Shown here: one piece after another, positions 1 through 64,000 of the stretch
Layout of the letters: each line of letters opens with the position of its first letter
How positions within the stretch are numbered: position 1 is the stretch's first letter
NCBI GenBank assembly: GCA_964421635.1
Contig: CAYQWZ010000003.1
Span: forward strand, 1,712-65,711
Length of the DNA: 64,000 nucleotides
Reading direction: 5' to 3'
From: an uncultured Candidatus Saccharibacteria bacterium
GTDB taxonomy: Bacteria; Patescibacteriota; UBA1384; CAILIB01; JAUSJZ01
Made by a program: the position numbers and the translations under genes
Notes under the pieces: generated by a model
Told to the model about the DNA's origin: nothing
The model's database searches: none
Seen by the model: only the letters and a program-made list of their open reading frames with translations

Positions 1-120
1 CTGCATGATATCGTCACGGCTGGCTTGAACAGTAGATTGCATAGTCTGCATGATATCGTCACGGCTGGCTTGAACAGTAGATTGCATAGTCTGCATGATA
101 TCGTCACGGCTGGCTTGAAC
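1..120. repeat. Perfect 45-bp tandem repeat, about 2.7 copies (unit ctgcatgatatcgtcacggctggcttgaacagtagattgcatagt), truncated by the window edge
   Basis: Read directly: positions 1-45, 46-90 and 91-120 are identical. On the minus strand the unit encodes a 15-aa repeat, TMQSTVQASRDDIMQ. Confidence 0.9.
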
Positions 121-162
121 AATCTCTTTTATGTCTTGTTTGGTAACATTATTATTTTTCAT
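1..162 (-). CDS. N-terminus of a repeat-containing protein (partial; continues beyond the window start)
   Basis: Minus-strand ATG at 162 reads MKNNNVTKQDIKEIVQASRDDIMQ followed by TMQSTVQASRDDIMQ repeats. A hairpin terminator at 224-252 lies upstream, which argues against the plus-strand ORF 25..288 that would read through it. Confidence 0.35.
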   Translation of the reverse strand, partial: MKNNNVTKQDIKEIVQASRDDIMQTMQSTVQASRDDIMQTMQSTVQASRDDIMQ

Positions 163-223
163 CGTAAAACCATTTTAGCATTAACCAACATTACAAATAG
201 ATTATCTTGTTCTCACAATAAAC

Positions 224-252
224 AAAAAACCGGCCACTTTGACCGGTTTTTT
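224..252. terminator. Bidirectional intrinsic terminator (A-tract / ACCGG-loop-CCGGT / T-tract)
   Basis: aaaaaaCCGGccactttgaCCGGtttttt. It is flanked by an A-run and a T-run, so it could terminate the small minus-strand ORF 437..289. Confidence 0.55.
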
Positions 253-288
253 GTTTGTCCTCTAAAACAGATAATTACTTTTAATTAA

Positions 289-437
289 GCAGCCTCTCCC
301 AACTCATCAAAATCCTCAACCCTAACACCGTCTGCAACATCTCTTTCTCTTAACTCATCTAACGCTTTATCATAGGGGTCTTTCTCATCTTCTGGTTTTT
401 CATCTTCAATATCTTCTCTTTCTGTTTCTTTTTCCAT
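289..437 (-). CDS. Small acidic hypothetical protein (~49 aa)
   Basis: Minus-strand ATG at 437 and stop at 289-291. Highly acidic (E/D-rich). Below the ORF-track size cutoff, so weakly supported. Confidence 0.3.
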
Positions 438-546
438 AATCCTCAACTTATTTATAAATTATATGATTATATATGAATTCATCATACAAGTCAACCTAAA
501 CCCCTTCACCTTGTCTGTTAACGCAGGCTGGTGAAGAATTTACAGA

Positions 547-1590
547 TTATTTTAGTTCAATTATTTTGGCTTTTTGGCGCCAAACTTTTGGTACATGGTC
601 AAGGTCAGTAGTGGTGAGGACTGTTTGAACGCTTGAGGTCACTTCTACGAGTCGTTCGCGACGATTATGGTCTAATTCACTCATCACATCATCTAATAGT
701 AAAACAACATCATTATCGTCCTCTCTTGCTGCTTTACTCAAAAAATCTAACTCTACCATTTTTAAACCAAAAACTAGGGAGCGCACCTCGCCGCGAGAAG
801 CGCAGCTTCGAGCGGGCACATTATTAAAGCTAATTATAAAGTCATCTCGGTGCGGACCGCGTATAGTTTGACCAAACATTATCTCGCGTTCCCGAAGTGC
901 CGCTTGTTCTTCTTCCAGCCTTTCTGTCTCCGCCGGATGCGTCTCATGTTTGATTGTTATCTTAGTATTATCTTGGCTCAAACAGACATAATGTTTAGGT
1001 AATTCGCGCTGCGCTAAACTAATAAAAGCTGATCTTGTGAGCCAAATTTGGTTAGCCAAAATTGCCAGTTCTTTGTCCCAAAAATTCAATTCATCTTCTT
1101 TGCTTTGTTTGTCGCGAATACGTTTTAAAAGCTTATTGCGTTGCATCACTACCTGCCTATATTTAACTAAGCTGTCGCTATAATTTCGGTCTGACTGCGA
1201 TAAAACAACATTTAAAAAGTGGCGCCGGACGGCCGGGGAACCGAGCACCAACAATAAATCTTCTGGCTCAAATAAAACTGTTTTAATGGTACCAACCACC
1301 TCTTTGGCAATCCTTCTGACGCCCGAAACTGCATACTCTTTTTTGTAAGGATTATTATGCACCACCACTACCACATCATCAGCTTGAATCTTGGCAAAGT
1401 TTTTATTATAACTAATTACCTCGATATCACTTTTAGTGCGCCAAGAGCGAGTAGTAGACGCGAGTGAGATTGCTTCCAAAATATTTGTTTTTCCCACTCC
1501 ATTTGGCCCAACAATTAAGGTCAAATTAGACAACTCAAAAGAGATATTTTTATGAGAGCGAAAATTTTGCAATTCGATTTTCTTGAGCAT
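547..1590 (-). CDS. recF: DNA replication and repair protein RecF
   Basis: N-terminal LKKIELQNFRSH...LIVGPNGVGKTNILEAISL Walker A plus an SMC-like C-terminal signature. Start overlaps the dnaN stop. Confidence 0.9.
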   Translation of the reverse strand: MLKKIELQNFRSHKNISFELSNLTLIVGPNGVGKTNILEAISLASTTRSWRTKSDIEVISYNKNFAKIQADDVVVVVHNNPYKKEYAVSGVRRIAKEVVGTIKTVLFEPEDLLLVLGSPAVRRHFLNVVLSQSDRNYSDSLVKYRQVVMQRNKLLKRIRDKQSKEDELNFWDKELAILANQIWLTRSAFISLAQRELPKHYVCLSQDNTKITIKHETHPAETERLEEEQAALREREIMFGQTIRGPHRDDFIISFNNVPARSCASRGEVRSLVFGLKMVELDFLSKAAREDDNDVVLLLDDVMSELDHNRRERLVEVTSSVQTVLTTTDLDHVPKVWRQKAKIIELK

Positions 1591-2705
1591 TAATTACTGA
1601 CACGAATCGGCATCACAATATGTTGATAGCTCGGCATATCAGGATTAGCCACCACAGCCGGCGCCGTAGGACCAGCGAACTTGATGATAATTTTGCTGCC
1701 CGCGGCGGCGTTAACTGCATCTAAAAGATATCTGGTATTAAAAGCGATATCTAGGGTTTTTTCATTTGTATTGTGCATTACTTCTGCATCTAGGGCAGAA
1801 ACCTCTTGCCCATACTGCGAGGCCACAGAGGTCAGGCGCACATTTTGATCTTCAATTTTAATGTGAACATTATTGGCTTGGTTAGTAGTAAAAACAGAGG
1901 CCATACGCAAAGCATTAGCAATGTTTGCTGAATCTAATACCACTTCTGTCACAAAATCTGTAGGAATGACTTTGGTGTATTCAGGGAAGGTTGCCTCTAT
2001 TAGGCGAGTCACAATAATGCTGTCACCAACAGTAATTTGCACCTGATTATTACTGGCCACAAATTGTACAACATCTATATCTTCTGCCGACATAATTCGC
2101 ACTGCTTCGTGTACTGCCCGTGAAGGAATAATGACTTCTAGTTCACCATTTAGGTCGTTAGTCTCTAAAATATATTCAGCTAAGCGAAAGCTGTCTGTGG
2201 CAGCAATATTAATGCTATTATTTTTTCCTTTTAAATAAACTCCGGCTAGGGCTGGACGCGCTTCATCAACAGCGGTGGCTACTACTACAACTGAGAGAGC
2301 GGTCAGTAACTCATTTTTAGAAAGAGAGAATGAAGTGCCTTTTTCAATTGACGGAATAGAAGGATATTCAGTAGCAGCAATACCCGGAATTTCAGCTTTG
2401 AAGGATTCTGAAAGAGCGATGATTTTTTCTTTATCTGTTTTAAAGGAAATTGTTTCGTCATTATTGTTATTAACAAATTCAACCAGTGTTCTAGCCGGTA
2501 CAGTGGTTGAACCATCAACTTCTACCTTAGCGCCAACCCAAGTGATAACGCCAATTTCCAAGTCTGTGGCTGACAAGCGAAGACGACCCTTCTCTGTCTC
2601 CATTAATATATTAGCTAAAACAGGCAGCGTGGCGGCATTACCAACTGCGCGTGACACTAGGGTTAGACCTTTACTTAAATTTTTCTGCGTTGCGGATAAC
2701 TTCAT
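1590..2705 (-). CDS. dnaN: DNA polymerase III beta sliding clamp
   Basis: 371 aa with beta-clamp three-domain architecture, in the conserved dnaA-dnaN-recF order. Confidence 0.9.
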   Translation of the reverse strand: MKLSATQKNLSKGLTLVSRAVGNAATLPVLANILMETEKGRLRLSATDLEIGVITWVGAKVEVDGSTTVPARTLVEFVNNNNDETISFKTDKEKIIALSESFKAEIPGIAATEYPSIPSIEKGTSFSLSKNELLTALSVVVVATAVDEARPALAGVYLKGKNNSINIAATDSFRLAEYILETNDLNGELEVIIPSRAVHEAVRIMSAEDIDVVQFVASNNQVQITVGDSIIVTRLIEATFPEYTKVIPTDFVTEVVLDSANIANALRMASVFTTNQANNVHIKIEDQNVRLTSVASQYGQEVSALDAEVMHNTNEKTLDIAFNTRYLLDAVNAAAGSKIIIKFAGPTAPAVVANPDMPSYQHIVMPIRVSN

Positions 2706-3090
2706 TAAAATATTTTATCTGTAATATGGGTCAATAACTAATTTGGTACTACTTCATTAATATTACCTTTTTAGTTGGAATTATTCTTTGTGTATAACAT
2801 GTGTACAACTTTATTATTTTTGTGGATTAATTGTTAATAAGTATAACCACATATTCACAACCTCGAGCCTCGTGCCAAAATTTATCTCTAAATATTAGTT
2901 ACTTATACAAATTTATAATCATTTACACACAGCTTAATCCACATAAAATATTAACAACCTTGATATAAATATTTGAATACTAGAATTTTTATTGATGTCT
3001 TTTCCACAAATCCACAAGACTTATTATTACTAACACTACTTATCTTAATTAATAAGAGATTAATAATATAAGAGACTTATAAAAATCTAA
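2706..3090. promoter_or_regulatory. AT-rich dnaA-dnaN intergenic region with several DnaA-box-like 9-mers (candidate oriC / DnaA-box cluster)
   Basis: tgtggatta (2821-2829), taatccaca (2935-2943), ctttccaca (2999-3008) and aaatccaca (3008-3016) each have 1-2 mismatches to TTATCCACA. The 385-bp region is very AT-rich. Confidence 0.45.
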
Positions 3091-4515
3091 TTAAGTAACT
3101 TGATAAAGTTTAGATTTTAGATTCTTTATTTCAGAAAATAAATCTTCATTCTTCTTGAGCTCTTTTTCTATTTTGCCGCATCCGTGCATGACTGTAGTAT
3201 GATCTCTTCCCCCAAGGTAGCGCCCAATATTAGGGTAGGATAGGCGCAACTCATTCTTTAATAAATACATTAAAATTTGTCTTGGACGAACATACTCTTT
3301 ATTGCGACGCGGTCCAATAACATCTTTTTTATCAATGCTATAAAAATCACAAATCATTTCATTTATTTGGTCAGCCGATAAAAGCTTCTTCTTCTTATTT
3401 TGTTTTAAGATGCCCTTTAAAGCTTCTTCAACCACCTTAAGTTCAGGCTCTACATTATTGACCATAACATGCGTCTGAATGGTCGTTAGGGCCCCCTCAA
3501 GCTCTCTAATATTTGATTCTATGTTCTCCGCAACATAATTAATAGATTCGTCTGGCATCTCAAAGTTTTTTTCTTCACACTTCACTCTTAAAATTGCTGA
3601 CCTCATTTCTAAATCTGGTGGCTGGATATCTGCAATCATACCTGATTGAAAACGGCTAGCCAGCCTTTCTTCCAATTTTGGAATATCTTGAGGTACTTTG
3701 TCTGAAGTTAAAATAATTTGTTTATTCTTTTGATAAAGAGCATTAAAAGTATGAAAAAATTCTTCTTGTGTGCCACTTTTACCAGCAATAAATTGGATGT
3801 CGTCTATTAAGATTAAATCTGCATTGCGGTAACGATTTTTAAACTCTTCTTTATTTCCACTAGAAATTGAGGATACAAACTCATTCATAAAGTTCTCGCA
3901 ACTAACATAAATAACTTTCTTATTAGGTTTTTTGCGCAAAACCTCATTTCCTACTGCTTGAATTAGATGTGTTTTTCCTAATCCTACGCCACCATAAATA
4001 TAAAAAGGATTATGTTGTGTACCAGGATTATTTGAGACTGCTTGGGCGGTAGCGTGCGAGAGACGGTTAGTGTTGCCAACGACGAAATTTTCAAATGTAT
4101 AGCGAGGATTTAAATTGGCGTTCTCGGCTGCTCGAGCCCAAGCGATAGCCGGCCGAGACTGTTTTTTGCCAGCATTCTTTTCATCTTCAAGTAAGCTCGT
4201 TTGGTTAGGATCAACAATCTGTTTAGTCTTTTGAATGCGGCTTTGAGGAAGGACAGTAAAACATATTTTTTTGATTTGTTGCTCGAGGTGTTTATTTAAA
4301 ATTTTAAGTAAGTCTACCTCGAAATGGTTTTTAATCCATTCAATAGTGAAGGCATTGGCCACACCGACAGTGACGGTGGTGCGATCGACTTTTAACAAAA
4401 TAGAATTGGAAAACCAAGTTTTGAAATTAGCACCCGAGACGGAGACTTCTAATTCTCCTAAAACCCCTTTCCAAAGTGAATGTAATTCTTCAGGATTCAT
4501 TAAAAATTTAGTCAA
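3091..4515 (-). CDS. dnaA: Chromosomal replication initiator DnaA
   Basis: AAA+ Walker A GVGLGKTHLIQAVGNE and a C-terminal DNA-binding domain (KKDVIGPRRNKEYVRPRQILMYL); 474 aa. Confidence 0.95.
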   Translation of the reverse strand: MTKFLMNPEELHSLWKGVLGELEVSVSGANFKTWFSNSILLKVDRTTVTVGVANAFTIEWIKNHFEVDLLKILNKHLEQQIKKICFTVLPQSRIQKTKQIVDPNQTSLLEDEKNAGKKQSRPAIAWARAAENANLNPRYTFENFVVGNTNRLSHATAQAVSNNPGTQHNPFYIYGGVGLGKTHLIQAVGNEVLRKKPNKKVIYVSCENFMNEFVSSISSGNKEEFKNRYRNADLILIDDIQFIAGKSGTQEEFFHTFNALYQKNKQIILTSDKVPQDIPKLEERLASRFQSGMIADIQPPDLEMRSAILRVKCEEKNFEMPDESINYVAENIESNIRELEGALTTIQTHVMVNNVEPELKVVEEALKGILKQNKKKKLLSADQINEMICDFYSIDKKDVIGPRRNKEYVRPRQILMYLLKNELRLSYPNIGRYLGGRDHTTVMHGCGKIEKELKKNEDLFSEIKNLKSKLYQVT

Positions 4516-4547
4516 AAAAATTAGCTTCTACAAACATTGTAGCATAC

Positions 4548-4556
4548 TTATCCACA
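4548..4556. promoter_or_regulatory. Perfect consensus DnaA box TTATCCACA upstream of dnaA
   Basis: Exact ttatccaca about 35 bp upstream of the dnaA start codon. It could be an autoregulatory site or part of the origin. Confidence 0.5.
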
Positions 4557-4570
4557 GTGGGTTTAGACAT

Positions 4571-4595
4571 AAAAAAGGGACGGCCAGTGGCCGTC
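4571..4595 (-). terminator. Intrinsic terminator for the minus-strand gene ending at 4626
   Basis: Hairpin GACGGCC-agt-GGCCGTC preceded on the plus strand by aaaaaa, giving a U-tract on the minus-strand transcript. Confidence 0.5.
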
Positions 4596-4625
4596 TCTTG
4601 GGGTTCTCTCCTGATATCAGAGCTG

Positions 4626-5429
4626 TCAGTAGATTAGACAATCTGCCCTTACCCCAGGTGATGTAAACTCTAGTGCCCTGCTGAGGTACGCTTGTGGCGA
4701 TTCGTCTGACTCTCTCTTAAGTTCACCTGGAACAGTAAACCCTCCGTCTTGCTCATTCATATTTTTGTAGCGGAAGGTGATTCCACCGAAGTCAAAGAAC
4801 ATTATGATTTCATCAATATCAATAACTTCAGTCAGTGTGACATCCTCAATTCTTGCTGGGGGAGCTTGAGATATGATGATGGTTCCACCTAGAGAGAAAC
4901 GTTGTAATTGTTCAAGCACGGCAGACATGTGTCTATCAAGAATCTCCTGGTAGTGAATTTGACACCAGTCAGCGAGAGACTCGACAAACATCGATCTTAC
5001 CCTTTCCCGATAGTCCTTGTAGGACTCACTGTGTTCTCGATAAACCAACCTCATGTTGGCAGTGTTTTTGTCAAAAGTGTAGTCGGAAGACATCTCTGCA
5101 CAGGTCAGTGGTACGAAGGGAATCTCTATAGCTCGGCAAAACAATCTACTATTAATGACCCGTGTGCCAACAAAATATGTATTGTCTTTTGGTTTGCGTA
5201 AGGATTGAACTATTGAGATATAGATCCAACCAATACAAGTAAGTATTAAGCATGATAGCCATGATGTGACTAAGTGATGCCAACTTTGCATAGTAAGATT
5301 CCAAAAAAACAGAGCAAAACAGATAAAACAGGCTCCTGCTGAAATAAGCCAGCCCAGCGCTAGAGAGTAGAAGGTAATCTCAAGAAGCTTCTCTTTCAGG
5401 TAGAACGCGAAGCGGCCCAACTTGGTCAT
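4626..5429 (-). CDS. Hypothetical membrane protein
   Basis: ORF-track frame. Start placed at the internal ATG (5429), which is preceded by AAGGAGGAG at 5-nt spacing. Two or three predicted TM helices; no recognisable motif. Confidence 0.5.
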   Translation of the reverse strand: MTKLGRFAFYLKEKLLEITFYSLALGWLISAGACFICFALFFWNLTMQSWHHLVTSWLSCLILTCIGWIYISIVQSLRKPKDNTYFVGTRVINSRLFCRAIEIPFVPLTCAEMSSDYTFDKNTANMRLVYREHSESYKDYRERVRSMFVESLADWCQIHYQEILDRHMSAVLEQLQRFSLGGTIIISQAPPARIEDVTLTEVIDIDEIIMFFDFGGITFRYKNMNEQDGGFTVPGELKRESDESPQAYLSRALEFTSPGVRADCLIY

Positions 5430-5523
5430 GTCCCTCCTCCTTCGTGCAACACGAAGTCGCAACCAGAGAATACAAAATTTACTACTCCGAGTCAATAGAA
5501 AGGCTATAAAACTGTAGGATTAA

Positions 5524-7050
5524 TTAAAGATCTGTTCTTTGAGAGACGCGCATAATTTCTTCTTTAGAAGTTAAGCCAGCCTTTACTTTGGCTTCCCCGT
5601 CTTCGTGCATAGTAATCATGCCGTCTTTCCTAGCGATTTCAAATAAAGTTGTGAAGTCAGTTTTTTTCAGCACGGCTCTTTCAAATTCGGCACTCGGTTT
5701 AATAGTTTCCGCAATAACCGTGCGACCAAAATATTCTAGTTGGTTCGTCTGTTCATTCTGTCTGACTTTGCGCACCAGTCTTTGGGCGACAATCAAATTA
5801 ATAGAGCCGGATAAGAAAAAGGGTTCTATATTCATATCTACTAGTCGAGGCATGGCCATTACGGCGTTGTTGGCGTGGACGGTACTTAAAACTAGGTGGC
5901 CAGTTAGGGCGGCGTTGAGGGCAATGCGAGCTGTCTCTTCATCACGAATTTCACCGATCATTATTACATCAGGATCTTGCCGCAACGCCGCCCGCAGCGC
6001 ATCGGCAAAAGAATAACTTTTTGAAGAATCAATTTGGCTTTGTTCCACGCCCTCCAGCCGATACTCAATTGGGTCTTCTAGTGTAATTATCTTTTTATTC
6101 GGCTGATTCAATTTATTTAGCAAAGCGTACAAAGAAGTAGTTTTTCCAGATCCGGTCGGCCCAGTAATTACAATCATGCCGTACGGTTTAGTTATGGCCT
6201 CATTGATTTTTGCCAAATCTTTCGGGTTGAATCCTAATTGCTTAAGGTCTAGCTGCTGTACATCTTGACGAAGGATTCGAAGCACTATACTTTCCCCATA
6301 TTGAGAAGGTAAAGATGAAACACGAAAATCAATTGACTGATTACCAACCTGCATTGAGAAACGGCCGTCTTGCGGTTTTTCCCCCAAATCGAGCTTCAAA
6401 TTAGCGTGCATTTTAATGCGGCTAACAATTGGTTTAAATTTATCTGTGCCCAAATGGATGGCCTCCTGCAACACGCCGTCAATGCGAAAGCGAATTAAAA
6501 AACCTTGCTCTTCGGGCTCGATATGAATGTCAGAAGCGCGCAGATTGACCGCCGCAGCGATAAGCAGATCTAAAAGTTCAGTAGTAGAAACATTTTGGGC
6601 GAACTTTTTTAAATCCTCAAAAGTATTAACTCGTTTGGAAAAATCTTTCTCGTCAGCCATCTTTGCTTTTTGGGCCAACTCTTTTTGTTGTTCGTCGGCC
6701 TGTTCGAGTAGCTCTTCATACAAGCTAATCATATATGCCAGACTGCTTTCAGAGATAACAACCAAAGTGAGAGTTAAATTATTTCTATCTGCCAGCTGAC
6801 GCAAAAAAGCCATCGCCTGATTATTCTCTGGGTGTACAATGCCCACCTTTACTTTGGTGCCCTGTTTAATATAGGGAGCAGCTTTCCATTTTTTAACTTC
6901 ATCAAGGGTCATTAATGAAAGGATTTCTAAGTTAGACGGAAAACGATCGAGCATTTCGTAGGGGAAGCTCATCTTCTGTGCCTTGTCGCGAGTAATTTTT
7001 TCTTCAGAGCGACGAGTAATATTAGAAATTGTGCGTTGAACGTTGGCCAT
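5524..7050 (-). CDS. pilB: Type II/IV secretion-family ATPase (GspE/PilB-like), probable type IV pilus assembly ATPase
   Basis: Walker A GPTGSGKTTSLYAL, His-box and Asp-box motifs of the GspE/PilB family, and an N-terminal GSPII_E-like domain. The start overlaps the rpiB stop (ATGA). Confidence 0.85.
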   Translation of the reverse strand: MANVQRTISNITRRSEEKITRDKAQKMSFPYEMLDRFPSNLEILSLMTLDEVKKWKAAPYIKQGTKVKVGIVHPENNQAMAFLRQLADRNNLTLTLVVISESSLAYMISLYEELLEQADEQQKELAQKAKMADEKDFSKRVNTFEDLKKFAQNVSTTELLDLLIAAAVNLRASDIHIEPEEQGFLIRFRIDGVLQEAIHLGTDKFKPIVSRIKMHANLKLDLGEKPQDGRFSMQVGNQSIDFRVSSLPSQYGESIVLRILRQDVQQLDLKQLGFNPKDLAKINEAITKPYGMIVITGPTGSGKTTSLYALLNKLNQPNKKIITLEDPIEYRLEGVEQSQIDSSKSYSFADALRAALRQDPDVIMIGEIRDEETARIALNAALTGHLVLSTVHANNAVMAMPRLVDMNIEPFFLSGSINLIVAQRLVRKVRQNEQTNQLEYFGRTVIAETIKPSAEFERAVLKKTDFTTLFEIARKDGMITMHEDGEAKVKAGLTSKEEIMRVSQRTDL

Positions 7051-7481
7051 TATATTTTATTGACTCTTCGGTGATGTCTTTTGGCACTACTAAAATCTGT
7101 ATTGAGCCAAGTATTAATTATTTTTTTTACTTTAAAAAAAGATAGATAGTGTGATGCTAAGCACAGAACATTAGTATTATTATGTTCGCGAGACTTAGCC
7201 GCAATTTTGCTGTTCCATGCGTTTACAGCGCGGACCTTTTTGATGCGGTTGGCGGAAATTTGCATGCCTACGCCCGAGTCGCAAATTAAGATACCTCGGT
7301 TGTTTTGCGGATTTTTAGCGACAGCGCCAGCCACTTTTTTAGCAAAATCTGGATAGTCGTCGCGCGGACGAAAATTTTCATTTCCCAAATCTTCGACCAC
7401 AAAATCTTTGCCTTGTAGGTATTTTATAATCCTTTCTTTGTAAGCAAATCCAGCGTGATCAGCCCCAATAAAAATCTTCAT
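7050..7481 (-). CDS. rpiB: Ribose-5-phosphate isomerase B (RpiB/LacAB family)
   Basis: MKIFIGADHAGF...ICDSGVGMQISANRI signature. Start moved to the internal ATG (MKIF); the longer track ORF 7050..7571 is rejected. Confidence 0.8.
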   Translation of the reverse strand: MKIFIGADHAGFAYKERIIKYLQGKDFVVEDLGNENFRPRDDYPDFAKKVAGAVAKNPQNNRGILICDSGVGMQISANRIKKVRAVNAWNSKIAAKSREHNNTNVLCLASHYLSFFKVKKIINTWLNTDFSSAKRHHRRVNKI

Positions 7482-7549
7482 ATCTTCTATATTCTCTCTT
7501 ATCGAAGGATGCAAAACAAGCCAACTAAAAAACCGCCCGGTTCGGACGG

Positions 7550-8212
7550 CTAGTAGTAGCGGACTTCCCAAACGACCGTATTACGACCCCACACTACTCC
7601 CACTGGGCGGGAGAAGCTAGTAGTTTCAATAACATGATCGGGGAACATTGCCAGAAGCATAAAAATATCTTCAAAGCTGGCAAAATCAAGATGGCGTCTG
7701 AGCCATATTCTAGCGTTTATACCTTTAAGTATAGTAACACTTTCTTGATCTGCGAAGGCGGTACGCATAGGTACCTGACCGGTAGCAGTCTTCACTACCA
7801 AGCCGAAATCACGATCACATATTTCACAGGAGACTGTGCCGTACTGATGAGGCGCCATTTGAGAGATATGAATCTTCGGATAGTATCTGAGACCCAATTC
7901 ATTGATGGCGGGGACAACCTCATTGGGTTTAAGATGGTATCTCACGGGTTTACCGGGAATAAGACAGCGAACACCGAAAGTCATCTTAGTCATGTTGGGC
8001 TCGTCCGCGGAGGCTAAGTCATTTTCGAATTGTTCGACGCTGGTCCAAAACAGTAGATGGTTACCAAACAAACCTCTTTCGTACAGCTCATACATGGTCA
8101 TTTTTTCCCTGACGCGTCTGGGTATTGTCAGAGCCAATCTGGCTTCTATTGCTTCAACAAGAGCTAAATTGGCAGCGACTATTTCGTTACTGGGCAGTTC
8201 TCGTATAACCAT
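7550..8212 (-). CDS. Hypothetical protein (220 aa)
   Basis: Long ORF, GC-richer than its neighbours, no recognisable motif. Confidence 0.5.
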   Translation of the reverse strand: MVIRELPSNEIVAANLALVEAIEARLALTIPRRVREKMTMYELYERGLFGNHLLFWTSVEQFENDLASADEPNMTKMTFGVRCLIPGKPVRYHLKPNEVVPAINELGLRYYPKIHISQMAPHQYGTVSCEICDRDFGLVVKTATGQVPMRTAFADQESVTILKGINARIWLRRHLDFASFEDIFMLLAMFPDHVIETTSFSRPVGVVWGRNTVVWEVRYY

Positions 8213-8277
8213 AGCTAAACTCCTTTTTCAGAGCTAAAACTAGTATATCAAAAACAAGATCTACGCTTTTTAATAGT

Positions 8278-8622
8278 TCAGTCTATTAGAAAGATTGCAA
8301 TTCCTACAATTAAGACCAGTAGCAATATAAGCATTAACCAAAGTTTTACCGTTCTCTCTTCTTTGGATAAATCTGACCAGCGAGTGCGATTCTGCTCCCA
8401 CTTATTAAAATTTACCAAACCGGCTGCTACAAATATTAATCCTAAAATTAATAAAGGATTATTATTTGTGGGAACACTGACAGCCGAGAAAATAGCACCC
8501 ATCACGAACAGATTTCGGTAATCTACCTTCTGACTTCTCTTTTTATCTACTAAGAAGAAAGCGATGCCCAAAACGATTATTGCTATTAAAATTGCAATCA
8601 GCAGCCATAAGTTTGAGGTCAT
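8278..8622 (-). CDS. Small hypothetical membrane protein (3-4 TM helices)
   Basis: Hydrophobic segments LLIAILIAIIVLGIAFFL and LILLLVLIVGIAIFL. Confidence 0.5.
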   Translation of the reverse strand: MTSNLWLLIAILIAIIVLGIAFFLVDKKRSQKVDYRNLFVMGAIFSAVSVPTNNNPLLILGLIFVAAGLVNFNKWEQNRTRWSDLSKEERTVKLWLMLILLLVLIVGIAIFLID

Positions 8623-8745
8623 AAAAAATATTTAATTACTGAATCAATTGAAGCATGTTTAAAAAATTGAAGAAAGTATAATTTTTTGTGTGTCAAAAAA
8701 TGCGATATACTAATAGCGGCTACTAGCCAAGAGAAGGAGGCTGCA

Positions 8746-10257
8746 ATGGCAGCACAGATAGCATCCAGTGGCGCTCAAGTCATTGCGGTGCACGGATACA
8801 CACCTGAACAAACTGCGACCGCTTTAGCTATGATCTCGCGTACTACTTACCCAATACTAAAAGTATTGGCAGAAGTTACTGGGGGCAAAGCTCTAGAATT
8901 CTTTGAGAAATATTTTGTTAACTATGGTCATGCTTCCATTGCCGATATGGCCACGATAGTGTTTGTTTGTGAAGGTATTTCTCAGATTAGCGCTTGGGAG
9001 CTTTGGTTTGAATATTTAGCTGGTGGGCAAGAAAAATCGACTCGGTATGGAGATTTCGGTAATAAGTCGGCTATTACCATACCTCCAGAGATTATACTAG
9101 CCGGAAAAGAAGACACATATATGAGAATTGCTGAAGGATTGCTTGTTCAATATCGTTTTTGGCTTGAAACAGTCTTTGAGCGTTATAGAACGAGCATTCC
9201 AAAGCCAGACGGAATGAGCGACAGACAGTACGAGAGTACTCTCAGGGCGCGCGCTTTCGATGTTGCTCGTTACTGGCTGTTTGGTGGAATTAAGACTACT
9301 GTTGCTCAAGTAATGAGCATTCGTATTTTGGAACGGCAGCTTTGTCGTATGATGGCTTCACCTTATTCTGAGGTGCGAAAGCTGGCGGAGCAGATTCGAG
9401 TGGCTACTATGGAGGTTCCCCCACACACTCCTGAAGGAATGGAGAGTGTTTACACTGAGCCCGTGGCTGCTTCGTTAGTCAGACATATTGAAGCCAACCA
9501 ATTCCTGATCAACCTAGGAAACAAGCGTTATCGATGCGCCGAGCCATATGATAGAGGCTTTGATTATCAAGACTTGAGCTTGGTCGAATCGACCTTCTTA
9601 TATGATTGTGATCCGTTGGTGCTGCAGGCTTCTTTGCTTGTTTACGAAGGGGCAACTGTGCCACTAAGTTACATTATGAAACAGGTTGCGCAAGAGAGTC
9701 GAAGCAGTGTTGAAGCGATGATTCACTTCTATCTTCAAGATAGGGGGCCGCACGATGAACTGCCTTTGGCCATGGCGGCTGCCCGCGAGTGTATGTTTGA
9801 AGTAAGACTTGATCGCGGAGCAGCTCGAGACTTTCATCGACATCGGGCTGGGGTGCAGCTACATCAACGCATTGGTGGGCATCTTGGCTTTGCTATACCC
9901 GATGTTGTGGTTCAGATGGGTCTTGATGATAGGTGGGCTCACACTATGAGAGAGACAATTAAGTTAGTAGACCAACTAAGAGGAACTTTGTTTAATATGT
10001 TTGCTGGCCAGCGTTTGGACTACGGAGCAGACTATCTTTACCCGTTTGCTTGTCGGCAGGCTAGCATTTACGCAGGTGATACAAGGGCGATGACTTATCT
10101 TTGTGAATTGCGCACCAAGCCTGCAGGCCACTTCTCTTACCGCGAAGCTGCTTGGATGATGTGGCAGCAGATGTGCGAAAGGTTCCCTTGGATGGAATCT
10201 GAGGGTCGGGCTATTCCCTTCGCTCCTGACTCTGAAATTGATATCTTTCAGCGGTAG
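8746..10257 (+). CDS. thyX: ThyX-like (flavin-dependent thymidylate synthase family) protein with two tandem ThyX-like domains
   Basis: Start chosen at the ATG preceded by GAAGGAGG (6-nt spacer). The N-terminal half has a ThyX-like block (VIAVHGYTPEQTATALAMISRTTY; GHASIADMATIVFVCEGISQISAWELW...STRY) but lacks the RHR motif. The C-terminal half has MFEVRLDRGAARDFHRHRAGVQLHQR, where RHR is retained. Confidence 0.55.
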   Translation: MAAQIASSGAQVIAVHGYTPEQTATALAMISRTTYPILKVLAEVTGGKALEFFEKYFVNYGHASIADMATIVFVCEGISQISAWELWFEYLAGGQEKSTRYGDFGNKSAITIPPEIILAGKEDTYMRIAEGLLVQYRFWLETVFERYRTSIPKPDGMSDRQYESTLRARAFDVARYWLFGGIKTTVAQVMSIRILERQLCRMMASPYSEVRKLAEQIRVATMEVPPHTPEGMESVYTEPVAASLVRHIEANQFLINLGNKRYRCAEPYDRGFDYQDLSLVESTFLYDCDPLVLQASLLVYEGATVPLSYIMKQVAQESRSSVEAMIHFYLQDRGPHDELPLAMAAARECMFEVRLDRGAARDFHRHRAGVQLHQRIGGHLGFAIPDVVVQMGLDDRWAHTMRETIKLVDQLRGTLFNMFAGQRLDYGADYLYPFACRQASIYAGDTRAMTYLCELRTKPAGHFSYREAAWMMWQQMCERFPWMESEGRAIPFAPDSEIDIFQR

Positions 10258-10270
10258 CTTCGGCTATCAC

Positions 10271-10317
10271 AAACCCTACCCACTCAAAGTTGTCCGTACG
10301 ACAGGGTGGGTTTTTTT
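10271..10317 (+). terminator. Intrinsic terminator after thyX-like gene
   Basis: AACCC(T)ACCC...GGGTGGGTT stem followed by ttttttt. Confidence 0.5.
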
Positions 10318-10351
10318 ATGAGATATTAAATGCAATAAGTAACAATTTATT

Positions 10352-11167
10352 ATGGCTAATCCAGAAATGCCTTCTAGGCACGAAGGTGAAGTTGACGAAG
10401 CGGAAATTAAGAAATTAGGATTAATAAGTAGTATAGCTGAACTAATACGCACCTCACCTTACGGCAAACAAATCCTTGCAGTTATTGCGGCGGGAGTAGC
10501 ATCAGTTGGTGCTCCAAAGCCGGCAGAAGCAATGACGGCGGTAGAAGAGAAAATGCAGGCAGCTCTTACCTACAGAGTGACCAGCCAAGTTGTCGGATTA
10601 GCAGAAGGAGAAAGGCTACAACCAACCCAAGATCTACGCGAAGCAATGGAAAGATCGCGCAATGCAGTGTTAAGTGAATATTTACAATTGGCTGATGACC
10701 AGGAAGTGGCTAAACGTTTTTACGAGAGAGCTTCCGAAATATTAGATAGTGTCAAACTAAGTGAAGAGATTGATGAGGAAGCAAAACTGTCTCTACTAGA
10801 TTACATGACCATTAATGTTATGTTGGCGACTGGCGAATCACCAAGTAATTTAATTAAGGAAGATGGGCCAACAACAACGGATGAGCAGGGAACAGGCTGG
10901 CTAGACAACAATCAGCTGAAGGTAAAAGACTTGATGGATCATATTACAATTTTACGCAATGAACCTAGCCCAATAAGTGGTCGATCCCTTGAGGATATCG
11001 CAAATGTTGCCAAAGGCATTGATAAGCAGAACGAAAAAGATTTTCGTCATTTAATGAACCAAGCAGATATTGAATGGGCCATAGCTGCGCTAGCACTAGA
11101 ACTTAATGATGAAGAGGATGCTGAAGAGCGCTATTCAGCTGTTCTTGAAAACGAACCTCCAGCTTAA
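10352..11167 (+). CDS. Hypothetical acidic protein (271 aa)
   Basis: Long ORF with a terminator downstream; no recognisable motif. Confidence 0.5.
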   Translation: MANPEMPSRHEGEVDEAEIKKLGLISSIAELIRTSPYGKQILAVIAAGVASVGAPKPAEAMTAVEEKMQAALTYRVTSQVVGLAEGERLQPTQDLREAMERSRNAVLSEYLQLADDQEVAKRFYERASEILDSVKLSEEIDEEAKLSLLDYMTINVMLATGESPSNLIKEDGPTTTDEQGTGWLDNNQLKVKDLMDHITILRNEPSPISGRSLEDIANVAKGIDKQNEKDFRHLMNQADIEWAIAALALELNDEEDAEERYSAVLENEPPA

Positions 11168-11183
11168 AAAATAGATAAATTAA

Positions 11184-11220
11184 AAATACCCTTTATTTGT
11201 ATAAGAAGGGTATTTTTATT
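11184..11220. terminator. Bidirectional intrinsic terminator (AAATACCCTT / AAGGGTATTT hairpin with flanking A/T tracts)
   Basis: Read directly; it sits between the 10352..11167 stop and tRNA-Ser. Confidence 0.5.
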
Positions 11221-11310
11221 TGGCGGAGAGGGTGGGATTCGAACCCACGAGACCCGTGAAGGCCTAACGGTTTTCAAGACCGTCCTATTCAACCACTCTA
11301 GCACCTCTCC
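11221..11310 (-). tRNA. tRNA-Ser (anticodon UGA), class II with a long variable arm
   Basis: Manual fold: acceptor GGAGAGG, anticodon stem ACGGT/ACCGT, loop CTTGAAA, long variable arm, T-arm GTGGGTTCGAATCCCAC, 3' CCA encoded. Confidence 0.85.
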
Positions 11311-11381
11311 ATAATTAAATTGTACTCGAAAGTACCTAGGTAGTTTAGCCGAAAAGGGCTAAATTGTCCATACCAAAGGGC

Positions 11382-12389
11382 TTAGCTTTGCGGGTTTGAA
11401 TATTTTCGCACCAAGTACTTTTTTTGAACAGTGAAGCTGCCCCAACCAAGTAACATAATAATAATTCCACTAAAGACTAAAGCGAAGGTGACATCTGGGA
11501 AGATGCGGAAAGTTAGCCAAATTAGATAAACAGTTAAATAGATTGAGGAAACCGCATAGACCCACTTTTGACCCTGTCGAACTCCTAAATACATCATGCC
11601 AAGCGCCAACAGCGGAAAGACCATAGAGTATAGCGCACTACCATAGACGAAAGAGAAAAACCCTCCGAGCACAGTAATTGAGCCGAAAAACTGAAGGATT
11701 GAACCGAAACGAGGCCATCCTTTATGCATTTTAGAAGAGAAATAATTTCCGACAGTCATCACAATTGCGCCATGGAAAATGACCTCGTAAGTTATAAGTG
11801 TTTGGTTGAGGTTGATATTTTGATTAAGTAAAGTTGTAATAACACCTAGTAAATACAGCGCCCATGCAGTGCCTACTACCAAATAGACCTCTGTTTTTCG
11901 CAGAAACAACATTGGCAAATATATTAGGGACATTAAAGTTGCCAATACAGCCTGCATGCTTAAAGCTTCTATATCGACGCCCATTTCGTAGAATAAGATA
12001 TTCAAGCCAAGAGGCAGGGCAAAGATTGCAATAATATGGATGGCGTTGGAAATCTTAACATTGGTATTTCTATTCTCTAACAAAACAGCCGTGATAAAAG
12101 CAATAACTCCGGTGCCTAAAGTTACCAATACTCTCAGAAAAGAACCTAGAGCCTCCCAGTTCTCGCCGATAACGACAGATATTCCAATAGCAATTAAAAT
12201 AGCGCCAATATAAAAAAACGCTTCTGTAATTTTATTAGAGGAGGATTTATCTTTTACTTCTTCAAGGCCGGACATTTCTGCTACTGAATTATCTGTGGAG
12301 AAAGAAGAAAGAGAAGCTAAATCGCTACTCGTAATTGTGCCCTCACTCAAACCTCTTTTTATCTCTTGCAGTAAATAGTTTTTATCCAT
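11382..12389 (-). CDS. Hypothetical polytopic membrane protein (335 aa)
   Basis: At least 8 hydrophobic helices following a soluble N-terminal segment. Confidence 0.5.
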   Translation of the reverse strand: MDKNYLLQEIKRGLSEGTITSSDLASLSSFSTDNSVAEMSGLEEVKDKSSSNKITEAFFYIGAILIAIGISVVIGENWEALGSFLRVLVTLGTGVIAFITAVLLENRNTNVKISNAIHIIAIFALPLGLNILFYEMGVDIEALSMQAVLATLMSLIYLPMLFLRKTEVYLVVGTAWALYLLGVITTLLNQNINLNQTLITYEVIFHGAIVMTVGNYFSSKMHKGWPRFGSILQFFGSITVLGGFFSFVYGSALYSMVFPLLALGMMYLGVRQGQKWVYAVSSIYLTVYLIWLTFRIFPDVTFALVFSGIIIMLLGWGSFTVQKKYLVRKYSNPQS

Positions 12390-12402
12390 AGTGTTTTAGT
12401 TT

Positions 12403-12942
12403 TTAATCAGTTATTACCCAACCTAAGAAATTAAAATCGTAGCTACTGTCGGTGTCGATTTCAATTTTATCTTTAGCGAAATCCTTAATTAAATATACAT
12501 CTTTGTAAGAGCTGTAAGAGCCACCGATTAATACTTCGTTTACTAATCCGCCGCGGTAGCTTGCGCCGTCGATTTTGTAGCCATCGGGAGCCGTTGATTC
12601 ATTTGAAAGTTCAAGCTTATTAGCCTCAGCTGCAGTTAAAGTTATACTTTTCTTTTCTCTAACCAGATATCTTTTTATCTCAACTGAGTTCAGATCAATT
12701 TCTGGTAAATCAGCGTCTAACAGCTTGGAGTTATAGTTGTAGTTATGTGGAGTAGCGGTGATTCTTCCGCCCTTGCTGCTGAGCTGGTAGCCAGCGTTAT
12801 AAGCTCTGTCAGTGCTGTAAATAAAATCGTACTGCGGGGATGACATAAAACTTGGAATAAAGTAAAAAGCAGATAAAATTACGACAAAAACCACGGGTAA
12901 TGAGATAGCCCAAAAGAGTTTCCAATCAAACCTATTATTCAT
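12403..12942 (-). CDS. Hypothetical protein with N-terminal signal anchor (179 aa)
   Basis: N-terminal TM helix WKLFWAISLPVVFVVILSAFYFI. Confidence 0.5.
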   Translation of the reverse strand: MNNRFDWKLFWAISLPVVFVVILSAFYFIPSFMSSPQYDFIYSTDRAYNAGYQLSSKGGRITATPHNYNYNSKLLDADLPEIDLNSVEIKRYLVREKKSITLTAAEANKLELSNESTAPDGYKIDGASYRGGLVNEVLIGGSYSSYKDVYLIKDFAKDKIEIDTDSSYDFNFLGWVITD

Positions 12943-12996
12943 AGTAAATAAATTACTTCTGTCTGAATTGTATCAAATTGAAACCGGAAGGGGCAA

Positions 12997-13824
12997 TTAT
13001 TTGCTAGGGCGACGGACAGTAATTTCAATGCCGCGTTTAGAGCTTTTCTCTTCGCTGGTCGAATCTTTAGATTTTGAATTTGATGATTCAGACAGAGCTT
13101 TGGTATGTTTATGAGTTTTTGGTGGCTCCAAGCTTGAAGCGTGAACGACATCTGTCTTAGAGCGATTAACTAGAACTTGTTGGAAGATGCCGAAAATGGT
13201 TGTTACTACCCAGTATAAAACAACACCCGCGTTTACTTTTTGGGCAATCATAAAGGTCATAAAAGCGAAGAAGTACATAATTCCCATGCCCTGAGTTTTC
13301 TGTCCGCGCTTCTTGTTGACCGCCATAGTGGCTAAAATTTGAATGAACTGGAAGCCAGCGGCCAGCACAGGCAGAATATAAGTGGTGTCGACTTGAGATA
13401 AATTTATGCCGAATAAAAATTGATTAATAAACTCTGGCTGCGGCACAAATGAGTACAGTTGAGACATAGTCTCTGGGGCGAATCCTCCTTGCAGCACACG
13501 ATATAAAATAATAAGGATTGGTAGCTGAATAAGCATTGGCAGACAAGAACCAAACGGGCTGATATTGTTTTTTTGGTAGAGCTCCATGGTAGCTTTGGCC
13601 TGCTCTTGTTGATCTTTGTACTCTTTGCGGATAGTTTCAATTTCGGGCTGTAAGACCTGCAGTTTCTTCTGGTTTTCAAGGGCGTGACGGTTGGGAATAA
13701 GCAAAATAAATCTGATTATCAAAGTAACTACAACAATAGCTAAAGCAGAGCTGTGTCCCGGCATAACAGCAATTAAAAAGACCAGTAGGTTGAAGAACGG
13801 AATGTAAATAAACTGTTTTAACAT
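12997..13824 (-). CDS. yidC: Membrane protein insertase YidC/Oxa1 family (short form)
   Basis: Conserved core LPMLIQLPILIILYRVL plus five TM helices; preceded by yidD and rnpA. Confidence 0.85.
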   Translation of the reverse strand: MLKQFIYIPFFNLLVFLIAVMPGHSSALAIVVVTLIIRFILLIPNRHALENQKKLQVLQPEIETIRKEYKDQQEQAKATMELYQKNNISPFGSCLPMLIQLPILIILYRVLQGGFAPETMSQLYSFVPQPEFINQFLFGINLSQVDTTYILPVLAAGFQFIQILATMAVNKKRGQKTQGMGIMYFFAFMTFMIAQKVNAGVVLYWVVTTIFGIFQQVLVNRSKTDVVHASSLEPPKTHKHTKALSESSNSKSKDSTSEEKSSKRGIEITVRRPSK

Positions 13825-13827
13825 AAA

Positions 13828-14067
13828 TTATTTTTTGGGGACCTCGTCTACGCCACCTTTATTCCAAGGGTTGCAGCGTAGCACTCTCTTGCTTCCTAAA
13901 TAACTGCCTTTTATAATACCAAAGCGGTCAATAGCTTGGTAGGTGTAATGGCTACAAGTAGGATGAAAACGGCAATAACCGTTGGGATTCATTCTTTTAA
14001 ACCAGCCATGGTCAGGTGATAAGGTGCGCTGATATAAAACAATCAAGCCCAAGACAAGCTTTTTCAT
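13828..14067 (-). CDS. yidD: Membrane protein insertion efficiency factor YidD
   Basis: YidD signature CRFHPTCSHYTYQAI...GSYLGSKRVLRCNPW. Confidence 0.85.
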   Translation of the reverse strand: MKKLVLGLIVLYQRTLSPDHGWFKRMNPNGYCRFHPTCSHYTYQAIDRFGIIKGSYLGSKRVLRCNPWNKGGVDEVPKK

Positions 14068-14068
14068 A

Positions 14069-14410
14069 CTATCTTATTTTCTTAATCAGTGCCGATAAAT
14101 TATCGACTAAAACTTCGAACGGCAGATCTAAAACTTTCTCTTTCGGAAAAATCACTAAGTCGAAACCAGCCGGCATCTGCAGACTCTTCAGGGCTGCCCT
14201 TGTTCGTCTTTTAATGCGATTACGAGTGACTGCACCTTTGGCAACTTTCTTGCCAACGACGACGGTTGAACGGGTCGGTAGAGCCTGCTCATTATTGTTT
14301 TTATTGAGCTGCCAATAAATTTTGAAATGGGGAGCAATTTGGCGCTCACCAAATTTAACTACCTTTTGTATATCGACAGATCTTCGGAGTCGAAAATTTC
14401 GTGCTAGCAT
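14069..14410 (-). CDS. rnpA: Ribonuclease P protein component
   Basis: RLRRSVDIQKV...KKVAKGAVTRNRIKRR motif region; follows rpmH in the conserved order. Confidence 0.85.
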   Translation of the reverse strand: MLARNFRLRRSVDIQKVVKFGERQIAPHFKIYWQLNKNNNEQALPTRSTVVVGKKVAKGAVTRNRIKRRTRAALKSLQMPAGFDLVIFPKEKVLDLPFEVLVDNLSALIKKIR

Positions 14411-14413
14411 TAT

Positions 14414-14668
14414 TTATGCTTGTTTTGCAGGGGCTTTGTTAGCAGGGGCTTTAACTTGGCTTTTGCCTAATCCTTTTACACGACGAGCTCTTTTCAGGCT
14501 AATTCTGGTAGCTACATATTTGCGGTTTTCATTGGACACGCTCAATTTAGCTCGACCTTTCTTGCGGCGAGATGCCAAAACAGCCCGACCATTCTTAGTT
14601 TTCATTCTTTCGCGAAAACCGTGTGTGCGGACTCTTTTTCGTTTGTTAGGTTTAAAAGATAATTTCAT
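14414..14668 (-). CDS. rpmH: 50S ribosomal protein L34 with a ~40-aa Lys/Ala-rich C-terminal extension
   Basis: The first 44 aa ([44 protein letters not shown]) are canonical L34. The ORF continues in frame for 40 more residues ([39 protein letters not shown]). Confidence 0.8.
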
Positions 14669-14741
14669 TACCTGTAAATGCTAGCTTATTTGGTCATTCT
14701 TTGCAACTATTTAGCAATATTTTAAGGTTTTATATAGTACC

Positions 14742-14770
14742 TTGACAAAAGGGGAATATTAAGGTACAAT
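14742..14770 (+). promoter_or_regulatory. Consensus sigma70-type promoter (TTGACA, 17 nt, TACAAT) for the small GC-rich ORF. The complementary TTGTCA overlaps a candidate rpmH promoter on the other strand.
   Basis: ccTTGACAaaaggggaatattaaggTACAATac, followed by AGGAGGTG 8 nt before GTG 14795. Confidence 0.5.
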
Positions 14771-14794
14771 ACTGGCAATCAGGAGGTGTTTAGA

Positions 14795-15166
14795 GTGTCT
14801 AAGAAACGAGTTGTGCTGGCCGCCTTCGGCGCGGTCGTCCTCCTGGTGGTGTGCGCCGTACTTGCTTCGCAACTGATCGATAATGGTCATAAGCTGAGGC
14901 AAGTCCAGTATGTGCCCCTGCCCGGGGTAGCGTACAAGTACTCCACGTTTCATAAGGAAGAGCCGATACGGCTGAGTTACAGCGACAGAACGATCATTCT
15001 GTCAGTTCGCCGAAAGGACTTCCTACCACTTCCGGCTAGTCGAATCTGGTCGAAAGAACAGGTCATGAAACCGGGGTGGACGTACTTCACCGTCGTGTGG
15101 AACCACCAAGACAAATCATTTCAACGATTTGATATCGAGGTGGAACCGCTCGAGCAAGACCCGTGA
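14795..15166 (+). CDS. Small GC-rich membrane-anchored hypothetical protein (124 aa, GTG start)
   Basis: Strong SD AGGAGG at 8-nt spacing, N-terminal TM helix VVLAAFGAVVLLVVCAVLA, strong terminator immediately after the stop. GC content is clearly above the local background. Confidence 0.5.
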   Translation: MSKKRVVLAAFGAVVLLVVCAVLASQLIDNGHKLRQVQYVPLPGVAYKYSTFHKEEPIRLSYSDRTIILSVRRKDFLPLPASRIWSKEQVMKPGWTYFTVVWNHQDKSFQRFDIEVEPLEQDP

Positions 15167-15199
15167 GCGGCCGCGTTGTACGCGGCCGCTTTTCTTTTA
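15167..15199 (+). terminator. Strong intrinsic terminator (GCGGCCGCG-ttgta-CGCGGCCGC followed by ttttctttt)
   Basis: Read directly. It overlaps the stop codon of the convergent minus-strand gene ending at 15197. Confidence 0.7.
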
Positions 15200-17377
15200 C
15201 CAAATATTCCAGATGTCGTCGATATAGTCTAAAGAGTAGTCTATAACTGCTACAAAAGTGTCATACATAAAATCAAGTGGATCCATTGAGATATAGTCGA
15301 GTGGCTCATTAAAGTATTCCTTTTCAGGGCTAGGTTTATATAAGTAGTCTATGTTGGTAGCCGGGTCACTATAAACCACAGGGTCTGGTTCGAGATTAAA
15401 GAAATCTGTTAGAAATGGTTCTTCATATGTTGGTGCATATTCCGGTAATTCTGTTATTTCTTGAAGATCAAAAGCAGTTATCTCTTCAGTAAAAATATTT
15501 TCATCTGGACTCCAATCATTTATTTCGGTAAACCATTTATAATCATCTCCTACTGGTTTAAATGTCATTTCTGGCTCGGACACTATCTCGCTGTATTCAT
15601 CTTCAAACACCGAGCTGGTTTCAGTTTCCGGAATGCTTGTTGTTGGTTCTGAATTTGTACTTTGAGTTGCAGAGGTTCCTTGTTCGTTGCCACTCTCTTC
15701 ACTTTGATCTTCAGATTCTGATTTTGAATCGGTATTTTCAGCTGTCGACATAGTAGTTGCATCTGTTTTACTAGGAGGATAATTTTCAAATTCATCGGCT
15801 AAGGCAATGAAGTCATTGTCTGTATGATTGATTTTAGCAATCTGTTTTACTACCACACCCCAGCGAGGCAGGTCCTTTAATTCTGACGAGGTTAAATTAG
15901 ATGTGTTTAAATCTAATTCGATATCTTTAACATTGCCGTAATTAACATAAAAGGTCGCCAGAGCTCCTCCACCCGTCATTTCTTCAAATTCTCTGTTTTC
16001 GGCTCCTTCTTCTAAAGACATTAGGGCCCACGGTTCGTGGTTATTGCTACCATAACCTACATCATTCCAAGGAATAGAAGCTCTATAAACAGCGAACTTA
16101 GAAACTGGAGCGTCTTCGACGCTTATTCCCTCCCCGATTTCTCCAAGTTTAGGAAAATAGTCTTTGATTGGCAGAACAACCCGATATCCCTCTTTTTCCG
16201 ATCCTTCTATAACAGAATTAGAGGCAAAAAAGTCCCAGCCACTAGCTAATAAATTACCGTGATAGCCAGTCGGGCACCATTGACCAAAGTAGTAAGAATA
16301 GTTACCATCCATTCCCAGAAGCGCCAAGTTAGTATCGGTAGAACCCTCCTTACTCTCGTACTGTCCGTTTCCATCTTTACGATTGTATCTAACCCAGGTC
16401 TCATCACCGTGGTACCCATCAGCTCCTGAAACAGAAATTTCGTAAGGACCTATCGGTTTAGCAATTTCAGCCAACCACCAATAAGGGTGTCCATCTGTGT
16501 CGGTAAAGTCATGAATTTTGTCTGGGGGGATTGGATTTTTTTCATCTCCTTTACCTTCGACAATGCTTACTTTGGCATTAAGAGGGCCTTTAAACTTCTT
16601 TAACCCAGCTTTTTCGTCTATTATCCAAATATCAGACAGGCTAGTTTTGTGAAAAATCTCGTCGGTTGGATGAATATAACCAGCTAAGGGAATATCGGTT
16701 ACTATAATATTTTTGCCCTCGTGTTTATAGTCGATTAAAGCCTCTACTATGTCAGTAGTACTTCTAATACAACCAGCTGTGAAATTGATAAGGTTGTCAT
16801 CACCTGTGCTGTGAATCCCTATATGTCGACAATTGTTTTTTTCTGAATCTGTCTCAAGGCCGCAAAGCGAACTACCTTCGTCTACGGGTGTCCCTTCTAG
16901 ATCGATAAAGAACGGTCCAAAGGAGCCCTTTCTTGCTATTCCGTCGTTATAGGGGATAAATGTGCCATTGTGATTGGTTCCAGGGTTTCCATTTTCGTCT
17001 ACAGCATCTTGGCGATTGGTCCAAGCCTGTCCCATTTTGTACACACCAAGAGGGGTCATTCCTGTGAGGGATTCTTCGTTTGTAAAATAAGATTCTTCAC
17101 CAATATTTTCAAAGGTTGCGTTGGCTAATACAGCAGGAGCATTAATTATGACTACTCCATTTTCATTATAGGCAGTTAGTGTATGTTTAGGATTGCTTTT
17201 GTTTACATCTACCACAACCACCTCAATGTTATAATCAATATTTTCACAAACAGAGGAATCAAAAACATCGGCTGATGGTCTGACTAGTACATACTTAAAT
17301 AAAATAAATACACAGAGAGCTATTACGACACCCAAAACAGAGTAAAGTAACAGCCTCGAATTAATCCCTCTTTTCAT
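15197..17377 (-). CDS. Secreted/membrane-anchored protein with an L,D-transpeptidase (YkuD)-like catalytic domain and an acidic S/E/T-rich region
   Basis: N-terminal TM helix LLLYSVLGVVIALCVFILF. Catalytic-like motif HIGIHSTGDDNLINFTAGCIRS matches the H...(S/T)xGC(I/V)R pattern of YkuD domains. Low-complexity acidic stretch in the C-terminal half. Confidence 0.55.
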   Translation of the reverse strand: MKRGINSRLLLYSVLGVVIALCVFILFKYVLVRPSADVFDSSVCENIDYNIEVVVVDVNKSNPKHTLTAYNENGVVIINAPAVLANATFENIGEESYFTNEESLTGMTPLGVYKMGQAWTNRQDAVDENGNPGTNHNGTFIPYNDGIARKGSFGPFFIDLEGTPVDEGSSLCGLETDSEKNNCRHIGIHSTGDDNLINFTAGCIRSTTDIVEALIDYKHEGKNIIVTDIPLAGYIHPTDEIFHKTSLSDIWIIDEKAGLKKFKGPLNAKVSIVEGKGDEKNPIPPDKIHDFTDTDGHPYWWLAEIAKPIGPYEISVSGADGYHGDETWVRYNRKDGNGQYESKEGSTDTNLALLGMDGNYSYYFGQWCPTGYHGNLLASGWDFFASNSVIEGSEKEGYRVVLPIKDYFPKLGEIGEGISVEDAPVSKFAVYRASIPWNDVGYGSNNHEPWALMSLEEGAENREFEEMTGGGALATFYVNYGNVKDIELDLNTSNLTSSELKDLPRWGVVVKQIAKINHTDNDFIALADEFENYPPSKTDATTMSTAENTDSKSESEDQSEESGNEQGTSATQSTNSEPTTSIPETETSSVFEDEYSEIVSEPEMTFKPVGDDYKWFTEINDWSPDENIFTEEITAFDLQEITELPEYAPTYEEPFLTDFFNLEPDPVVYSDPATNIDYLYKPSPEKEYFNEPLDYISMDPLDFMYDTFVAVIDYSLDYIDDIWNIW

Positions 17378-17431
17378 TTTATTAGTGTTTAAGACTTAGA
17401 CTTGTAAAATAATTTTATCACTATTACTACA

Positions 17432-20400
17432 TTACCATGCAATATGGATTACATCCCAGAAGTCAGGGGAGGTGCAGATGCCGTAATTCTTCGGATCACC
17501 AGTAGCGTTTGAGTTACAGGCTCCTGAACGATAGCGCAAATTGAGAGCGTAAATTTGGTCAGCGTATTGGCTGTCTTCTTGATATAGGTCATGATTTTGT
17601 ACAGAAGTTTCGATTCCCTGAACCTTATTGGCGTCATCGGCCGACTCGTTAATGCGGTGAATTAATACTTGAGTAGGATAAAAATCGGAAGTGTAGTATT
17701 CAGCCCCGCGCTCTTCTCCCATAAAAAGGTCAGTTACCAAATTAATCACCTTGCCGCGCGCCGCCTCTTTGAATCCGTGGAGTTTTTGCACTTCATTTGT
17801 CGGATCAAATTCGCCGAAATAGGTACCCTTTAATTTACCAATATCATTCAGCGTCTCGGCCGCTGGCCACTGAGTGTACGGCACATTGCCCGTGCTCGGG
17901 TCGAAAGGTGGGGAGAACTCTCCCACCTTACCCACAAAAGGATAATAGCCGTCGGCGGTGGCTTTGGTAGTTATTCTAGTTTTGCCAAAGCCAAAGATTG
18001 TGACTAACACAAAGATGGCTAAGCTGACGAAGAACATTGGGCCGGTGCCAATTATTAAGGCGGTTAAAACTAAACTTAGTGCACCCGTAATTGTGCCTGG
18101 TGGTAAACCGATAGCGGTTTCAATTTTAGCAATCTCTTTGCCAAAAATTAAGTCTACTACATAAATTCCTAGCTCAATAGCCGCGTTAACCATTTGCGTT
18201 TTGAGCATGGCTATCTGTTCAGCACTCTGTTTTAATTTTACGGCTTGACTGTATGAATCGTAAGTTTTGTAGAAATTGTATGAAAGCTGGTAGGCATGCG
18301 CCAGTTTACCAGCTTGAATTCCCAGAATTTGTTCACCAAAGTAGAATGCTCGACCAAGCAGCCAGTTGGTATCGTAAAGCTCTGATAATCCTTTTACACC
18401 TACTCCTGAAATTGAGAAGGATTGATCGTTGCCGTTAAGCGCAAAGCCAAACACACCGGCCAAGGTGCCATCAACTAAGCCTAGGTCTTTAAATAGGGCG
18501 GAGCCGAACAGATCGTCTTCAAAACCAGAGAGACGGACTAATCCTTGTTCCGTTAGAAGCTCATTAATATTAGCGCTGTTGCCCTGAATCATTTCAATAG
18601 TGGCCTTAATGGTTTGCTGTTCTGTCAGCCAGCCCAACCCTTGACTGTCTAAATCACTGCGGAACTGCTTGGCCAAAACATTGGAGCTAATATAGGCAAT
18701 AGCGTTTGTTCTCTCTTCAGGCGTTCCTTCGAATAAAATTCGAGATAAGCCAGGCGCTACTAATCCTTTTTGATCGAGTAGCTTCGATAAACCAAAGTCC
18801 ATAGAGGCGTAGCCGAACTCTTTGCCAATGTAATCCCAAGAAGTTTGGGCGACCATTTGAGTGCTCTTGGTGGCGGCAGCGCGGGAGCTATCTGTCTGTA
18901 CAGCCGCTTTTATGCTGTCTAGGGTGGCTTGGTCTAGTCGCTCGTCAGCGGTGTCGTAGCTGGCATCGTTATTTGTTTGTGCCACTTCAGAGTCTGGTTC
19001 TTCAACCACATTCTCATTAGCTGTTTCGGCGTCACCACCTTCAAAGTTTTGTTGTAGCTCGTTTTCGGTGTCAGTGCGTTTATTATCTAAACTTAGCTCA
19101 GCGCCAGCCGCCACCGCCTGCAACACTAGCTGCTCTACTTCATTAGCTAATCCTTCTTCCTCGGTTAGGGCGGGAGCATGGCTGCTGGTTTGCAAAACAT
19201 TGCGAACTCTATTAATTTCACCATCGACATCGACGCCATCTTCGCGTGCTTCTGTAATAGATCTATTGGCGGTGCTTGCGAAGGATACATAACTGTCTTT
19301 AGTAGACAGAGCCTCAATATTTAAATCGGCGATAGCCATAACGGCGTTGATAGGAACTTGGAAGAACGGCCAAACTTCGCCTCCAATTTGTTGCTGAATG
19401 TACTGGCCAGCGATATCTCTAAACTCGCTTAAGGCGCCTACCATAGCTGCAGTAGGATTAACTCCTGCTAACTCGAAGTGACCTGAATCGCGATTATATA
19501 AAGCGCCAAACAGCACTCGTTGCATTACTCTCTTGGCATTAATGCTACGGTCATAATCATTAGTGTTAGTATCTGACATATTGATACCGAAAGCGCGGCC
19601 AGCTAATAATCGGACTCCTTGGTCGAATAGAATTTCATCTGCCTGTTTTGGTTTAGCAATGAGGTCGGCCATGGTGCCCGCTTCAAATCCTAAAGATTTA
19701 TCAATATTGAAGCTGAAGGCCTCAGACATAATTTTATAAACCCGAGCTAAACTGGCTGAGTCATACTCAGACTGTTTAAAGAAATCGATGAGAAAATTAC
19801 GATTGCTGCTGTTAGAAATTAAACCATCAAAAATTGGATCCTCAACACCTAGTCTTTGGAGTATGGCTGCAAACGCCTCGCCACCAAACTCTGTGGCTCC
19901 CTGCTCTCCAGCCATAGATACAAGCTGAGCGGTACTGATTTTTCCTTCAATCCACTTTCGAGTTGGCCCGTTATTCTCTTCATCTAAAATGCCTAGTCGG
20001 CGGTCAATGCCGTTCAGTCTAATTTCGTAGTAGTTATTTGATAAGCTTCCACCGAAGGCAGCGTCAATACTGCTGTTGATTAATCCGTCGTACTGATGAG
20101 CTAGAGCAAAATAATCATCTAGTAGATAGAAAATTCCTCGGTCAGCGCCTTCAGATTCAACAAAAATCTCTCGTGCTTCAAGATAAGATAACCTCATAGA
20201 AGTGGTCATCTCGTACATCTCTGTTTCAATGTCGTTCATCTTTTTGGTAATAGCTTTTGCTTCATCAGGAACAGGAATACTAAAAGCAGCCATTATTTTC
20301 TTCTGCCAGTCTCTCTTTTCAAGATCGTTCATAGAACCGGAGCCTTTCAACATCTCTTCTCTGGTGCCCTTAAATTCGCCTGTTTGTAATCCTAATATCT

Positions 20401-23400
20401 TTTCAATTCTGGCCTGCCCCATGCTCTCTACCGGATTATCTGTTAAGGTGAATCCTTTTGGCAGATCAAGTTCAATGCCCAGTTTGCCTAAAGTGGCGCT
20501 GATTATTGCCTGCTGCCGGTTCTCATCGCGCTCCGCGTCTGTGTTACCGTCAGGATAAATTACAGAATTGAAAAAATCACTTGGCAGCTCTAAGGTTTGC
20601 TCTAACTTACGACCACCAACACCCACCAAAGTTTTAACAGGATCACCCAAAATAAAGTCAGCGATATCGTCGGCCGTTAGCCAGTCAGGAATTTTGACAC
20701 CTAGCTTCTGAGCCAGTGAGCTAATGGTGCGAGCGGTAATATGCTCGCGACCCTTTTCGATTAGGCTTTGTCGGTCTGTTTCTCCGCCATCATTTCGAGA
20801 CGAGCCAACAGCGAAGAATAAATTATCGGCAGTCTGGTCGCCTTCGTAGAAAAGATAGAGTGCCTCTTTTGGTAAATCTAGGGTGTCAGCTAATTTTTGA
20901 ATTCCCAAATGCACCAAAATGTTATCTATATTGCCTCCAGCTAAAGCGCCTTGTGCCGAACTGATCAGCAATTTGTCAGAGCCAAAAAGTATTCGTAAAG
21001 GATTCAGAGGGACATCTTCTAGTGAACCAACATTCGTATTTAAACTCTCCAAACTAATCTCGCTTGGAATGTGCGAGCTGTAAGCAACAGAATCGCCCTC
21101 CATAATTTCCATCACCGCTCGTTCGATATCTGAGGCGGCGCCTAATATCTGATTGACGGAATCGAAACTGTCTGAATCCTCAACAAAATCAATAATGCTA
21201 AAGAGGTCATCTTTAACATCGCGCACAGTGTAGCTGCTCTCTAGGTTGGTTAAATTGTCACCTAGCTCTACCACGCCCGCAATAGTGCGTTTGCTGTTGT
21301 TAATTATGTTTTGTACCTGACCCTGTACTCCATCTGGGAAATCGCTGACGCGCCGCTCAATGATGCGCAAGGAGTCATAAATTTTTTGATAGCGATTAAC
21401 ATAGAAAAAGATATCAGAGGCTAATTCAGTGTCTTCCAGCTGTTCGTATTCTGGGCTGTCTTGTACTTTTTCTATTAAAAGGCGGCGACCGATGCGTCTA
21501 AATTCGTGGGCTGGTTTATCACTCAAAAAGACATCGGCGTAGAAGTTGTCTTTTGGATTAGAGGCTACGAAATTTGTGTCACCGCTAACATTTGTAACAC
21601 TTGTTCTAAACTCTTTTTGGTCGTGGCTAGGTAGAGTTTCAGACAGGTACCAAACGCCAGCTATTTTGAAAGCGCTCTCGGCGTTGCTGCCCCCAATAAT
21701 ATCGAACATCGTGCCAGCCGGAAAGCCGAAAACTCGGTCGCGTTGCTGTGAAGTACCATCAGGGTTTTGACCATAGTCGCGGTAGTCATGCAGTGTTTGT
21801 AAAGAGTCATTCAAAATATTTAAAGATGCATTATACAGGGCTATTTTTTTCTGCTCTTCTTGAGTGAGATTGTTGGCAGTGATTATTGAGCCGTTGCCAG
21901 GGACATTTAAGCTAGCGATTAATCCTTCAATGGTGCCAGTCAAAGTTTCTAAAGAAGAGATTTCGGACGCTGCATTGCTTAAGAAACTTGTGCGAGCATC
22001 TTTGTTAGAAGGATTATATGTAATCATGCCTTCAAGCGGATCATAGGTTGGCCCAGGATTTTCTGCTTGGTAGGCCTTAGCCTTAAGCCGTTCAGCTATT
22101 TGTACAACACTGTTAGCAATATCTCCTTGTCCGGCATCCTGTAAATATTTTTTTAGAATAAACAGTGAGCCTGACTGGCCAGCCCCTCCTTCGTTCTCTC
22201 TATTGGTCAGCTGCTGCACTATAAATAGAGGGCTGGCTGGAGTATAATCTTCAGCTGCATTTGCAGATTCGACATGGTAGCGACCTAAATTAGCATCCCA
22301 GACTTTTTGGCCGGCCGCCTGTTTGAACTCAGCCACATTGCCAGAGTTAATAAAGCGCAAAGTAGTATTGGCTGGTAGTCGCAGTCGCTCATCAATTATG
22401 ATGGCATTTTGAGCGGCAAAAACAGTATTGTATCGAGCCTCTCCTATAGCGGCTTTGACTTCATTAATATCATTTGAAGCGAAGGATCTCTCTGGTACGG
22501 GCAAGCGCTCTTCAATGTATCCCCATCCTAAATGCTCCTTAAACCCATTCACTGAGTCGTAGTTATTTAGGGCGTAACTTTTGATGCCCAAGAGGTCTGC
22601 TAGCCGCTGTTTTCCAATGTTCGTAAGTAAATCGTTAGGACTATCTCCTTCAGGCAGTCTATCGAGCCCAATCTGTTTAGCTACAAACTGACGGCCAGTG
22701 TACTCTTCAATATCGGCCAAAGAGTTGGCGTTGCGAATTGCTTCAGGGTCAACATTAAGAGCTCCTCCCAAAACAATAGCACCAAAATCTTTAATAGTGT
22801 CGCCAAAATTAAACTGTGAAATATCTTGGCCGTCGAGCAGAGTTCCCAGCAGCTGGCCACCGACAAACTTGGCTAAATCTTCTGTACTCAAGCTGTCGAG
22901 GGTGCGGCCATCAAAATTGAATTCACCTAAAATTTCTTCTGCATCTAAAAGCTCAAAAATGCTATTAAAAGATAGATCTTGCAGCATTTCATGAATAGCC
23001 AACTCGGGTAGAGGTTCGGCGGCAATTCCGTCATCTGATTGCCAAGCGACTTTAATGTTTATTGGTTTTTGGAACTTATAGCTGTTAGAGCTGCTGAATA
23101 TTCCGGTTTTTCGAATGCGGGTGGTGACTCGAATGCGATCAATCTCTGAAATATCAATAGCCTGTGAAACGGCGTGCGAGCCTTCATTAAACTTAATTGG
23201 CACATCTTGGCCGTTGATTTTTTGAGTTGAAAAATCGCGGCTAGTTAAATCTACGAAGTGAGGGCTACGGGTAGTCTCTAAGCTTTTATCCCATTTACCG
23301 TTACCGTTGGTGTCAATGTATTCTTCGCCTTCATTCTGCTCGTAAATTCCGTCACCGTCATCATCTAAAATTGGTTCTGCTCGGTTCTGCTGCTCCTTGC

Positions 23401-24316
23401 CTTTCTCAATAAACTGAGTTAATCTTTCAACTTTCAAGTATTCTCGGCCGGCACCTCCATCGCTGCGTGGTTTGAGTAGGTAGTCAAGGGCTAAAATTAC
23501 CCGTACATCAACGCGCGGAGGGTCGCAGTATTGGTCTTTATCGCGGGCACCATTAATGAATTCGTTGTCTTCGCTAGCGTTCCAATTAAGACAATCCCCG
23601 TTGTTCTCACCTGTAATAGCCACTAAATCTCGGCTGTGCTCAAATACCAAGCGCCGCTCATAAGTAGTTAGAGGATTCAGCCGTTCTTGTAGATCAGAAT
23701 TAATTGTATAGAAGTTTGGTAGGTATTTTGTTAATACTTCAGCCGTCAGATCTTCTTCAAGAGAAGATGAAATATTATTGCTCTCATCATTATTAATATT
23801 TTCTAGTTTTTGAGCATCTTCTCTTGGAACATAAGCATAAGTTCGGCTATTGTCGTCTTGGCTAACACTTTCATCTGGGATAAAAGATTGATTTTCAATC
23901 TTATCAATAACCTCTCGTTTATTCAGAAAAATAACAACATCATTGTCGTAAGCTGTTTCAAAACTGTTGTGTTCATCAATGACAAGGGTTAGGGCATAGC
24001 TATCAATGTCGTCGGGAAATCCTTCTCCAGGTGTGTAGACAAGGTCGTGGTCGTTGTTTGTAATAAAAGATCGACTCAATGGCGCTTCTAAATCATTTGC
24101 TCTTGGTATATCGCCTAAATCAGAAGGATTGGAACTTTCTTGATTCAAAAGCTCAATATCTTCCCCACTTCCTTCAAAGTCGCTTTCATCTGATGAGTTG
24201 GGTAATTCATCAGGATCAATTTGGGCATAAACAGTCAGAGTACTTAAAGGTAAAAATAAAGATAGTGAAGCAATTATATTTAAGCAGATGAATTGTTTAA
24301 ATAATCCTTTTTTCAT
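17432..24316 (-). CDS. Giant surface/envelope protein (2294 aa) with N-terminal signal peptide and C-terminal TM segments
   Basis: Uninterrupted 6.9-kb ORF. Signal peptide MKKGLFKQFICLNIIASLSLFLPLSTLTVYAQ. Two hydrophobic helices near the C-terminus (LSLVLTALIIGTGPMFFVSLAIFVLVTIFGFG). The start overlaps the upstream gene by 4 nt. Confidence 0.7.
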   Translation of the reverse strand: MKKGLFKQFICLNIIASLSLFLPLSTLTVYAQIDPDELPNSSDESDFEGSGEDIELLNQESSNPSDLGDIPRANDLEAPLSRSFITNNDHDLVYTPGEGFPDDIDSYALTLVIDEHNSFETAYDNDVVIFLNKREVIDKIENQSFIPDESVSQDDNSRTYAYVPREDAQKLENINNDESNNISSSLEEDLTAEVLTKYLPNFYTINSDLQERLNPLTTYERRLVFEHSRDLVAITGENNGDCLNWNASEDNEFINGARDKDQYCDPPRVDVRVILALDYLLKPRSDGGAGREYLKVERLTQFIEKGKEQQNRAEPILDDDGDGIYEQNEGEEYIDTNGNGKWDKSLETTRSPHFVDLTSRDFSTQKINGQDVPIKFNEGSHAVSQAIDISEIDRIRVTTRIRKTGIFSSSNSYKFQKPINIKVAWQSDDGIAAEPLPELAIHEMLQDLSFNSIFELLDAEEILGEFNFDGRTLDSLSTEDLAKFVGGQLLGTLLDGQDISQFNFGDTIKDFGAIVLGGALNVDPEAIRNANSLADIEEYTGRQFVAKQIGLDRLPEGDSPNDLLTNIGKQRLADLLGIKSYALNNYDSVNGFKEHLGWGYIEERLPVPERSFASNDINEVKAAIGEARYNTVFAAQNAIIIDERLRLPANTTLRFINSGNVAEFKQAAGQKVWDANLGRYHVESANAAEDYTPASPLFIVQQLTNRENEGGAGQSGSLFILKKYLQDAGQGDIANSVVQIAERLKAKAYQAENPGPTYDPLEGMITYNPSNKDARTSFLSNAASEISSLETLTGTIEGLIASLNVPGNGSIITANNLTQEEQKKIALYNASLNILNDSLQTLHDYRDYGQNPDGTSQQRDRVFGFPAGTMFDIIGGSNAESAFKIAGVWYLSETLPSHDQKEFRTSVTNVSGDTNFVASNPKDNFYADVFLSDKPAHEFRRIGRRLLIEKVQDSPEYEQLEDTELASDIFFYVNRYQKIYDSLRIIERRVSDFPDGVQGQVQNIINNSKRTIAGVVELGDNLTNLESSYTVRDVKDDLFSIIDFVEDSDSFDSVNQILGAASDIERAVMEIMEGDSVAYSSHIPSEISLESLNTNVGSLEDVPLNPLRILFGSDKLLISSAQGALAGGNIDNILVHLGIQKLADTLDLPKEALYLFYEGDQTADNLFFAVGSSRNDGGETDRQSLIEKGREHITARTISSLAQKLGVKIPDWLTADDIADFILGDPVKTLVGVGGRKLEQTLELPSDFFNSVIYPDGNTDAERDENRQQAIISATLGKLGIELDLPKGFTLTDNPVESMGQARIEKILGLQTGEFKGTREEMLKGSGSMNDLEKRDWQKKIMAAFSIPVPDEAKAITKKMNDIETEMYEMTTSMRLSYLEAREIFVESEGADRGIFYLLDDYFALAHQYDGLINSSIDAAFGGSLSNNYYEIRLNGIDRRLGILDEENNGPTRKWIEGKISTAQLVSMAGEQGATEFGGEAFAAILQRLGVEDPIFDGLISNSSNRNFLIDFFKQSEYDSASLARVYKIMSEAFSFNIDKSLGFEAGTMADLIAKPKQADEILFDQGVRLLAGRAFGINMSDTNTNDYDRSINAKRVMQRVLFGALYNRDSGHFELAGVNPTAAMVGALSEFRDIAGQYIQQQIGGEVWPFFQVPINAVMAIADLNIEALSTKDSYVSFASTANRSITEAREDGVDVDGEINRVRNVLQTSSHAPALTEEEGLANEVEQLVLQAVAAGAELSLDNKRTDTENELQQNFEGGDAETANENVVEEPDSEVAQTNNDASYDTADERLDQATLDSIKAAVQTDSSRAAATKSTQMVAQTSWDYIGKEFGYASMDFGLSKLLDQKGLVAPGLSRILFEGTPEERTNAIAYISSNVLAKQFRSDLDSQGLGWLTEQQTIKATIEMIQGNSANINELLTEQGLVRLSGFEDDLFGSALFKDLGLVDGTLAGVFGFALNGNDQSFSISGVGVKGLSELYDTNWLLGRAFYFGEQILGIQAGKLAHAYQLSYNFYKTYDSYSQAVKLKQSAEQIAMLKTQMVNAAIELGIYVVDLIFGKEIAKIETAIGLPPGTITGALSLVLTALIIGTGPMFFVSLAIFVLVTIFGFGKTRITTKATADGYYPFVGKVGEFSPPFDPSTGNVPYTQWPAAETLNDIGKLKGTYFGEFDPTNEVQKLHGFKEAARGKVINLVTDLFMGEERGAEYYTSDFYPTQVLIHRINESADDANKVQGIETSVQNHDLYQEDSQYADQIYALNLRYRSGACNSNATGDPKNYGICTSPDFWDVIHIAW

Positions 24317-25986
24317 TCTGTTAGTTGTGGCCTAGATACCTTTAGGATTTGATTTATTTGGCGATTGTCTTGGAATAATATAGCCTCATCTTCACTGCGA
24401 GGGCCGCCATCTGAACTGCAGAAATAGACTCTTTTTTGAGAATCAGAGAAGACAAACAGACCGTAGTGTGTTTCGTTGTCAACTTCTTTGGAGGTGATAA
24501 TAATGTCGCCATCCTCTAATGATTCGGCGTCGAAATCTTCGCCAACCTTGCTTGGTTTTAAGATTGTGCTAAAGGTTTTTGGTAAATCTACAGCATTAGG
24601 GCTGAGACACAAAATACAGTTACTGTCGTTGCCGCGAATCAGATATGTAATAAATCCGCTGGGGTCGCAGCCGCGTTTACCGCCCACCACATTGCTGCCG
24701 TCGCGAAGAGGCAAGCTTGTACTTTTAGGATTATCATTAGTACTGCCGACCCAATTTCCACTATCTCCAACCGCAGATATTGCCCTGCTGGCTAGCTCTT
24801 GCGGAGTTTTGACTGTCACGCCGAGAGTGAGATTAATTAATTCATCGAGATTTTGAAATAGCTCTTTTAGTTTATCTTCAATATCTTCTGTGCCGCCCAC
24901 AATCTCTTGAGCTAAAGTTTTGGCAGTGGCTAAAGGTCCCGCCACTATGGCTTCAGAGTTTGGTTTGCCAGCAATCTCTTCTTCAACCTTGTCTAAAAAC
25001 TCAATAATGCCACTTTCTGTCAGCTCCTTAGCCGAAGTAATCTGTCGAATCTCTTCATCACCAGCTAAGGTAGCTAGCCGTTCAATGGCTTCTTTGACAG
25101 TAGGATTAGACAGGTCTGCAGGCTGAGATAAAGTACCGCCGCGTGATCCGCCGCCAATTAAACTGGCGATGCCAGCCCCAAGACCTATTAATAAAATTAC
25201 AATTAATATTGGCCCAATATTGGCCACAATGAAAGGTATAACGACTGAGGCAACGCGAGCGCCCAATTGGGCGGCAATTTTAGCACCGGCCTGAGCTGCC
25301 TTGCCAGCCGCTCGCGCACCTGTTTTAACAGCAGAGCCAGCGGCTTTTGTCCCTGCCTTCACTCCAGATTTTGCTGCTTTTTCAGCTGCCCCTTTAGCCG
25401 CTTGACCACTGGCTTGCCCAGCTTTGCTTGCTGCCTGTTTACCAATCTGACTACCAGTTTTCATTGTTTGCTTGCCGGCTTTGCCGCCATATTCGGTAAC
25501 CGTTCTGGTGTCAGGAGTTTTGCTAGCTCTGGTTTTAGGGTCAATTTGTCGACTTTGTGGGTCTTCGCCTCTTTTATCAGCTGGCCTCTCAGCTTTCTGC
25601 TCTCGGGCTTTCTCTAAACTATCTTGTTCTTGTTGTCTGTTTTGGTCTGACTGCGACTGTTCAGCCCGTTCCTGCTGTTGCTCAAGCTGCTCCGACTCAT
25701 CTTCTTCTGAATATTGAGCGTTATTTAATTCTTCCAACTCCTCGTCACTAAGCTCCAAATCTTCATCAAAATCTTCTTCGCGATCACCAGTCGGCCCAGC
25801 ATCGCGACCAGCCCCAGACAGCGGAGCACCTTTCTGTCTTAACAGCGCCGCCAAATTAACAACATTTGAGGCCCCCGGTTTGGAAGGAACATTTCGACGA
25901 CGGATTATCTCAGCGCGCAAAGACCGACGGCTGCGCCCCATCCTTCTATTATTGTTATTTGGTTTTTTGTTAGGTGTATTGGCCAT
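24313..25986 (-). CDS. Membrane-anchored protein with a C-terminal NlpC/P60-like cysteine peptidase (cell-wall hydrolase) domain
   Basis: Basic N-terminus, acidic region, Ala/Lys-rich repeats, one TM helix (VVIPFIVANIGPILIVILLIGLGAGIASLIG), then GCDPSGFITYLI ... GDIIITSKEVDNETHYGLFVF, which resembles the Cys/His motifs of NlpC/P60 domains. Confidence 0.5.
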   Translation of the reverse strand: MANTPNKKPNNNNRRMGRSRRSLRAEIIRRRNVPSKPGASNVVNLAALLRQKGAPLSGAGRDAGPTGDREEDFDEDLELSDEELEELNNAQYSEEDESEQLEQQQERAEQSQSDQNRQQEQDSLEKAREQKAERPADKRGEDPQSRQIDPKTRASKTPDTRTVTEYGGKAGKQTMKTGSQIGKQAASKAGQASGQAAKGAAEKAAKSGVKAGTKAAGSAVKTGARAAGKAAQAGAKIAAQLGARVASVVIPFIVANIGPILIVILLIGLGAGIASLIGGGSRGGTLSQPADLSNPTVKEAIERLATLAGDEEIRQITSAKELTESGIIEFLDKVEEEIAGKPNSEAIVAGPLATAKTLAQEIVGGTEDIEDKLKELFQNLDELINLTLGVTVKTPQELASRAISAVGDSGNWVGSTNDNPKSTSLPLRDGSNVVGGKRGCDPSGFITYLIRGNDSNCILCLSPNAVDLPKTFSTILKPSKVGEDFDAESLEDGDIIITSKEVDNETHYGLFVFSDSQKRVYFCSSDGGPRSEDEAILFQDNRQINQILKVSRPQLTE

Positions 25987-27264
25987 TCAAGGAGCTAATT
26001 TTAGAGGAAAACTATAAAGAGTATTGTTGCTGACAAAATGCAATGTCGATTCATCGTTCGTCAAATAAATATGCTCGATATTATTGGTAATAGTTGGTGA
26101 GGATTCATACAGCTGAACCTCTTTTGAACTGACATTAAACTTAATTAATTGCGAGTTGCCGTTATCGTCAATGGCCTGAACTGTTAGGAAGTTGCTGTCG
26201 TCGTGCCAAACGAAAGCGCCAGATTTTGCCAAAGTGAACAGCTCGTCGCTTTCTCCTGTATCTGGATTAATTAGCACCAAGACAGGCAAAGCGGTGTCGT
26301 TCTCTTCTGCTACCAAGTAGGCGCCATTTGGGCTAAAACTGGCTTTAGATACACTCTTAGCGTTAGCGGAGTAGAGCTGATCAATAGCTAAATCGTAAAT
26401 AAAGAGATTGCCTTTGCTGTATAAAGGATTATCAATAACGGCGATTTTTGTGCCCGCCTTTGACCAAACAAACTCAGGAGCAGATAATTTGTCTAAAACA
26501 GCCAGAATGTTTTTATTATTCATACCGGTGTCAGCAGTACCAAAAACTGGTTCGTTGTCGCGGAACTCAACAAAACCTAGACGGTTGTGAGTGGCGTCAT
26601 ATTTAATATCTAGCACATTAGGATCAGCTAAAAGTTTAAACTCAGAGTTAACGAAATCTGGTTTAGTGAAGTCAAAAATGTACCAAATATTTTTGCTATC
26701 TTTGGTAATCACTGCTTTGTGCGAAGTAATCCATTCTAAATCGGAATTTCTTTTAAAGATTGGGTCTGAGATGGCTACTTTTTCGCCCGTGTCTAAGTTA
26801 TAACGAACAAGCGTGGTTAAATCTCGGCCTAAATAGTAAAGGGTATTAGTCGCTCGGTCGTAAGAAAGATAGGTGGCTTGACCAACCACATCTGATTCAG
26901 GATTAGAAGCGATAGTGACTGTTGGGGTAATTTCCACCGTTCTGCCTCGGGGAGCTTCAATAACCTCTTTATGGTTTACTTCTTGACCCGACATAATGCT
27001 AATGGTGTGTTTACCCGGAATGGTGACGAATTTAAAAGTATCCTCATCAATTTGTGCCAGACTAACTTCTTGCCCATCAATTAAAATTTCAACTTCCTGA
27101 TACTGTAAATTTATTAAAATGGTGCTGCGATTTAGAATGAATCTATTGACAGCTAGTGCCAGCAAAAAAACCGCCAGCAAAGTAGACAAAATTACATACT
27201 GCCGATGCTTGTACTCTTTCGAGGTGATATGTTTAATTTTTTTGATGACTTTTTTAAATGGCAT
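25987..27264 (-). CDS. Membrane-anchored protein with PEGA-like and TolB-like beta-propeller-like regions
   Basis: N-terminal TM helix; segment VEILIDGQEVSLA...GKHTISI is PEGA-like; repetitive beta-strand-rich C-terminal region with SPNGAYLV-type blades. Confidence 0.45.
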   Translation of the reverse strand: MPFKKVIKKIKHITSKEYKHRQYVILSTLLAVFLLALAVNRFILNRSTILINLQYQEVEILIDGQEVSLAQIDEDTFKFVTIPGKHTISIMSGQEVNHKEVIEAPRGRTVEITPTVTIASNPESDVVGQATYLSYDRATNTLYYLGRDLTTLVRYNLDTGEKVAISDPIFKRNSDLEWITSHKAVITKDSKNIWYIFDFTKPDFVNSEFKLLADPNVLDIKYDATHNRLGFVEFRDNEPVFGTADTGMNNKNILAVLDKLSAPEFVWSKAGTKIAVIDNPLYSKGNLFIYDLAIDQLYSANAKSVSKASFSPNGAYLVAEENDTALPVLVLINPDTGESDELFTLAKSGAFVWHDDSNFLTVQAIDDNGNSQLIKFNVSSKEVQLYESSPTITNNIEHIYLTNDESTLHFVSNNTLYSFPLKLAP

Positions 27265-27265
27265 T

Positions 27266-27679
27266 TTATTTTTCTACAACTTCAAAACTAATTGACTCAA
27301 CTGGTGCGTTTATTTTTTGTAACCAGTTTTTTGCGTCTACTTTTATACTATCCTGTTGCTTAAAATATTGTGAGGGTATTTCTAACCTTAAACTATTTAA
27401 ATCAACGAAATATAGGCTGTAATTGTCTGCAAAGTGGGGTAAGAAATCTAGCCACGGGTTATTTTTAATTTTTTCAGAGTAAGGCTGTGCTATCTCGTCA
27501 TTATCACTAGGTGCTGATTCAGCAACATCTGGTTGATTATCTCCAAAGTCAGTTATCTCAGTATCTGATTTTGTTGTTGGTGCTTTAATAGCTTTGTTAT
27601 TTGATGAGATCATAAAAAATCCAATTACGATTAAGACAATAATAAGTACGACAATTATTATTTTGGTTCTATTATCCAT
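27266..27679 (-). CDS. Small membrane-anchored hypothetical protein (137 aa)
   Basis: N-terminal TM helix IIIVVLIIVLIVIGFFMI; overlaps the upstream gene by 22 nt, suggesting translational coupling. Confidence 0.45.
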   Translation of the reverse strand: MDNRTKIIIVVLIIVLIVIGFFMISSNNKAIKAPTTKSDTEITDFGDNQPDVAESAPSDNDEIAQPYSEKIKNNPWLDFLPHFADNYSLYFVDLNSLRLEIPSQYFKQQDSIKVDAKNWLQKINAPVESISFEVVEK

Positions 27680-29130
27680 AATCCTTTTTTATTATTACTA
27701 ACGATGTTAGTTTTTGCTGCTGTGATATTTCTTTTGTAAGAATCAGCTAGAAAAATAATGTTACGGCTGTTATCTATGGCAAATAAAGTTACATAATGTC
27801 CACCACTAGTAAAATCTCCACTTTTCATTAAGGCGATGACTGGTTTGCCTTGGGCTAGGGCGCTAAGTGATGCTTGCCAACCAGCACTGGTTACTTTTAA
27901 TCCAAACAAACTTCCGACGCTGTTAAGCATTGCGCCACTTGTGCCGCTACCACAAAGTCGCCACCTACCTCTGGTTGATAGTTCAGCAGTAACTCCTGGG
28001 TCAAATTTTCCACCAAATTCTTGATTAATAGAGCTATTAAAGCTGTTTGTTGAAAGAACTCCTCTTTCAACATAATAAGCGATGGCATTAGACAGTGATG
28101 TTGGGCCACAGCCAGAAGAAGAAATATTGGCACCACAACTTACAATGGATGCGTTTGTATTACCTAATTGACCTGCGCTGTTTACACCTTTATAAGGCGT
28201 ATTTGCCCAAGGGCCTTGGTGCTGAGTAAAGCGTGGAAAGTCCGCAAAGGTTCTATAAAAACCATCAGCTTCTTTTGTTGTTCCTCCTTTGTAAACTTTT
28301 CCATTAAAGGTTACGCTATCTGGTATTACAATAGAAGAAGGATTTTGCAGAGGTCTATTTGTAAAGTTAATATTACCTCCAATTTGAGTTAAATCACCAG
28401 TAAAAGCATTTCCTTGATAAACTGTGACGCCTGAAACCTCACAAGCGTATAGGTCGTTATCTACCCCTTGGCAATTCATTCGACTGCGAGCTGCCTGTTC
28501 ATCGCGCGTGCCAGTAAAGGCTAAATCGAGTCTCTTTGTCATATCCTTGCCAGTCGACAACATCGTTTGGTAATAGCGTTCGTTAATATTAGTAGCAGTA
28601 CCAAAGGTATCAATAACAGGAGCTGGTTGGTCGGTGTAACCGGGAATGTGTAGCCAGTAAGCAGTGCCTGTCTGTACTTGTGCACTGTCGCTGGTTTTTA
28701 TTGGCCACTTAGCCCCGTTTTTCCACATTGTTGGGTGATTAACTGCAATGCCACCAACTGCGTAATTATTATTGGAGAAAGCTGAGACTAGCTCGTAGTT
28801 AGCATCGTCTTGATATTTCTTCCGATCTTCATTAGAGAGGCTACAATGATTGATAATTTGTTGAGTAGTTTTATTGCGGTAGGCATAATTTACACCAGAG
28901 AAGGTTCCGCAACCACCCTCTATTTTGTCTGAAACCTTCCACCCAGGAGTATAAAAAGTGACAAAAACTGTTTCATCAGATGAGATAGAACGAAGACCGG
29001 CGCTACTAAATATTCCTCCCGTGTTTAAAAATCTTAGCCACCCAAAAGGGCTGAAAATAAGACCAACAAATATACCGGCAATAGCTATTATTACCATAAA
29101 GACGATAATATATGATAAATATTTGTTCAT
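27658..29130 (-). CDS. Membrane-anchored protein with a C-terminal peptidase C39-like (papain-fold) domain
   Basis: N-terminal TM helix. C-terminal SCGANISSSGCGPTSLSNAIAYY ... GGHYVTLFAIDN resembles the CGP(A/T)SL and downstream His motifs of Peptidase_C39-like domains. Confidence 0.45.
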   Translation of the reverse strand: MNKYLSYIIVFMVIIAIAGIFVGLIFSPFGWLRFLNTGGIFSSAGLRSISSDETVFVTFYTPGWKVSDKIEGGCGTFSGVNYAYRNKTTQQIINHCSLSNEDRKKYQDDANYELVSAFSNNNYAVGGIAVNHPTMWKNGAKWPIKTSDSAQVQTGTAYWLHIPGYTDQPAPVIDTFGTATNINERYYQTMLSTGKDMTKRLDLAFTGTRDEQAARSRMNCQGVDNDLYACEVSGVTVYQGNAFTGDLTQIGGNINFTNRPLQNPSSIVIPDSVTFNGKVYKGGTTKEADGFYRTFADFPRFTQHQGPWANTPYKGVNSAGQLGNTNASIVSCGANISSSGCGPTSLSNAIAYYVERGVLSTNSFNSSINQEFGGKFDPGVTAELSTRGRWRLCGSGTSGAMLNSVGSLFGLKVTSAGWQASLSALAQGKPVIALMKSGDFTSGGHYVTLFAIDNSRNIIFLADSYKRNITAAKTNIVSNNKKGLWIIEPK

Positions 29131-29798
29131 TTTATAAGTGGTGCTCTGTTGCTTCTAACAAATTGAACAGCTGCTTTCTCAGCTTCGGTTGCAGGAAATT
29201 CCATCCAGTTACAACCAGCTCTATCTGCTAGACCATCCCCATCATTAAGAAAGGATGTTATCTGATCTTCTAGCTGACTTTTAGATGGTATTCCGGCATA
29301 AGCCGCATGAATATGTTCGTTTCCACACCAATCCCTTCTTGTTTTACACGAACGATACCAAGCTGCCCACCCTTGAGAGCGCATAGCTCGTACAATCTTT
29401 TCAATATCTCCATGAGATTTGCCACGAACAGATACATCAATAGCAGCTGTGTATGTTGAACCGGGCTCGGCAGCATGGTAGCCATGACTAGCTTTGGCAT
29501 TGCCTCGCCCTTGAATAACTGTCCAGCTCATGCCAGTTAGCTCTACTGCTTTTCTGTAAGCAGATGACGCAACTGGATGCACATGTTTAATTGAACCTTG
29601 ACCATCATTGGCTATTAAAATATCTCCTCCTGTGTACACAACTGGTGTTGAATAATCAGAGCCTTCTCGCGAGCCTAAAAAAGGAACAGCGTTAATTGCT
29701 CCTTGCATGGCCAAACCAAAAGCGGCGCCGCCACCAAAAAGAATTATTATTAGGCCAAAAGCCATAATCCATATTGATGCGTCCCCTCTCTTTTGCAT
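29127..29798 (-). CDS. Secreted hypothetical protein (223 aa), possible cell-wall hydrolase
   Basis: N-terminal TM/signal segment, His-rich motifs (IKHVHP; NEHIH), GC-richer than its neighbours. 4-nt overlaps on both sides indicate operon membership. Function not assignable by eye. Confidence 0.45.
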   Translation of the reverse strand: MQKRGDASIWIMAFGLIIILFGGGAAFGLAMQGAINAVPFLGSREGSDYSTPVVYTGGDILIANDGQGSIKHVHPVASSAYRKAVELTGMSWTVIQGRGNAKASHGYHAAEPGSTYTAAIDVSVRGKSHGDIEKIVRAMRSQGWAAWYRSCKTRRDWCGNEHIHAAYAGIPSKSQLEDQITSFLNDGDGLADRAGCNWMEFPATEAEKAAVQFVRSNRAPLIK

Positions 29799-31619
29799 TT
29801 AATTAATGTTTTTGTTGCGCAAGGCTAGCAGCTCTTTAGGGTCAGAAGTAATAATTTGATTCTCTGTGTAGCTGGCAATAACCTTAATAGCTACATGATT
29901 TTGCCCAGCAAAGAATAATCCTTCACCAACATTAGCGTTTAGCAGCAGATATTTTTCTTGTTCCGTCAGGTTAAAAACCTCCGCTACTTTTTCAATAGAA
30001 CTGGAGGATTGCTTAAGTAGAAGCTGCATGGAAGAGTTGGCCACAATTGGTTTGCCGTACTTGTTTTCTAAAAAGTCCTCCACATCTTGCGAAATTATGG
30101 TTAAGCCAAGATAGTACTTGCGGGCGCGTTTGGCTAAACTTTGCAGATATTTGGCGGAATCTTCGTATTGCATCATTAACCAGGCTTCATCAACAATCAT
30201 CAGGCGGCGCTTGAGTTTACCACGAATTACATTCCAAACATAGTTTAAAATAACGAACATAGCGACCGGCCGTAAGGATTCTTCAAGGTCGCGTACTGAG
30301 AAAACGACAAATCCTCCTTTGAGCTCGAAGTTGGTTGGTTGGTTGAATAAACCGGCGAAAGAGCCTTCAGTATATTTAGTTAAGCGTTGAATTAAGCTGT
30401 CGGAGTTACGAATGTTTTGCAGCACAGAAACGAAATCACCTAAAATTGGCGGTTCATTTTTGTGGCTACTTGGGTCTTCGGTGATGTCTTTCAGGGCGTA
30501 AGTTTCTCGTAAGGCGGTGTCGATGATACCGTCCTCTTCAGGGGAGACACCGCCGACCATAATGCGAATTAGACTTGAAAGGGAAGCGATATTAGATTTT
30601 AAGACATCCTCATCTTCGCCCCGCTCATTCTCAATTACTGGCAAATCAAAAGGATTAATTCTTTGCGCTGAACTCAAGGAGATATTCAGGAAAGATCCGC
30701 CGACGGCTTCAGCTAAGCGCTGATACTCGTTTTCTGGGTCAACCACAATGATGTCAGTGCCAAGCATTAAATAGCGAAGTGCTTCGAGTTTAATAGCGAA
30801 AGATTTACCACCACCAGATTTAGCCAGCACAATTGAGTTAGCGTTTTCCAAGTCGAAGCGATCAAACAGAATTAGGGAGTCGTTGTGACGGTTTAATCCG
30901 TAAAGAATTCCTTTGTCTTCTGTCAGTTCAGCAGATGTGAAAGGAAAAGTAGTAGAGAGTGAGCCGGTGTCGAGATTGCGCAAAACCCCCAGCTCGTCGT
31001 GGCCAATTGGCAGGGTCGAGTTGAATCCTTGCTCCATTTGCAGGGTCGATTCCTTAGTGTAAATAAGGGTGCCACCTAAAGCTGACTCCAGCTGGTTCGA
31101 AATTTCTTCCAGATCTTTTAAGGATTTTGAAGAAATGGTGAAATAAAGGGCGAAGTGGAATAGTTTGTTGTGACCTTGAGTCAGTGCATCTCGCATCTCG
31201 TCAATATCTTGCAGGGCGACATCTAATTTAGGGTCGCGCACTAATCCTTTTTCACGCTCAATTTGACGGGTAGATTCCAAGCGGCCAGTCTGCCGTTCTA
31301 ATTTATTTAGTACAGATGAAGTGTCTTGAGGATAAATAAACATAGATATGTCAATGGTGATATCAAAGTTTATTACAGGAGAGAGCCAGTTAGTGTTCAA
31401 GAAACGCGGATAATTATAGACGAACATTGTTTTAGTGTAGGTTTCGCCTAGCTGCAAGTAATTCGGTTTTATTATCATGCCAGAAGGAGAAATAATATCG
31501 CGCACCGAAGTTGTGCCGGCTGAGTAGGCCTGTTTAGCTTGGCGCTGCAAATCTCTCTCAGATGTTGTCTCTTCAGATTTTTTGCGTTTATTGAAACCGA
31601 AAGGTAATTTTAGAGCCAT
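29799..31619 (-). CDS. VirB4/TrbE/CagE-family type IV secretion ATPase (C-terminal two-thirds)
   Basis: Walker A AKSGGGKS, Walker B MIVDEAW, C-terminal RARKYYLGLTIISQDVEDF block, and an upstream CagE_TrbE_VirB-like region (YNYPRFLNTNWLSPV). Confidence 0.75.
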   Translation of the reverse strand: MALKLPFGFNKRKKSEETTSERDLQRQAKQAYSAGTTSVRDIISPSGMIIKPNYLQLGETYTKTMFVYNYPRFLNTNWLSPVINFDITIDISMFIYPQDTSSVLNKLERQTGRLESTRQIEREKGLVRDPKLDVALQDIDEMRDALTQGHNKLFHFALYFTISSKSLKDLEEISNQLESALGGTLIYTKESTLQMEQGFNSTLPIGHDELGVLRNLDTGSLSTTFPFTSAELTEDKGILYGLNRHNDSLILFDRFDLENANSIVLAKSGGGKSFAIKLEALRYLMLGTDIIVVDPENEYQRLAEAVGGSFLNISLSSAQRINPFDLPVIENERGEDEDVLKSNIASLSSLIRIMVGGVSPEEDGIIDTALRETYALKDITEDPSSHKNEPPILGDFVSVLQNIRNSDSLIQRLTKYTEGSFAGLFNQPTNFELKGGFVVFSVRDLEESLRPVAMFVILNYVWNVIRGKLKRRLMIVDEAWLMMQYEDSAKYLQSLAKRARKYYLGLTIISQDVEDFLENKYGKPIVANSSMQLLLKQSSSSIEKVAEVFNLTEQEKYLLLNANVGEGLFFAGQNHVAIKVIASYTENQIITSDPKELLALRNKNIN

Positions 31620-31621
31620 AA

Positions 31622-32593
31622 TTATTGTGGTTGATTAGGTTGGTTAGGATTAGGATTTGAATCTGGCGCTGCTGGTTCGGTTGGCGCCGTCGGTTCAGTC
31701 GGCTGGACTGGTGGTTCTGGTTCGGCCGGCGCGGTTGGTTTTTCAGCGAACTTCTGTGCTTCCTGAGGAACATCGGCTACTTCAATCTGGCTCATTACGC
31801 TGTCACTAGTCGTATCTAGTTTTATTTCATCCGAGCTGGCATCCAGATGCTGGGCCTCGTTTGGCTGATCGCCAACAATTAACTGTTCTTGTGGGCTAGC
31901 TTCTTTTTGCGAAGTATCTTTTGTAATAATCTGTTCTTTGGAAACAACTTCTGTTTGAATTTTCTCTAAATCAACCAGCCTTTCTGTATCTGAAATATCA
32001 GGATTATAAATGCCGTAGAAAAGCTCAATTAGCTGTTGAGTGTTAAGCGCTTCGATGCGAACGCCGAGCTGTGATAATCCACCCGCTACGGCGTTCGCCT
32101 GAGTGTTAAGCTCATCACGGTAGCGGTTAAAGCTTGACCGGCTAAGTGAAGGGGCAGCCTGTTTTTTGAATAAAGATAGCATTCCGCCAGAAGCGCCTTT
32201 AATAGAGGCACTTCTATAAGTCAAAACAATGAAGTAATGCTTTGACATAATATTGGCTACAGAAACTAGACTACGCATAAAATTGATGTAGTCTTGAGCG
32301 TGAATTTGGAGCAACTCGTTGTCTATCTGTTTTGTATGTCGCTCCATACCAATTAAATAAGGTTCTAAATCTAGCCGTAGCGACTTAATAATTATCTGGA
32401 TTGGAAAATCTAGGCTATTTAAAAATCCTTGATATTTAGCAATTATTGAGTTTTGCTCTAACTCGTTTTTTAAATCAAAGTTAATAGGTAATGCTTTAAG
32501 TACAACCGCTAAAGAGCCATCCTTCAGAATGGCTACACCTTCTTCAATGCCAGCAATGGGCAAATTAATTTGAGGGATATCTTTATTCATCAT
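31622..32593 (-). CDS. Protein resembling the N-terminal domain of VirB4-family ATPases, encoded separately, with a Pro/Gln-rich tail
   Basis: IAGIEEGVAILKDGSLAVVLKALPINFDLK is typical of VirB4/TraC N-termini. It ends TAA, then 2 nt, then the ATG of the ATPase ORF in a different frame. Confidence 0.5.
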   Translation of the reverse strand: MMNKDIPQINLPIAGIEEGVAILKDGSLAVVLKALPINFDLKNELEQNSIIAKYQGFLNSLDFPIQIIIKSLRLDLEPYLIGMERHTKQIDNELLQIHAQDYINFMRSLVSVANIMSKHYFIVLTYRSASIKGASGGMLSLFKKQAAPSLSRSSFNRYRDELNTQANAVAGGLSQLGVRIEALNTQQLIELFYGIYNPDISDTERLVDLEKIQTEVVSKEQIITKDTSQKEASPQEQLIVGDQPNEAQHLDASSDEIKLDTTSDSVMSQIEVADVPQEAQKFAEKPTAPAEPEPPVQPTEPTAPTEPAAPDSNPNPNQPNQPQ

Positions 32594-33011
32594 CTAGTTC
32601 TGAATAACCATGACTATCTACCACTTCGGCCACATTAGCTAAATCTTTTTTAGAATATATTTTTTTAGCAACCTTCTTATTACTTTTCTTTTGCGCTTTA
32701 TCGGCTCTGATAATTGGCTTACCTGAGGATTGATACTGTGACCATCCTCGCTCTTTGGGAGTAATAATGTATTTAAACAATGAGGATAAAAACTTAGGCA
32801 TTGGCTCACCCTGAACTTTAATAGCTGCTAGGGCGAAAGCAAAAATACCAATTGCGCCCGCAATAACCATGCCTAAAAATCCGCCAATTTTAATTAGCGC
32901 CAGATAGGCAATTAACCCACCCAAAGCCAAATAACCAAATTGGATAAGCGTAAACTTACCTACAATTCGATCCTCCATATCAAGATTTTGGGGGACTTTA
33001 AACTGTGGCAT
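32583..33011 (-). CDS. PrgI/VirB3-like small membrane protein (2 TM helices)
   Basis: 142 aa with two adjacent hydrophobic helices (FGYLALGGLIAYLALIKIGGFLGMVIAGAIGIFAFALAAI). It sits immediately upstream of the VirB4-like genes and overlaps the next gene by 11 nt. Confidence 0.5.
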   Translation of the reverse strand: MPQFKVPQNLDMEDRIVGKFTLIQFGYLALGGLIAYLALIKIGGFLGMVIAGAIGIFAFALAAIKVQGEPMPKFLSSLFKYIITPKERGWSQYQSSGKPIIRADKAQKKSNKKVAKKIYSKKDLANVAEVVDSHGYSELDDE

Positions 33012-33097
33012 CTACTCTATTATAGAAGAAAAATCGACTGTTTGGGCAGCCAAAAGAGTGGACAAAATTTGAGGCTTTTTAATATTAAATAATCTTT

Positions 33098-33117
33098 CCT
33101 GCCTGCCGGCAGGCAGG
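33098..33117. repeat. Perfect 20-bp GC-rich palindrome CCTGCCTGCCGGCAGGCAGG in the divergent promoter region upstream of the T4SS-like operon
   Basis: Read directly. A second copy with one mismatch lies at 42821-42840. Confidence 0.6.
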
Positions 33118-33151
33118 TTGTAATGTAGGGTTTTGTTATAATATTTACACG

Positions 33152-33475
33152 ATGAAGAAAAGAGTCACTAATAATGATTTAGCAAATTCTATTCTAAGAA
33201 TTGAGAAATCTCAAGAAATATTTACCAGAAAGCTAGAAAGTTTTGAGAATAGACTAGAAGGCTTCTCGAGTACACAAGAAAGTTTACTGAGTGCAATTTT
33301 AAATACTAGAAACGAACTTAAGCAAGATCTCAAAGGGACAGAAGCAAGATTAGATAATAAAATTGATACAAAAACTGACGATATTATTGCTTTGCTGCGA
33401 GATTTTATCCATTATTCATCTGCAAAATACGATAATCACGATAATAGAATTACTAAACTTGAAGGAGCAATTTAA
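33152..33475 (+). CDS. Hypothetical coiled-coil protein (107 aa)
   Basis: Extended -10 element ttgtTATAAT at 33133-33142, about 9 nt before the ATG, implying a leaderless or near-leaderless mRNA. Confidence 0.45.
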   Translation: MKKRVTNNDLANSILRIEKSQEIFTRKLESFENRLEGFSSTQESLLSAILNTRNELKQDLKGTEARLDNKIDTKTDDIIALLRDFIHYSSAKYDNHDNRITKLEGAI

Positions 33476-33502
33476 TGGTATCTTGGTAAAAGGAGGATGC
33501 CG

Positions 33503-33721
33503 ATGTCAGGAACTAACAATCAACCAGCTGAAGCTTGGGTGGCTGAGCGCATTAGGGCTTTTCGAGCTGGTGAGTTGCCAGTCATAGATGAACCTGAGAA
33601 CGAAGGTCTGGCAGGCTGGTATCGAAATGTCGAAGAACCAGCCGCGAGGGCTATCGCTGAAATGGAGGAGGTCGAAGCTCAGGCGACGATCGAAGTCGAG
33701 AATCTGCGTTTCGTGGGCTGA
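33503..33721 (+). CDS. Small GC-rich acidic hypothetical protein (~72 aa)
   Basis: AAGGAGG SD 6 nt upstream of the second ATG; intrinsic terminator overlaps the stop codon. Confidence 0.35.
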   Translation: MSGTNNQPAEAWVAERIRAFRAGELPVIDEPENEGLAGWYRNVEEPAARAIAEMEEVEAQATIEVENLRFVG

Positions 33722-33742
33722 GAGTACCCAGCCCGCTTTTTT
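33715..33742 (+). terminator. Intrinsic terminator (GGGCTG-loop-CAGCCC followed by gctttttt)
   Basis: Read directly. Confidence 0.5.
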
Positions 33743-33757
33743 ATGTTTACAAATTTT

Positions 33758-33846
33758 TGGTGCCGAGGGCCGGACTTGAACCGGCACAGGGTATAAACCC
33801 CAAGGGATTTTAAGTCCCTCGCGTCTACCGATTCCGCCACCCCGGC
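33758..33846 (-). tRNA. tRNA-Leu (anticodon UAA), class II
   Basis: Manual fold: acceptor GCCGGGG, anticodon stem AGGGA/TCCCT, loop CTTAAAA, long variable arm, T-arm GCCGGTTCAAGTCCGGC, CCA encoded. Confidence 0.85.
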
Positions 33847-33902
33847 ATGTTGGTAATTGGTAACCCGATAAGATTAGCGCAATTACAATAAATTGTCCAC
33901 CT

Positions 33903-34367
33903 TTATTCCAAGACAGTAATGTCTGTTCCTTCTTCTGGTAGGCTAGTTGGTACAACATTCAGTTTATCGACTGGGTCAGTACTTAAACTGAGCTCTTTTT
34001 TAAAATCTTCTAAAGGCAGAGAGCCGAACAGTATTAAACCGGATGGTTCCAAATCTTTGGCGTTCTTGTCAGCCAGCTTGAGCTCTTCTTTTGAGGTTAC
34101 CCGAACAGCCAAAACATCGATATTAGAAAAATTCTCGTTGTCTTTGTCAATTTCGTAAGGACGATCTAAATACATCACCTGTAATCCTTCAATTCCCAAA
34201 ACTGCGGTGCTAATTTTTTCGGGCAATACAATGGCGCTGACCCCGTTGACATCGTACTCACCGGGGCCGGGGACTTCAAAATCTGCAATATGGATTGAGT
34301 CGTTCAGCTCGACGCTAACATCGGCTGTTTTAATAATCAGCGTGTTGTCTTTTCTGCTTATTTTCAT
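33903..34367 (-). CDS. Hypothetical protein (154 aa)
   Basis: Long ORF; 3-nt gap to rpsA upstream. Confidence 0.5.
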   Translation of the reverse strand: MKISRKDNTLIIKTADVSVELNDSIHIADFEVPGPGEYDVNGVSAIVLPEKISTAVLGIEGLQVMYLDRPYEIDKDNENFSNIDVLAVRVTSKEELKLADKNAKDLEPSGLILFGSLPLEDFKKELSLSTDPVDKLNVVPTSLPEEGTDITVLE

Positions 34368-34370
34368 AAT

Positions 34371-35705
34371 TTATTTCTTGATCTTCGTAGAGGTTTTTTT
34401 AGCTTTTGCGATAGTCTTATTTTCCTCTTTTTTCACCTTTTTGCCAACTTTTATGATTGGCTTTCGAACAGCTTTCTTCTTGACGGCCTTTTTCTTGTTA
34501 ACCTTGGCTGTTTTTTTGATCACTTTTTTCGTTTTCTTCGTCACCTTAGCTTTCTTGGCCGCTTTGCCTTGATTAGCTTGCTTGAAGCTCAAACCAAGGC
34601 GATGCTTCTTAGGCTCAATAGTTAAAATCTTGAAATTGTATTCCTTTGCTGGAGTAAGGATGTCAGAAGGATCAACTACCTTATCGTCAGATAATTCTGA
34701 GATATGAACTAATCCGTCAATTTCGTCATCAAGTTTTACGAAAACGCCAAACGGAGTGATGCGAGTAACATTGCCCAGCACTATATCTCCTTCTTTGTAG
34801 CGTTTCTCAATCTCTTTCCAAGGGTCAGAAGTTAGGCGCTTCAAAGATAATGAAATGCGATTGTCATCTGTGGAAACGACGATAGCTTTAATTTTGGTGC
34901 CCGGTTTAAACATATCGTCTAAGCTAGAAACGCGACCCCAAGCTACTTCTGAGATATGGACTAATCCTTCTAATTTCTTACCTTCATTTTTTAGCTGTAC
35001 GAAAAGGCCAAAATCAACGATTCCAGAAATGGTACCTTCCATAATGTCGCCAACCTTGATGCCTTTAATTTTCTCTTCCTGCTCTTTGTCGCCGGCTGCT
35101 TTTTCAGAAAAAATCAATTTGCCATTCTTGGGCTCGAAGGATATCACTTTTACGGTCAGGGTTTTGCCAAGCAATTCTTTTAATTTGACGAAGATCTCTT
35201 CGGAATTGCCTCCATCTACTTTAGGATAATGCTTTGATGCCAGCTGAGAAACGGGCAAGAAGCCGGAGAAGTCCCCGTAGTCTACCAGTAACCCGCCTTT
35301 ATTGGCGTCAGAAATTTTAACATCGACAGTCTCATCTTCGTCGTAAGCGGTGGTAAGAGTATTAATCACACGATCGCGGTCAGCTCGGCGAACAGACAAA
35401 ACCATATTGCCTTTGTGATCTTCCAAAGCGACCACAGTGGCGCTCATCTCATCACCAGGAGAAAGACTTTTTGGCAAAGCACTCATCTCGCGTTCTGGAA
35501 TAACACCAATGCTCATGCCGCCGATATCGACATAAATAACTTTTGAAGTGGCGTGAATAACGGTGCCTTCAACAATAGAGCCGATGCGGTGAGGAATCAA
35601 ATCGCCACCTTTCTTCTCTACTAGCTGCGCCATTATTGAGTTGTCTACTGCGACCCCCTCAGTTTTTTTAGCCGGTTTTTTATCTTTAATTGCTTGTTTT
35701 GTCAT
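34371..35705 (-). CDS. rpsA: 30S ribosomal protein S1 with a Lys-rich C-terminal tail
   Basis: Multiple S1 domains (GTVIHATSKVIYVDIGG...; GTISGIVDFGLFVQL...; GNVTRITPFGVFVKLDD...). The last ~80 aa form a KK/AK-rich tail. Confidence 0.8.
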   Translation of the reverse strand: MTKQAIKDKKPAKKTEGVAVDNSIMAQLVEKKGGDLIPHRIGSIVEGTVIHATSKVIYVDIGGMSIGVIPEREMSALPKSLSPGDEMSATVVALEDHKGNMVLSVRRADRDRVINTLTTAYDEDETVDVKISDANKGGLLVDYGDFSGFLPVSQLASKHYPKVDGGNSEEIFVKLKELLGKTLTVKVISFEPKNGKLIFSEKAAGDKEQEEKIKGIKVGDIMEGTISGIVDFGLFVQLKNEGKKLEGLVHISEVAWGRVSSLDDMFKPGTKIKAIVVSTDDNRISLSLKRLTSDPWKEIEKRYKEGDIVLGNVTRITPFGVFVKLDDEIDGLVHISELSDDKVVDPSDILTPAKEYNFKILTIEPKKHRLGLSFKQANQGKAAKKAKVTKKTKKVIKKTAKVNKKKAVKKKAVRKPIIKVGKKVKKEENKTIAKAKKTSTKIKK

Positions 35706-35861
35706 GATTTAAAAAATCTCTGGTCAAGCCAGAGCATAACAGGCCCAAGGCTTGGATGGTTTTTTACTTTTATTTTTTACCATCCGGCCTTTTTGAAGCC
35801 GGATAATCTAATTAGTACATTAGCGCAAAGTAGTTTTTTTGTAAAGGATTTTGAATATAAA

Positions 35862-35888
35862 TTTAAAAACGACTTGCTTAGCAAGCAA
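35862..35888 (-). terminator. Hairpin (GACTTGCTT-agc-AAGCAAGTC) with a minus-strand U-tract, downstream of the small ORF 36096..35893
   Basis: Read directly. Confidence 0.4.
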
Positions 35889-35892
35889 GTCG

Positions 35893-36096
35893 TCAGGAGA
35901 AGGCGCCGCGGCTGTGCCAGCGTTCTTTTCGGGCGCGCGGACTTCCAACAGATGGAACCGGCCGTAAGCGGCCAGAGATTGCCAAAAGGGGCAGAAAGAT
36001 GGCACAAATAACAAGGGCGATCAAGACGAAGACGATTTGCAGCGCGAAGGATCCAACACTTTGAAACGGTCCGACCCGCTTGGTCTCTTCGAGCAT
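35893..36096 (-). CDS. Small GC-rich membrane peptide (67 aa)
   Basis: AAGGAG 6 nt upstream of the ATG; one TM helix (ALQIVFVLIALVICAIFLPLLAI); own terminator. Confidence 0.4.
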   Translation of the reverse strand: MLEETKRVGPFQSVGSFALQIVFVLIALVICAIFLPLLAISGRLRPVPSVGSPRARKERWHSRGAFS

Positions 36097-36202
36097 CGAT
36101 ATCTCCTTTCGCTTAAATTATAAATAAATGGTTTAGTCTTGGCAATCCTATCTGCTTCTGATAAATTGAATGCAGATTTAAGTAACTAGTTATTTTTTTG
36201 TT

Positions 36203-38215
36203 ATGAGTAATTATCAAATTTTTGTGGTGGCCGCAGGGGCTTTGGCCGTTCTTTACGGGGCTTGGTTGATTGGCTCGATTATGAAAAGATCAGCAGGAAA
36301 TTCTAAAATGCAAGAAATTGCAGCGGCAATTCAAAAAGGTGCCAAGGCTTATTTGGCGCGTCAGAATAAAGCTGTGTCAGTGGTGGCAGTTATTTTGGGG
36401 GCACTACTTTGGTACGCTCTTGGTATTAATACGGCTATCGGTTTTATAGTTGGTGCAATCCTTTCGGCTTTGGCTGGCTACATTGGTATGAGTGTCGCGG
36501 TGCGAGCCAATGTTCGTACGACTGAGGCGGCGCGTGACGGTTTACCTGCTGCCATGGATGTAGCGGTCCGCGGTGGCAATGTCACCGGACTTTTAGTGGT
36601 TGGGTTAGGATTACTCGGCGTCGCCATTTTGTGGCTAACCACCGGAAATGTTAAAACTTTGGTTGGCATGGGCTTCGGAGGCTCTTTAATTTCTGTCTTC
36701 GCTCGCTTGGGAGGAGGAATATTTACTAAAGCAGCTGATGTAGGAGCCGATTTAGTGGGTAAGGTTGAAGCGGGTATTCCTGAAGACGACCCTCGTAATC
36801 CGGCGGTTATCGCTGATAATGTCGGTGATAATGTCGGTGACTGTGCGGGCATGGCAGCAGATTTATTTGAAACTTATGTGGTGACGGCCGTTGGCGCAAT
36901 TTTACTCGGATCAATTATTTTTGGTGCTAACGAAGTAATCATTTTATATCCTTTGGTTTTGGGTGGGGCAGCTATTTTCGCTTCAATTATTGGTTCGTGG
37001 TTCATTAAACTTGGCGGTTCAGAGAACATTATGGGCGCTTTGTATAAAGGATTAATCGCGTCCGGAATTTTATCTTTAATTGCTTTTTATTTTGTCACCA
37101 ACAGCTTGCTAGCCACTGTCCCCGGAATAGATGTAATGAGCGTTTTTTATAGTGCTGTGGTTGGCTTGGTGGTTACTACTTTATTGGTTGTTGTTACTGA
37201 CTATTACACTTCAGACAAATATGCACCAGTGAAAGAGATCGCGGAGGCTTCAACTACGGGGCACGGCACGAATATTATCGCCGGATTATCTGTCGGAATG
37301 CGCTCAACTGGTTGGCCAATTATTGTTATTGCAGCCGGAATTTTAGGCGCTTTCACTTTGGCTGGCATTTACGGAGTAGCAATTGCTTCAATGGCTATGC
37401 TTTCTTTGGCCGGCATTATTGTCACAGTTGACGCTTTTGGCCCAATTACAGATAACGCTGGGGGAATTGCTGAAATGGCTAAGCTGTCAGAAAGTGTGCG
37501 CGAAGTTACAGATAAGCTTGACGCGGTTGGCAACACCACAAAAGCGGTCACTAAAGGATACGCCATTGGCTCTGCAGCGCTAGCTGCAATGGTACTGTTC
37601 GCCGCCTATACAGAAGAAGTAAAAATCTTTATTGCCGAGCACGGTTTGAACAAAGTGCTCGATTTCAGTTTAGAAAATCCTTATGTCTTAGTCGGTTTGT
37701 TTATTGGAGGATTGCTCCCTTACATCTTCAGTGCTATTTCAATGAAGGCAGTTGGCCGAGCAGCCGGCAAGGTAGTCGAAGAGGTTCGTCGTCAATTCAA
37801 AGCCGATAAAGGAATTATGAAAGGCACTTCCAAGCCAGATTACGCCAAGGCTGTAGATATTGTGACCATTGCTGCTTTGCGCGAAATGATTGTGCCCGCG
37901 CTAATTCCTGTTTTGACCCCAATTTTAGTTGGTTACTTTTTAGGAGTTAATGCTTTGGGAGGCTTGTTAGTCGGCGCCATCGTTACCGGATTATTCGTGG
38001 CCATCTCTATGACTACGGGCGGCGCCGCTTGGGATAACGCTAAAAAATACATTGAAGCCGGAGAACACGGGGGCAAAAATTCAGAAGCTCACAAAGCAGC
38101 AGTCACGGGTGACACTGTTGGAGACCCATACAAAGACACTGCTGGCCCAGCTATCAACCCAATGATTAAGATCGTCAATGTTGTCGCGCTATTGATTATC
38201 GCTTTTATAGTTTAG
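36203..38215 (+). CDS. hppA: Membrane-bound H+/Na+-translocating pyrophosphatase
   Basis: Diagnostic motif [21 protein letters not shown]; 670 aa with about 15 TM helices. Confidence 0.9.
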
Positions 38216-38289
38216 GTTAAGTTAAATTAAACAAACTCAATTTTCAGTTTGGTGCCCGTAGCGCCGCGGTTTTTTTGTTACAATAATTG

Positions 38290-38460
38290 TGGAGATCGCC
38301 TATGAAACTGCCGAAGCGGTACACTCAGAAGCTGCCCGAGCCCCTTCGGAGGAGGTGATCTGAATCTTAGGATACTGCCAGTGTCGATCTGGTAAGTCCG
38401 CCCGAGCCTAGCCCGCTCGGCCAGAGTTCTATGCGGGGTCCAAGGAGGGCCCCCTTTTTT
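38290..38460 (+). ncRNA. Candidate ~170-nt structured small RNA (unassigned family) with extended -10 promoter and intrinsic terminator. It contains an 18-codon sORF (MKLPKRYTQKLPEPLRRR) with a GGAG SD.
   Basis: TGtTACAAT at 38275-38283. GC-rich internal hairpins (CCGAGC-ctagccc-GCTCGG). Terminator GGGGTCC-aagga-GGGCCCC plus tttttt at 38435-38460. No long ORF on either strand. Confidence 0.35.
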
Positions 38461-38490
38461 ATGTAGCGAGACTGTTAAAATATTATTTTT

Positions 38491-38577
38491 TGGTGCCGAG
38501 AAGAGGATTTGAACCTCCACAGGCTCGCGCCTACAGCCACCTCAAGGCTGCGTGTCTACCAATTCCACCATCCCGGC
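38491..38577 (-). tRNA. tRNA-Leu (anticodon GAG), class II
   Basis: Manual fold: acceptor GCCGGGA, anticodon stem CAGCC/GGCTG, loop TTGAGGT, long variable arm, T-arm GGAGGTTCAAATCCTC, CCA encoded. Confidence 0.85.
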
Positions 38578-38632
38578 AAAGACTACATTAGATTTTACAA
38601 TTAATCTTTTTGGCAGTCAATTGGCTAATAAA

Positions 38633-38806
38633 TAAAAAAACCCTGCGCAGTACGACAAGCGCAGGGTTCCGGGTGTGCGACACGCGCGAAGGTTGGGGCT
38701 GAAGTAGAGAGCCACCAGCATTGGGGGGGGTTGTCACGGCCTGGAGGATCCTGCTTTGGAGGTGCTGGAGAGAAACTCTCTATGGATTCAGCCCGCGGGA
38801 GGTAGG
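38633..38806 (-). ncRNA. Candidate ~175-nt GC-rich structured small RNA (unassigned; 6S-like or other) with extended -10 promoter and intrinsic terminator
   Basis: Minus-strand TGcTAATAT at 38812-38820. Long closing helix GGCTGAATCCATAGAGAG / CTCTCTACTTCAGCC with an inner CCAGCA/TGCTGG stem. Terminator CCCTGCGC-loop-GCGCAGGG plus an 8-nt U-tract (38633-38666). Confidence 0.35.
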
Positions 38807-38874
38807 GTTTACGGTAATTGCATATTAGCACAAAGATAATCTTTTGTTAATGTTCAAGCTGCCATAATGCCAAT

Positions 38875-40410
38875 ATGAAGGTTGTAAAGGTGAAAACGCT
38901 AGCTCCAAATGGGTTGGCGATGCAGCAAATTACGGTCGAGGTAGCCACTAGGCCGGGCTTGGCATCTCTGACAATTGTTGGGTTAGCGGGTAAATCTTTG
39001 GTTGAATCAAAGGAACGAATACGTTTGGCGTTGCGGTCTATTGGAGTAACGCTACCTGCCACATGTATTGTAGTTAATTTAGCGCCGGCCGAAATCACCA
39101 AAGACGGCACCCACTACGACTTACCAATCGCGCTAGCACTTTTAGCTTGTACCAAATATATTAATCCGTTGCCTAAAGATTTACTTGTTTTTGGTGAGCT
39201 GGGGTTAAATGGCCAAATTCGACGAGTCAAGCAGGCAGTATCCTTCGCTATTTATGCTAAGCAGAATCATTTGCGTACAATCTTTCCCAAAGCGGTGCAG
39301 AATGAGGTGGCGCTGGTAAAAAATTTGCGCTGCTATTTCGCTCGAAATTTGCGTCAACTAGTCGCCCAGCTGCAGTCAGATATCCGTTTTAAGACTAGTC
39401 ACAAAGCCGTAATAGAAGAGTTAAAGGATGCGGCCGGAAGCAGAGCTGTTACAGATGGCAGAAAAGATGAGAACGCGGTTTTACTAGATAATATTTTGGG
39501 TCAAAGCTTAGCCAAAAGGGCGGCCCTAATAGCAGTTAGCGGAAATCACAACCTACTACTGACTGGGCCGCCCGGCGTCGGAAAAAGTTTACTGGCTTTG
39601 GCTATCAAAAACTTGATGCCTGAAATTGATGAAAAAGGCCAGCTAGAGGCGACTTCAATCTATTCTTCCAAAGGATTACTAAATTCAGATCAACCCGTAA
39701 TTCGGCAAGCACCGTTTAGAAATCCGCACCATACCAGCTCGCAGGTGGCCATGATTGGCGGGGGCAATCCAATTCTGCCGGGTGAAATCTCTTTGGCTCA
39801 CAAAGGATTACTCTTTTTAGATGAACTACCTCTGTTTCCCAGACCAGTGCTAGAATCTTTGCGCGAGCCTCTACAGAACAACCACATAACGGTGGCTCGC
39901 GCCAAACAGGTAGTTACTTATCCGGCAGACTTTCTGTTGGTCGGGGCGTTTAATCCTTGCCCTTGCGGATATTTAGGTAGTCAAAAAGAGTGTAGCTGTA
40001 GCGTGGCGCAAATTAATTCCTACCACTCAAAACTGTCTGGCCCAATGTTAGATCGCTTCCAAATCTTCGTCAGGCTGACTTCAATCGATCAATTATCCTG
40101 CCAAAAAAATAAGGGCGAGGAACACGAAAGGGCACGAAAACTAGTCGAAAATGCGCGGGCGAATCAGTACGCTCGGTGCGCAAAACTCAATAATTTATTA
40201 ACTCAAGATGAACTAAATTTAATAATTGAGCAAAACAGTTTGCGCGAACCTTTGGAGCTTTCTATGAAAAAGTTGCAGCTGTCTTTGCGGTCTGTCTATT
40301 CGGCGGTGCGAGTGGCGCAAACGATTGCTAATTTAGAGCAATCTTCAAAAATTACACCGGCTCACATTGCGGAAGCCATTTCGTACCTGCCTCCTATGCG
40401 AATTGGCTAA
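38875..40410 (+). CDS. comM: ComM/YifB-family Mg-chelatase-like AAA+ ATPase (competence-associated)
   Basis: N-terminal Lon-like domain (LAPNGLAMQQITVEV...), Walker A LLLTGPPGVGKSLLA, Walker B LLFLDELPLF, C-terminal YifB domain. Confidence 0.85.
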   Translation: MKVVKVKTLAPNGLAMQQITVEVATRPGLASLTIVGLAGKSLVESKERIRLALRSIGVTLPATCIVVNLAPAEITKDGTHYDLPIALALLACTKYINPLPKDLLVFGELGLNGQIRRVKQAVSFAIYAKQNHLRTIFPKAVQNEVALVKNLRCYFARNLRQLVAQLQSDIRFKTSHKAVIEELKDAAGSRAVTDGRKDENAVLLDNILGQSLAKRAALIAVSGNHNLLLTGPPGVGKSLLALAIKNLMPEIDEKGQLEATSIYSSKGLLNSDQPVIRQAPFRNPHHTSSQVAMIGGGNPILPGEISLAHKGLLFLDELPLFPRPVLESLREPLQNNHITVARAKQVVTYPADFLLVGAFNPCPCGYLGSQKECSCSVAQINSYHSKLSGPMLDRFQIFVRLTSIDQLSCQKNKGEEHERARKLVENARANQYARCAKLNNLLTQDELNLIIEQNSLREPLELSMKKLQLSLRSVYSAVRVAQTIANLEQSSKITPAHIAEAISYLPPMRIG

Positions 40411-40472
40411 AGGGGTAGATTTAATACTGCTAAACTGATATTATACAGGTTGATTTGAGGTGTTTTTTATAT

Positions 40473-40549
40473 GGGTGCGTAGCTCAGTTGGTTAGAGCTT
40501 TCGGCTTATATCCGAACGGTCCCAGGTTCAAGTCCTGGCGCACCCACCA
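40473..40549 (+). tRNA. tRNA-Ile (anticodon UAU)
   Basis: Manual fold: acceptor GGGTGCG, D-arm GCTCAGTTGGTTAGAGC, anticodon stem TTCGG/CCGAA, loop CTTATAT (anticodon TAT), T-arm CCAGGTTCAAGTCCTGG, CCA encoded. Confidence 0.8.
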
Positions 40550-40665
40550 AAATTGTTAAACGAACAAAATAACCGCCTTACTTCGCTCGGGTGATCGCTT
40601 CGTAGGTGTTATTATGTCCGTTTAGGTAATAAGGAGTCAAAAATTACCGAGCAAGTAGCTAATTT

Positions 40666-40974
40666 TTGACGATTAATATTCAGAACAATGGAATCCCTTT
40701 AAAATCAATATTAAAAACAGCTATGACTAAAAAAATTGTAGAAAAAGAGATCTTCTTGCCTAAATGGCAGCGGTGGTATGTCGGGCCACTTTTCATATTT
40801 CTAATTGGACTTTTCACCTATATTGAGTTCCTCAGTCCAGATGAATCTGAAAAGATGGGATTAATTCCTTATATCTTAATGGTAGTGCTAATGCTCTTTA
40901 TTTTGGGCATTATGTGGTCAATGACCACCGGAAAACTGCCAGCCCACATCATTCGTGAGAAGCACGAAGAATAA
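40666..40974 (+). CDS. Small hypothetical membrane protein
   Basis: Two TM helices. Start uncertain: TTG at 40666 or ATG at 40723 (MTKKIV), neither with a clear SD. Confidence 0.4.
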   Translation: MTINIQNNGIPLKSILKTAMTKKIVEKEIFLPKWQRWYVGPLFIFLIGLFTYIEFLSPDESEKMGLIPYILMVVLMLFILGIMWSMTTGKLPAHIIREKHEE

Positions 40975-40988
40975 AGCTATAAAAAAAA

Positions 40989-41008
40989 CCGCCCGGACGA
41001 CCGGGCGG
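40989..41008 (-). terminator. Intrinsic terminator for the minus-strand gene 41034..41477
   Basis: CCGCCCGG-acga-CCGGGCGG preceded on the plus strand by aaaaaaaa. Confidence 0.5.
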
Positions 41009-41033
41009 AGTACTGGGGTGAAACGGCTCTGTT

Positions 41034-41477
41034 TCAGAGCCGGAGCGGTGCCGGTAGATCAGTCGAGATGATCAGGCCGCGGGCTCTCAAACCAGTCAGG
41101 GAGACTGGCACCTCCTTCTCGAGCAGGAGCCTCAGATACAGCTTACGAGTCGTGTCGGCCGATGTCTCACCTGGGGCATAGGGCCGTGTCGAGGTCGTCA
41201 GCGTCGCAGCCGTTTCGGCGAGGTTGCCGTCGTAAAGCGACATAGACGATACAGCGTCAATGGTGCGCGTGGTACTCGCCTGGAGCGTGTCGATCGCCGA
41301 AGCGTCCCGCTCAGTCGTGATACCGAGCATGCTGGAGGTGGTGATCGAAACAGCTGCCAATGCAAGCTCAGCCGGTCCGTGTCGAGGAGCCGCATTGCTG
41401 AGAGTAGCCATTGCCACAACCGTGACAAGTGCCACCGCCAGCAACGCAGACAGATTCGTCGGGCGCAAGGTTTGCAA
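41034..41477 (-). CDS. GC-rich secreted Ala/Thr-rich hypothetical protein (147 aa)
   Basis: Signal-peptide-like N-terminus (LSALLAVALVTVVAMATLSNAAP). Codon usage and GC content are far above the window background. Confidence 0.5.
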   Translation of the reverse strand: MQTLRPTNLSALLAVALVTVVAMATLSNAAPRHGPAELALAAVSITTSSMLGITTERDASAIDTLQASTTRTIDAVSSMSLYDGNLAETAATLTTSTRPYAPGETSADTTRKLYLRLLLEKEVPVSLTGLRARGLIISTDLPAPLRL

Positions 41478-41639
41478 AGCAGATCTCCTTGCGTACAGGA
41501 TAGATCGCGAGTCGACCTTCTCTATTATTTAAACGCACAATTTAAAAAAGTCAAGCTTACCGAGGGTTTTATTGACAAAAATATCACAGTACGCTAGCCT
41601 GTTAGCAGGATTGTAACTGAACAACGAAGGAGAAGAGCG

Positions 41640-41843
41640 ATGAACCTTCAGCCAGACTGGCAGTCAATTGTACTATTGGCTGCATTCGGTGCGACCACAA
41701 TCTTCTTGGCGGGAATCAAGCCCGAAGGAATCAGACGTTTCAGCTGGTTGCCTTTCTTGGCAGCCCTAGCATTAACCACTCACCTTATTTTCAGAATGCT
41801 GAGTAATACAGCAATGCTTGGCGGGTACTACTTCAACCAATAG
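41640..41843 (+). CDS. Small hypothetical membrane protein (67 aa)
   Basis: AAGGAG 8 nt upstream of the ATG; two TM helices; co-transcribed with the next gene. Confidence 0.45.
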   Translation: MNLQPDWQSIVLLAAFGATTIFLAGIKPEGIRRFSWLPFLAALALTTHLIFRMLSNTAMLGGYYFNQ

Positions 41844-41855
41844 GCCGCCAAGCAC

Positions 41856-42674
41856 ATGTCAGGGGGAACTGCCTTATTCAGTTTCTTGGCTGTCTTATTG
41901 GTTGCGCTGCTGGGTTGTTGGGCAGCAACTGCTTTCAACATGGGCATCTTTATTCTCACTTCACCTAGCATTACCTACGACAACAAAAAGGGTGTCATGA
42001 AGATTAGAGAAACAAGCAGAGCCGGTTCTTTCTTCAGAAATTGGCTTGATTTTGACCATTTTCTGCATAGCTCACTTTGCGGTCTTTCTTGGTGGGCAGC
42101 AGGTAGGCTCTGGGTCTATTCAATAGGCTTTGTCGTTACTCTAATCTTATCGACACTCGTCAACTTGTTAGGGTTTTTCGCCTTGGGTATGAATCCTTTG
42201 CCTGGTATTGCCAATGAGGTGATGCCATTTTTCGATAGTAGCCACCATCGAAAAAGTCTGCCCAATCCTGCTTTCCAGTTCTGGGGCTTTGTGCCGAAAT
42301 CGCCACTCTTCTGGTTTTATGTTTATGTTGAAGTTTCTCAGCCAGGAATCATGTGGCTTACCAAGGCAGTTCTAGTAGTAGGAGTATTGGCGGCAATCAT
42401 ATGGCTTTTGTGTAAACTGTACGATCTTTATGTGAACATCAAGAATGCCGTAGACACCAAACAGGACGTAACTATTCCAGCCCAATTCTTCTATAACGGT
42501 GTCAGACGAATAGGGCACTGGGGTAGGAGCACAGGAAAGGCTATTGGCAGAATGCGTCTTTGGAATGTTCTAAACACTGGAATATGCAACTTCTTCAACA
42601 TGATGGATAAAGTGCATTCCAAGGTCTGTCCGGTAGTCACCTTCGGCAATGAAGACAAAGACAATGACGACTGA
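41856..42674 (+). CDS. Hypothetical polytopic membrane protein (272 aa)
   Basis: About 6 TM helices; strong terminator downstream. Confidence 0.55.
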   Translation: MSGGTALFSFLAVLLVALLGCWAATAFNMGIFILTSPSITYDNKKGVMKIRETSRAGSFFRNWLDFDHFLHSSLCGLSWWAAGRLWVYSIGFVVTLILSTLVNLLGFFALGMNPLPGIANEVMPFFDSSHHRKSLPNPAFQFWGFVPKSPLFWFYVYVEVSQPGIMWLTKAVLVVGVLAAIIWLLCKLYDLYVNIKNAVDTKQDVTIPAQFFYNGVRRIGHWGRSTGKAIGRMRLWNVLNTGICNFFNMMDKVHSKVCPVVTFGNEDKDNDD

Positions 42675-42694
42675 CGCGAAGTCAAGAACCCCAC

Positions 42695-42722
42695 ACCGCC
42701 CCAACTCGGGCGGTTTTTTTTT
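42695..42722 (+). terminator. Strong intrinsic terminator (CCGCCC-caactc-GGGCGG followed by 9 T)
   Basis: Read directly. Confidence 0.65.
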
Positions 42723-42820
42723 ATTACGTTTTTGAGTTAATGAAGTCTGCCGGTAAGTAGTTTTTAGAGCTTTTTCTATTTTAAGAGCGGACAATGTTTA
42801 GGAGACAATTTCAATTGGCT

Positions 42821-42840
42821 CCCTGCCTACCGGCAGGCAG
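42821..42840. repeat. Second copy (1 mismatch) of the 20-bp palindrome: CCTGCCTACCGGCAGGCAGG
   Basis: Read directly; lies in the convergent intergenic region between the membrane-protein operon and the pnp terminator. Confidence 0.55.
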
Positions 42841-42866
42841 GCGAAAAGAGAAGACTTCCGTAGGAA
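42841..42866 (-). terminator. Putative pnp terminator (CTTCC-gta-GGAAG hairpin followed on the minus strand by a U-rich tract)
   Basis: Read directly; short stem, weak. Confidence 0.35.
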
Positions 42867-42918
42867 GGCTTCGGATTATATGACTGAGCGCTCGAACAAA
42901 CTACTTACCAGCAGACTG

Positions 42919-45036
42919 TTATTTCTTAGCGGCAGCTTTGATAGACAAAGCGATACGACCGCGGGCGGCGTCTACTTCTTTAACTTTTACTTTAACTTTC
43001 TGACCAATTTTGACTACATCAGAGGCTTTCTTGACGAATCCTTCTGCCATTTCAGAAACATGAATCATGCCAACTTTGCCTGGCAATACTTGCGCTAGGG
43101 CGCCAATTTCATTGCCTTCGCGAGTGGTGACGAAATCGACAATCTCCGCGTCGTAAATAGTGCCTACTTCCACATCGGCGGTGATGCCTTCAACAATAGC
43201 AATAGCTTTTTTAGACATCTCTTGGTCAGTCGAAGTAATCATTACTAAACCTGAATCTTCAATGTCAATTTGGGTAACATCTGCGCCGCCAGAATCTTCA
43301 ATAATCTTATTGATAGTTTTGCCCCCAGGACCAATTAATTCACCAATCTTTTCAGGATTAATTTTTATGGATGTAATTTTTGGTGCGTACTTAGAAAGTT
43401 CAGCGCGAGGTTCAGAAATAACTTTTAGCATCTCATCCATTATGTGTAGGCGACCAGCTTTGGCCTGTTTCATTGTTTGTTCAACAATTTCCATAGTCAA
43501 ACCGGCAATTTTGGTATCCATCTGTACGGCCGTGATGCCATCTTTGGTGCCTGCAATTTTGAAATCCATATCGCCGGCGAAGTCTTCTAACCCTTGTAGG
43601 TCAGTTAACACTTTGAATTTTGAAGCATCCTCGTTAGCGACTAAACCCATAGCAATTCCAGAAACGGGTTTTTTCAAAGGAACTCCGGCATCCATTAAAC
43701 TCAAAGTTGAAGCACAGGTGGCGCCCATTGAGGTTGAACCGTTGGAGCTTAAAACCTCTGAGACGACACGAATAGTGTAGGGGAAATCTTCTTCGGTTGG
43801 AATCATTGGTAGCAGTGCTCGTTCGGCTAGTGCGCCGTGACCAATCTCTCGTCTTCCAACGCCGCGCATGGGAGCAACCTCGCCCGTGGAGTAAGGTGGA
43901 AAATTATAGTGATGCATGTATCGCTTAGAACCTTCTTCATCCATTGTGTCGACGAGTTGTTTCTCGCCAGGTCCGCCGAGTGTAACGATGCCCAAAACTT
44001 GCGTTAGGCCGCGTTTGAACAAGCCTGAGCCATGTGGCCGTGGAAGGATGCCAACCTCTGCACCAATTGGTCGAACATCTTCAATGCCACGACCGTCAGG
44101 ACGATGATCTTGCTCTAAAATATTTTGTCTAATTGTTTTCAGGTATAAAGTTTCGACTGCTTGGGCAATATCTAGCTGCTTCATTTCACCTTCAAGCTCT
44201 TCTAAAACTTTGCTTTTTAGCTCTGCTAAAGCGTTGTCTCGCTCGTTTCGGTTAACCGTCATAGCAACTTTTTGCATATCGCCGTTGTATTTGCTTTTCA
44301 CTAATTCAAGCGCGTTGGCGGCTACCTCTTCTTCAGTCGAAGTTTCTACGGCAACATCAGATTTCATCTGTTCTTGAGTTACAATACTTGGTTGTAGCGC
44401 TTGCAAAGCAAACTTCATTGCCTCAAACATATCTTGATCGGCAACTTCATTAGCTCCAGCTTCAATCATCATAATGCGTTCCTTTGTGCCAGCGATAATT
44501 AAATCTAAATCAGACTTTTCCATTTCTAAACTTGAAGGATTAGCAACAAGGTTTCCCTCAACTCGGCCCACTCGGACAGCCCCAACCGGACCTTTAAAAG
44601 GTGAACCTTCGACATGCATTAGGGCAGCCGAGGCAGCGTTAATGGCCAACACATCAGGATCATTATCTTCATCAAGCGATAATACGGTAACAATTACTTG
44701 AATGTCGCGACGGAAGTTTTTAGGAAATAGAGGACGCAAAGGTCTATCTATTAAACGGGAAGTGAGAGTCGCTTTTTCTGAGGGCCGACCTTCGCGTTTA
44801 ACAAAGCGGCTGCCATTAATTTTGCCCGTAGCGTAAAATTTCTCCTCAAAATCTACCATAAAAGGAAGATAATCCATTCCTTCTCTAGCTTCTTTTGTAA
44901 TTGTGGCTGTCGCTAAAATTACTGTTTCACCAGCAGTAGCGGTGATTGCGGCACCAGCCTGTTCAGCCAGTTTGCCGCTCTTAAAAGTTATCTCTTGATT
45001 ACCAACTTTGGCGCTCCAAACTTGTTCTTTATTCAT
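42919..45036 (-). CDS. pnp: Polyribonucleotide nucleotidyltransferase (PNPase)
   Basis: Two RNase PH-like domains plus KH (GPGGKTINKIIEDSGG) and S1 (GTIYDAEIVDFVTT...) domains. Start ambiguous: ATG at 45036 (MNKEQVW) or at 45042 (MHMNKEQVW, two codons upstream), neither with a clear SD. The longer track ORF to 45105 is unlikely. Confidence 0.9.
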   Translation of the reverse strand: MNKEQVWSAKVGNQEITFKSGKLAEQAGAAITATAGETVILATATITKEAREGMDYLPFMVDFEEKFYATGKINGSRFVKREGRPSEKATLTSRLIDRPLRPLFPKNFRRDIQVIVTVLSLDEDNDPDVLAINAASAALMHVEGSPFKGPVGAVRVGRVEGNLVANPSSLEMEKSDLDLIIAGTKERIMMIEAGANEVADQDMFEAMKFALQALQPSIVTQEQMKSDVAVETSTEEEVAANALELVKSKYNGDMQKVAMTVNRNERDNALAELKSKVLEELEGEMKQLDIAQAVETLYLKTIRQNILEQDHRPDGRGIEDVRPIGAEVGILPRPHGSGLFKRGLTQVLGIVTLGGPGEKQLVDTMDEEGSKRYMHHYNFPPYSTGEVAPMRGVGRREIGHGALAERALLPMIPTEEDFPYTIRVVSEVLSSNGSTSMGATCASTLSLMDAGVPLKKPVSGIAMGLVANEDASKFKVLTDLQGLEDFAGDMDFKIAGTKDGITAVQMDTKIAGLTMEIVEQTMKQAKAGRLHIMDEMLKVISEPRAELSKYAPKITSIKINPEKIGELIGPGGKTINKIIEDSGGADVTQIDIEDSGLVMITSTDQEMSKKAIAIVEGITADVEVGTIYDAEIVDFVTTREGNEIGALAQVLPGKVGMIHVSEMAEGFVKKASDVVKIGQKVKVKVKEVDAARGRIALSIKAAAKK

Positions 45037-45165
45037 ATGCATAAAAGCCCAGGGGTAATGCGAGGATCTCGATGATTGGCAAACTCGCAAAAAGCGAGAT
45101 TGCAAAACTTCGGCATCCCCTCAATCAACCCCCAATATTGGGCGTTACTTACTTAAATTTTTAAT

Positions 45166-45600
45166 TTACTTTCTAAGCTTTAAATCTTTAACTAAAGCCT
45201 GATACTTAGCATCGTCACCGGCACGAAGGAAATTCATCAAACGGCGACGACGACCAACCATCTTTAACAACCCCTGTCTTGAGTCATGGTCTTTAGGATG
45301 ATCTTTTAAATGTTTGGCCAAATCGTTAATCTTGCCTGTTAAAAGAGCAATTTGGACATCGGTTGAGCCGGTGTCTTTATCGTGTGACTGAGAATCTTTA
45401 ACTAACTTGCGGCGGCCCTGTTTTAGCGGCTTTTCTACAGCCGGTTTTTTAGCAACTGCTTTTTTAACTTCGGCTTTTTTGATTTCTGTTTTTTTGGCGG
45501 CAACCTTTTTGGCAACAGCTTTTTTAGCTGGGGCCTTAGCGGTTTTTTTAGCCGGAGCTTTTTTAGCTACAGATTTCTTGGTTGTTTTTTTTGTAGGCAT
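45166..45600 (-). CDS. rpsO: 30S ribosomal protein S15 with a ~55-aa Lys/Ala-rich (histone-H1-like) N-terminal extension
   Basis: C-terminal 88 aa (TGSTDVQIALLTGKINDLAKHLKDHPKDHDSRQGLLKMVGRRRRLMNFL) are canonical S15. The N-terminal AKK/PAKK repeats are additional. Confidence 0.85.
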   Translation of the reverse strand: MPTKKTTKKSVAKKAPAKKTAKAPAKKAVAKKVAAKKTEIKKAEVKKAVAKKPAVEKPLKQGRRKLVKDSQSHDKDTGSTDVQIALLTGKINDLAKHLKDHPKDHDSRQGLLKMVGRRRRLMNFLRAGDDAKYQALVKDLKLRK

Positions 45601-45646
45601 AGTTTACAAAGGTGATAGTAACAAATAAAAGGCTCATTTGCAAGCC

Positions 45647-46969
45647 TTATTTATTTATACGCTCTCTTTGGGCGTTACGCAAGGTGTTAATTATTCTCTG
45701 TTCATATTCAGCTACATTAGCGTTAGGCACGAAAAAAGCCGCTGCTTGCTTGTGGCCGCCACCATTAAACAGTTTGGCTAAGCTTTCAACATCAAAGCCT
45801 GGTTTTATGCTGCGTAATGAGCCGTGTACGCCATCTTTTCGCTCACTTAGTAAAAGTACAAAATCGGTGTCAGCAGTGGTTTTTATTAGAGTGTCTATTA
45901 GGCCAGAGGTTTGTTCTTCATCTGCTTGAGAGGCGACAAAATCTTGTTTGCTCAAAGTGGCCCAAGCAAAGCGCAAAGGTTTGTCTTCTTTTAGATGAGC
46001 CAAAGCTTTACCCCAAAGACGCAACTTTGAAATTGGACGGGTATTAAAAACGCGATTAATAATGGTGGCGTGATCGGCGCCGGAGGCGTGCATTTGAGCA
46101 GCTACAGTTAAAGATTTTGGCGTAGTATTGCTGTTTTGGAAGCTGCCCGTATCTGTCATTAAGCCTGTTAATAAAGCAGTGGCCACATGTTTATCTATTA
46201 AGTTAACTGAACGGCCGTTAGTTTGGCCTAAAGCTTCAATAATTGAAACCATAATTTCAGCGGTGGCAGCTGCTTTATCTTCTGAAACATTGACTGTTCC
46301 GAATCTGTCATGATTCAGATGATGATCAATTGAAATTACATCGGTATTGTCGAACAAGTCTTGGTTATCTGTGCAAATGTCCCCAACCTGCTCAATGTTA
46401 GGGCAGTCAAGCACAATAATTAAATCGTAAGGATAATCTCCTTCTTTAAAACTAATATTTTCAGGTGTGAATTTGCCTTTTTCTGAAGTTAAAACTAAAG
46501 CGACTTTATTATCTTCTAGGCGGCGCACTTCAACATTTTTAGCCTTGGCCTCGTTCTCATCGAGCACAATCATAAATTCTGGCTGCGATTTAATCTCAGC
46601 TAAAACGCTGCTGAAGTTATTCAAGTAGTCGAATGTTTTATCTAGCTTGCCGCTTAAAGCCACAGTAGCGTGTTTGCCAATTCTATCTAATACATGTTGT
46701 AGAGCTAAACAGCTGCCCAAAGCGTCACCATCAGGATTTTGATGTGAGGTGATTAAAATTTTATCGGCTGCTTTAATTTTTTCAATTGCTTGCTGTTTCT
46801 GGTTGACTTTAGGAGCGCGAGGAATTTCTGGTGTATCCATCTGTTTATTAATGGCTTGTTCGTCATGCTCCCCATTTGCAAGCTGCTCCACCGAAGTTGG
46901 TGGAGTGACTGGCGCCGTTGTTTCGCCATGATTATTAATTGGCTCCTGAACAGGAGAACTTTCTGGCAT
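45647..46969 (-). CDS. nrnA: DHH-family phosphoesterase (NrnA-like oligoribonuclease / pAp phosphatase)
   Basis: DHH motifs (HQNPDGDALGS; IDHHLNHD) and DHHA1 motif (GGGHKQAAAF); about 60-aa N-terminal extension. Confidence 0.7.
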   Translation of the reverse strand: MPESSPVQEPINNHGETTAPVTPPTSVEQLANGEHDEQAINKQMDTPEIPRAPKVNQKQQAIEKIKAADKILITSHQNPDGDALGSCLALQHVLDRIGKHATVALSGKLDKTFDYLNNFSSVLAEIKSQPEFMIVLDENEAKAKNVEVRRLEDNKVALVLTSEKGKFTPENISFKEGDYPYDLIIVLDCPNIEQVGDICTDNQDLFDNTDVISIDHHLNHDRFGTVNVSEDKAAATAEIMVSIIEALGQTNGRSVNLIDKHVATALLTGLMTDTGSFQNSNTTPKSLTVAAQMHASGADHATIINRVFNTRPISKLRLWGKALAHLKEDKPLRFAWATLSKQDFVASQADEEQTSGLIDTLIKTTADTDFVLLLSERKDGVHGSLRSIKPGFDVESLAKLFNGGGHKQAAAFFVPNANVAEYEQRIINTLRNAQRERINK

Positions 46970-47038
46970 TATGTGTTAAGGCTAACAAAAAAAAGTCATC
47001 TTTGCAAGAAGCAAGGCTAGAAAAAGAATTTAGAAGGA

Positions 47039-47539
47039 TTAAGATTTAGGTCCTAAGATATATGCAGTGTGACGAGTGCCGCCGCAGCTACTATCATCGG
47101 CCTGGATAACAGTTTGATTAAGTGGGTGTTTGGTGCCGATTCGATCTAACTCCGCGCCGAACCAGAAGGCGTATTGACGACCACTACCCCAAGAAGTATT
47201 GGTTGGACTAGCATAAATATAACCGCTACAAATTGGTGGAGGAAAGGTAGCAGTGCCTGAAGAGGGTTTAGGATCAACTGGCAGTGTATTAATTAAGCCT
47301 TGGTTTTCTAAGATAGTTAATTGTGAGGTGCTATAATAATTACCATTATTGAGCGGATACGCATTATATATTCCGCGGTAACTCTCAACTGCAATAGCCA
47401 AGTTGCCAACATCTGTAATGCGAGCAGTGTCGCGACTAGTCTTTTGTTGCTGAGAAAACCCTAAAGTGGCTGCTACAGATAAAAGGGCAACAATAGATAG
47501 TGCCACTAAAATTTCAATTAAAGAGAATCCTTTTTTCAT
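47039..47539 (-). CDS. Type IV pilin-like protein (prepilin N-terminal cleavage/methylation domain)
   Basis: MKKGFSLIEILVALSIVALL class III signal peptide. Confidence 0.75.
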   Translation of the reverse strand: MKKGFSLIEILVALSIVALLSVAATLGFSQQQKTSRDTARITDVGNLAIAVESYRGIYNAYPLNNGNYYSTSQLTILENQGLINTLPVDPKPSSGTATFPPPICSGYIYASPTNTSWGSGRQYAFWFGAELDRIGTKHPLNQTVIQADDSSCGGTRHTAYILGPKS

Positions 47540-48082
47540 TTATTTTCTGTCTCCCCAAAGTATTCCTACCCAGCGAGAGCTGTTACATGCCGTATAGACG
47601 GGTCGATGAAAAACGGCATTATTATATGGGTGAGTATTAGTTGTCCCTTCTGGTCTAACTTCAGAGCCAAAAGCGATATAAAAAGTTCTGGTGCCAACTG
47701 TACTAGAACCAAAAACTTCGGAGGAAGAGGCAGAGTCATCATACTGATAATTAATGCAAAGAGGAGGACTGCTGACACCCCCAGGTAAAGGATCTCGGGG
47801 AATGTCATTGATAATGCCAGCAGTGACTAACGGAACGAGGGCGGTGTCAACAATAGTACCGGCACTTACAACGGGAATTTTTTTACCCATTGCCTCATAA
47901 CTACGCAAAGCGGTAGCCATTTCACTAACATCCTCTATTCTTTTTGTTTCTCTTCCACGCACTCTTTGACTGGAGTAACTCAAAGTGGCCGCCACGGCAA
48001 TTAAAGCCACAATGCCGACTGCTACGATAATTTCTATTAGGGAGAATCCGGGTTTTTTATCAATCTGGGTTTTCATTTTCAA
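47540..48082 (-). CDS. Type IV pilin-like protein
   Basis: KKPGFSLIEIIVAVGIVALIAVA prepilin motif. Confidence 0.75.
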   Translation of the reverse strand: MKMKTQIDKKPGFSLIEIIVAVGIVALIAVAATLSYSSQRVRGRETKRIEDVSEMATALRSYEAMGKKIPVVSAGTIVDTALVPLVTAGIINDIPRDPLPGGVSSPPLCINYQYDDSASSSEVFGSSTVGTRTFYIAFGSEVRPEGTTNTHPYNNAVFHRPVYTACNSSRWVGILWGDRK

Positions 48083-48554
48083 TATAATCTTTACTAATTA
48101 GGGTGAATGTTCTGCCATTGTTGGCGTTGCCTTCTTTCTTTTCTAATTTGACGGCCTGTATTAAATAGCCGCGTAGTTGGTCGTCTAGCTCAAAGCGGTA
48201 ATGATAATCAGTATTATTGATTGGGTCTTTGGGTAGGCTTGAGAGGTAATTTTGGGTTACTAAATCGCGAAGATCACTATTTGGTGCCCAGTCACTTAAA
48301 GCGGGGCTGGGAGGAGTTGCCCCCAAACTTGCTCCAATGCTAGTGTCTGCATACCAAGTTTCCTTTGGGGCATATTTACCGTTGTCTTCAAAATAAAATT
48401 CCAAGGCGTCGGAAATTTTCTTAACATCTTCAAAGCGGCGAGTATCACGAGCTGAACCTTGCTGAGAAGAATAGCCAACTACGGCGGCAGTAGCCAAAAG
48501 ACCAATAATGCCCATGACAATAATTATTTCAATTAAGCTGAATCCGTCTTTCAT
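48060..48554 (-). CDS. Type IV pilin-like protein
   Basis: MKDGFSLIEIIIVMGIIGLLATA prepilin motif. Confidence 0.75.
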   Translation of the reverse strand: MKDGFSLIEIIIVMGIIGLLATAAVVGYSSQQGSARDTRRFEDVKKISDALEFYFEDNGKYAPKETWYADTSIGASLGATPPSPALSDWAPNSDLRDLVTQNYLSSLPKDPINNTDYHYRFELDDQLRGYLIQAVKLEKKEGNANNGRTFTLISKDYIENENPD

Positions 48555-49090
48555 TATCTTTTTATTACCGTTTCTGGTGTACGAATAACTTTATTATATA
48601 TAACTTCTCCACTATACATAACTTCGTAGTTTGCATTTAGTTGATAGGTTTTATATCCGTTAATGTCATGACTTGTGCTTGTTTTGTAGTAATAATAGCT
48701 ATAAGCATATCCGGTGCCACTGAAGTGCACATCACCAACGCCATCATTTATGGGGTCTACTGGTATTTTGTCTGTGTATCCTTCATCAATTAAAAACTTT
48801 AAAAATTCAGGATTGGAAACTACCACACCGCCCGTTTGGCTTGAGTAATCCCAGCCTCCGTTGTCTATGGCACTATATTCAGCAGTAGTTTTAGGCTCAA
48901 TATTATCTGAAATATAGTCGGTTAGTACAATTTTAATTTGTGCCAGGTCGCTTATGCGACGAGTATCTCGAGCTTTAGCTTGTTGACGAGATAATCCAAT
49001 AATTGTGGCCACAGCCAAAATAGCGATAATGGCCATCACTACTAAAAGCTCGATGATGGTAAAACCTCGTTTTGCCCCTTTTGATTTCAT
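48554..49090 (-). CDS. Type IV pilin-like protein
   Basis: KRGFTIIELLVVMAIIAILAVA prepilin motif. Confidence 0.75.
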   Translation of the reverse strand: MKSKGAKRGFTIIELLVVMAIIAILAVATIIGLSRQQAKARDTRRISDLAQIKIVLTDYISDNIEPKTTAEYSAIDNGGWDYSSQTGGVVVSNPEFLKFLIDEGYTDKIPVDPINDGVGDVHFSGTGYAYSYYYYKTSTSHDINGYKTYQLNANYEVMYSGEVIYNKVIRTPETVIKR

Positions 49091-49122
49091 ATAAAAACCA
49101 CTACTTGTTCAGATTAAGGATA

Positions 49123-51897
49123 TCACATTTTAAGCCCTAACATGTTGGCGTCTATCACTAGCTTTTGCGATTTATCAATCTGCTGGCTTAATAGTAAATC
49201 GGCAATTTTTGTTTCTACATTATCGGCAATGGCGCGTTTTAGTGGGCGAGCACCGAATTTAGGATCAAATCCTACTTTAGAAACATAGGCAATAACATCG
49301 TTGGCGAAGATTGTCTCAACACCTTGCTCTTTGAGTTTCTTTGTTACAGCTGATAAAAGGATAATGGCTATTTTTTGTACATTCTCAAAGCTTAGCGGCT
49401 TAAAGACTACGGTGGCGTCGAAACGGTTAATAAATTCTGGGCGGAAGGCTTTAGTCAAAGCGGCGGTGGCCACTCGGTTTATTTCGTTTTGAGAGGCGCC
49501 GCCCTCAATAGTTTTGACCAAGTTGGCGGCGCCGGCATTAGAAGTAGCAATAATTATTGTGTTGGCGAAAGATACGGTACGACCCGTGTTTTCGGTTAGG
49601 CGACCATCATCTAGCATCTGCAAAAATAGATTTAGCACATCTGGATGAGCTTTTTCTATTTCGTCGAGCAAAATTATAGAGTACGGTTTTTCGCGGACAG
49701 CTTTGGTCAAAGAGCCGCCCTCTGTGAATTCTGATGCTGATGAAGCGGGAGCGCCAATTAAACGATAAATTGCTTTGTTGTCTTGATACTCTGACATATC
49801 GACGCGGACTATATTGTCGCGGCTTCCAAAGTAGCTGCCAGCTAAAGTGCGGGCAGTTTCCGTTTTTCCTACACCAGTTGGGCCGACGAACAAAAATGAG
49901 CCGATAGGTTTTTCTTCTTCTTTGAGGCCAGCTCGTGCTCGGCGCAAAGACTCTGCAATTTTATCGACTGCTTCATCTTGGCCGATCACTCGCTCTTTCA
50001 TCTTTTGGTCTAAATTAATTAGTCTGGCGCGTTCGTTTTCGGTCAGATCTTCAACGGGCACATTGCTGCGCTCAGACAATACTGCTTGTACATCGGCTTT
50101 GGTGACGAATTTCTTTTTCTCTTTGGAGGCTTGTTGGGCCGCATCAGATAAAACCTCAATTGCTTTGTCTGGTAAAACCTTATCAGGAATTAATTTGCGA
50201 GATAAAATTACAGCGGCCTCAATAGCCGGATATGTCAGAAGCACTTTATATTTAGTCTGAATAACAGGCGATTCTTCTTCCAAAATAGTGATGGCATCTT
50301 CGTCGCTGACCTCTTCAATTACTACCTTTTGAAAGCTATTAGAGAAAGAAGCGTTTGATTCAATGTAGCGATGATAGTCAGCAAAAGTGGAAGTACCAAT
50401 AATTTGTAGCTGAGCCGATTTGGCAGCTGCTTCTAGTAGGGCGGCGCCTGTTAATCCTCCATCTTTAGAAACCAAAGATTCAACATGGCCAATAAATAAA
50501 ATAACATTTCCGGCGGCCTTGACTTCCTGCAGTACCTTATCTAAGTTAGTTTTTTCACTCCGGCCGCCGCTGACTAAAGCTGACAAATCTAGCTCTATTA
50601 AGCGTTTATCTTTGAGCGGCTCTGGCACATTCTCTTCAACCATGTGAGCGGCCACAGCGCCAATAATTGAGGTCTTGCCAACTCCTGGCTCGCCAACAAT
50701 TAAAGCGTTATTCTTTTCGCCTGCAGCCAAAACGCGAATTACTTGATCTATCTCTTTGTCGCGGACTTTTACAATGGGCATATTTCCCAGCGCTGCCAAC
50801 TTAGTGAAGTCCCTGCTATAACTATCTAAAAATGGGGTAGGCAGCGCTGTCCAAGCGCGGTTCATATAGCCAGTCGGCCGAGTGCGGCCCCGTTCACGCC
50901 AGAACTGCCAACGACGGATGCTCTCTAACTCTTCGTTTAACCAAAAAGCAATTGATCTTACTTTTTCATACGGTAATCCTAGAGCGTCAAGTTCGTCTTT
51001 ATACGGCCCTTCAAAATTAGTCATAGCTAGCAGATAATCTTCTACATCTACATAATTGAATCCGTTTCTATAAGCTTCTATAAAAGCGTCCATAATTATC
51101 TCTCGCGTGCCGGGGCTAACAGTAACGCTGCGATTGCTTTTATCTGATTTTTGAATTTTACCCAAAACTGTTTTGCAGGTAGCCTGTGGGTCAAGCTCCA
51201 GCCGTTTTACAATTAAAGCTGTTTTGCCCGAGCATAAAAGGGAAGCCATAAAAATTTCGGGTGTCAGCTCTGAGCTTTTTAATCTTTCTGTCAAAATTAT
51301 GGCGTTATCGATAGCCATTAAGGCGGCTTTTGTAAAGTACGGAATTATGTCTATGGAGCCGTCTTCTTCTTGATGCCATTGCCGACGCTTTTTTTCATCC
51401 TTCTCTCGTAAGTCATCAAGCAGATGAGGCGGGGTAAAACTTTCAACGCGAAGAAAGACAGAAAATAGTGTCAGAAGAAGGATTGCCCAAAAAATAAAAT
51501 GATAAACATCTGTCGGCTTGGTGAAGCGCTCAATTAGACCAAGCTGCGAAGCGCTGGTGGTGCCCGTTTGGGCGAATCCTGACAATGCATCTGTTGTGAC
51601 TGTATCAGTACTGCTATATATATGGATTGCGGAGCTGGCCAAAAAAAGTAATCCTACAAAAACAAGCCACGGCTTTATCTTTGTCCATAATTGCTCGCGC
51701 GCAGTGGCATCGTAAGGAACATCGTTGGGCAGGTGAGCGACAAAAATATGATCGCCAATTTGTTTGGTGAAACCGTGTCCGCGACATTCCGGGCATTCCG
51801 TGCGAAACGAATTTTTATCTGTCAAAATGCCGTAGCCTTGACAGGTGGCGCAGGTTTTTGTGTTGGCAGAAAAGGTTGTTGTTTCTTCTTTAGCCAT
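49123..51897 (-). CDS. clpC: ClpC/ClpB-family AAA+ chaperone ATPase with an unusual N-terminal CxxCxGxG zinc-ribbon and TM segment
   Basis: Two AAA modules (GEPGVGKTSIIGAVA; FLFVGPTGVGKTETAR) and Clp_N-like repeats. N-terminus CATCQGYG...CPECRGHG (DnaJ-type zinc finger pattern) followed by the hydrophobic helix WLVFVGLLFLASSAIHIY. Confidence 0.8.
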   Translation of the reverse strand: MAKEETTTFSANTKTCATCQGYGILTDKNSFRTECPECRGHGFTKQIGDHIFVAHLPNDVPYDATAREQLWTKIKPWLVFVGLLFLASSAIHIYSSTDTVTTDALSGFAQTGTTSASQLGLIERFTKPTDVYHFIFWAILLLTLFSVFLRVESFTPPHLLDDLREKDEKKRRQWHQEEDGSIDIIPYFTKAALMAIDNAIILTERLKSSELTPEIFMASLLCSGKTALIVKRLELDPQATCKTVLGKIQKSDKSNRSVTVSPGTREIIMDAFIEAYRNGFNYVDVEDYLLAMTNFEGPYKDELDALGLPYEKVRSIAFWLNEELESIRRWQFWRERGRTRPTGYMNRAWTALPTPFLDSYSRDFTKLAALGNMPIVKVRDKEIDQVIRVLAAGEKNNALIVGEPGVGKTSIIGAVAAHMVEENVPEPLKDKRLIELDLSALVSGGRSEKTNLDKVLQEVKAAGNVILFIGHVESLVSKDGGLTGAALLEAAAKSAQLQIIGTSTFADYHRYIESNASFSNSFQKVVIEEVSDEDAITILEEESPVIQTKYKVLLTYPAIEAAVILSRKLIPDKVLPDKAIEVLSDAAQQASKEKKKFVTKADVQAVLSERSNVPVEDLTENERARLINLDQKMKERVIGQDEAVDKIAESLRRARAGLKEEEKPIGSFLFVGPTGVGKTETARTLAGSYFGSRDNIVRVDMSEYQDNKAIYRLIGAPASSASEFTEGGSLTKAVREKPYSIILLDEIEKAHPDVLNLFLQMLDDGRLTENTGRTVSFANTIIIATSNAGAANLVKTIEGGASQNEINRVATAALTKAFRPEFINRFDATVVFKPLSFENVQKIAIILLSAVTKKLKEQGVETIFANDVIAYVSKVGFDPKFGARPLKRAIADNVETKIADLLLSQQIDKSQKLVIDANMLGLKM

Positions 51898-52258
51898 TAA
51901 TGAAAATTAAGTTTCGACCAATTTGGTAAAGCAAATAGTAAGGCAAAATTAACCAAACAACAGCTACGATAGCGAAAAAGATGGCTACCACAATTTGTAC
52001 CGCAATTCCGGCAATTACGCGGATAACTCTAAACAAAAATCCTATTAGCCGACCTTCACGAGAGTAGTCTTGAAAAAGAGGCCTACCTAAATTTTTGAAG
52101 GTGGTAGTAACTGCAATCTGATTTTCAAAACTAGAAGCGGTGTTTTGCCACAGACGATAAACTGCCAAAGTGCCATCGTAGGTCAGCCAAACTAAAAAGT
52201 GACGGATTACATCTAAATACCGCCATATGAAAGACTGTTTGGCGTGTGGTCTAACCAT
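51890..52258 (-). CDS. Hypothetical membrane protein (122 aa)
   Basis: Two TM helices; 8-nt overlap with the clpC-like start. Confidence 0.45.
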   Translation of the reverse strand: MVRPHAKQSFIWRYLDVIRHFLVWLTYDGTLAVYRLWQNTASSFENQIAVTTTFKNLGRPLFQDYSREGRLIGFLFRVIRVIAGIAVQIVVAIFFAIVAVVWLILPYYLLYQIGRNLIFING

Positions 52259-52371
52259 GTCAATACTTATTGTATCAGGTTGGCATCTAATAAATTGTGT
52301 AAAATAAAATAGCTAAATAGTTGACTTTTATAGCCTAATATTAGTACTATTGATTTGGAAGGAGAACGCGC

Positions 52372-52602
52372 ATGTTCACAACGATATCGCTGGTTGCGTC
52401 GCTTATCATCGTTATTTTGGTCTTTGTTGGTAGCAGGGTTGAAAAAGAAATCAAAAAGATCAAAGATGAAGATATGCGTCATTTGGCAGAGGTTATGCAA
52501 GGACTTTGCTACAGCACGTCACTTTTCTTGGCGCTTTTGATGTTGAATCTCGGCTCTATTCTTCTCAAAATCCAAGCGGCTCTTGAAGCTCTGCCGCACT
52601 AG
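52372..52602 (+). CDS. Small hypothetical membrane protein (76 aa)
   Basis: GGAAGGAG SD; two TM helices; terminator downstream. Confidence 0.45.
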   Translation: MFTTISLVASLIIVILVFVGSRVEKEIKKIKDEDMRHLAEVMQGLCYSTSLFLALLMLNLGSILLKIQAALEALPH

Positions 52603-52630
52603 TCATCAGCCGTTCTCTTTCAACCCCCAA

Positions 52631-52657
52631 GTCGGTCAATTCTGGCCGATTTTTTTG
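52631..52657 (+). terminator. Intrinsic terminator (TCGGTCA-attc-TGGCCGA followed by ttttttt)
   Basis: Read directly. Confidence 0.5.
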
Positions 52658-52720
52658 TTATCTAAAAAAGCCACCCCGTAGGGCGACCTTGGTGAAGTGG
52701 AGTAGTAGAGGTAAGAAGGA

Positions 52721-53065
52721 TTAGGCCAATCCGGATAGTTTATCAAGATCTGCGCTGGCAGTGTCACATGGATCAGTCATTCGCGCTTGAGTTGATTCTT
52801 GATTGGTTTGGGCGTATTGGCTTAAAGGTACTTTTAGTATCCAGTGTTGGTTATTTCTAGTCGGGCGAAAAGACCAACGAAGGATTTGCTTTGAACGGAG
52901 TATACCGAACCTAAGGAGAAGCGCTAGTAGCAATAAATCCTTTCCAGTGACAAAGTTGAGCACATCGAGCTTTCTTAATCCGTAAATACCTATGAAAGCG
53001 GCGAAGAAGAGAGCAATGCTAGAGAAGACAGCTGCCTGTTCATCGAGCTCTTTTCCATAGCTCAT
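52721..53065 (-). CDS. Small hypothetical membrane protein (114 aa)
   Basis: Start at the internal ATG (MSYGKEL) preceded by AAGGAGG at 8-nt spacing. The longer track ORF 52721..53239 is rejected. Confidence 0.45.
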   Translation of the reverse strand: MSYGKELDEQAAVFSSIALFFAAFIGIYGLRKLDVLNFVTGKDLLLLALLLRFGILRSKQILRWSFRPTRNNQHWILKVPLSQYAQTNQESTQARMTDPCDTASADLDKLSGLA

Positions 53066-53169
53066 TGTCTGTATCCTCCTTGCTAATGACTCTATAGCGC
53101 CTAATGTTTTTGTCAATGTTTGACTTCTAGCAGATCCGAGTTTACAGTTAGGATTGAAAGAGGAGAAAG

Positions 53170-53571
53170 ATGATGATCGCAATACTTGAGGTGGCCCTAC
53201 GAGAAGATCTAGCTGAACTTTTTCAAATTCTAGAATCAATGGGTACGGTTGTCAATGTAGAAAGTGTGCGTGGTAGAACATTCTCTTATGAGTTTTTGGT
53301 AAGACAGCTTGGTGCCTTAGAACGACTGATTGAAGAATCAACTTTGATAGCTTCGGCGGTACTTCCTAGATTAGATAGTGATGCTCCGCCAAGATCTATG
53401 CGCGGTGGTGGCTATACGCGTTATTTGGAAGATTTAGATAATGATCCGGGGCGACAATATCGGCTGTCTGGCACACCGTCTGAAGCAGTAAGAAACCGTC
53501 GGTGGCTCGCAGATGTACTGGTGCCGCTTGCTTTAAGAGAACTCAGAGAGCGTCAGGAATCCCAACCGTAG
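53170..53571 (+). CDS. Hypothetical protein (133 aa)
   Basis: AAGAGGAG SD; divergent from 52721..53065; terminator downstream. Confidence 0.45.
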   Translation: MMIAILEVALREDLAELFQILESMGTVVNVESVRGRTFSYEFLVRQLGALERLIEESTLIASAVLPRLDSDAPPRSMRGGGYTRYLEDLDNDPGRQYRLSGTPSEAVRNRRWLADVLVPLALRELRERQESQP

Positions 53572-53591
53572 TCAGTGACTGCGGTTTTTTT
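53566..53591 (+). terminator. Intrinsic terminator (CCGTAGT-cagtg-ACTGCGG followed by ttttttt)
   Basis: Read directly; the stem includes one G-U wobble pair. Confidence 0.45.
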
Positions 53592-53805
53592 GTGCTAGGG
53601 GATCTGCTGCTTCGCAGCAGTAGTCATGAAATAAAAAAGTCCCAACTGGGACTAATCGTTCTAAATACTAATCATCGAAAATCATGTCACTTGCTTACTG
53701 ATTTTCGATTCCTACTGTCTGCCCTAAACAGTTCAGGAAGGATTATCTGAGATGTTGCGAAGCAATCATATCAGAATGACGCTCATGAATGTTTAATATC
53801 TTTTT

Positions 53806-53881
53806 GGTGGGTGCTAAGGGAGTCGAACCCCTGACCTTCTGGATGTAAACCAGACGCTCTAACCAGCTGAGCTAAGCACCC
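53806..53881 (-). tRNA. tRNA-Val (anticodon UAC)
   Basis: Manual fold: GGGTGCT...anticodon stem TCTGG/CCAGA, loop TTTACAT, T-loop TTCGACT, CCA encoded. Confidence 0.85.
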
Positions 53882-53890
53882 GAATTATTT

Positions 53891-53966
53891 TGGAGCCACT
53901 TGTCGGACTCGAACCGACGACCTTCACTTTACAAAAGTGCTGCTCTACCAACTGAGCTAAAGTGGC
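53891..53966 (-). tRNA. tRNA-Thr (anticodon UGU)
   Basis: Manual fold: GCCACTT...anticodon loop TTTGTAA (one mismatched closing pair), T-arm GTCGGTTCGAGTCCGAC, CCA encoded. Confidence 0.8.
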
Positions 53967-53969
53967 GGT

Positions 53970-54045
53970 TGGTGGCCGGACTCGGAGTTGAACCGAGGAC
54001 GCAGGGATTTTCAGTCCCTCGCTCTACCACCTGAGCTATCCGGCC
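53970..54045 (-). tRNA. tRNA-Phe (anticodon GAA)
   Basis: Manual fold: GGCCGGA...anticodon stem AGGGA/TCCCT, loop CTGAAAA, T-arm CTCGGTTCAACTCCGAG, CCA encoded. Confidence 0.85.
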
Positions 54046-54087
54046 TAACAGATTACAGACTACCAAAACTGCTAATTATTTCAACCC

Positions 54088-55578
54088 CTAATTTCCAAAT
54101 ACCGACTTTAGTGTACGATGCTTGGTTTTAATATGCCAGAGATTAATATCGAAGAAGCGGTCGGTTGAATCGGAAACGAATTCGGCGGGCGGAATACCCA
54201 GAATTCGATCAGCCGCCCGCCAGTAGATATTGACCTGTTCTAGATCTTTAAAAACAGCTAAATCTTTTAGATGATTCTCGACTTCACGCGTAATTTTTTG
54301 GCGCTTTGCAAACTCAGTACTATTGCGAGCTTCTTCTAGTTTACGATCTGTGTGCGCATCGTCAAGTTGGGAAAAATTATATCCTCCACTGCCGCGTTGA
54401 GACGAATGCCATAGCGGATACAAGTCTAAATCGGCGCGCATATCAATATCAACAAACAAAAGATCATAATCGTGGGCGTCAATACGATCAATCAACCCCA
54501 GCGATTCAAGGGCGATTACCTCGACCTCTAAATCGTTTTTCTGCCACATTGCAATCTGCTCGAGTAATTTTGCATGATTAGCCAAAGAAGTGTGAGTTAA
54601 TAAAGTTAGTTTAGTAGGATTATCTAATTTGTCAGAATTAATAATTTTTTTTCGCTCATTTGTAGTTTTTAAACCATCGCGATTGGTATTCAAAAAGAGT
54701 ATGCGATGGCGCTGAGAGGGAAGGGTGTATAAGTTTCCGGCCAAAGTGTCATCTGCCAGTACGGACTGGTCTATATCACTGACATAGAAAAAGCTATCAA
54801 TGTCGCGAGCCATATAAGATCTTTTCATTTCATCTTCTGAATTGAAGAAACGAAAACAAATATTGCTAATGTATGGTTCGCCCAAAATCCAATCCTTATT
54901 GCTGACTAAGTTGACTTGATTAATAAACTCGCCATCTAAATCTGTATCCTTATATTTATAAGGGCCGTTGCCGATTAAGTTTTTCTGTAGCTCGTCCGTT
55001 GGAATGTGAAAAGGAATAATTGGAATATTGGTAGCCGCCAAAAATGGGCTAGAAACTTCGTCTAAATGAAAAGTGACAGTACGCTCGTCAACCACTTCTA
55101 CCACCACTCCTTCCCAGTCGTGTTTTAAAATAGATTTTGTCTGCGGATCTGTAATTAGTCGAATAGTCTCTGCTACATCGGATGCAGTAATAGGTTGACC
55201 GTCGTGCCAACGAATATTCTCTTTTAAAGTAAAAGTATAGCTGCGACCATCTTCAGAGATTACCCAGCTCTCTGCCAGCATCGGTTGAGTGCGTCCATCG
55301 GCAGTAGTTTTAGTTAATCCGACAAATAGCAGCGAAAGGATTGTGCGATCATTAATATCGGTGGAACTTTGGGGGCTTAAAATTTTTGGTTGACCGACTA
55401 ATCCTTCTGTATAAGTACCGCCAACCGCGGGTATAACAATGAGTCGGTTGTAAATAAAGTTTTTAGTTTTAATGCCGCCAAAAACTAGGAGTAAAATAAG
55501 CAGTGCTAGGGCCCAAGTTTTTTCTTTTTTTGAGAGATGACGAGGCAGGTCGACTAATCGTCGCCAAAAATTAATCAT
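54088..55578 (-). CDS. Family-5 solute-binding protein (OppA/DppA/NikA-like) with N-terminal membrane anchor
   Basis: ENIRWHDGQPITASDV signature region, length ~500 aa, N-terminal TM helix. No adjacent permease or ATPase genes. Confidence 0.7.
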   Translation of the reverse strand: MINFWRRLVDLPRHLSKKEKTWALALLILLLVFGGIKTKNFIYNRLIVIPAVGGTYTEGLVGQPKILSPQSSTDINDRTILSLLFVGLTKTTADGRTQPMLAESWVISEDGRSYTFTLKENIRWHDGQPITASDVAETIRLITDPQTKSILKHDWEGVVVEVVDERTVTFHLDEVSSPFLAATNIPIIPFHIPTDELQKNLIGNGPYKYKDTDLDGEFINQVNLVSNKDWILGEPYISNICFRFFNSEDEMKRSYMARDIDSFFYVSDIDQSVLADDTLAGNLYTLPSQRHRILFLNTNRDGLKTTNERKKIINSDKLDNPTKLTLLTHTSLANHAKLLEQIAMWQKNDLEVEVIALESLGLIDRIDAHDYDLLFVDIDMRADLDLYPLWHSSQRGSGGYNFSQLDDAHTDRKLEEARNSTEFAKRQKITREVENHLKDLAVFKDLEQVNIYWRAADRILGIPPAEFVSDSTDRFFDINLWHIKTKHRTLKSVFGN

Positions 55579-55579
55579 T

Positions 55580-55894
55580 CTATTGATTAGTTGTCTCTTT
55601 CTCGTTTACTGTTTCGGTTGTCTGCTCTACCTGTTCGGCATTCTCAACTACAGGGGCAATATTTGGTATATTCGATTGACTTTTTTGGTAAAGACTAAAT
55701 AAAGCTAACCCGACAAAAATTACAGCCAAGGCAATTGTAATTTGATATAAAGATTTTTCTGCTCCGCGACGAGACGAGAATGTGTTTGAACTGCCACCGA
55801 AAGCTTCTCCTAAACCAGCGCCTCTTTGTTGCAGTAAAACTACTACTATTAACAGAATTGCGACTATCAAATATGTGATTTCTAATGCACTCAT
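55580..55894 (-). CDS. secG: Preprotein translocase subunit SecG
   Basis: Two TM helices with the LLQQRGAGLGEAFGGSSNTFSSRRG loop signature. Confidence 0.75.
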   Translation of the reverse strand: MSALEITYLIVAILLIVVVLLQQRGAGLGEAFGGSSNTFSSRRGAEKSLYQITIALAVIFVGLALFSLYQKSQSNIPNIAPVVENAEQVEQTTETVNEKETTNQ

Positions 55895-55908
55895 AATGTT
55901 TTATTTAT

Positions 55909-55985
55909 TTGGAGGCGTGGGTGGGATTTGAACCCACGGATCGCGGTTTTGCAAACCGCTCCCTTAGACCACTTGGGTACCACGC
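55909..55985 (-). tRNA. tRNA-Cys (anticodon GCA)
   Basis: Manual fold: GGCGTGG...anticodon stem GCGGT/ACCGC, loop TTGCAAA, T-arm GTGGGTTCAAATCCCAC, CCA encoded. Confidence 0.8.
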
Positions 55986-56069
55986 CAATTCTTTAATACT
56001 TCTTTAATCCTATTTCTACTGTTTTTATTGTAGCGCACCTAAACTAGCAGAAACTAGCTTAATTTTCAA

Positions 56070-57689
56070 TTATTTACGGCGGCGGCCAATAATTTTGTGA
56101 AGAACATCTCTTGCTAATCCTAAAAAGAACAACTTTGATGATAGGCCAAAATTATCTGTTTGTCTTTTAATTGTGTTTGCGTAAAATGTAGGCAATTGTT
56201 TTATAGGAACAGATCTACCAAAGAGAACTCCTAAATGATATTTAAAATCTTCATCAATATTTTGGTCAGCTAATTTTGTCAAATGGGAAGAGATCACAAT
56301 GTTTATATTTTTAGCCCAAAGTTGAGTAGAAGTATTGAATCCTAATATAGCAGGATTATTTCCAAGCGCTGGTGCGAATACTAGATAGTCAACTAAATCG
56401 CGTCTAATAATGGTAGCGCTTAAATTAATTATTGAAGATGCATGTGGGTCATACTGTTTATTAGTCTTGCTGGTGTTATCTAAGTTCCAATAACTAGCAT
56501 CATGATTGTATGACCCTGAAGTAGCAGACAGAATTTTTAAGTGACCTCCATAAAACTCAGCTATAGCGGTAGCGATATAGCTATCTAATTTATTCTTGGC
56601 ATTAAAGATAAAAGCGTTTGAGGATAATGAACGAAAAGATGAATTTAGGTTATTGCTCAATTCATCTACTGGTTTTAAAATTGTATTTTTAAGCTGCTTC
56701 GAATTCGCTATTAATTCATAGGCTGCTTCGTTTTTTGGAATTAAAATTGTTTGTGTAAATTCAAGATTATATTTATCACAAAAAAATCTAAATTGCTCCA
56801 CTTCTTGTGTTTTTTCAATATTAAAAAGGATTAAAGAGAGTGGTAGATAAATTATTAATCCTTTTTTATCAGAAAGTTTCTTAGAGTAATTTTTAGGAAT
56901 GCTAAATTGAGTTTTACATTTTTTTGAACGGTACAGCCTGACGGCACCTTCTTCAAATCCTATATGAATAGCCTTAATTGACCAATCTAGCATCAAAAAT
57001 TTGCCCATTCTGTTGATGTTGTAGCCGGCCATCACATCTTGCCCCCGCTCCTCAGAAGATTCAAAGTAGTGAACTCTTAAAAAATCTTTTGAATAGAAGG
57101 TAAAACCAGTGGCCGCAGAGCCGATGCTCTCAACGCCGTAATCTTTCTCTTCTTCTTTTTGAACTTGAGTAGATTCTAACAGCCCCTTGTAGTTTGGCAG
57201 TAGCTGCTCTTTAGGCCAGTGCCAAATTAGTAATTCGTTTGCCCAGTCAGGATTTCTTGAGTATTGAGTAACAGTGGCTGAATAAATATCGCTTGACCAA
57301 TTGAATGTTTTTATTAATTTATAGTAGGCGTCGTTTGGTACTAGTATGTCGTCCTCCCACAAGAGTGCGTCTCCGTCTATCATGCCAAAAAGTATTCTCA
57401 TGGTTTCGCTGACAGATTTTCGTTTAGTGAGAAAATCTTTAGAATCTAGTCGGGGCATGTCAATTAAATTAGGATATTTCTTGTCAATTTTATTGACATA
57501 TCGGCAAGACCTAAATTTTGGCCCTTCTTCAACTAAAGTCTTTTTCAAAAGATTGCTTATCTCTTCGCTCTCACTTAGGTCGAGCCACAACAAATCAATG
57601 CTGTGGCGAGGCATTTTGAGATTTTTAAAATTCTCTATCCATAAAGGAATAGCGTAAGGTTTGTTTGTAAAAGGAGTTACTAAGTTCAT
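56070..57689 (-). CDS. Hypothetical protein (539 aa) sharing a C-terminal domain with the downstream GT2 protein
   Basis: Its C-terminal ~130 aa (…FKYHLGVLFGRSVPIKQLPTFY…) align by eye with the C-terminus of 58259..60751 (…FYFHLGVLAGLEIPIKNILRFY…). Confidence 0.5.
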   Translation of the reverse strand: MNLVTPFTNKPYAIPLWIENFKNLKMPRHSIDLLWLDLSESEEISNLLKKTLVEEGPKFRSCRYVNKIDKKYPNLIDMPRLDSKDFLTKRKSVSETMRILFGMIDGDALLWEDDILVPNDAYYKLIKTFNWSSDIYSATVTQYSRNPDWANELLIWHWPKEQLLPNYKGLLESTQVQKEEEKDYGVESIGSAATGFTFYSKDFLRVHYFESSEERGQDVMAGYNINRMGKFLMLDWSIKAIHIGFEEGAVRLYRSKKCKTQFSIPKNYSKKLSDKKGLIIYLPLSLILFNIEKTQEVEQFRFFCDKYNLEFTQTILIPKNEAAYELIANSKQLKNTILKPVDELSNNLNSSFRSLSSNAFIFNAKNKLDSYIATAIAEFYGGHLKILSATSGSYNHDASYWNLDNTSKTNKQYDPHASSIINLSATIIRRDLVDYLVFAPALGNNPAILGFNTSTQLWAKNINIVISSHLTKLADQNIDEDFKYHLGVLFGRSVPIKQLPTFYANTIKRQTDNFGLSSKLFFLGLARDVLHKIIGRRRK

Positions 57690-58252
57690 TTCTTAATTGC
57701 AACCAAAAAACCGCGGCGAATTAGCTTTCTATCCCATTTATTAATTAAGACATCGATAGTCGTTTTTACATCTGGCCAAGCCTTTCTATCGTAATCGTGC
57801 CAAGCCAAATAGCCCCCTTTGGGAAGTTTGTCCCAAGCCCATATACTTTGCATCAGAACCTGATCAACCGTGTGACCAGCGTCAATGAAAATTAATCCCC
57901 ATTGGCCCCCTAAAGTTGGCAGTAAAGTTTTAATATCTTGTTTTATTGAGATCACACTTTTATCTAATCCTCTAGTAGTCAGGTTCTGCCAAAAGTCTAG
58001 ATAAGTATCTTTGATAATATGATCATTAGTCCAGTCGGTAGCATTTTGGGGAAAGTAATCACAGGCTATGACTAATCCTTCAGATTCTTGCATAGCCAAA
58101 GCTAAAACTATAGTTGATTTGCCAACAAAACTGCCTAATTCCAAAACTCGATTAATTGGTGCGTCTTGGGCTAATTCATAAAGGAAGGGAATTTCATCTT
58201 TTTCAATGCCTGCGGTTATGCCTTCTAATAATTTGTCAAAATTAATATCCAT
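57686..58252 (-). CDS. Class I SAM-dependent methyltransferase-like protein
   Basis: VLELGSFVGKSTIVLA (motif I-like) and LIFIDAGHT; 188 aa; 4-nt overlap with the upstream gene. Confidence 0.6.
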   Translation of the reverse strand: MDINFDKLLEGITAGIEKDEIPFLYELAQDAPINRVLELGSFVGKSTIVLALAMQESEGLVIACDYFPQNATDWTNDHIIKDTYLDFWQNLTTRGLDKSVISIKQDIKTLLPTLGGQWGLIFIDAGHTVDQVLMQSIWAWDKLPKGGYLAWHDYDRKAWPDVKTTIDVLINKWDRKLIRRGFLVAIKK

Positions 58253-58258
58253 AGTAAA

Positions 58259-60751
58259 TTAACTAGTAGCTTCTTTTTCTGATGGTGAAGGATACTGCCG
58301 GCGTTTGTTTGGAGCAATAATTCTTAAAATGAAATCAAAAATCACACCTTCCCAAAATAATAGTGTTTGGTAGCTGGTGGTTCGAAAACGATAACGCACA
58401 GTTCGTTTATAAAACCGCAGAATATTTTTTATGGGAATTTCCAGTCCAGCCAGTACACCGAGATGAAAATAGAATTGATTAGGACGATTGCTCATTTGTT
58501 TATTGAGATATGACCCAAAGGCAATAGGAATTTCTAATTGCCAAAGTTGTCGACTTAATTGCCACTCTAATAGGGGCAGATTATCACCTAAGCGTGGTTC
58601 TAAATGAATGAATCCTTTTGTATGTTTAGGTATGGTGACAAACAGTAGACTAACGACTCCTCTTTCTGAAAATGATTCAAAAGAAATAAAAGGTTGAATA
58701 TTTTTCATTGAGTACCAGTCAATTATTTTTTGGTCAAAGATTGATCCAAATTCAGAGATTGCCATATTTAACATTGAAGGCAGAAACAAATGCTGATTTT
58801 TGTTTATTATCTGTACTCCTGCATGTACAATCATTGGACAATAATCACTCCAATTTAGTGCTTTAGTAATATTTTCAGCTAAGCTGCTGGGTTGAAATAG
58901 TGAAGTGTTGGTAGGCCAGTTGTGTTGGCGTAATTTTTGGTAAGCGCTTGGGTTTTTTGGCAATAGTATTATTTGTTTTATAAATGAGAAAGAATCAATA
59001 ATCTTTTCTATTTCTTGAATTTCTGTGATGGAATGAATGATTAAAGAGTAATAATTTTCTTCCCTAATAGCGTTAGAATATTGTTGAGAGATTTTATATG
59101 GTTCGTTTGTTTTTAGGGGAATAGATATAGATTGAGCATCAATTTGTAATTGTTGAATATTGTCATAGCATGGAAAAATGGGCATCTTATCTTTTGTAAG
59201 AACTGACTTTGGAGCAATATTATATTTAAAGGGGTGATACTGTTTATAAAAGATTGAATCAGGCTCACTATAAGAATTTGGGGAGAGAATATATACTTGA
59301 CCATCTTGGGCGAGAGCAAAGTGATTGCAGTTAACTGACCAATCCATAAAAAACTTCTTACCGCGTATTAATAAGTCCCAACCGTGAGTAATGTCTGGTC
59401 CGCCCTTGCTGTGATCTTCGGGTAAGTCTTGTCTTAAACGAAACCTATAATTTTGTTTGTACCATGATCCTTTAAGCAGAAGACAAAAAAAACCCCCAGC
59501 ACCAATGCGTACTACGCCGTCACTCTGTGAGACAGGGAAGAGATTCAGAACCTCTCTTTGTTCGTTGAACGCCCAAGCACCAATGGAATATTTTGTTATA
59601 CGAGATCGTTCGACTCCTTGTACAGCTACACAATCAGGGTCGCTGTTGAGTGATTTTTTAAATTTGTGCAATGTGTCAGGTGGGCAGTCAGTGTCATCCT
59701 CTAATATAAACAGGTATGGAGTGGTTAAATTATCAACAAAGTACTGCATCATATCTACAATATGTATATAACGATCAGGGCGATCTTTGGAATCTAAACT
59801 ATCAAGTGAACCCATTATTTTGGGTGTGTGATTGGTCTTAATATGAACACCGTTAATGTGTTGTTTTATACGGTTTGCAAAAGGCAGAAGGTAGGTATCA
59901 AAAAAATGCTTATTATTACTCTGATCATATATTTGTAAATTTAATTTTTCCTTTGGGTAATCAAGCCCTTCTATAGCCCTAAACCATTCGTCAACACAGA
60001 AATAACGGCCAATTGTAGGAGCGCCGATAGTGATTTCCGCATTACTTGCAGTGTCGAGCTGATATTTTTGTTGCAGATATTGAGTTGAATCATCAAGATG
60101 TTTTTTGTTGTGATACTTTCGTAGCTGATTGCGTGCTGCTAATCTGTAATTAAAAAGTTCTTGGTCAATAAAATGATAATTGACACCTCTTTTCATATTG
60201 TTGAGGTGATAATCCCAATCTTCATTACGAATAAGTAGTGCATCCCAAGGTTCAGGTGTGAGGGCAGATCTTTTTATAGCAGAAGCTGTATCTATGCAAG
60301 ACCCCATTTTTAAATCTTCATAAGTATATTGCATTCTATTATATGCACTATAACGATATCTATCTGTATCTCCGATTAAGGAAAAGCGGCTGTAAGTAAC
60401 ATCAATATTAGTTGGTTGATTTGTTAGTAGTGGCTCAACTAGTCTTTGTAATCCGTCAATTTTCCAAGTATTGTCGGCATCAAACCAAACAATAATTTCT
60501 CCTTTAGCTTGAGTAAAGCCAAAATTACGGGCAACATTGGCGTTGCTTTTTTCAAGGCGAAAATATCTAGCGCCAAAATAATCGCAGACTGGCTTAGGAT
60601 TATCGGTTGAAGCATCGTCAACTACAATAATTTCAAAAGAAAAGGTAGTTTTTTGTTTTTTTAAGGAGAATAAACACTCCCATAGAAAATTACGATGGTT
60701 ATAACAAGGAATGATAATGCTGACTATGGGTTTGGTTGTTTTAACATCCAT
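58259..60751 (-). CDS. Large family-2 glycosyltransferase (GT-A fold) multidomain protein
   Basis: N-terminal PIVSIIIPCYNHRNFL...VVDDASTDN and a DxD-like motif (FDADNTW); 830 aa with additional domains. Confidence 0.7.
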   Translation of the reverse strand: MDVKTTKPIVSIIIPCYNHRNFLWECLFSLKKQKTTFSFEIIVVDDASTDNPKPVCDYFGARYFRLEKSNANVARNFGFTQAKGEIIVWFDADNTWKIDGLQRLVEPLLTNQPTNIDVTYSRFSLIGDTDRYRYSAYNRMQYTYEDLKMGSCIDTASAIKRSALTPEPWDALLIRNEDWDYHLNNMKRGVNYHFIDQELFNYRLAARNQLRKYHNKKHLDDSTQYLQQKYQLDTASNAEITIGAPTIGRYFCVDEWFRAIEGLDYPKEKLNLQIYDQSNNKHFFDTYLLPFANRIKQHINGVHIKTNHTPKIMGSLDSLDSKDRPDRYIHIVDMMQYFVDNLTTPYLFILEDDTDCPPDTLHKFKKSLNSDPDCVAVQGVERSRITKYSIGAWAFNEQREVLNLFPVSQSDGVVRIGAGGFFCLLLKGSWYKQNYRFRLRQDLPEDHSKGGPDITHGWDLLIRGKKFFMDWSVNCNHFALAQDGQVYILSPNSYSEPDSIFYKQYHPFKYNIAPKSVLTKDKMPIFPCYDNIQQLQIDAQSISIPLKTNEPYKISQQYSNAIREENYYSLIIHSITEIQEIEKIIDSFSFIKQIILLPKNPSAYQKLRQHNWPTNTSLFQPSSLAENITKALNWSDYCPMIVHAGVQIINKNQHLFLPSMLNMAISEFGSIFDQKIIDWYSMKNIQPFISFESFSERGVVSLLFVTIPKHTKGFIHLEPRLGDNLPLLEWQLSRQLWQLEIPIAFGSYLNKQMSNRPNQFYFHLGVLAGLEIPIKNILRFYKRTVRYRFRTTSYQTLLFWEGVIFDFILRIIAPNKRRQYPSPSEKEATS

Positions 60752-60829
60752 TATGCAAAAAACATAGTTGTGTACTTAATTATAGCATTATAGAATTTTT
60801 CAAATAGTTCTAAATTGTTAGTTGACAGA

Positions 60830-61816
60830 ATGAGTAAAATAGGATACAAAGAGATTGCTGATCTCAGCGGAAAGGAGCCTCTTATGTTGAGGCTTGGAGC
60901 GAGCATAGCGTCATTTGCTCCGGCTGTAGGATTGCCTCTATGCGGAGCACGCTTTGACGCGGTGGCCTCGTGGCTTGAGAAGATGCGACAAGAACGAGAC
61001 TGGTGGCTGCAAGGATTTCCCTTGCGGGGCTGCGCTGCCAGTGAAGTACGGTTTGATTCGGTCGAAATGCCCTGGTGTGGTATTTCTGAAGAAGAAGGGA
61101 AGCTAGGACATTTTCATTTCAAGCGTGAGTTTTACAGATCATTCAAGCATTGGTTTGAAGCGCAGCTTGTTTTAAAGTTGTACGACAGTCCTGGCAATTG
61201 CATTGAATGGCTGCGGCGACAGTGTAATTCTGATAATCAACAGGAACCAACAATGTCTGCAGCTCGACTGATTATCAACCAGATTCAATATACCGAGTTG
61301 GGGGTGCAGACTTGTAGCACCACATTAGTAGAGGCAGAGCATGTCTGGTTGGAATTGAATTGTAAGGATTCTACTGGTGGGAACGCTAGCATTGCGTACA
61401 GATTATGTAATCAATCGAATGGGGCAACCCAGTTAGTCTTTGACACCCTTCATTTTGCCGAAAGAGAGGCTAGTCTAGGGCAGCCGTATAGTTACAGGGA
61501 AATGACGATGATTGCCCAAAAGCTTGGTCTGGTGCATTGGCAACCCAGTAGAGAAACAGACGATGGTTCAGGCAAGCCTGAAATATGGCGATTACTTGAT
61601 GGCCAGACCACAGAATCGGTAGATCGATTACGGCGATTGCGTGGCGAGTCTCATCTTTATTACCATGCGTTTCGAGTAGCGCCTATTGTCATGGAGCCAT
61701 CTATCTACCACTGGAGACAGCTAGCTGGTCCTAGAAGCTGGCTAAGCGTTGCGTGGGTTCAAAACAAGCTCGTTGAGTGTGCTGAGGCACTTGAACATCA
61801 ATTGACACGCATATGA
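60830..61816 (+). CDS. GC-rich, Cys/Trp-rich hypothetical protein (~329 aa)
   Basis: Start taken at the first ATG (MSKIGYKEIADL). The track's upstream TTG start (60815) is unsupported. Strong terminator downstream. Confidence 0.45.
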   Translation: MSKIGYKEIADLSGKEPLMLRLGASIASFAPAVGLPLCGARFDAVASWLEKMRQERDWWLQGFPLRGCAASEVRFDSVEMPWCGISEEEGKLGHFHFKREFYRSFKHWFEAQLVLKLYDSPGNCIEWLRRQCNSDNQQEPTMSAARLIINQIQYTELGVQTCSTTLVEAEHVWLELNCKDSTGGNASIAYRLCNQSNGATQLVFDTLHFAEREASLGQPYSYREMTMIAQKLGLVHWQPSRETDDGSGKPEIWRLLDGQTTESVDRLRRLRGESHLYYHAFRVAPIVMEPSIYHWRQLAGPRSWLSVAWVQNKLVECAEALEHQLTRI

Positions 61817-61833
61817 TAGCTACTTGGCAACCC

Positions 61834-61866
61834 AGCTCACCCTAACGGGGGTGGGCTTTTTTTTAC
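61834..61866 (+). terminator. Intrinsic terminator (AGCTCACCC-loop-GGGTGGGCT followed by 8 T)
   Basis: Read directly. Confidence 0.55.
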
Positions 61867-61925
61867 TAGCGTAGTGCAGGATAATTGCTAAATTGAGCTG
61901 TAATTGCTATATTATTTCTGATTAC

Positions 61926-62001
61926 GCGGGAATAGCTCAGTTGATAGAGCGCCACCTTGCCAAGGTGGAAGTCGCGGGTTTAAGTCCCGTTTCCCGCTCC
62001 A
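61926..62001 (+). tRNA. tRNA-Gly (anticodon GCC)
   Basis: Manual fold: GCGGGAA...anticodon stem CCACC/GGTGG, loop TTGCCAA, T-arm CGCGGGTTTAAGTCCCGT, CCA encoded. Confidence 0.85.
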
Positions 62002-62006
62002 AAAAA

Positions 62007-62321
62007 ATGGCAAAAAAGAGGTCTAGCAAATTGCATAAACATTTAAAGAGACTCTATCGCAACAGCGCGAAAGAGTCTGTTTCGAAAAGCAAAGAAAACA
62101 AAACAGAAAATAAGGCAAAGTCAGACAGTGAGCAAACCGATTCAGCTGGCGAAATTGAAATATTGTCAAAACAAGAAGTTTTGTATTTAAAGCGCGACAT
62201 CACCAAAACCATCATTGCCACTTTAGCTATTGCGGTAGTAATTATTGTCCTTTGGCTGAATCTTTCCAATCCTGCTATTAGCAATTTCATTGACTCAACC
62301 TCAAAGTCGTTCGGTTTTTAA
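62007..62321 (+). CDS. Small basic protein with C-terminal TM helix (104 aa)
   Basis: ATG 5 nt after the tRNA-Gly 3' end. The track ORF start at 61893 overlaps the tRNA and is rejected. Confidence 0.45.
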   Translation: MAKKRSSKLHKHLKRLYRNSAKESVSKSKENKTENKAKSDSEQTDSAGEIEILSKQEVLYLKRDITKTIIATLAIAVVIIVLWLNLSNPAISNFIDSTSKSFGF

Positions 62322-62337
62322 CTGATATTATTACTAT

Positions 62338-63171
62338 ATGAAACCAACTGTTATTACGCATGTTCGGCCGCATTTAGATGAAGTTTGTGCTATCTGGATT
62401 ATCCAGAAGTTTTGGACGCATTTTGATCATGCGGATGTTGAGTTTGTGCGCACGGGGCCTTCAGGCGGGGAGCGATGGGAGAATGTTGAGCCTGAAGAGA
62501 ATGATTTCGTAGTTTATGTTGGGGTGGGGCAAGGTAAGTTTGATGAACATAAAGGTGACGATAAAGATTCAGCGGCCAGTTTGGTTTGGACAGAAACGCT
62601 TGAAAAATACAAAGTTCGTAAAGGTGACAAAGAGGCGGTTTCGCGCATTGTTGAATATGTGAAGGATGAAGATATGGGCCAGTATCTTAAACAAAAAAAT
62701 CATGAATTTTCACTGCCCACAATTTTGGCTGGATTATATGTCGACAACAATAAAGATTCGCTAGCGGTTTACGAAATTGGTAAGAAAATGGTTAACGCCC
62801 TTTACATTGAAATGATGAAGCGAATTTCGGCGGAGAAAGATTGGCAGGGCCGCATAGAATTTGAATCGTATTGGGGGCCGGCAGCGGCAGTCGTTTCCGA
62901 TATTCCTGGTGTCGAGCGCATCGCTTACGACGCAGGATTTGTTTTGGTGGTAATTCATAATAATGCGAAGACCTTTCATGGGTTACGAGCAGACCCAGAT
63001 AGTGATGTAGATTTTTCAAAAGCAGCCATGAAGCTGGAACAGATTGAGCCAGAAGCAGATTGGTTTTTACATCAAAGCAAACGCATGCTACTTTGTGGTG
63101 GTGAGATTGCTAAAGGCTCCCAAAGTTCTAATTTATCCCTCGACCAATTAACCGAACTAGTAAAAAAATAA
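62338..63171 (+). CDS. Hypothetical protein, possibly a MYG1/UPF0160-like metal-dependent hydrolase
   Basis: The N-terminal THVRPHLDEVCAIWI pattern resembles the THxGxFHxDE motif; weak. Confidence 0.35.
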   Translation: MKPTVITHVRPHLDEVCAIWIIQKFWTHFDHADVEFVRTGPSGGERWENVEPEENDFVVYVGVGQGKFDEHKGDDKDSAASLVWTETLEKYKVRKGDKEAVSRIVEYVKDEDMGQYLKQKNHEFSLPTILAGLYVDNNKDSLAVYEIGKKMVNALYIEMMKRISAEKDWQGRIEFESYWGPAAAVVSDIPGVERIAYDAGFVLVVIHNNAKTFHGLRADPDSDVDFSKAAMKLEQIEPEADWFLHQSKRMLLCGGEIAKGSQSSNLSLDQLTELVKK

Positions 63172-63258
63172 TCGCTATTTCGCGGCTAGATTAGACAAAA
63201 GCCAACAAATTGGTCAGAATAAAAGTAGCCAAAATGGCGAAAGAAGTAAAGCTACGGC

Positions 63259-63519
63259 ATGGCAGATGAAAATACTAGTTCAGAAGCCCCACAAATACAG
63301 GCAGAAGAGCTAGCTAATGAGAGGATGGAGACCAAGCGGAAAACGTTCTTTTTAGATCTTAAGAAGAACGATAGAGGTATGTTTGTGAAGATATCTGAAC
63401 GGTCAGGCGGTAGACGCTCCACCGTTATGATACCTTACGAGTATCTCGAAGAGTTTATGCAGAAGATGCAAATCCTTAAGGATGCTGGTCCGAAAGACGC
63501 TGAAAAGACCGAAGAATAA
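63259..63519 (+). CDS. Small PUR-alpha-like (DUF3276-like) nucleic-acid-binding protein candidate (86 aa)
   Basis: RKTFFLDLKKNDRGMFVKISERSGGRRSTVMIPYEYLEEF resembles PUR repeats; assigned from memory only. Confidence 0.4.
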   Translation: MADENTSSEAPQIQAEELANERMETKRKTFFLDLKKNDRGMFVKISERSGGRRSTVMIPYEYLEEFMQKMQILKDAGPKDAEKTEE

Positions 63520-63567
63520 TTTATACTGTAGTCAATGCGAGCTTTGTAGCTGACTATGTTAGTGCTT

Positions 63568-64000
63568 TTATTGTTGAGGAGGATTAACTGACTGTTGTGC
63601 ATTAGGTATTGTGGGCTGGGCTTCATTTGGTGGAATTTGATTGTCGGGCACCGGACTGACAGGCATTTGTATTGGTGGTTCGGCTGGCGTTTCATCTTCT
63701 AAGTTCAAATCGTCAATATTTAATTCTGGTAAATCTAAACTTTCAACCGGCTCCTCAGGCTCAACTGGTTTGGCCTGTTTTTCAACTGCATCAGAACTTG
63801 TTGTATTAGAAGCGGCTGTTTTAGTTAGACCAGCCGTCGGAATTGGCCCAACCGGCTCGCCCGCAGTAGCGACTGGCTTATCAAACCGATCATACTTGTC
63901 GTAATCTTCCGCTTCTTCTATATTTTTACCCATTAGTTCTTGTAAATAATCGACATTAACCAGCGCGGCTTTAGGGCGACCATTTTTGGTAATTACAAAA
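63568..64000 (-). CDS. Partial CDS: Phd/YefM-antitoxin-like N-terminal segment followed by an acidic/Pro-rich extension (start beyond the window end)
   Basis: The reading frame stays open upstream of the track's first ATG through to the window end and reads ...FVITKNGRPKAALVNVDYLQELMGKN..., which is Phd/YefM-like. It is followed by PVEPEEP / PPIQMPVSPVP low-complexity sequence. Confidence 0.4.
   Translation of the reverse strand, partial: FVITKNGRPKAALVNVDYLQELMGKNIEEAEDYDKYDRFDKPVATAGEPVGPIPTAGLTKTAASNTTSSDAVEKQAKPVEPEEPVESLDLPELNIDDLNLEDETPAEPPIQMPVSPVPDNQIPPNEAQPTIPNAQQSVNPPQQ

Follow-up and report, generated by a model that had tools for sequence, protein, structure and literature searches.

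The window analysed here, a stretch of 64,000 nucleotides from an uncultured Candidatus Saccharibacteria bacterium, carries a chromosomal type IV secretion system (T4SS) locus, located between housekeeping genes about 11–29 kb from dnaA (Table 1). The first gene of the operon encodes a PrgI/VirB3-like protein, with its hydrophobic segments in residues 20–68, and overlaps the start of ORF1 by 11 nt. ORF1 is followed by ORF2, and downstream of ORF2 lie two genes for membrane-anchored proteins, with junctions of 0 and −4 nt. The larger of these proteins has a C39-like peptidase domain (Pfam Peptidase_C39_2, 6.9e-10) and is a candidate cell-wall hydrolase, possibly an analogue of VirB1 or of the CHAP protein TrsG. 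Pfam identified no VirB6, VirB8 or VirD4 within the operon. The genes are tightly packed (junctions other than that between ORF1 and ORF2: −11, 0, −4, −22, +1, 0 and −4 nt), and the ORF1/ORF2 junction is similar to all the others.

Table 1. Features of the T4SS locus (positions in the window)
Feature	Position	Strand	Basis
PrgI/VirB3-like small membrane protein, 142 aa, two hydrophobic helices	32583..33011	-	Pfam PrgI 3.5e-9, over cut-off
ORF1, TrsD-like/'TraC-like' (PF26593), 323 aa	31622..32593	-	NCBIfam matches, homologues, hhalign
ORF1 folded alpha/beta domain, residues ~10-215, homologous to VirB4 N-terminal subdomain	31949..32566	-	AF2 model, fold search, conserved columns
ORF1 C-terminal tail, Pro/Gln/Asn/Glu-rich, residues 216-323	31625..31948	-	predicted disordered, pLDDT ~45-63
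ORF1/ORF2 junction TAA-TT-ATG (ORF1 stop, 2-nt spacer, ORF2 start)	31617..31624	-	sequence
ORF2, short VirB4-type ATPase, 606 aa	29799..31619	-	NCBIfam and Pfam profiles, homologues
ORF2 ATPase C-terminal domain, residues 231-591	29847..30929	-	phmmer vs PDB
ORF2 Walker A AKSGGGKS, residues 266-273	30801..30824	-	invariant, 30 homologues
ORF2 Walker B RLMIVDE, residues 472-478	30186..30206	-	invariant, 30 homologues
Two genes downstream of ORF2, bitopic membrane proteins of 223 aa and 490 aa	27658..29798	-	N-terminal hydrophobic anchors

ORF2 encodes the second part of the VirB4 N-terminal region, followed by the C-terminal ATPase domain. It matches the profile NF045971 (conju_CD1110) at 1.2e-114 with 384.2 bits (cut-off 325) over profile positions 179–734, and stays under the cut-off for TIGR00929, TraC-F and VirB4_plasma. 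Pfam matches are P-loop_TraG (4.8e-30), AAA_10 and DUF87. In a phmmer search of the PDB the ATPase domain matched 4ag5 (3.4e-48), the VirB4 C-terminal domain of Thermoanaerobacter pseudethanolicus, and TrwK 7o41 (7e-8). Residues G269, G271, K272, S273, D477 and E478 are invariant among 30 homologues. The preliminary description of this DNA had assigned to ORF2 a CagE/TrbE region ahead of a Walker A/B ATPase. Both Walker motifs are present and the CagE/TrbE region matches curated VirB4 profiles strongly, but in Pfam that region is sub-threshold (E 0.0047; 17.3 bits, cut-off 21). The 120 best-listed homologues of ORF2 are 590–654 aa long, with identity down to 62%. A Met-Ala-Leu N-terminus conserved in ORF2 homologues fixes the ORF2 start codon. 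ORF2 does not contain the complete VirB4 N-terminal domain, as its match begins at profile position 179 of 752; the missing N-terminal part is encoded by ORF1.

The similarity of ORF1 to VirB4 had been read from the peptide IAGIEEGVAILKDGSLAVVLKALPINFDLK, which occupies residues 13–42. NCBIfam places ORF1 at N-terminal positions in three independent VirB4 models, with weak similarity (E 1e-6 to 4e-3), and also matches it to the TrsD/TraD model NF041427 (E 1.3e-7). The latter score, 31.7 bits where the cut-off is 200, makes ORF1 a remote relative of plasmid TrsD. Aligned by hhalign, the ORF1 family and TrsD of plasmid pSK41 match with 93% probability (E 2.8e-7) over 177 columns, covering TrsD residues 32–216. 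There are 247 homologues of ORF1 at E ≤ 0.001, and the 120 best-listed are all stand-alone proteins of 194–438 aa, with identity down to 36%. Neither this number of homologues nor the CD1110 score of ORF2 could arise by chance. Precomputed annotation assigns PF26593 'TraC-like' both to the ORF1 product and to the listed homologues, while a local Pfam search returned a single sub-threshold match, TraC_F_IV. A sequence search of the PDB with ORF1 yielded one chance-level match (an ice-binding protein, E 0.83); the link to VirB4 had to come from profiles and a fold search. The AF2 model of ORF1 has pLDDT of about 85–97 across most of residues 10–205, and the top 14 matches of this model in the PDB are exclusively TrwK/VirB4 chains of the R388 T4SS. 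ORF1 is thus the stand-alone counterpart of VirB4 residues 1 to about 200.

The low-complexity tail of ORF1, also noted earlier, is lineage-specific and of variable length. Distant homologues cover only about 65% of the ORF1 query, and among 63 Patescibacteria loci that carry the gene pair (see below) the tail beyond the ORF1-type domain has a median of about 15 aa and a range of 1–190.

The two proteins map to complementary parts of VirB4. Positions 11–130 of the CD1110 profile correspond to ORF1 residues 16–135, and positions 179–734 to ORF2 residues 30–578. A fused VirB4 of 830 aa is encoded on the Bacillus cereus plasmid pJ62_2; ORF1 aligns to its residues ~31–223 (22% identity) and ORF2 to residues 219–826. 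By these alignments the two ORFs jointly account for one VirB4 architecture, with no part duplicated. The complementary mapping and the fold match make explicit that VirB4 of the CPR lacks exactly the TrsD-equivalent region.

Could ORF1 instead be an accessory protein functionally unrelated to VirB4, with an incidental N-terminal resemblance? The weakness of its profile similarity, the failure to match any PDB entry by sequence and the fact that TrsD has no assigned function in the literature would fit such a protein. We regard it as very improbable, since the N-terminal positions are hit in three independent VirB4 models, the alignment to the fused VirB4 abuts the start of the ORF2 alignment, the best fold matches are all TrwK/VirB4, and precisely this region of VirB4 is missing from ORF2-type proteins.

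The junction reads ...CAA CCA CAA TAA TT ATG GCT..., and relative to ORF1 the frame of ORF2 is −1 (+2). The two adjacent ORFs, their different frames and the arrangement TAA, 2 nt, ATG agree with the preliminary description, which had left three readings of it: a genuine split gene, a recent frameshift and a programmed frameshift site. Of 80 Patescibacteria loci, drawn from many CPR classes, 63 have an ORF1-type gene directly upstream of an ORF2-type gene, and in all 63 a stop codon separates the pair. The spacing ranges from −14 to +497 nt with a median of 5 nt, and 41 pairs fall within −14 to +10 nt, where ATGA and TAAnATG arrangements recur; gaps of 100–500 nt at some loci show that a tight junction is not required. 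All three relative frames occur (26/20/17); where the two genes share a frame, a stop stands between them. Outside the Patescibacteria, the split is found at the same place in pSK41/pGO1-type plasmids (TrsD and TrsE of Staphylococcus pSK41), in Clostridium perfringens, in an actinomycete and in haloarchaeal plasmids. For C. perfringens pJFP838A and Miltoncostaea oceani, existing annotation shows this layout of PrgI, N-terminal gene and C-terminal gene.

Two ORFs 2 nt apart in different frames look just as they would if a recent frameshift, or an indel from sequencing or assembly, had broken a single virB4 into a pseudogene or an artefact. Such an event has next to no probability here. Two samples assembled independently (ENA) have exactly the same bases at the junction, both halves are well conserved, and no fused form occurs among the listed homologues of either half. 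Upstream of its ATG the ORF2 frame stays open for no more than 5 codons (15 nt) before a TAA closes it; a repairing indel would therefore have to fall within about 10 nt that contain no homopolymer. Together with the homologue lengths and the stop kept at varied spacings and frames in every adjacent CPR pair, these data effectively rule out a sequencing error or recent frameshift.

The −1 frame of ORF2 would likewise suit programmed −1 ribosomal frameshifting near the ORF1 stop, yielding a full-length fused VirB4. This reading is as poorly placed as the last and is also rejected. The 15-nt open stretch contains no slippery X XXY YYZ heptamer or homopolymer, and within ORF1 such heptamers occur only some 800 nt upstream. 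Over the 63 loci the two genes keep no constant frame relation, and the varied frames and gaps of up to about 500 nt show that there is no conserved recoding signal. The initiator Met-Ala-Leu, moreover, is conserved in ORF2 homologues. What stands of the three readings is the genuine split gene, borne out by the complementary VirB4 coverage, the stand-alone homologues and the 63 split loci.

In the other 17 of the 80 loci, which belong to Peregrinibacteria, Peribacteria and Gracilibacteria and gave no tblastn match, HMM searches of both strands under genetic codes 11 and 25 found no ORF1-type gene near the ATPase, within about 0.4–4 kb of flank per side. The ATPase core may work without an adjacent TrsD, or the TrsD gene may be elsewhere in these genomes.

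How ORF2 is translated is a narrower question. No Shine–Dalgarno core precedes its ATG, as had been reported, but the use of this absence as evidence for reinitiation does not stand: of the 55 ORFs in the window that reach 100 aa, 48 have no Shine–Dalgarno sequence, among them genes preceded by long spacers, so its absence at ORF2 says little about reinitiation. The proximity of stop and start, here and in the 41 closely spaced pairs, is typical of coupling. From junction geometry alone, translational coupling of ORF1 and ORF2 is plausible. ORF2 would be expressed through ordinary operon packing, its 2-nt stop-start spacing being compatible with coupling in a largely SD-less genome. It is also possible, though rather unlikely, that the pair is truly split and ORF2 initiates de novo on an A/U-rich unstructured leader, with no reinitiation from ORF1. 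The A/T-rich sequence directly before the ATG (CAATAATT), the many window genes that start without a Shine–Dalgarno sequence, some behind long spacers, and the 20–500 nt between the genes at several homologous loci are in its favor; the close stop-start spacing and recurrent ATGA and TAAnATG at most of the paired loci, and the 0–4 nt junctions or overlaps of the whole operon, speak against it. De novo initiation differs from the coupled form in the expression step only.

The arrangement is not unusual. The pair of TrsD and VirB4 is already described, both from pGO1/pSK41-type plasmids and from Patescibacteria (PMC12102498). In pGO1 and pSK41 (TrsD and TrsE, or TraD and TraE; MPF-FATA, pGO1 subclass), as here, a VirB3-like gene (TrsC/PrgI) is followed by a TrsD-like gene and a short virB4. 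VirB4 lengths across these plasmids and the window are 606–672 aa, and in both, genes for cell-wall hydrolases, here a candidate, lie downstream. The junction is tight in both: pSK41 has the order TrsC, TrsD (227 aa), 14 nt, TrsE (672 aa), and the spacer here is 2 nt. ORF2 aligns with pSK41 TrsE from residue 4 at about 24% identity. ORF1 carries a disordered tail of about 100 aa, whereas the 227-aa pSK41 TrsD has none. Unlike the plasmid systems, the present locus is chromosomal, and those operon ORFs that were scanned showed neither a relaxase nor a coupling protein.

The Patescibacteria T4SS of Quinonero-Coronel et al. (2025; PMC12102498), which includes Ca. Southlakia epibionticum ML1, is the same system, with nothing essential different. 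In both, TrsD homologues stand beside virB4 with PrgI/VirB3, on the chromosome near dnaA, and in both an adjacent TrsD is missing from Gracilibacteria-type lineages. That paper assigns TrsD no function and describes it as remotely homologous to the VirB4 N-terminus and as the most abundant T4SS component in Patescibacteria, adjoining virB4 in 1,664 cases across their genomes. It places TrsD on the list of essential components of Ca. Southlakia epibionticum ML1 and, with reference to Wang et al. 2023, gives the Patescibacteria T4SS as essential for epibiotic growth. In the passages of PMC12102498 that were consulted we found no explicit statement that VirB4 of the CPR lacks exactly the TrsD-like region, and the term TrsD is absent from the main text of Guglielmini et al. 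2014.

Single-chain VirB4 proteins (TrwK of R388, the CD1110 family, B. cereus pJ62_2) have the same domain content and order as the concatenated ORF1 and ORF2, and share ATPase motifs and fold with ORF2. They differ in that the chain here is broken after the first ~215 residues, with a start and a stop of its own for each piece.

In the R388 structure, VirB3 is bound by the VirB4 N-terminal domain. Taking the evidence together, ORF1 and ORF2 are very probably genuine genes in a chromosomal Patescibacteria T4SS locus, each translated on its own, which provide a TrsD-like N-terminal subdomain in trans and a short ATPase. The locus would be of the monoderm, MPF-FATA-like type of type IV secretion. 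ORF1, of the TrsD family, would supply the first alpha/beta subdomain of the single-chain VirB4 N-terminus, and ORF2 what remains of the N-terminal region together with the hexameric P-loop ATPase domain, with the two polypeptides presumably assembling non-covalently. By analogy with the VirB3 contact in R388, docking of the ATPase to the PrgI/VirB3-like membrane protein encoded just upstream is probably the role of the TrsD-like subunit. The gene fission would be old, or else fusion in other lineages would be the derived state.

A more far-reaching proposal is that the separate N-terminal subunit is functional and not neutral. A free TrsD-like adaptor, which in this genome bears the long disordered Pro/Gln/Asn-rich tail, could be produced at a level other than that of the ATPase and could then gate or tether ATPase assembly on PrgI/VirB3 in the growth-essential Patescibacteria T4SS, and lineages without an adjacent TrsD (Peregrinibacteria, Gracilibacteria) may use a long disordered N-terminal extension of the ATPase instead. 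We consider this decidedly unlikely.

The split arrangement of TrsD and a short VirB4 is ancient, conserved and published. For annotation, neither frameshift nor pseudogene nor recoding site should be flagged at this junction, and the upstream 'hypothetical protein' should be labelled a TrsD-like VirB4 N-terminal subunit. That the ATPase of the Patescibacteria T4SS comes as two chains is useful to know for structural and genetic work.

ORF1 encodes a TrsD-like protein (PF26593, 'TraC-like') and ORF2 what is, judged from its sequence, a short VirB4-type ATPase. The preliminary description had placed and described both ORFs correctly, and the peptide that it quoted and the Pro/Gln/Asn-rich tail are found in ORF1. 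The junction reads CAA CCA CAA TAA TT ATG GCT; 2 nt separate the ORF1 stop from the start of ORF2, which lies in the -1 frame. This start codon is fixed by the Met-Ala-Leu-type N-terminus conserved among ORF2 homologues. The ORF2 frame is shut by a TAA five codons 5′ of its ATG, and the 15-nt stretch open in that frame upstream of the ATG contains neither a slippery heptamer nor a homopolymer. The 141 nt spanning the junction are identical between contigs from two independently assembled ENA samples, which rules out an assembly indel, and the gene callers on both assemblies begin the next gene 2 nt past the stop.

Locations of features in the window and of compared genes at other loci
Feature	Location	Strand	Length	Remark
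PrgI/VirB3-like gene	32583..33011	-		heads T4SS operon
ORF1	31622..32593	-	323 aa
ORF2	29799..31619	-	606 aa
Putative cell-wall enzyme	27658..29130	-	490 aa	membrane-anchored, C39-like peptidase domain
Large operon protein	17432..24316	-	2,294 aa	overlaps preceding gene by 4 nt
Putative cell-wall enzyme	15197..17377	-	726 aa	membrane-anchored, YkuD L,D-transpeptidase domain
yidC	12997..13824	-
ThyX-like protein	8686..10257	+	523 aa
PilB/T2SSE-type ATPase	5524..7050	-
dnaA	3091..4515	-
tRNA-Ile	40473..40549	+		anticodon TAT (UAU)
Miltoncostaea oceani (Actinomycetota)			337 + 661 aa	PrgI, N gene, DUF87 ATPase; 66-nt gap
Clostridium perfringens pJFP838A			312 + 641 aa	PrgI, N gene, DUF87 ATPase; 130-nt gap
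Haloarcula pelagica plasmid NZ_CP126164 (L084)	3947-5617; 5614-7899		556 + 761 aa	4-nt overlap
S. aureus pSK41			135 + 227 + 672 aa	TrsC, TrsD, TrsE; TrsD-TrsE gap 14 nt
ATPase of locus L012	3287-6019
ATPase of locus L023	3275-5812

A split gene with reinitiation, a recent frameshift and a programmed frameshift had been considered for the pair. Among the 247 ORF1 homologues at E <= 0.001, each of the best 120 listed is a separate protein of 194–438 aa, with identity down to 36%, and the best 120 ORF2 homologues listed are all 590–654 aa. Eighty homologous loci were fetched from one-genome-per-species assemblies (Berkelbacteria, Saccharibacteria, Kazan, Paceibacterota, Nomurabacteria, Kaiserbacteria, Falkowbacteria and others). 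In 63 of them the ATPase gene is immediately preceded by an ORF1-type gene, each time with an intervening stop codon. Only the adjacency is conserved among the 63: the genes overlap (-4, -8, -14) in 10 loci and are separated by 1–8 nt (the 0–10 nt class) in 31, 11–40 nt in 13, 41–140 nt in 7 and ~450–500 nt in 2, and the relative frames divide 26/20/17. Pseudogenisation is ruled out by the stand-alone homologue lengths and the 63/63 separated pairs, and programmed frameshifting by the lack of a slippery heptamer and the unfixed frames and gaps. Of the three origins considered, the genuine split VirB4 gene stands.

ORF2 scores 384 bits against the curated CD1110 VirB4 equivalog (cut-off 325), covering profile positions 179–734 of 752, so that the first ~180 are absent. 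It matches P-loop_TraG, AAA_10 and DUF87 in Pfam; residues 231–591 align with 4ag5, a solved structure of the VirB4 C-terminal domain (3e-48), and TrwK is matched too. Both Walker motifs, A and B, are unchanged across 30 homologues.

Within VirB4 models, ORF1 matches only their beginning: positions 11–130 of CD1110, 18–147 of TIGR00929 and 108–235 of the mycoplasma model. It also matched, remotely, the family of free-standing TrsD/TraD proteins from staphylococcal plasmids. On the fused 830-aa VirB4 of Bacillus cereus plasmid pJ62_2, ORF1 aligns at ~31–223 and ORF2 at 219–826. The pieces abut without overlap or duplication, and the two ORFs are complementary parts of a full-length VirB4. An AlphaFold model of ORF1 built from 48 sequences is confident at residues ~10–205; the C-terminal remainder, beginning at ~215, is disordered. 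In a PDB fold search with this model, TrwK/VirB4 chains from the R388 secretion system took all of the first 14 places; the TrsD-like domain is thus predicted to have the TrwK N-terminal fold.

A tblastn search of plasmids with the ORF1 domain found the same layout outside the CPR (Patescibacteria; see table). The ORF1-family profile aligned residues 32–216 of pSK41 TrsD (probability 93%, E 2.8e-7), and ORF2 aligned each short ATPase from close to its N-terminus. Therefore the break point is the same across very distant lineages; fused forms such as that of B. cereus exist as well. Haloarchaeal plasmids carry a pair homologous to ORF1 and ORF2; in that of Haloarcula, both members annotated hypothetical, the TrsD-like domain is N-terminal in the 556-aa protein and the 761-aa partner is a VirB4-like ATPase.

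The two genes encode two polypeptides of complementary domain content and keep their adjacency directly 3′ of the VirB3-like gene. Hydrophobic segments were found in neither ORF1 nor ORF2, and two in the upstream PrgI/VirB3-like protein. In the R388 structure the VirB4 N-terminal domain touches VirB3 at the membrane. By analogy, the TrsD-like subunit would bind the ATPase and PrgI non-covalently, rebuilding a complete VirB4 at the channel base.

From the junction geometry, ORF2 translation may be coupled to ORF1 termination; this would be the weakest step of the mechanism. Other operon junctions are comparably tight (-11, 0, -4, -22, +1, 0, -4, then +54 nt). The missing Shine-Dalgarno sequence before ORF2 had been taken to favor coupled reinitiation. 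It is uninformative, because 48 of the 55 window ORFs of at least 100 aa also lack a 4-nt core in the 22 nt preceding the start. Upstream regions in the window are A/T-rich instead. Less probably, though still plausibly, ORF2 initiates independently on an A/U-rich leader, as the long ORF1-ORF2 spacers tolerated at some homologous loci and the Shine-Dalgarno-poor window would allow; this concerns the expression step only.

Other features of the window were observed. The 2,294-aa protein of the operon has a signal-peptide-like N-terminus and a hydrophobic segment near residues 2071–2115, and a Pfam search with it gave zero matches; within the T4SS it may serve at the surface or as an adhesin. 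The YkuD and C39-like proteins flank the operon core, and both are unlike the VirB1 lytic transglycosylase that is usually present. The ThyX-like protein matches the ThyX (Thy1) family in two stretches and is about twice the usual length. The tRNA-Ile (UAU) is uncommon in bacteria, where AUA is usually read by a lysidine-modified CAU tRNA.

The two-gene TrsD + VirB4 arrangement is already known. Quinonero-Coronel et al. (2025, PMC12102498) describe TrsD as remotely homologous to the VirB4 N-terminus. In Patescibacteria they recovered it more often than any other T4SS component (2,272 homologues); an association with virB4 holds for 1,664 of them, Gracilibacteria being the notable exception. 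They list as essential the homologue in Ca. Southlakia epibionticum ML1, and report that the T4SS tends to be near dnaA. The window agrees with the last point, dnaA lying ~11–29 kb from the operon. The dnaA, PilB/T2SSE-type ATPase and yidC genes are 2–14 kb past the operon's distal (3′) end, and the cumulative GC-skew minimum is at ~28–30 kb, not at dnaA. An ORF1-type gene was absent from the ~0.4–4 kb flank on each side, on both strands under genetic code 11 or 25, in 17 of the 80 loci (L011-L015, L018-L021, L023, L024, L026, L027, L031, L033, L039, L060). These are Peregrinibacteria, Peribacteria and Gracilibacteria, which fits the published exception. In two loci inspected, L012 and L023, the ATPases carry a low-complexity-looking, Lys/Glu/Ser-rich N-terminal extension of 230–260 aa, and their genes are divergent beside gyrA, not within a PrgI-TrsD operon.

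Since the published TrsD points are reproduced here, the feature itself is already known. What this analysis adds is limited to two explicit statements: the stretch missing from the CPR VirB4 is exactly the one that TrsD supplies, and the TrsD-like domain, as modeled, has the TrwK N-terminal fold.

Follow-up and report, generated by a model that had tools for sequence, protein, structure and literature searches.

A 20-bp palindrome upstream of a T4SS-like operon is probably a solo copy of the insertion element of a tRNA-Leu GIY-YIG nuclease unit

Results

Two copies of a 20-bp palindrome in the window

The window, that is, the whole 64-kb stretch of DNA analysed here, carries a T4SS-like operon which includes a VirB4-like ATPase gene and begins with a PrgI-like gene. 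A perfect 20-bp palindrome (copy 1) is located between this PrgI-like gene and a small plus-strand ORF, and a second copy (copy 2) between the minus-strand pnp gene and an operon of the plus strand that has a terminator of its own. The features of the two regions are as follows:

32583-33011, minus strand: PrgI-like gene, the first gene of the T4SS-like operon
33019-33024, minus strand: TATAAT box of the PrgI-like gene, 7 nt upstream of its ATG (leaderless-type promoter)
33098-33117: palindrome copy 1, CCTGCCTGCCGGCAGGCAGG
33134-33142, plus strand: extended -10 box TGTTATAAT, read from the sequence, 9 nt upstream of the ATG at 33152
33152-33475, plus strand: small ORF
33152-33745, plus strand: lineage-specific cassette of two ORFs (107 aa and 74 aa), equipped with a promoter and a terminator of its own
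33758-33846, minus strand: tRNA-Leu(taa), 641 nt from copy 1
42695-42722: terminator of the operon convergent with pnp
42744-42917, minus strand: 174-bp stretch enclosing copy 2, starting 1 nt after the pnp stop codon
42822-42841, minus strand: palindrome copy 2, a one-sided variant, CCTGCCTACCGGCAGGCAGG; the minus strand reads G-CCTGCCTGCCGGTAGGCAGG-G
42848-42870, minus strand: terminator-like hairpin and T-rich tail TCTTCTCTTT after pnp (hairpin given as 42867-42855)

The perfect 20-bp palindrome that an earlier note on this DNA had described at 33098-33117 was confirmed by the sequence; it is flanked by T on either side. The near-identical second copy was likewise found, with one mismatch relative to copy 1, and lies one base to the right of the position given for it before (42821-42840). 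Both are solo copies. They were the only matches in the 64 kb at up to three mismatches, and 100 dinucleotide-preserving shuffles gave an expectation of 0.00 matches at the same threshold, which agrees with the earlier judgement that the palindrome is very unlikely to occur by chance. The next longest perfect palindrome of the window measures 14 bp. The surrounding DNA had been called AT-rich, which overstates a moderate composition, the local GC content around the copies being 0.40-0.47. Assembly artefacts are ruled out, since at least eight independent samples of the species (L281-L290) contain both copies unchanged.

The fold predicted for CCTGCCTGCCGGCAGGCAGG as single-stranded DNA (-8.0 kcal/mol) is a hairpin with 8 bp in the stem and CCGG in the loop. 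No T-tract follows copy 1 or copy 2 on either strand, as the earlier note had stated, and neither copy was called in a scan for intrinsic (Rho-independent) terminators. A search for Rfam families returned none at the two copies and only tRNAs within the window, and no GIY-YIG gene was present in the 64 kb. A longer shared unit was also considered, as the motif GAGYGGACAA occurs 33-38 nt upstream of both copies; its score was reached by 118 of 2000 shuffles and is therefore not significant, and the motif was not enriched near other palindrome copies.

Copy 1 lies in a hypervariable segment upstream of the T4SS-like operon

Copy 1 is located 87 nt upstream of the PrgI-like start codon (33011), in accord with the previous estimate of about 90 bp upstream of a PrgI/VirB3-like start, and at least 74 nt upstream of the TATAAT box of this gene. 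On the other side it had been described as directly abutting the extended -10 element of the plus-strand promoter, from which it is in fact separated by 16 nt; copy 1 thus overlaps the -35 position of the promoter of ORF 33152. This ORF belongs to the two-ORF cassette, which is placed between tRNA-Leu(taa) and the PrgI promoter, with copy 1 at its PrgI-proximal edge. Neither a GIY-YIG gene nor a tRNA fragment was found beside the tRNA-Leu(taa) of the window.

Comparison with relatives revealed a hypervariable segment that extends from tRNA-Leu(taa) to the PrgI promoter. In one relative (L185) the tRNA-Leu lies only about 90 nt from the PrgI-like gene, and in two others (L183 and L187) the segment is filled with different genes. 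Six orthologous T4SS loci, whose VirB4-like proteins are 79-91% identical, retained the gene order as well as the TATAAT-N7-ATG arrangement of the PrgI-like gene, and no palindrome was detected in their approximately 68 kb at up to four mismatches. Copy 1 thus lies in a DNA segment that is absent from the relatives, at the PrgI-proximal edge of this segment, and as the six relatives keep the promoter without the palindrome, it is not a conserved operator of the T4SS-like operon.

Copy 2 lies between convergent terminators beside pnp

Copy 2 starts 6 nt past the tail TCTTCTCTTT, directly beyond the terminator-like hairpin of pnp, and is separated by approximately 100 nt from the terminator of the convergent operon, so that its earlier placement in a convergent terminator region next to pnp was borne out, with terminators on either side. 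The 174-bp stretch enclosing it is bounded by 20-bp inverted repeats (42744-42763 and 42898-42917), and its predicted fold on the pnp strand is very stable (-73.6 kcal/mol, z = -8.9). The mismatches in copy 2 and in the outer 20-bp repeat both become G-U pairs on the pnp strand.

The source bacterium belongs to the Patescibacteria (CPR), and the best named matches of its PNPase were from Berkelbacteria. In the one related contig encoding an 83%-identical PNPase, another gene follows pnp, the 174-bp stretch is absent, and no palindrome was found in 22 kb at up to five mismatches. Since the DNA flanking copies 1 and 2 is not homologous in the relatives, neither copy could be matched with an exact empty site.

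The palindrome forms a family dispersed over phyla and viruses

An exact search of genomes, one per species, returned the same 20-mer in at least 120 genome stretches spanning at least 10 phyla. The matches listed comprised 127 copies, namely 80 perfect ones, 46 with one one-sided change, which is the variant seen in copy 2, and one with both changes. Their hosts included approximately 41 Bacteroidota (several of them cultured), approximately 30 Patescibacteria, eight Omnitrophota and nine Planctomycetota/PVC, as well as Bdellovibrionales (Bdellovibrionota), uncultured Gamma- and Deltaproteobacteria, Nitrospirota, Chloroflexota, Ignavibacteria and others, and the palindrome was present in cultured isolates and in one finished genome. 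In IMG/VR, 48 viral stretches contained the 20-mer, and two composition-matched control palindromes (arms swapped; T replaced by A) gave no viral match. No full-length 20-mer was among the matches listed from GenBank phages and PLSDB plasmids; a Klebsiella plasmid match proved to be a different hairpin and was discarded. Based on these sequence comparisons, we place the window palindromes in a dispersed 20-mer family.

The centre of the palindrome read CCGG in 42 of 56 viral copies and most of the remaining centres were one-base derivatives of it; with its centre nearly fixed, the whole 20-mer is to be regarded as the unit. The sequences flanking different copies were unrelated to one another. 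Most loci elsewhere contained a single copy per 8 kb, and the 64-kb window contains two. Phage contigs dense in palindrome copies encoded terminase, portal and HNH proteins and no transposase. When the ORFs neighbouring the palindromes were compared by all-against-all BLAST, neither the helix-turn-helix regulator for which the earlier note had proposed to look nor any other family recurred, except a GIY-YIG ORF; a shared neighbouring transposase or regulator was ruled out on the same basis.

A GIY-YIG nuclease gene and a partial tRNA duplicate accompany the palindrome

The GIY-YIG link emerged from palindrome sites resembling tRNA genes; these proved to be partial copies of a tRNA, with a small GIY-YIG ORF next in line and an intact tRNA beyond it. 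Introns in tRNA genes had also been considered and were rejected, as the palindrome-bearing tRNAs are mostly partial duplicates standing beside an intact gene. A profile search of 1.49 Mb of palindrome loci yielded 10 GIY-YIG ORFs, eight of which were located within 150 nt of a palindrome (seven as judged by the ORF ends, L089 by the position of the domain), even though zones of this width make up only 4% of the sequence. In the reverse test, metagenomes were scanned with an alignment of the GIY-YIG protein, and of at least 531 loci the best 80, chosen by protein alone, were inspected; 66 of these 80 carried the palindrome or a variant with up to four mismatches. Taken together, the forward and the reverse search indicate that the palindrome family is physically tied to a unit of GIY-YIG gene and tRNA, mostly tRNA-Leu. 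Among the matches listed from the genome scan, more than 90% of the palindromes had no GIY-YIG gene or tRNA nearby.

Two arrangements of the unit were distinguished. In type A, a tRNA 5' fragment containing the palindrome is followed by the ORF and by an intact tRNA that starts 3-25 nt after the stop codon; in type B, an intact tRNA is followed by the ORF and by a palindrome within a tRNA 3' fragment. The palindrome was located on the side of the partial tRNA in 36 of 37 informative loci, being upstream in 26 and downstream in none of type A, and downstream in 10 and upstream in one of type B. Its distance to the start codon had a median of 17 nt, and the spacing between palindrome and ORF ranged from 7 to 31 nt and more. 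The adjacent tRNA was a tRNA-Leu, with all isoacceptors represented, in at least 48 of about 56 cases. Within the tRNA the palindrome occupied positions 14/15/16, 22/23/24, 9/10 or 39/40, thus clustering at both ends of the D-loop, or the T-loop in type B; in loci L093 and L201 it was found at the junction of the anticodon stem and loop. Deleting the palindrome in silico restored a full-length tRNA in 4 of 245 cases (L044, L154, L256 and L275). Among cultured organisms, Algoriphagus machipongonensis, whose genome is finished, carries a type B unit in which the tRNA 3' end and the terminator are duplicated identically, and Ekhidna lutea carries a type A unit.

The predicted nuclease consists of 77-85 residues and represents a stand-alone GIY-YIG catalytic domain (Pfam PF01541, E 1e-15), for which no NCBIfam model was found. 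Among solved structures, it came closest to UPF0213 proteins (E 1e-10) and to SLX1, whose family also counts YhbQ and YazA among its members (PMC7017083). At least 1489 protein-database clusters belong to the nuclease family, named only as 'GIY-YIG nuclease family protein' or 'putative endonuclease'. Members from Patescibacteria (CPR), Bacteroidota and Thermodesulfovibrionia were 68-79% identical to each other, an identity that implies recent transfer over the host range of the palindrome. No palindrome was found beside more distant phage GIY-YIG genes.

The palindrome behaves as an exact 20-bp insertion and decays in place

Alignment of the loci indicates that a palindrome originates by the insertion of exactly 20 bp, the target being neither duplicated nor deprived of bases. 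The clearest case is locus L052, in which the duplicated 5' half of a tRNA-Lys equals the intact gene plus exactly the 20-mer. More generally, where the left flank ends at tRNA position n, the right flank resumed at n+1 in 24 of 26 loci, and target-site duplications or extensions of the palindrome did not exceed chance level. The base preceding the insertion was a purine in 101 of 126 copies (about 80%). The one-sided variant, oriented to read GGT, showed an excess of G on both flanks, G...G flanks being found 16 times and C...C flanks never. Nested palindromes, with one copy inserted within another one base off centre, were also encountered (e.g. L020, L026, L059 and L065).

Hairpin loops with a stem of at least 6 bp were present at 9.5% of the insertion sites versus 3.6% of the control sites, and included the loops of terminators and of tRNA fragments. 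With an enrichment of just 2.6-fold, strict targeting of hairpin loops was rejected; loop targeting is thus a tendency and not a rule.

In low-GC loci, about 14% of the copies were located within coding sequence and the others were intergenic, where convergent and divergent contexts were similarly frequent (11 and 9). Copies in coding sequence mostly read LPAGRQ, the frame being kept by the insertion of 21 nt (seven residues). The tryptophanyl-tRNA synthetase of L094, when aligned with PDB 1yi8, showed an exact seven-residue gap opposite GLPAGRQ, and further in-frame copies were detected in S6, FtsK, a ScpB-like protein, RfbB and a histidine kinase. The one-sided variant occurred 11 times in sense and 12 times in antisense orientation in low-GC loci, and a polarity at the RNA level, to which the G-U pairs on the pnp strand had pointed, was dismissed on this count. 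Double variants were compensatory in three cases and non-compensatory in 30. Palindromes decay through point mutations and through the loss of CCTG units, leaving remnants of 16 nt and 8 nt. A long parent element bounded by half-sites was considered as well; half-sites were encountered only as decayed full copies.

Discussion

We consider it likely that the palindromes of the window are solo copies of the 20-bp insertion element of a tRNA-Leu GIY-YIG unit and that, at the T4SS-like operon, they are mere passengers. The home unit would consist of a GIY-YIG nuclease gene, an intact tRNA, usually tRNA-Leu, and a partial duplicate of this tRNA bearing the palindrome in its D-loop or T-loop. The nuclease, being of the UPF0213/Slx1 type, would break extruded hairpins, and repair or ligation of such breaks would install a copy of the palindrome near the gene or elsewhere in the genome; solo copies such as copies 1 and 2 would then be by-products of nuclease activity. 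We infer mobilization of the palindrome by the nuclease. Its nearest relatives among characterised enzymes cleave branched and hairpin DNA. As a hydrolytic nuclease cannot transfer strands alone, a step performed by host ligase or repair has to be assumed. The only effect that copies 1 and 2 are likely to exert locally is as strong GC hairpins, at the DNA level or, where they are transcribed, in RNA. The high occupancy of the partial tRNAs by palindromes could reflect a function within the element, such as that of a hairpin located where the nuclease mRNA has its free end, instead of local action of the nuclease.

More tentatively, the whole may be viewed as a two-component selfish system, in which a GIY-YIG nuclease of the Slx1/UPF0213 type parasitises tRNA-Leu genes and spreads its cognate 20-bp palindrome as an exact insertion; we offer this as a serious possibility rather than as the expected outcome. 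A 20-bp sequence that is identical over distant phyla suggests that it is being spread actively and in a sequence-specific manner. In the papers searched, no description was found of the palindrome, of the LPAGRQ peptide or of a GIY-YIG/tRNA-Leu system.

One alternative is that the palindrome acts at the RNA level, the hairpin terminating transcripts or obstructing exonucleases in the manner of E. coli REP sequences, and the copies being kept for this reason. The strong stem and the position of copy 2 in the 3' region of pnp are consistent with such a role, and so are the two mismatches that form G-U pairs on the pnp strand and the location of the palindrome in the GIY-YIG units at that end of the ORF transcript which is not set by the tRNA (5' in type A, 3' in type B). 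We nevertheless regard it as unlikely, as a T-tract is absent, neither convergent over divergent contexts nor the sense over the antisense orientation of the variant prevails, compensatory changes are rare, the centre is fixed as CCGG, unlike a freely varying loop, and copy 2 is located past the terminator-like hairpin of pnp.

Alternatively, the palindrome might be a landing pad which a GIY-YIG element recognises and to which it homes, the palindromes themselves being spread by other means. A dimeric nuclease would suit a perfect dyad, and the unit regenerates an intact tRNA beside the copy hit by the palindrome; as deletion of the palindrome restored a full tRNA in the four cases mentioned, tRNA genes hit by it do exist as possible targets. 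On the other hand, the spacing between palindrome and ORF and the position within the tRNA vary, and since the palindrome survives intact beside the gene, such an element would stay exposed to cleavage by the nuclease that it encodes. As this proposal also leaves the spread of the palindrome itself unexplained, we think it improbable.

The operator suggested by the earlier note, on which a dimeric transcription factor would control the divergent promoters of the PrgI/T4SS genes and of ORF 33152, fares worse. A perfect dyad in a divergent promoter region, overlapping the -35 position of the ORF 33152 promoter, is what one would expect of an operator. It is very unlikely all the same, given that the orthologous loci keep the PrgI promoter without it, that copy 2 is situated between two convergent terminators, that the same 20-mer occurs in coding sequences, tRNA fragments and phages of unrelated gene neighbourhoods over at least 10 phyla, and that only the GIY-YIG ORF recurs beside it. 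Chance, an assembly artefact or adapter contamination can practically be dismissed, for although most matches came from metagenome-assembled genomes, none is expected by chance and control palindromes gave no match, cultured isolates and a finished genome also carry the palindrome, which is the same in at least eight samples, coding copies keep the frame (21 nt), and the tRNA sequence continues exactly across the insertion.

The other roles that had been proposed for the palindrome can be assessed likewise. A REP-like element came closest of the four, since the palindrome is indeed a dispersed element, but it is not specific to one genome, being found in at least 10 phyla and in phages. DNA-uptake sequences are very numerous and lineage-specific and need not be palindromic; such a role is not supported, given the low copy number (two in 64 kb), the lack of copies in the 22 kb of the relative with the 83%-identical PNPase, and the distribution beyond a single lineage. 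A recombination site was not borne out either, even though both copies do sit in lineage-specific DNA. The earlier note had named membership of the motif in a longer repeated mobile element as an outcome that would speak against its own reading, and this is in effect what was found.

Once the palindromes are interpreted as solo copies of an insertion element, a regulatory annotation of the T4SS-like operon that was tempting, but wrong, falls away. In metagenome annotation, the palindrome gives rise to spurious short ORFs, tRNA pseudogene calls and small protein insertions. Provided that the nuclease indeed mobilises the palindrome, the pair would provide a minimal system for studying the cut-and-paste of hairpin DNA, as well as a marker of DNA exchange among CPR bacteria, Bacteroidota, predators and phages. 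Should the two-component reading be true, the palindrome would rank with the smallest known units of mobile DNA, and the system would be a second, independent invention of the REP/RAYT arrangement, which has spread among at least 10 phyla and phages, leaving seven-residue insertions of the LPAGRQ type in core proteins. With A. machipongonensis and E. lutea as cultured hosts, the system is open to experiment.

Comparison with known systems

REP elements are GC-rich palindromes of 20-40 nt that carry a GTAG or CGTC head, depend on an HUH/Y1 enzyme, number tens to hundreds of copies per genome and have a lineage-specific sequence. The palindrome described here resembles them in being a short (20 nt), GC-rich, hairpin-forming and mainly intergenic sequence, and in the pairing of one small nuclease gene with a cognate palindrome and non-autonomous, decaying copies. 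It differs from REP/RAYT in that it ends in CCTG...CAGG and lacks a GTAG/CGTC head, GTAG being internal and confined to the one-sided variant; in that the associated gene encodes a GIY-YIG rather than an HUH/Y1 nuclease and is located at tRNA-Leu with a partial tRNA duplicate; and in that the palindrome is perfect, identical over at least 10 phyla and phages, and low in copy number. REP elements and their RAYT transposase together have been termed REPtrons (Di Nocera et al., 2013; PMC3733652).

SegB of phage T4 is a free-standing GIY-YIG homing endonuclease encoded within a tRNA gene cluster (PMC2330249). Like segB, the GIY-YIG gene of the unit adjoins tRNA genes and is probably selfish and horizontally spreading. 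Unlike SegB, its product is a catalytic domain alone (77-85 residues) devoid of a DNA-binding domain, is nearer to UPF0213/Slx1 than to I-TevI, and is accompanied by a partial tRNA duplicate and a 20-bp palindrome. In homing, the allele lacking the gene is cleaved site-specifically and the gene is then copied into it; such behaviour of this nuclease may be hinted at by the gene's position between two tRNA arms and by the 68-79% identity across phyla.

Rickettsia palindromic elements measure 100-150 bp and are restricted to Rickettsia, and we know of no cognate gene. They share with the present palindrome that they are tolerated in-frame in conserved protein genes and also in RNA genes, from which the latter is set apart by its size (20 bp, or 21 nt in coding sequence) and by crossing phyla. 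The mobile GC clusters of yeast and other fungal mitochondria are 30-60 bp long and fall into several sequence classes. They too are short GC-rich palindromes in AT-rich DNA, optional in genes and spacers, in genomes that contain GIY-YIG genes; to our knowledge, they have no fixed pairing with a nuclease gene or tRNA fragment, whereas the palindrome studied here is bacterial and phage-borne, 20 bp in length and paired with both.

MITEs and palindrome-associated elements derived from IS200/IS605 are at least 100 bp long, and the IS200/IS605 derivatives insert without target duplication. Non-autonomy and hairpin formation are common to all of these and to the present palindrome, and the absence of target duplication is shared with the IS200/IS605 derivatives. 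Unlike these elements, it has no terminal repeats around a body, no parent IS and no recurring transposase, and comprises only 20 bp; nor does it show the target-site duplication that flanks the terminal inverted repeats of MITEs. Finally, GIY-YIG ORFs occur in non-intron insertions of CPR rRNA genes, and the rRNA-gene insertions of these bacteria are mostly located at the tops or bases of stem-loops (PMC11270868); they may be related to the GIY-YIG/palindrome system described here.

Surroundings and shortened forms of the palindrome

In the viral contig L168, a tandem array of at least 10 units of 21 nt was found at positions 3916-4125, each unit being a variant of the palindrome lengthened by a single base (CCATGCCTACC+GGCAGGCAGG). 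Short degenerate tandem repeats of 7-10 nt often surround the palindrome in Bacteroidota, Planctomycetota and phage loci (for example L056, L071, L080, L116, L124, L132 and L153), and an identical repeat unit sometimes flanks it on both sides as direct repeats of 7-14 nt (L066, L106, L126, L132 and L146). Furthermore, other GC-rich hairpins adjoin the palindrome repeatedly and across phyla (loci L014, L022, L030, L042, L070, L085, L098, L101, L148 and L149), the recurrent ones being:

TCCGCCAGCTGGCGGA
ATCCCCGA..TCGGGGAT
CCCTCTCC-TTTG-GGAGAGGG, then GGGTGAGG
GTCATTGCGAGG..CGAAGCAATC

The loops of these hairpins sometimes hold an inserted palindrome. A broader class of elements of this kind may exist.

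Five loci (L210, L241, L260, L262 and L263) carry shorter derivatives, the 16-mer CCTGCCGGCAGGCAGG and the 8-mer CCTGCAGG, at the tRNA sites of the palindrome, i.e. the positions in partial tRNA copies beside a small GIY-YIG nuclease gene where it inserts. These derivatives suggest that the palindrome decays through loss of CCTG units or hairpin deletion.

The stretch downstream of pnp

42744-42917, 174-bp stretch with 20-bp inverted repeats (one mismatch) at its ends, starting 1 nt past the pnp stop codon

This stretch has a predicted folding energy of −73.6 kcal/mol (z = −8.9) on the pnp strand. No counterpart was present 3' of pnp in one related contig, whose PNPase is 83% identical. It may have arisen as a MITE-like insertion, or it may serve the PNPase gene as a structured 3' UTR.

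Promoters and cassette beside the T4SS operon

Within 33009-33024, leaderless-type promoter of the PrgI-like gene, TATAAT 7 nt before the ATG
Within 33134-33154, leaderless-type promoter of ORF 33152, extended -10 box 9 nt before the ATG
33152-33745, plus strand, two-ORF cassette (107 and 74 aa)

The TATAAT box of the PrgI-like gene is kept in all six related T4SS loci (L183-L188). The cassette, equipped with its own promoter and terminator, fills the space that separates the T4SS operon from tRNA-Leu(taa). This spot is hypervariable, and in relatives it spans 90 nt or is taken up by a 265-aa gene or an NT5C gene. The cassette's 107-aa product is coiled-coil-like, and neither ORF reached a curated Pfam cut-off.

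Other features of the window

1590-2705, minus strand, dnaN
3091-4515, minus strand, dnaA
17432-24316, 2294-residue ORF, part of a series of genes that lies upstream of the T4SS-like cluster
38250-38470 and 38620-38830, minus strand, GC-rich stretches on either side of tRNA-Leu(gag)
40473-40549, tRNA-Ile (anticodon TAT)

Five DnaA-box-like 9-mers are grouped at 2691-3008, between dnaN and dnaA, and probably mark the replication origin. The minus strand nevertheless carries most genes to the right of this candidate origin, up to 35.7 kb. The 2294-residue ORF had no Pfam match. Both GC-rich stretches lack convincing ORFs, the second is closed by a terminator, and Rfam gave no family match for either even with E-values up to 1; they may represent divergent structured RNAs. 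The tRNA-Ile gene encodes its TAT anticodon directly, with no reliance on a modified CAT anticodon.
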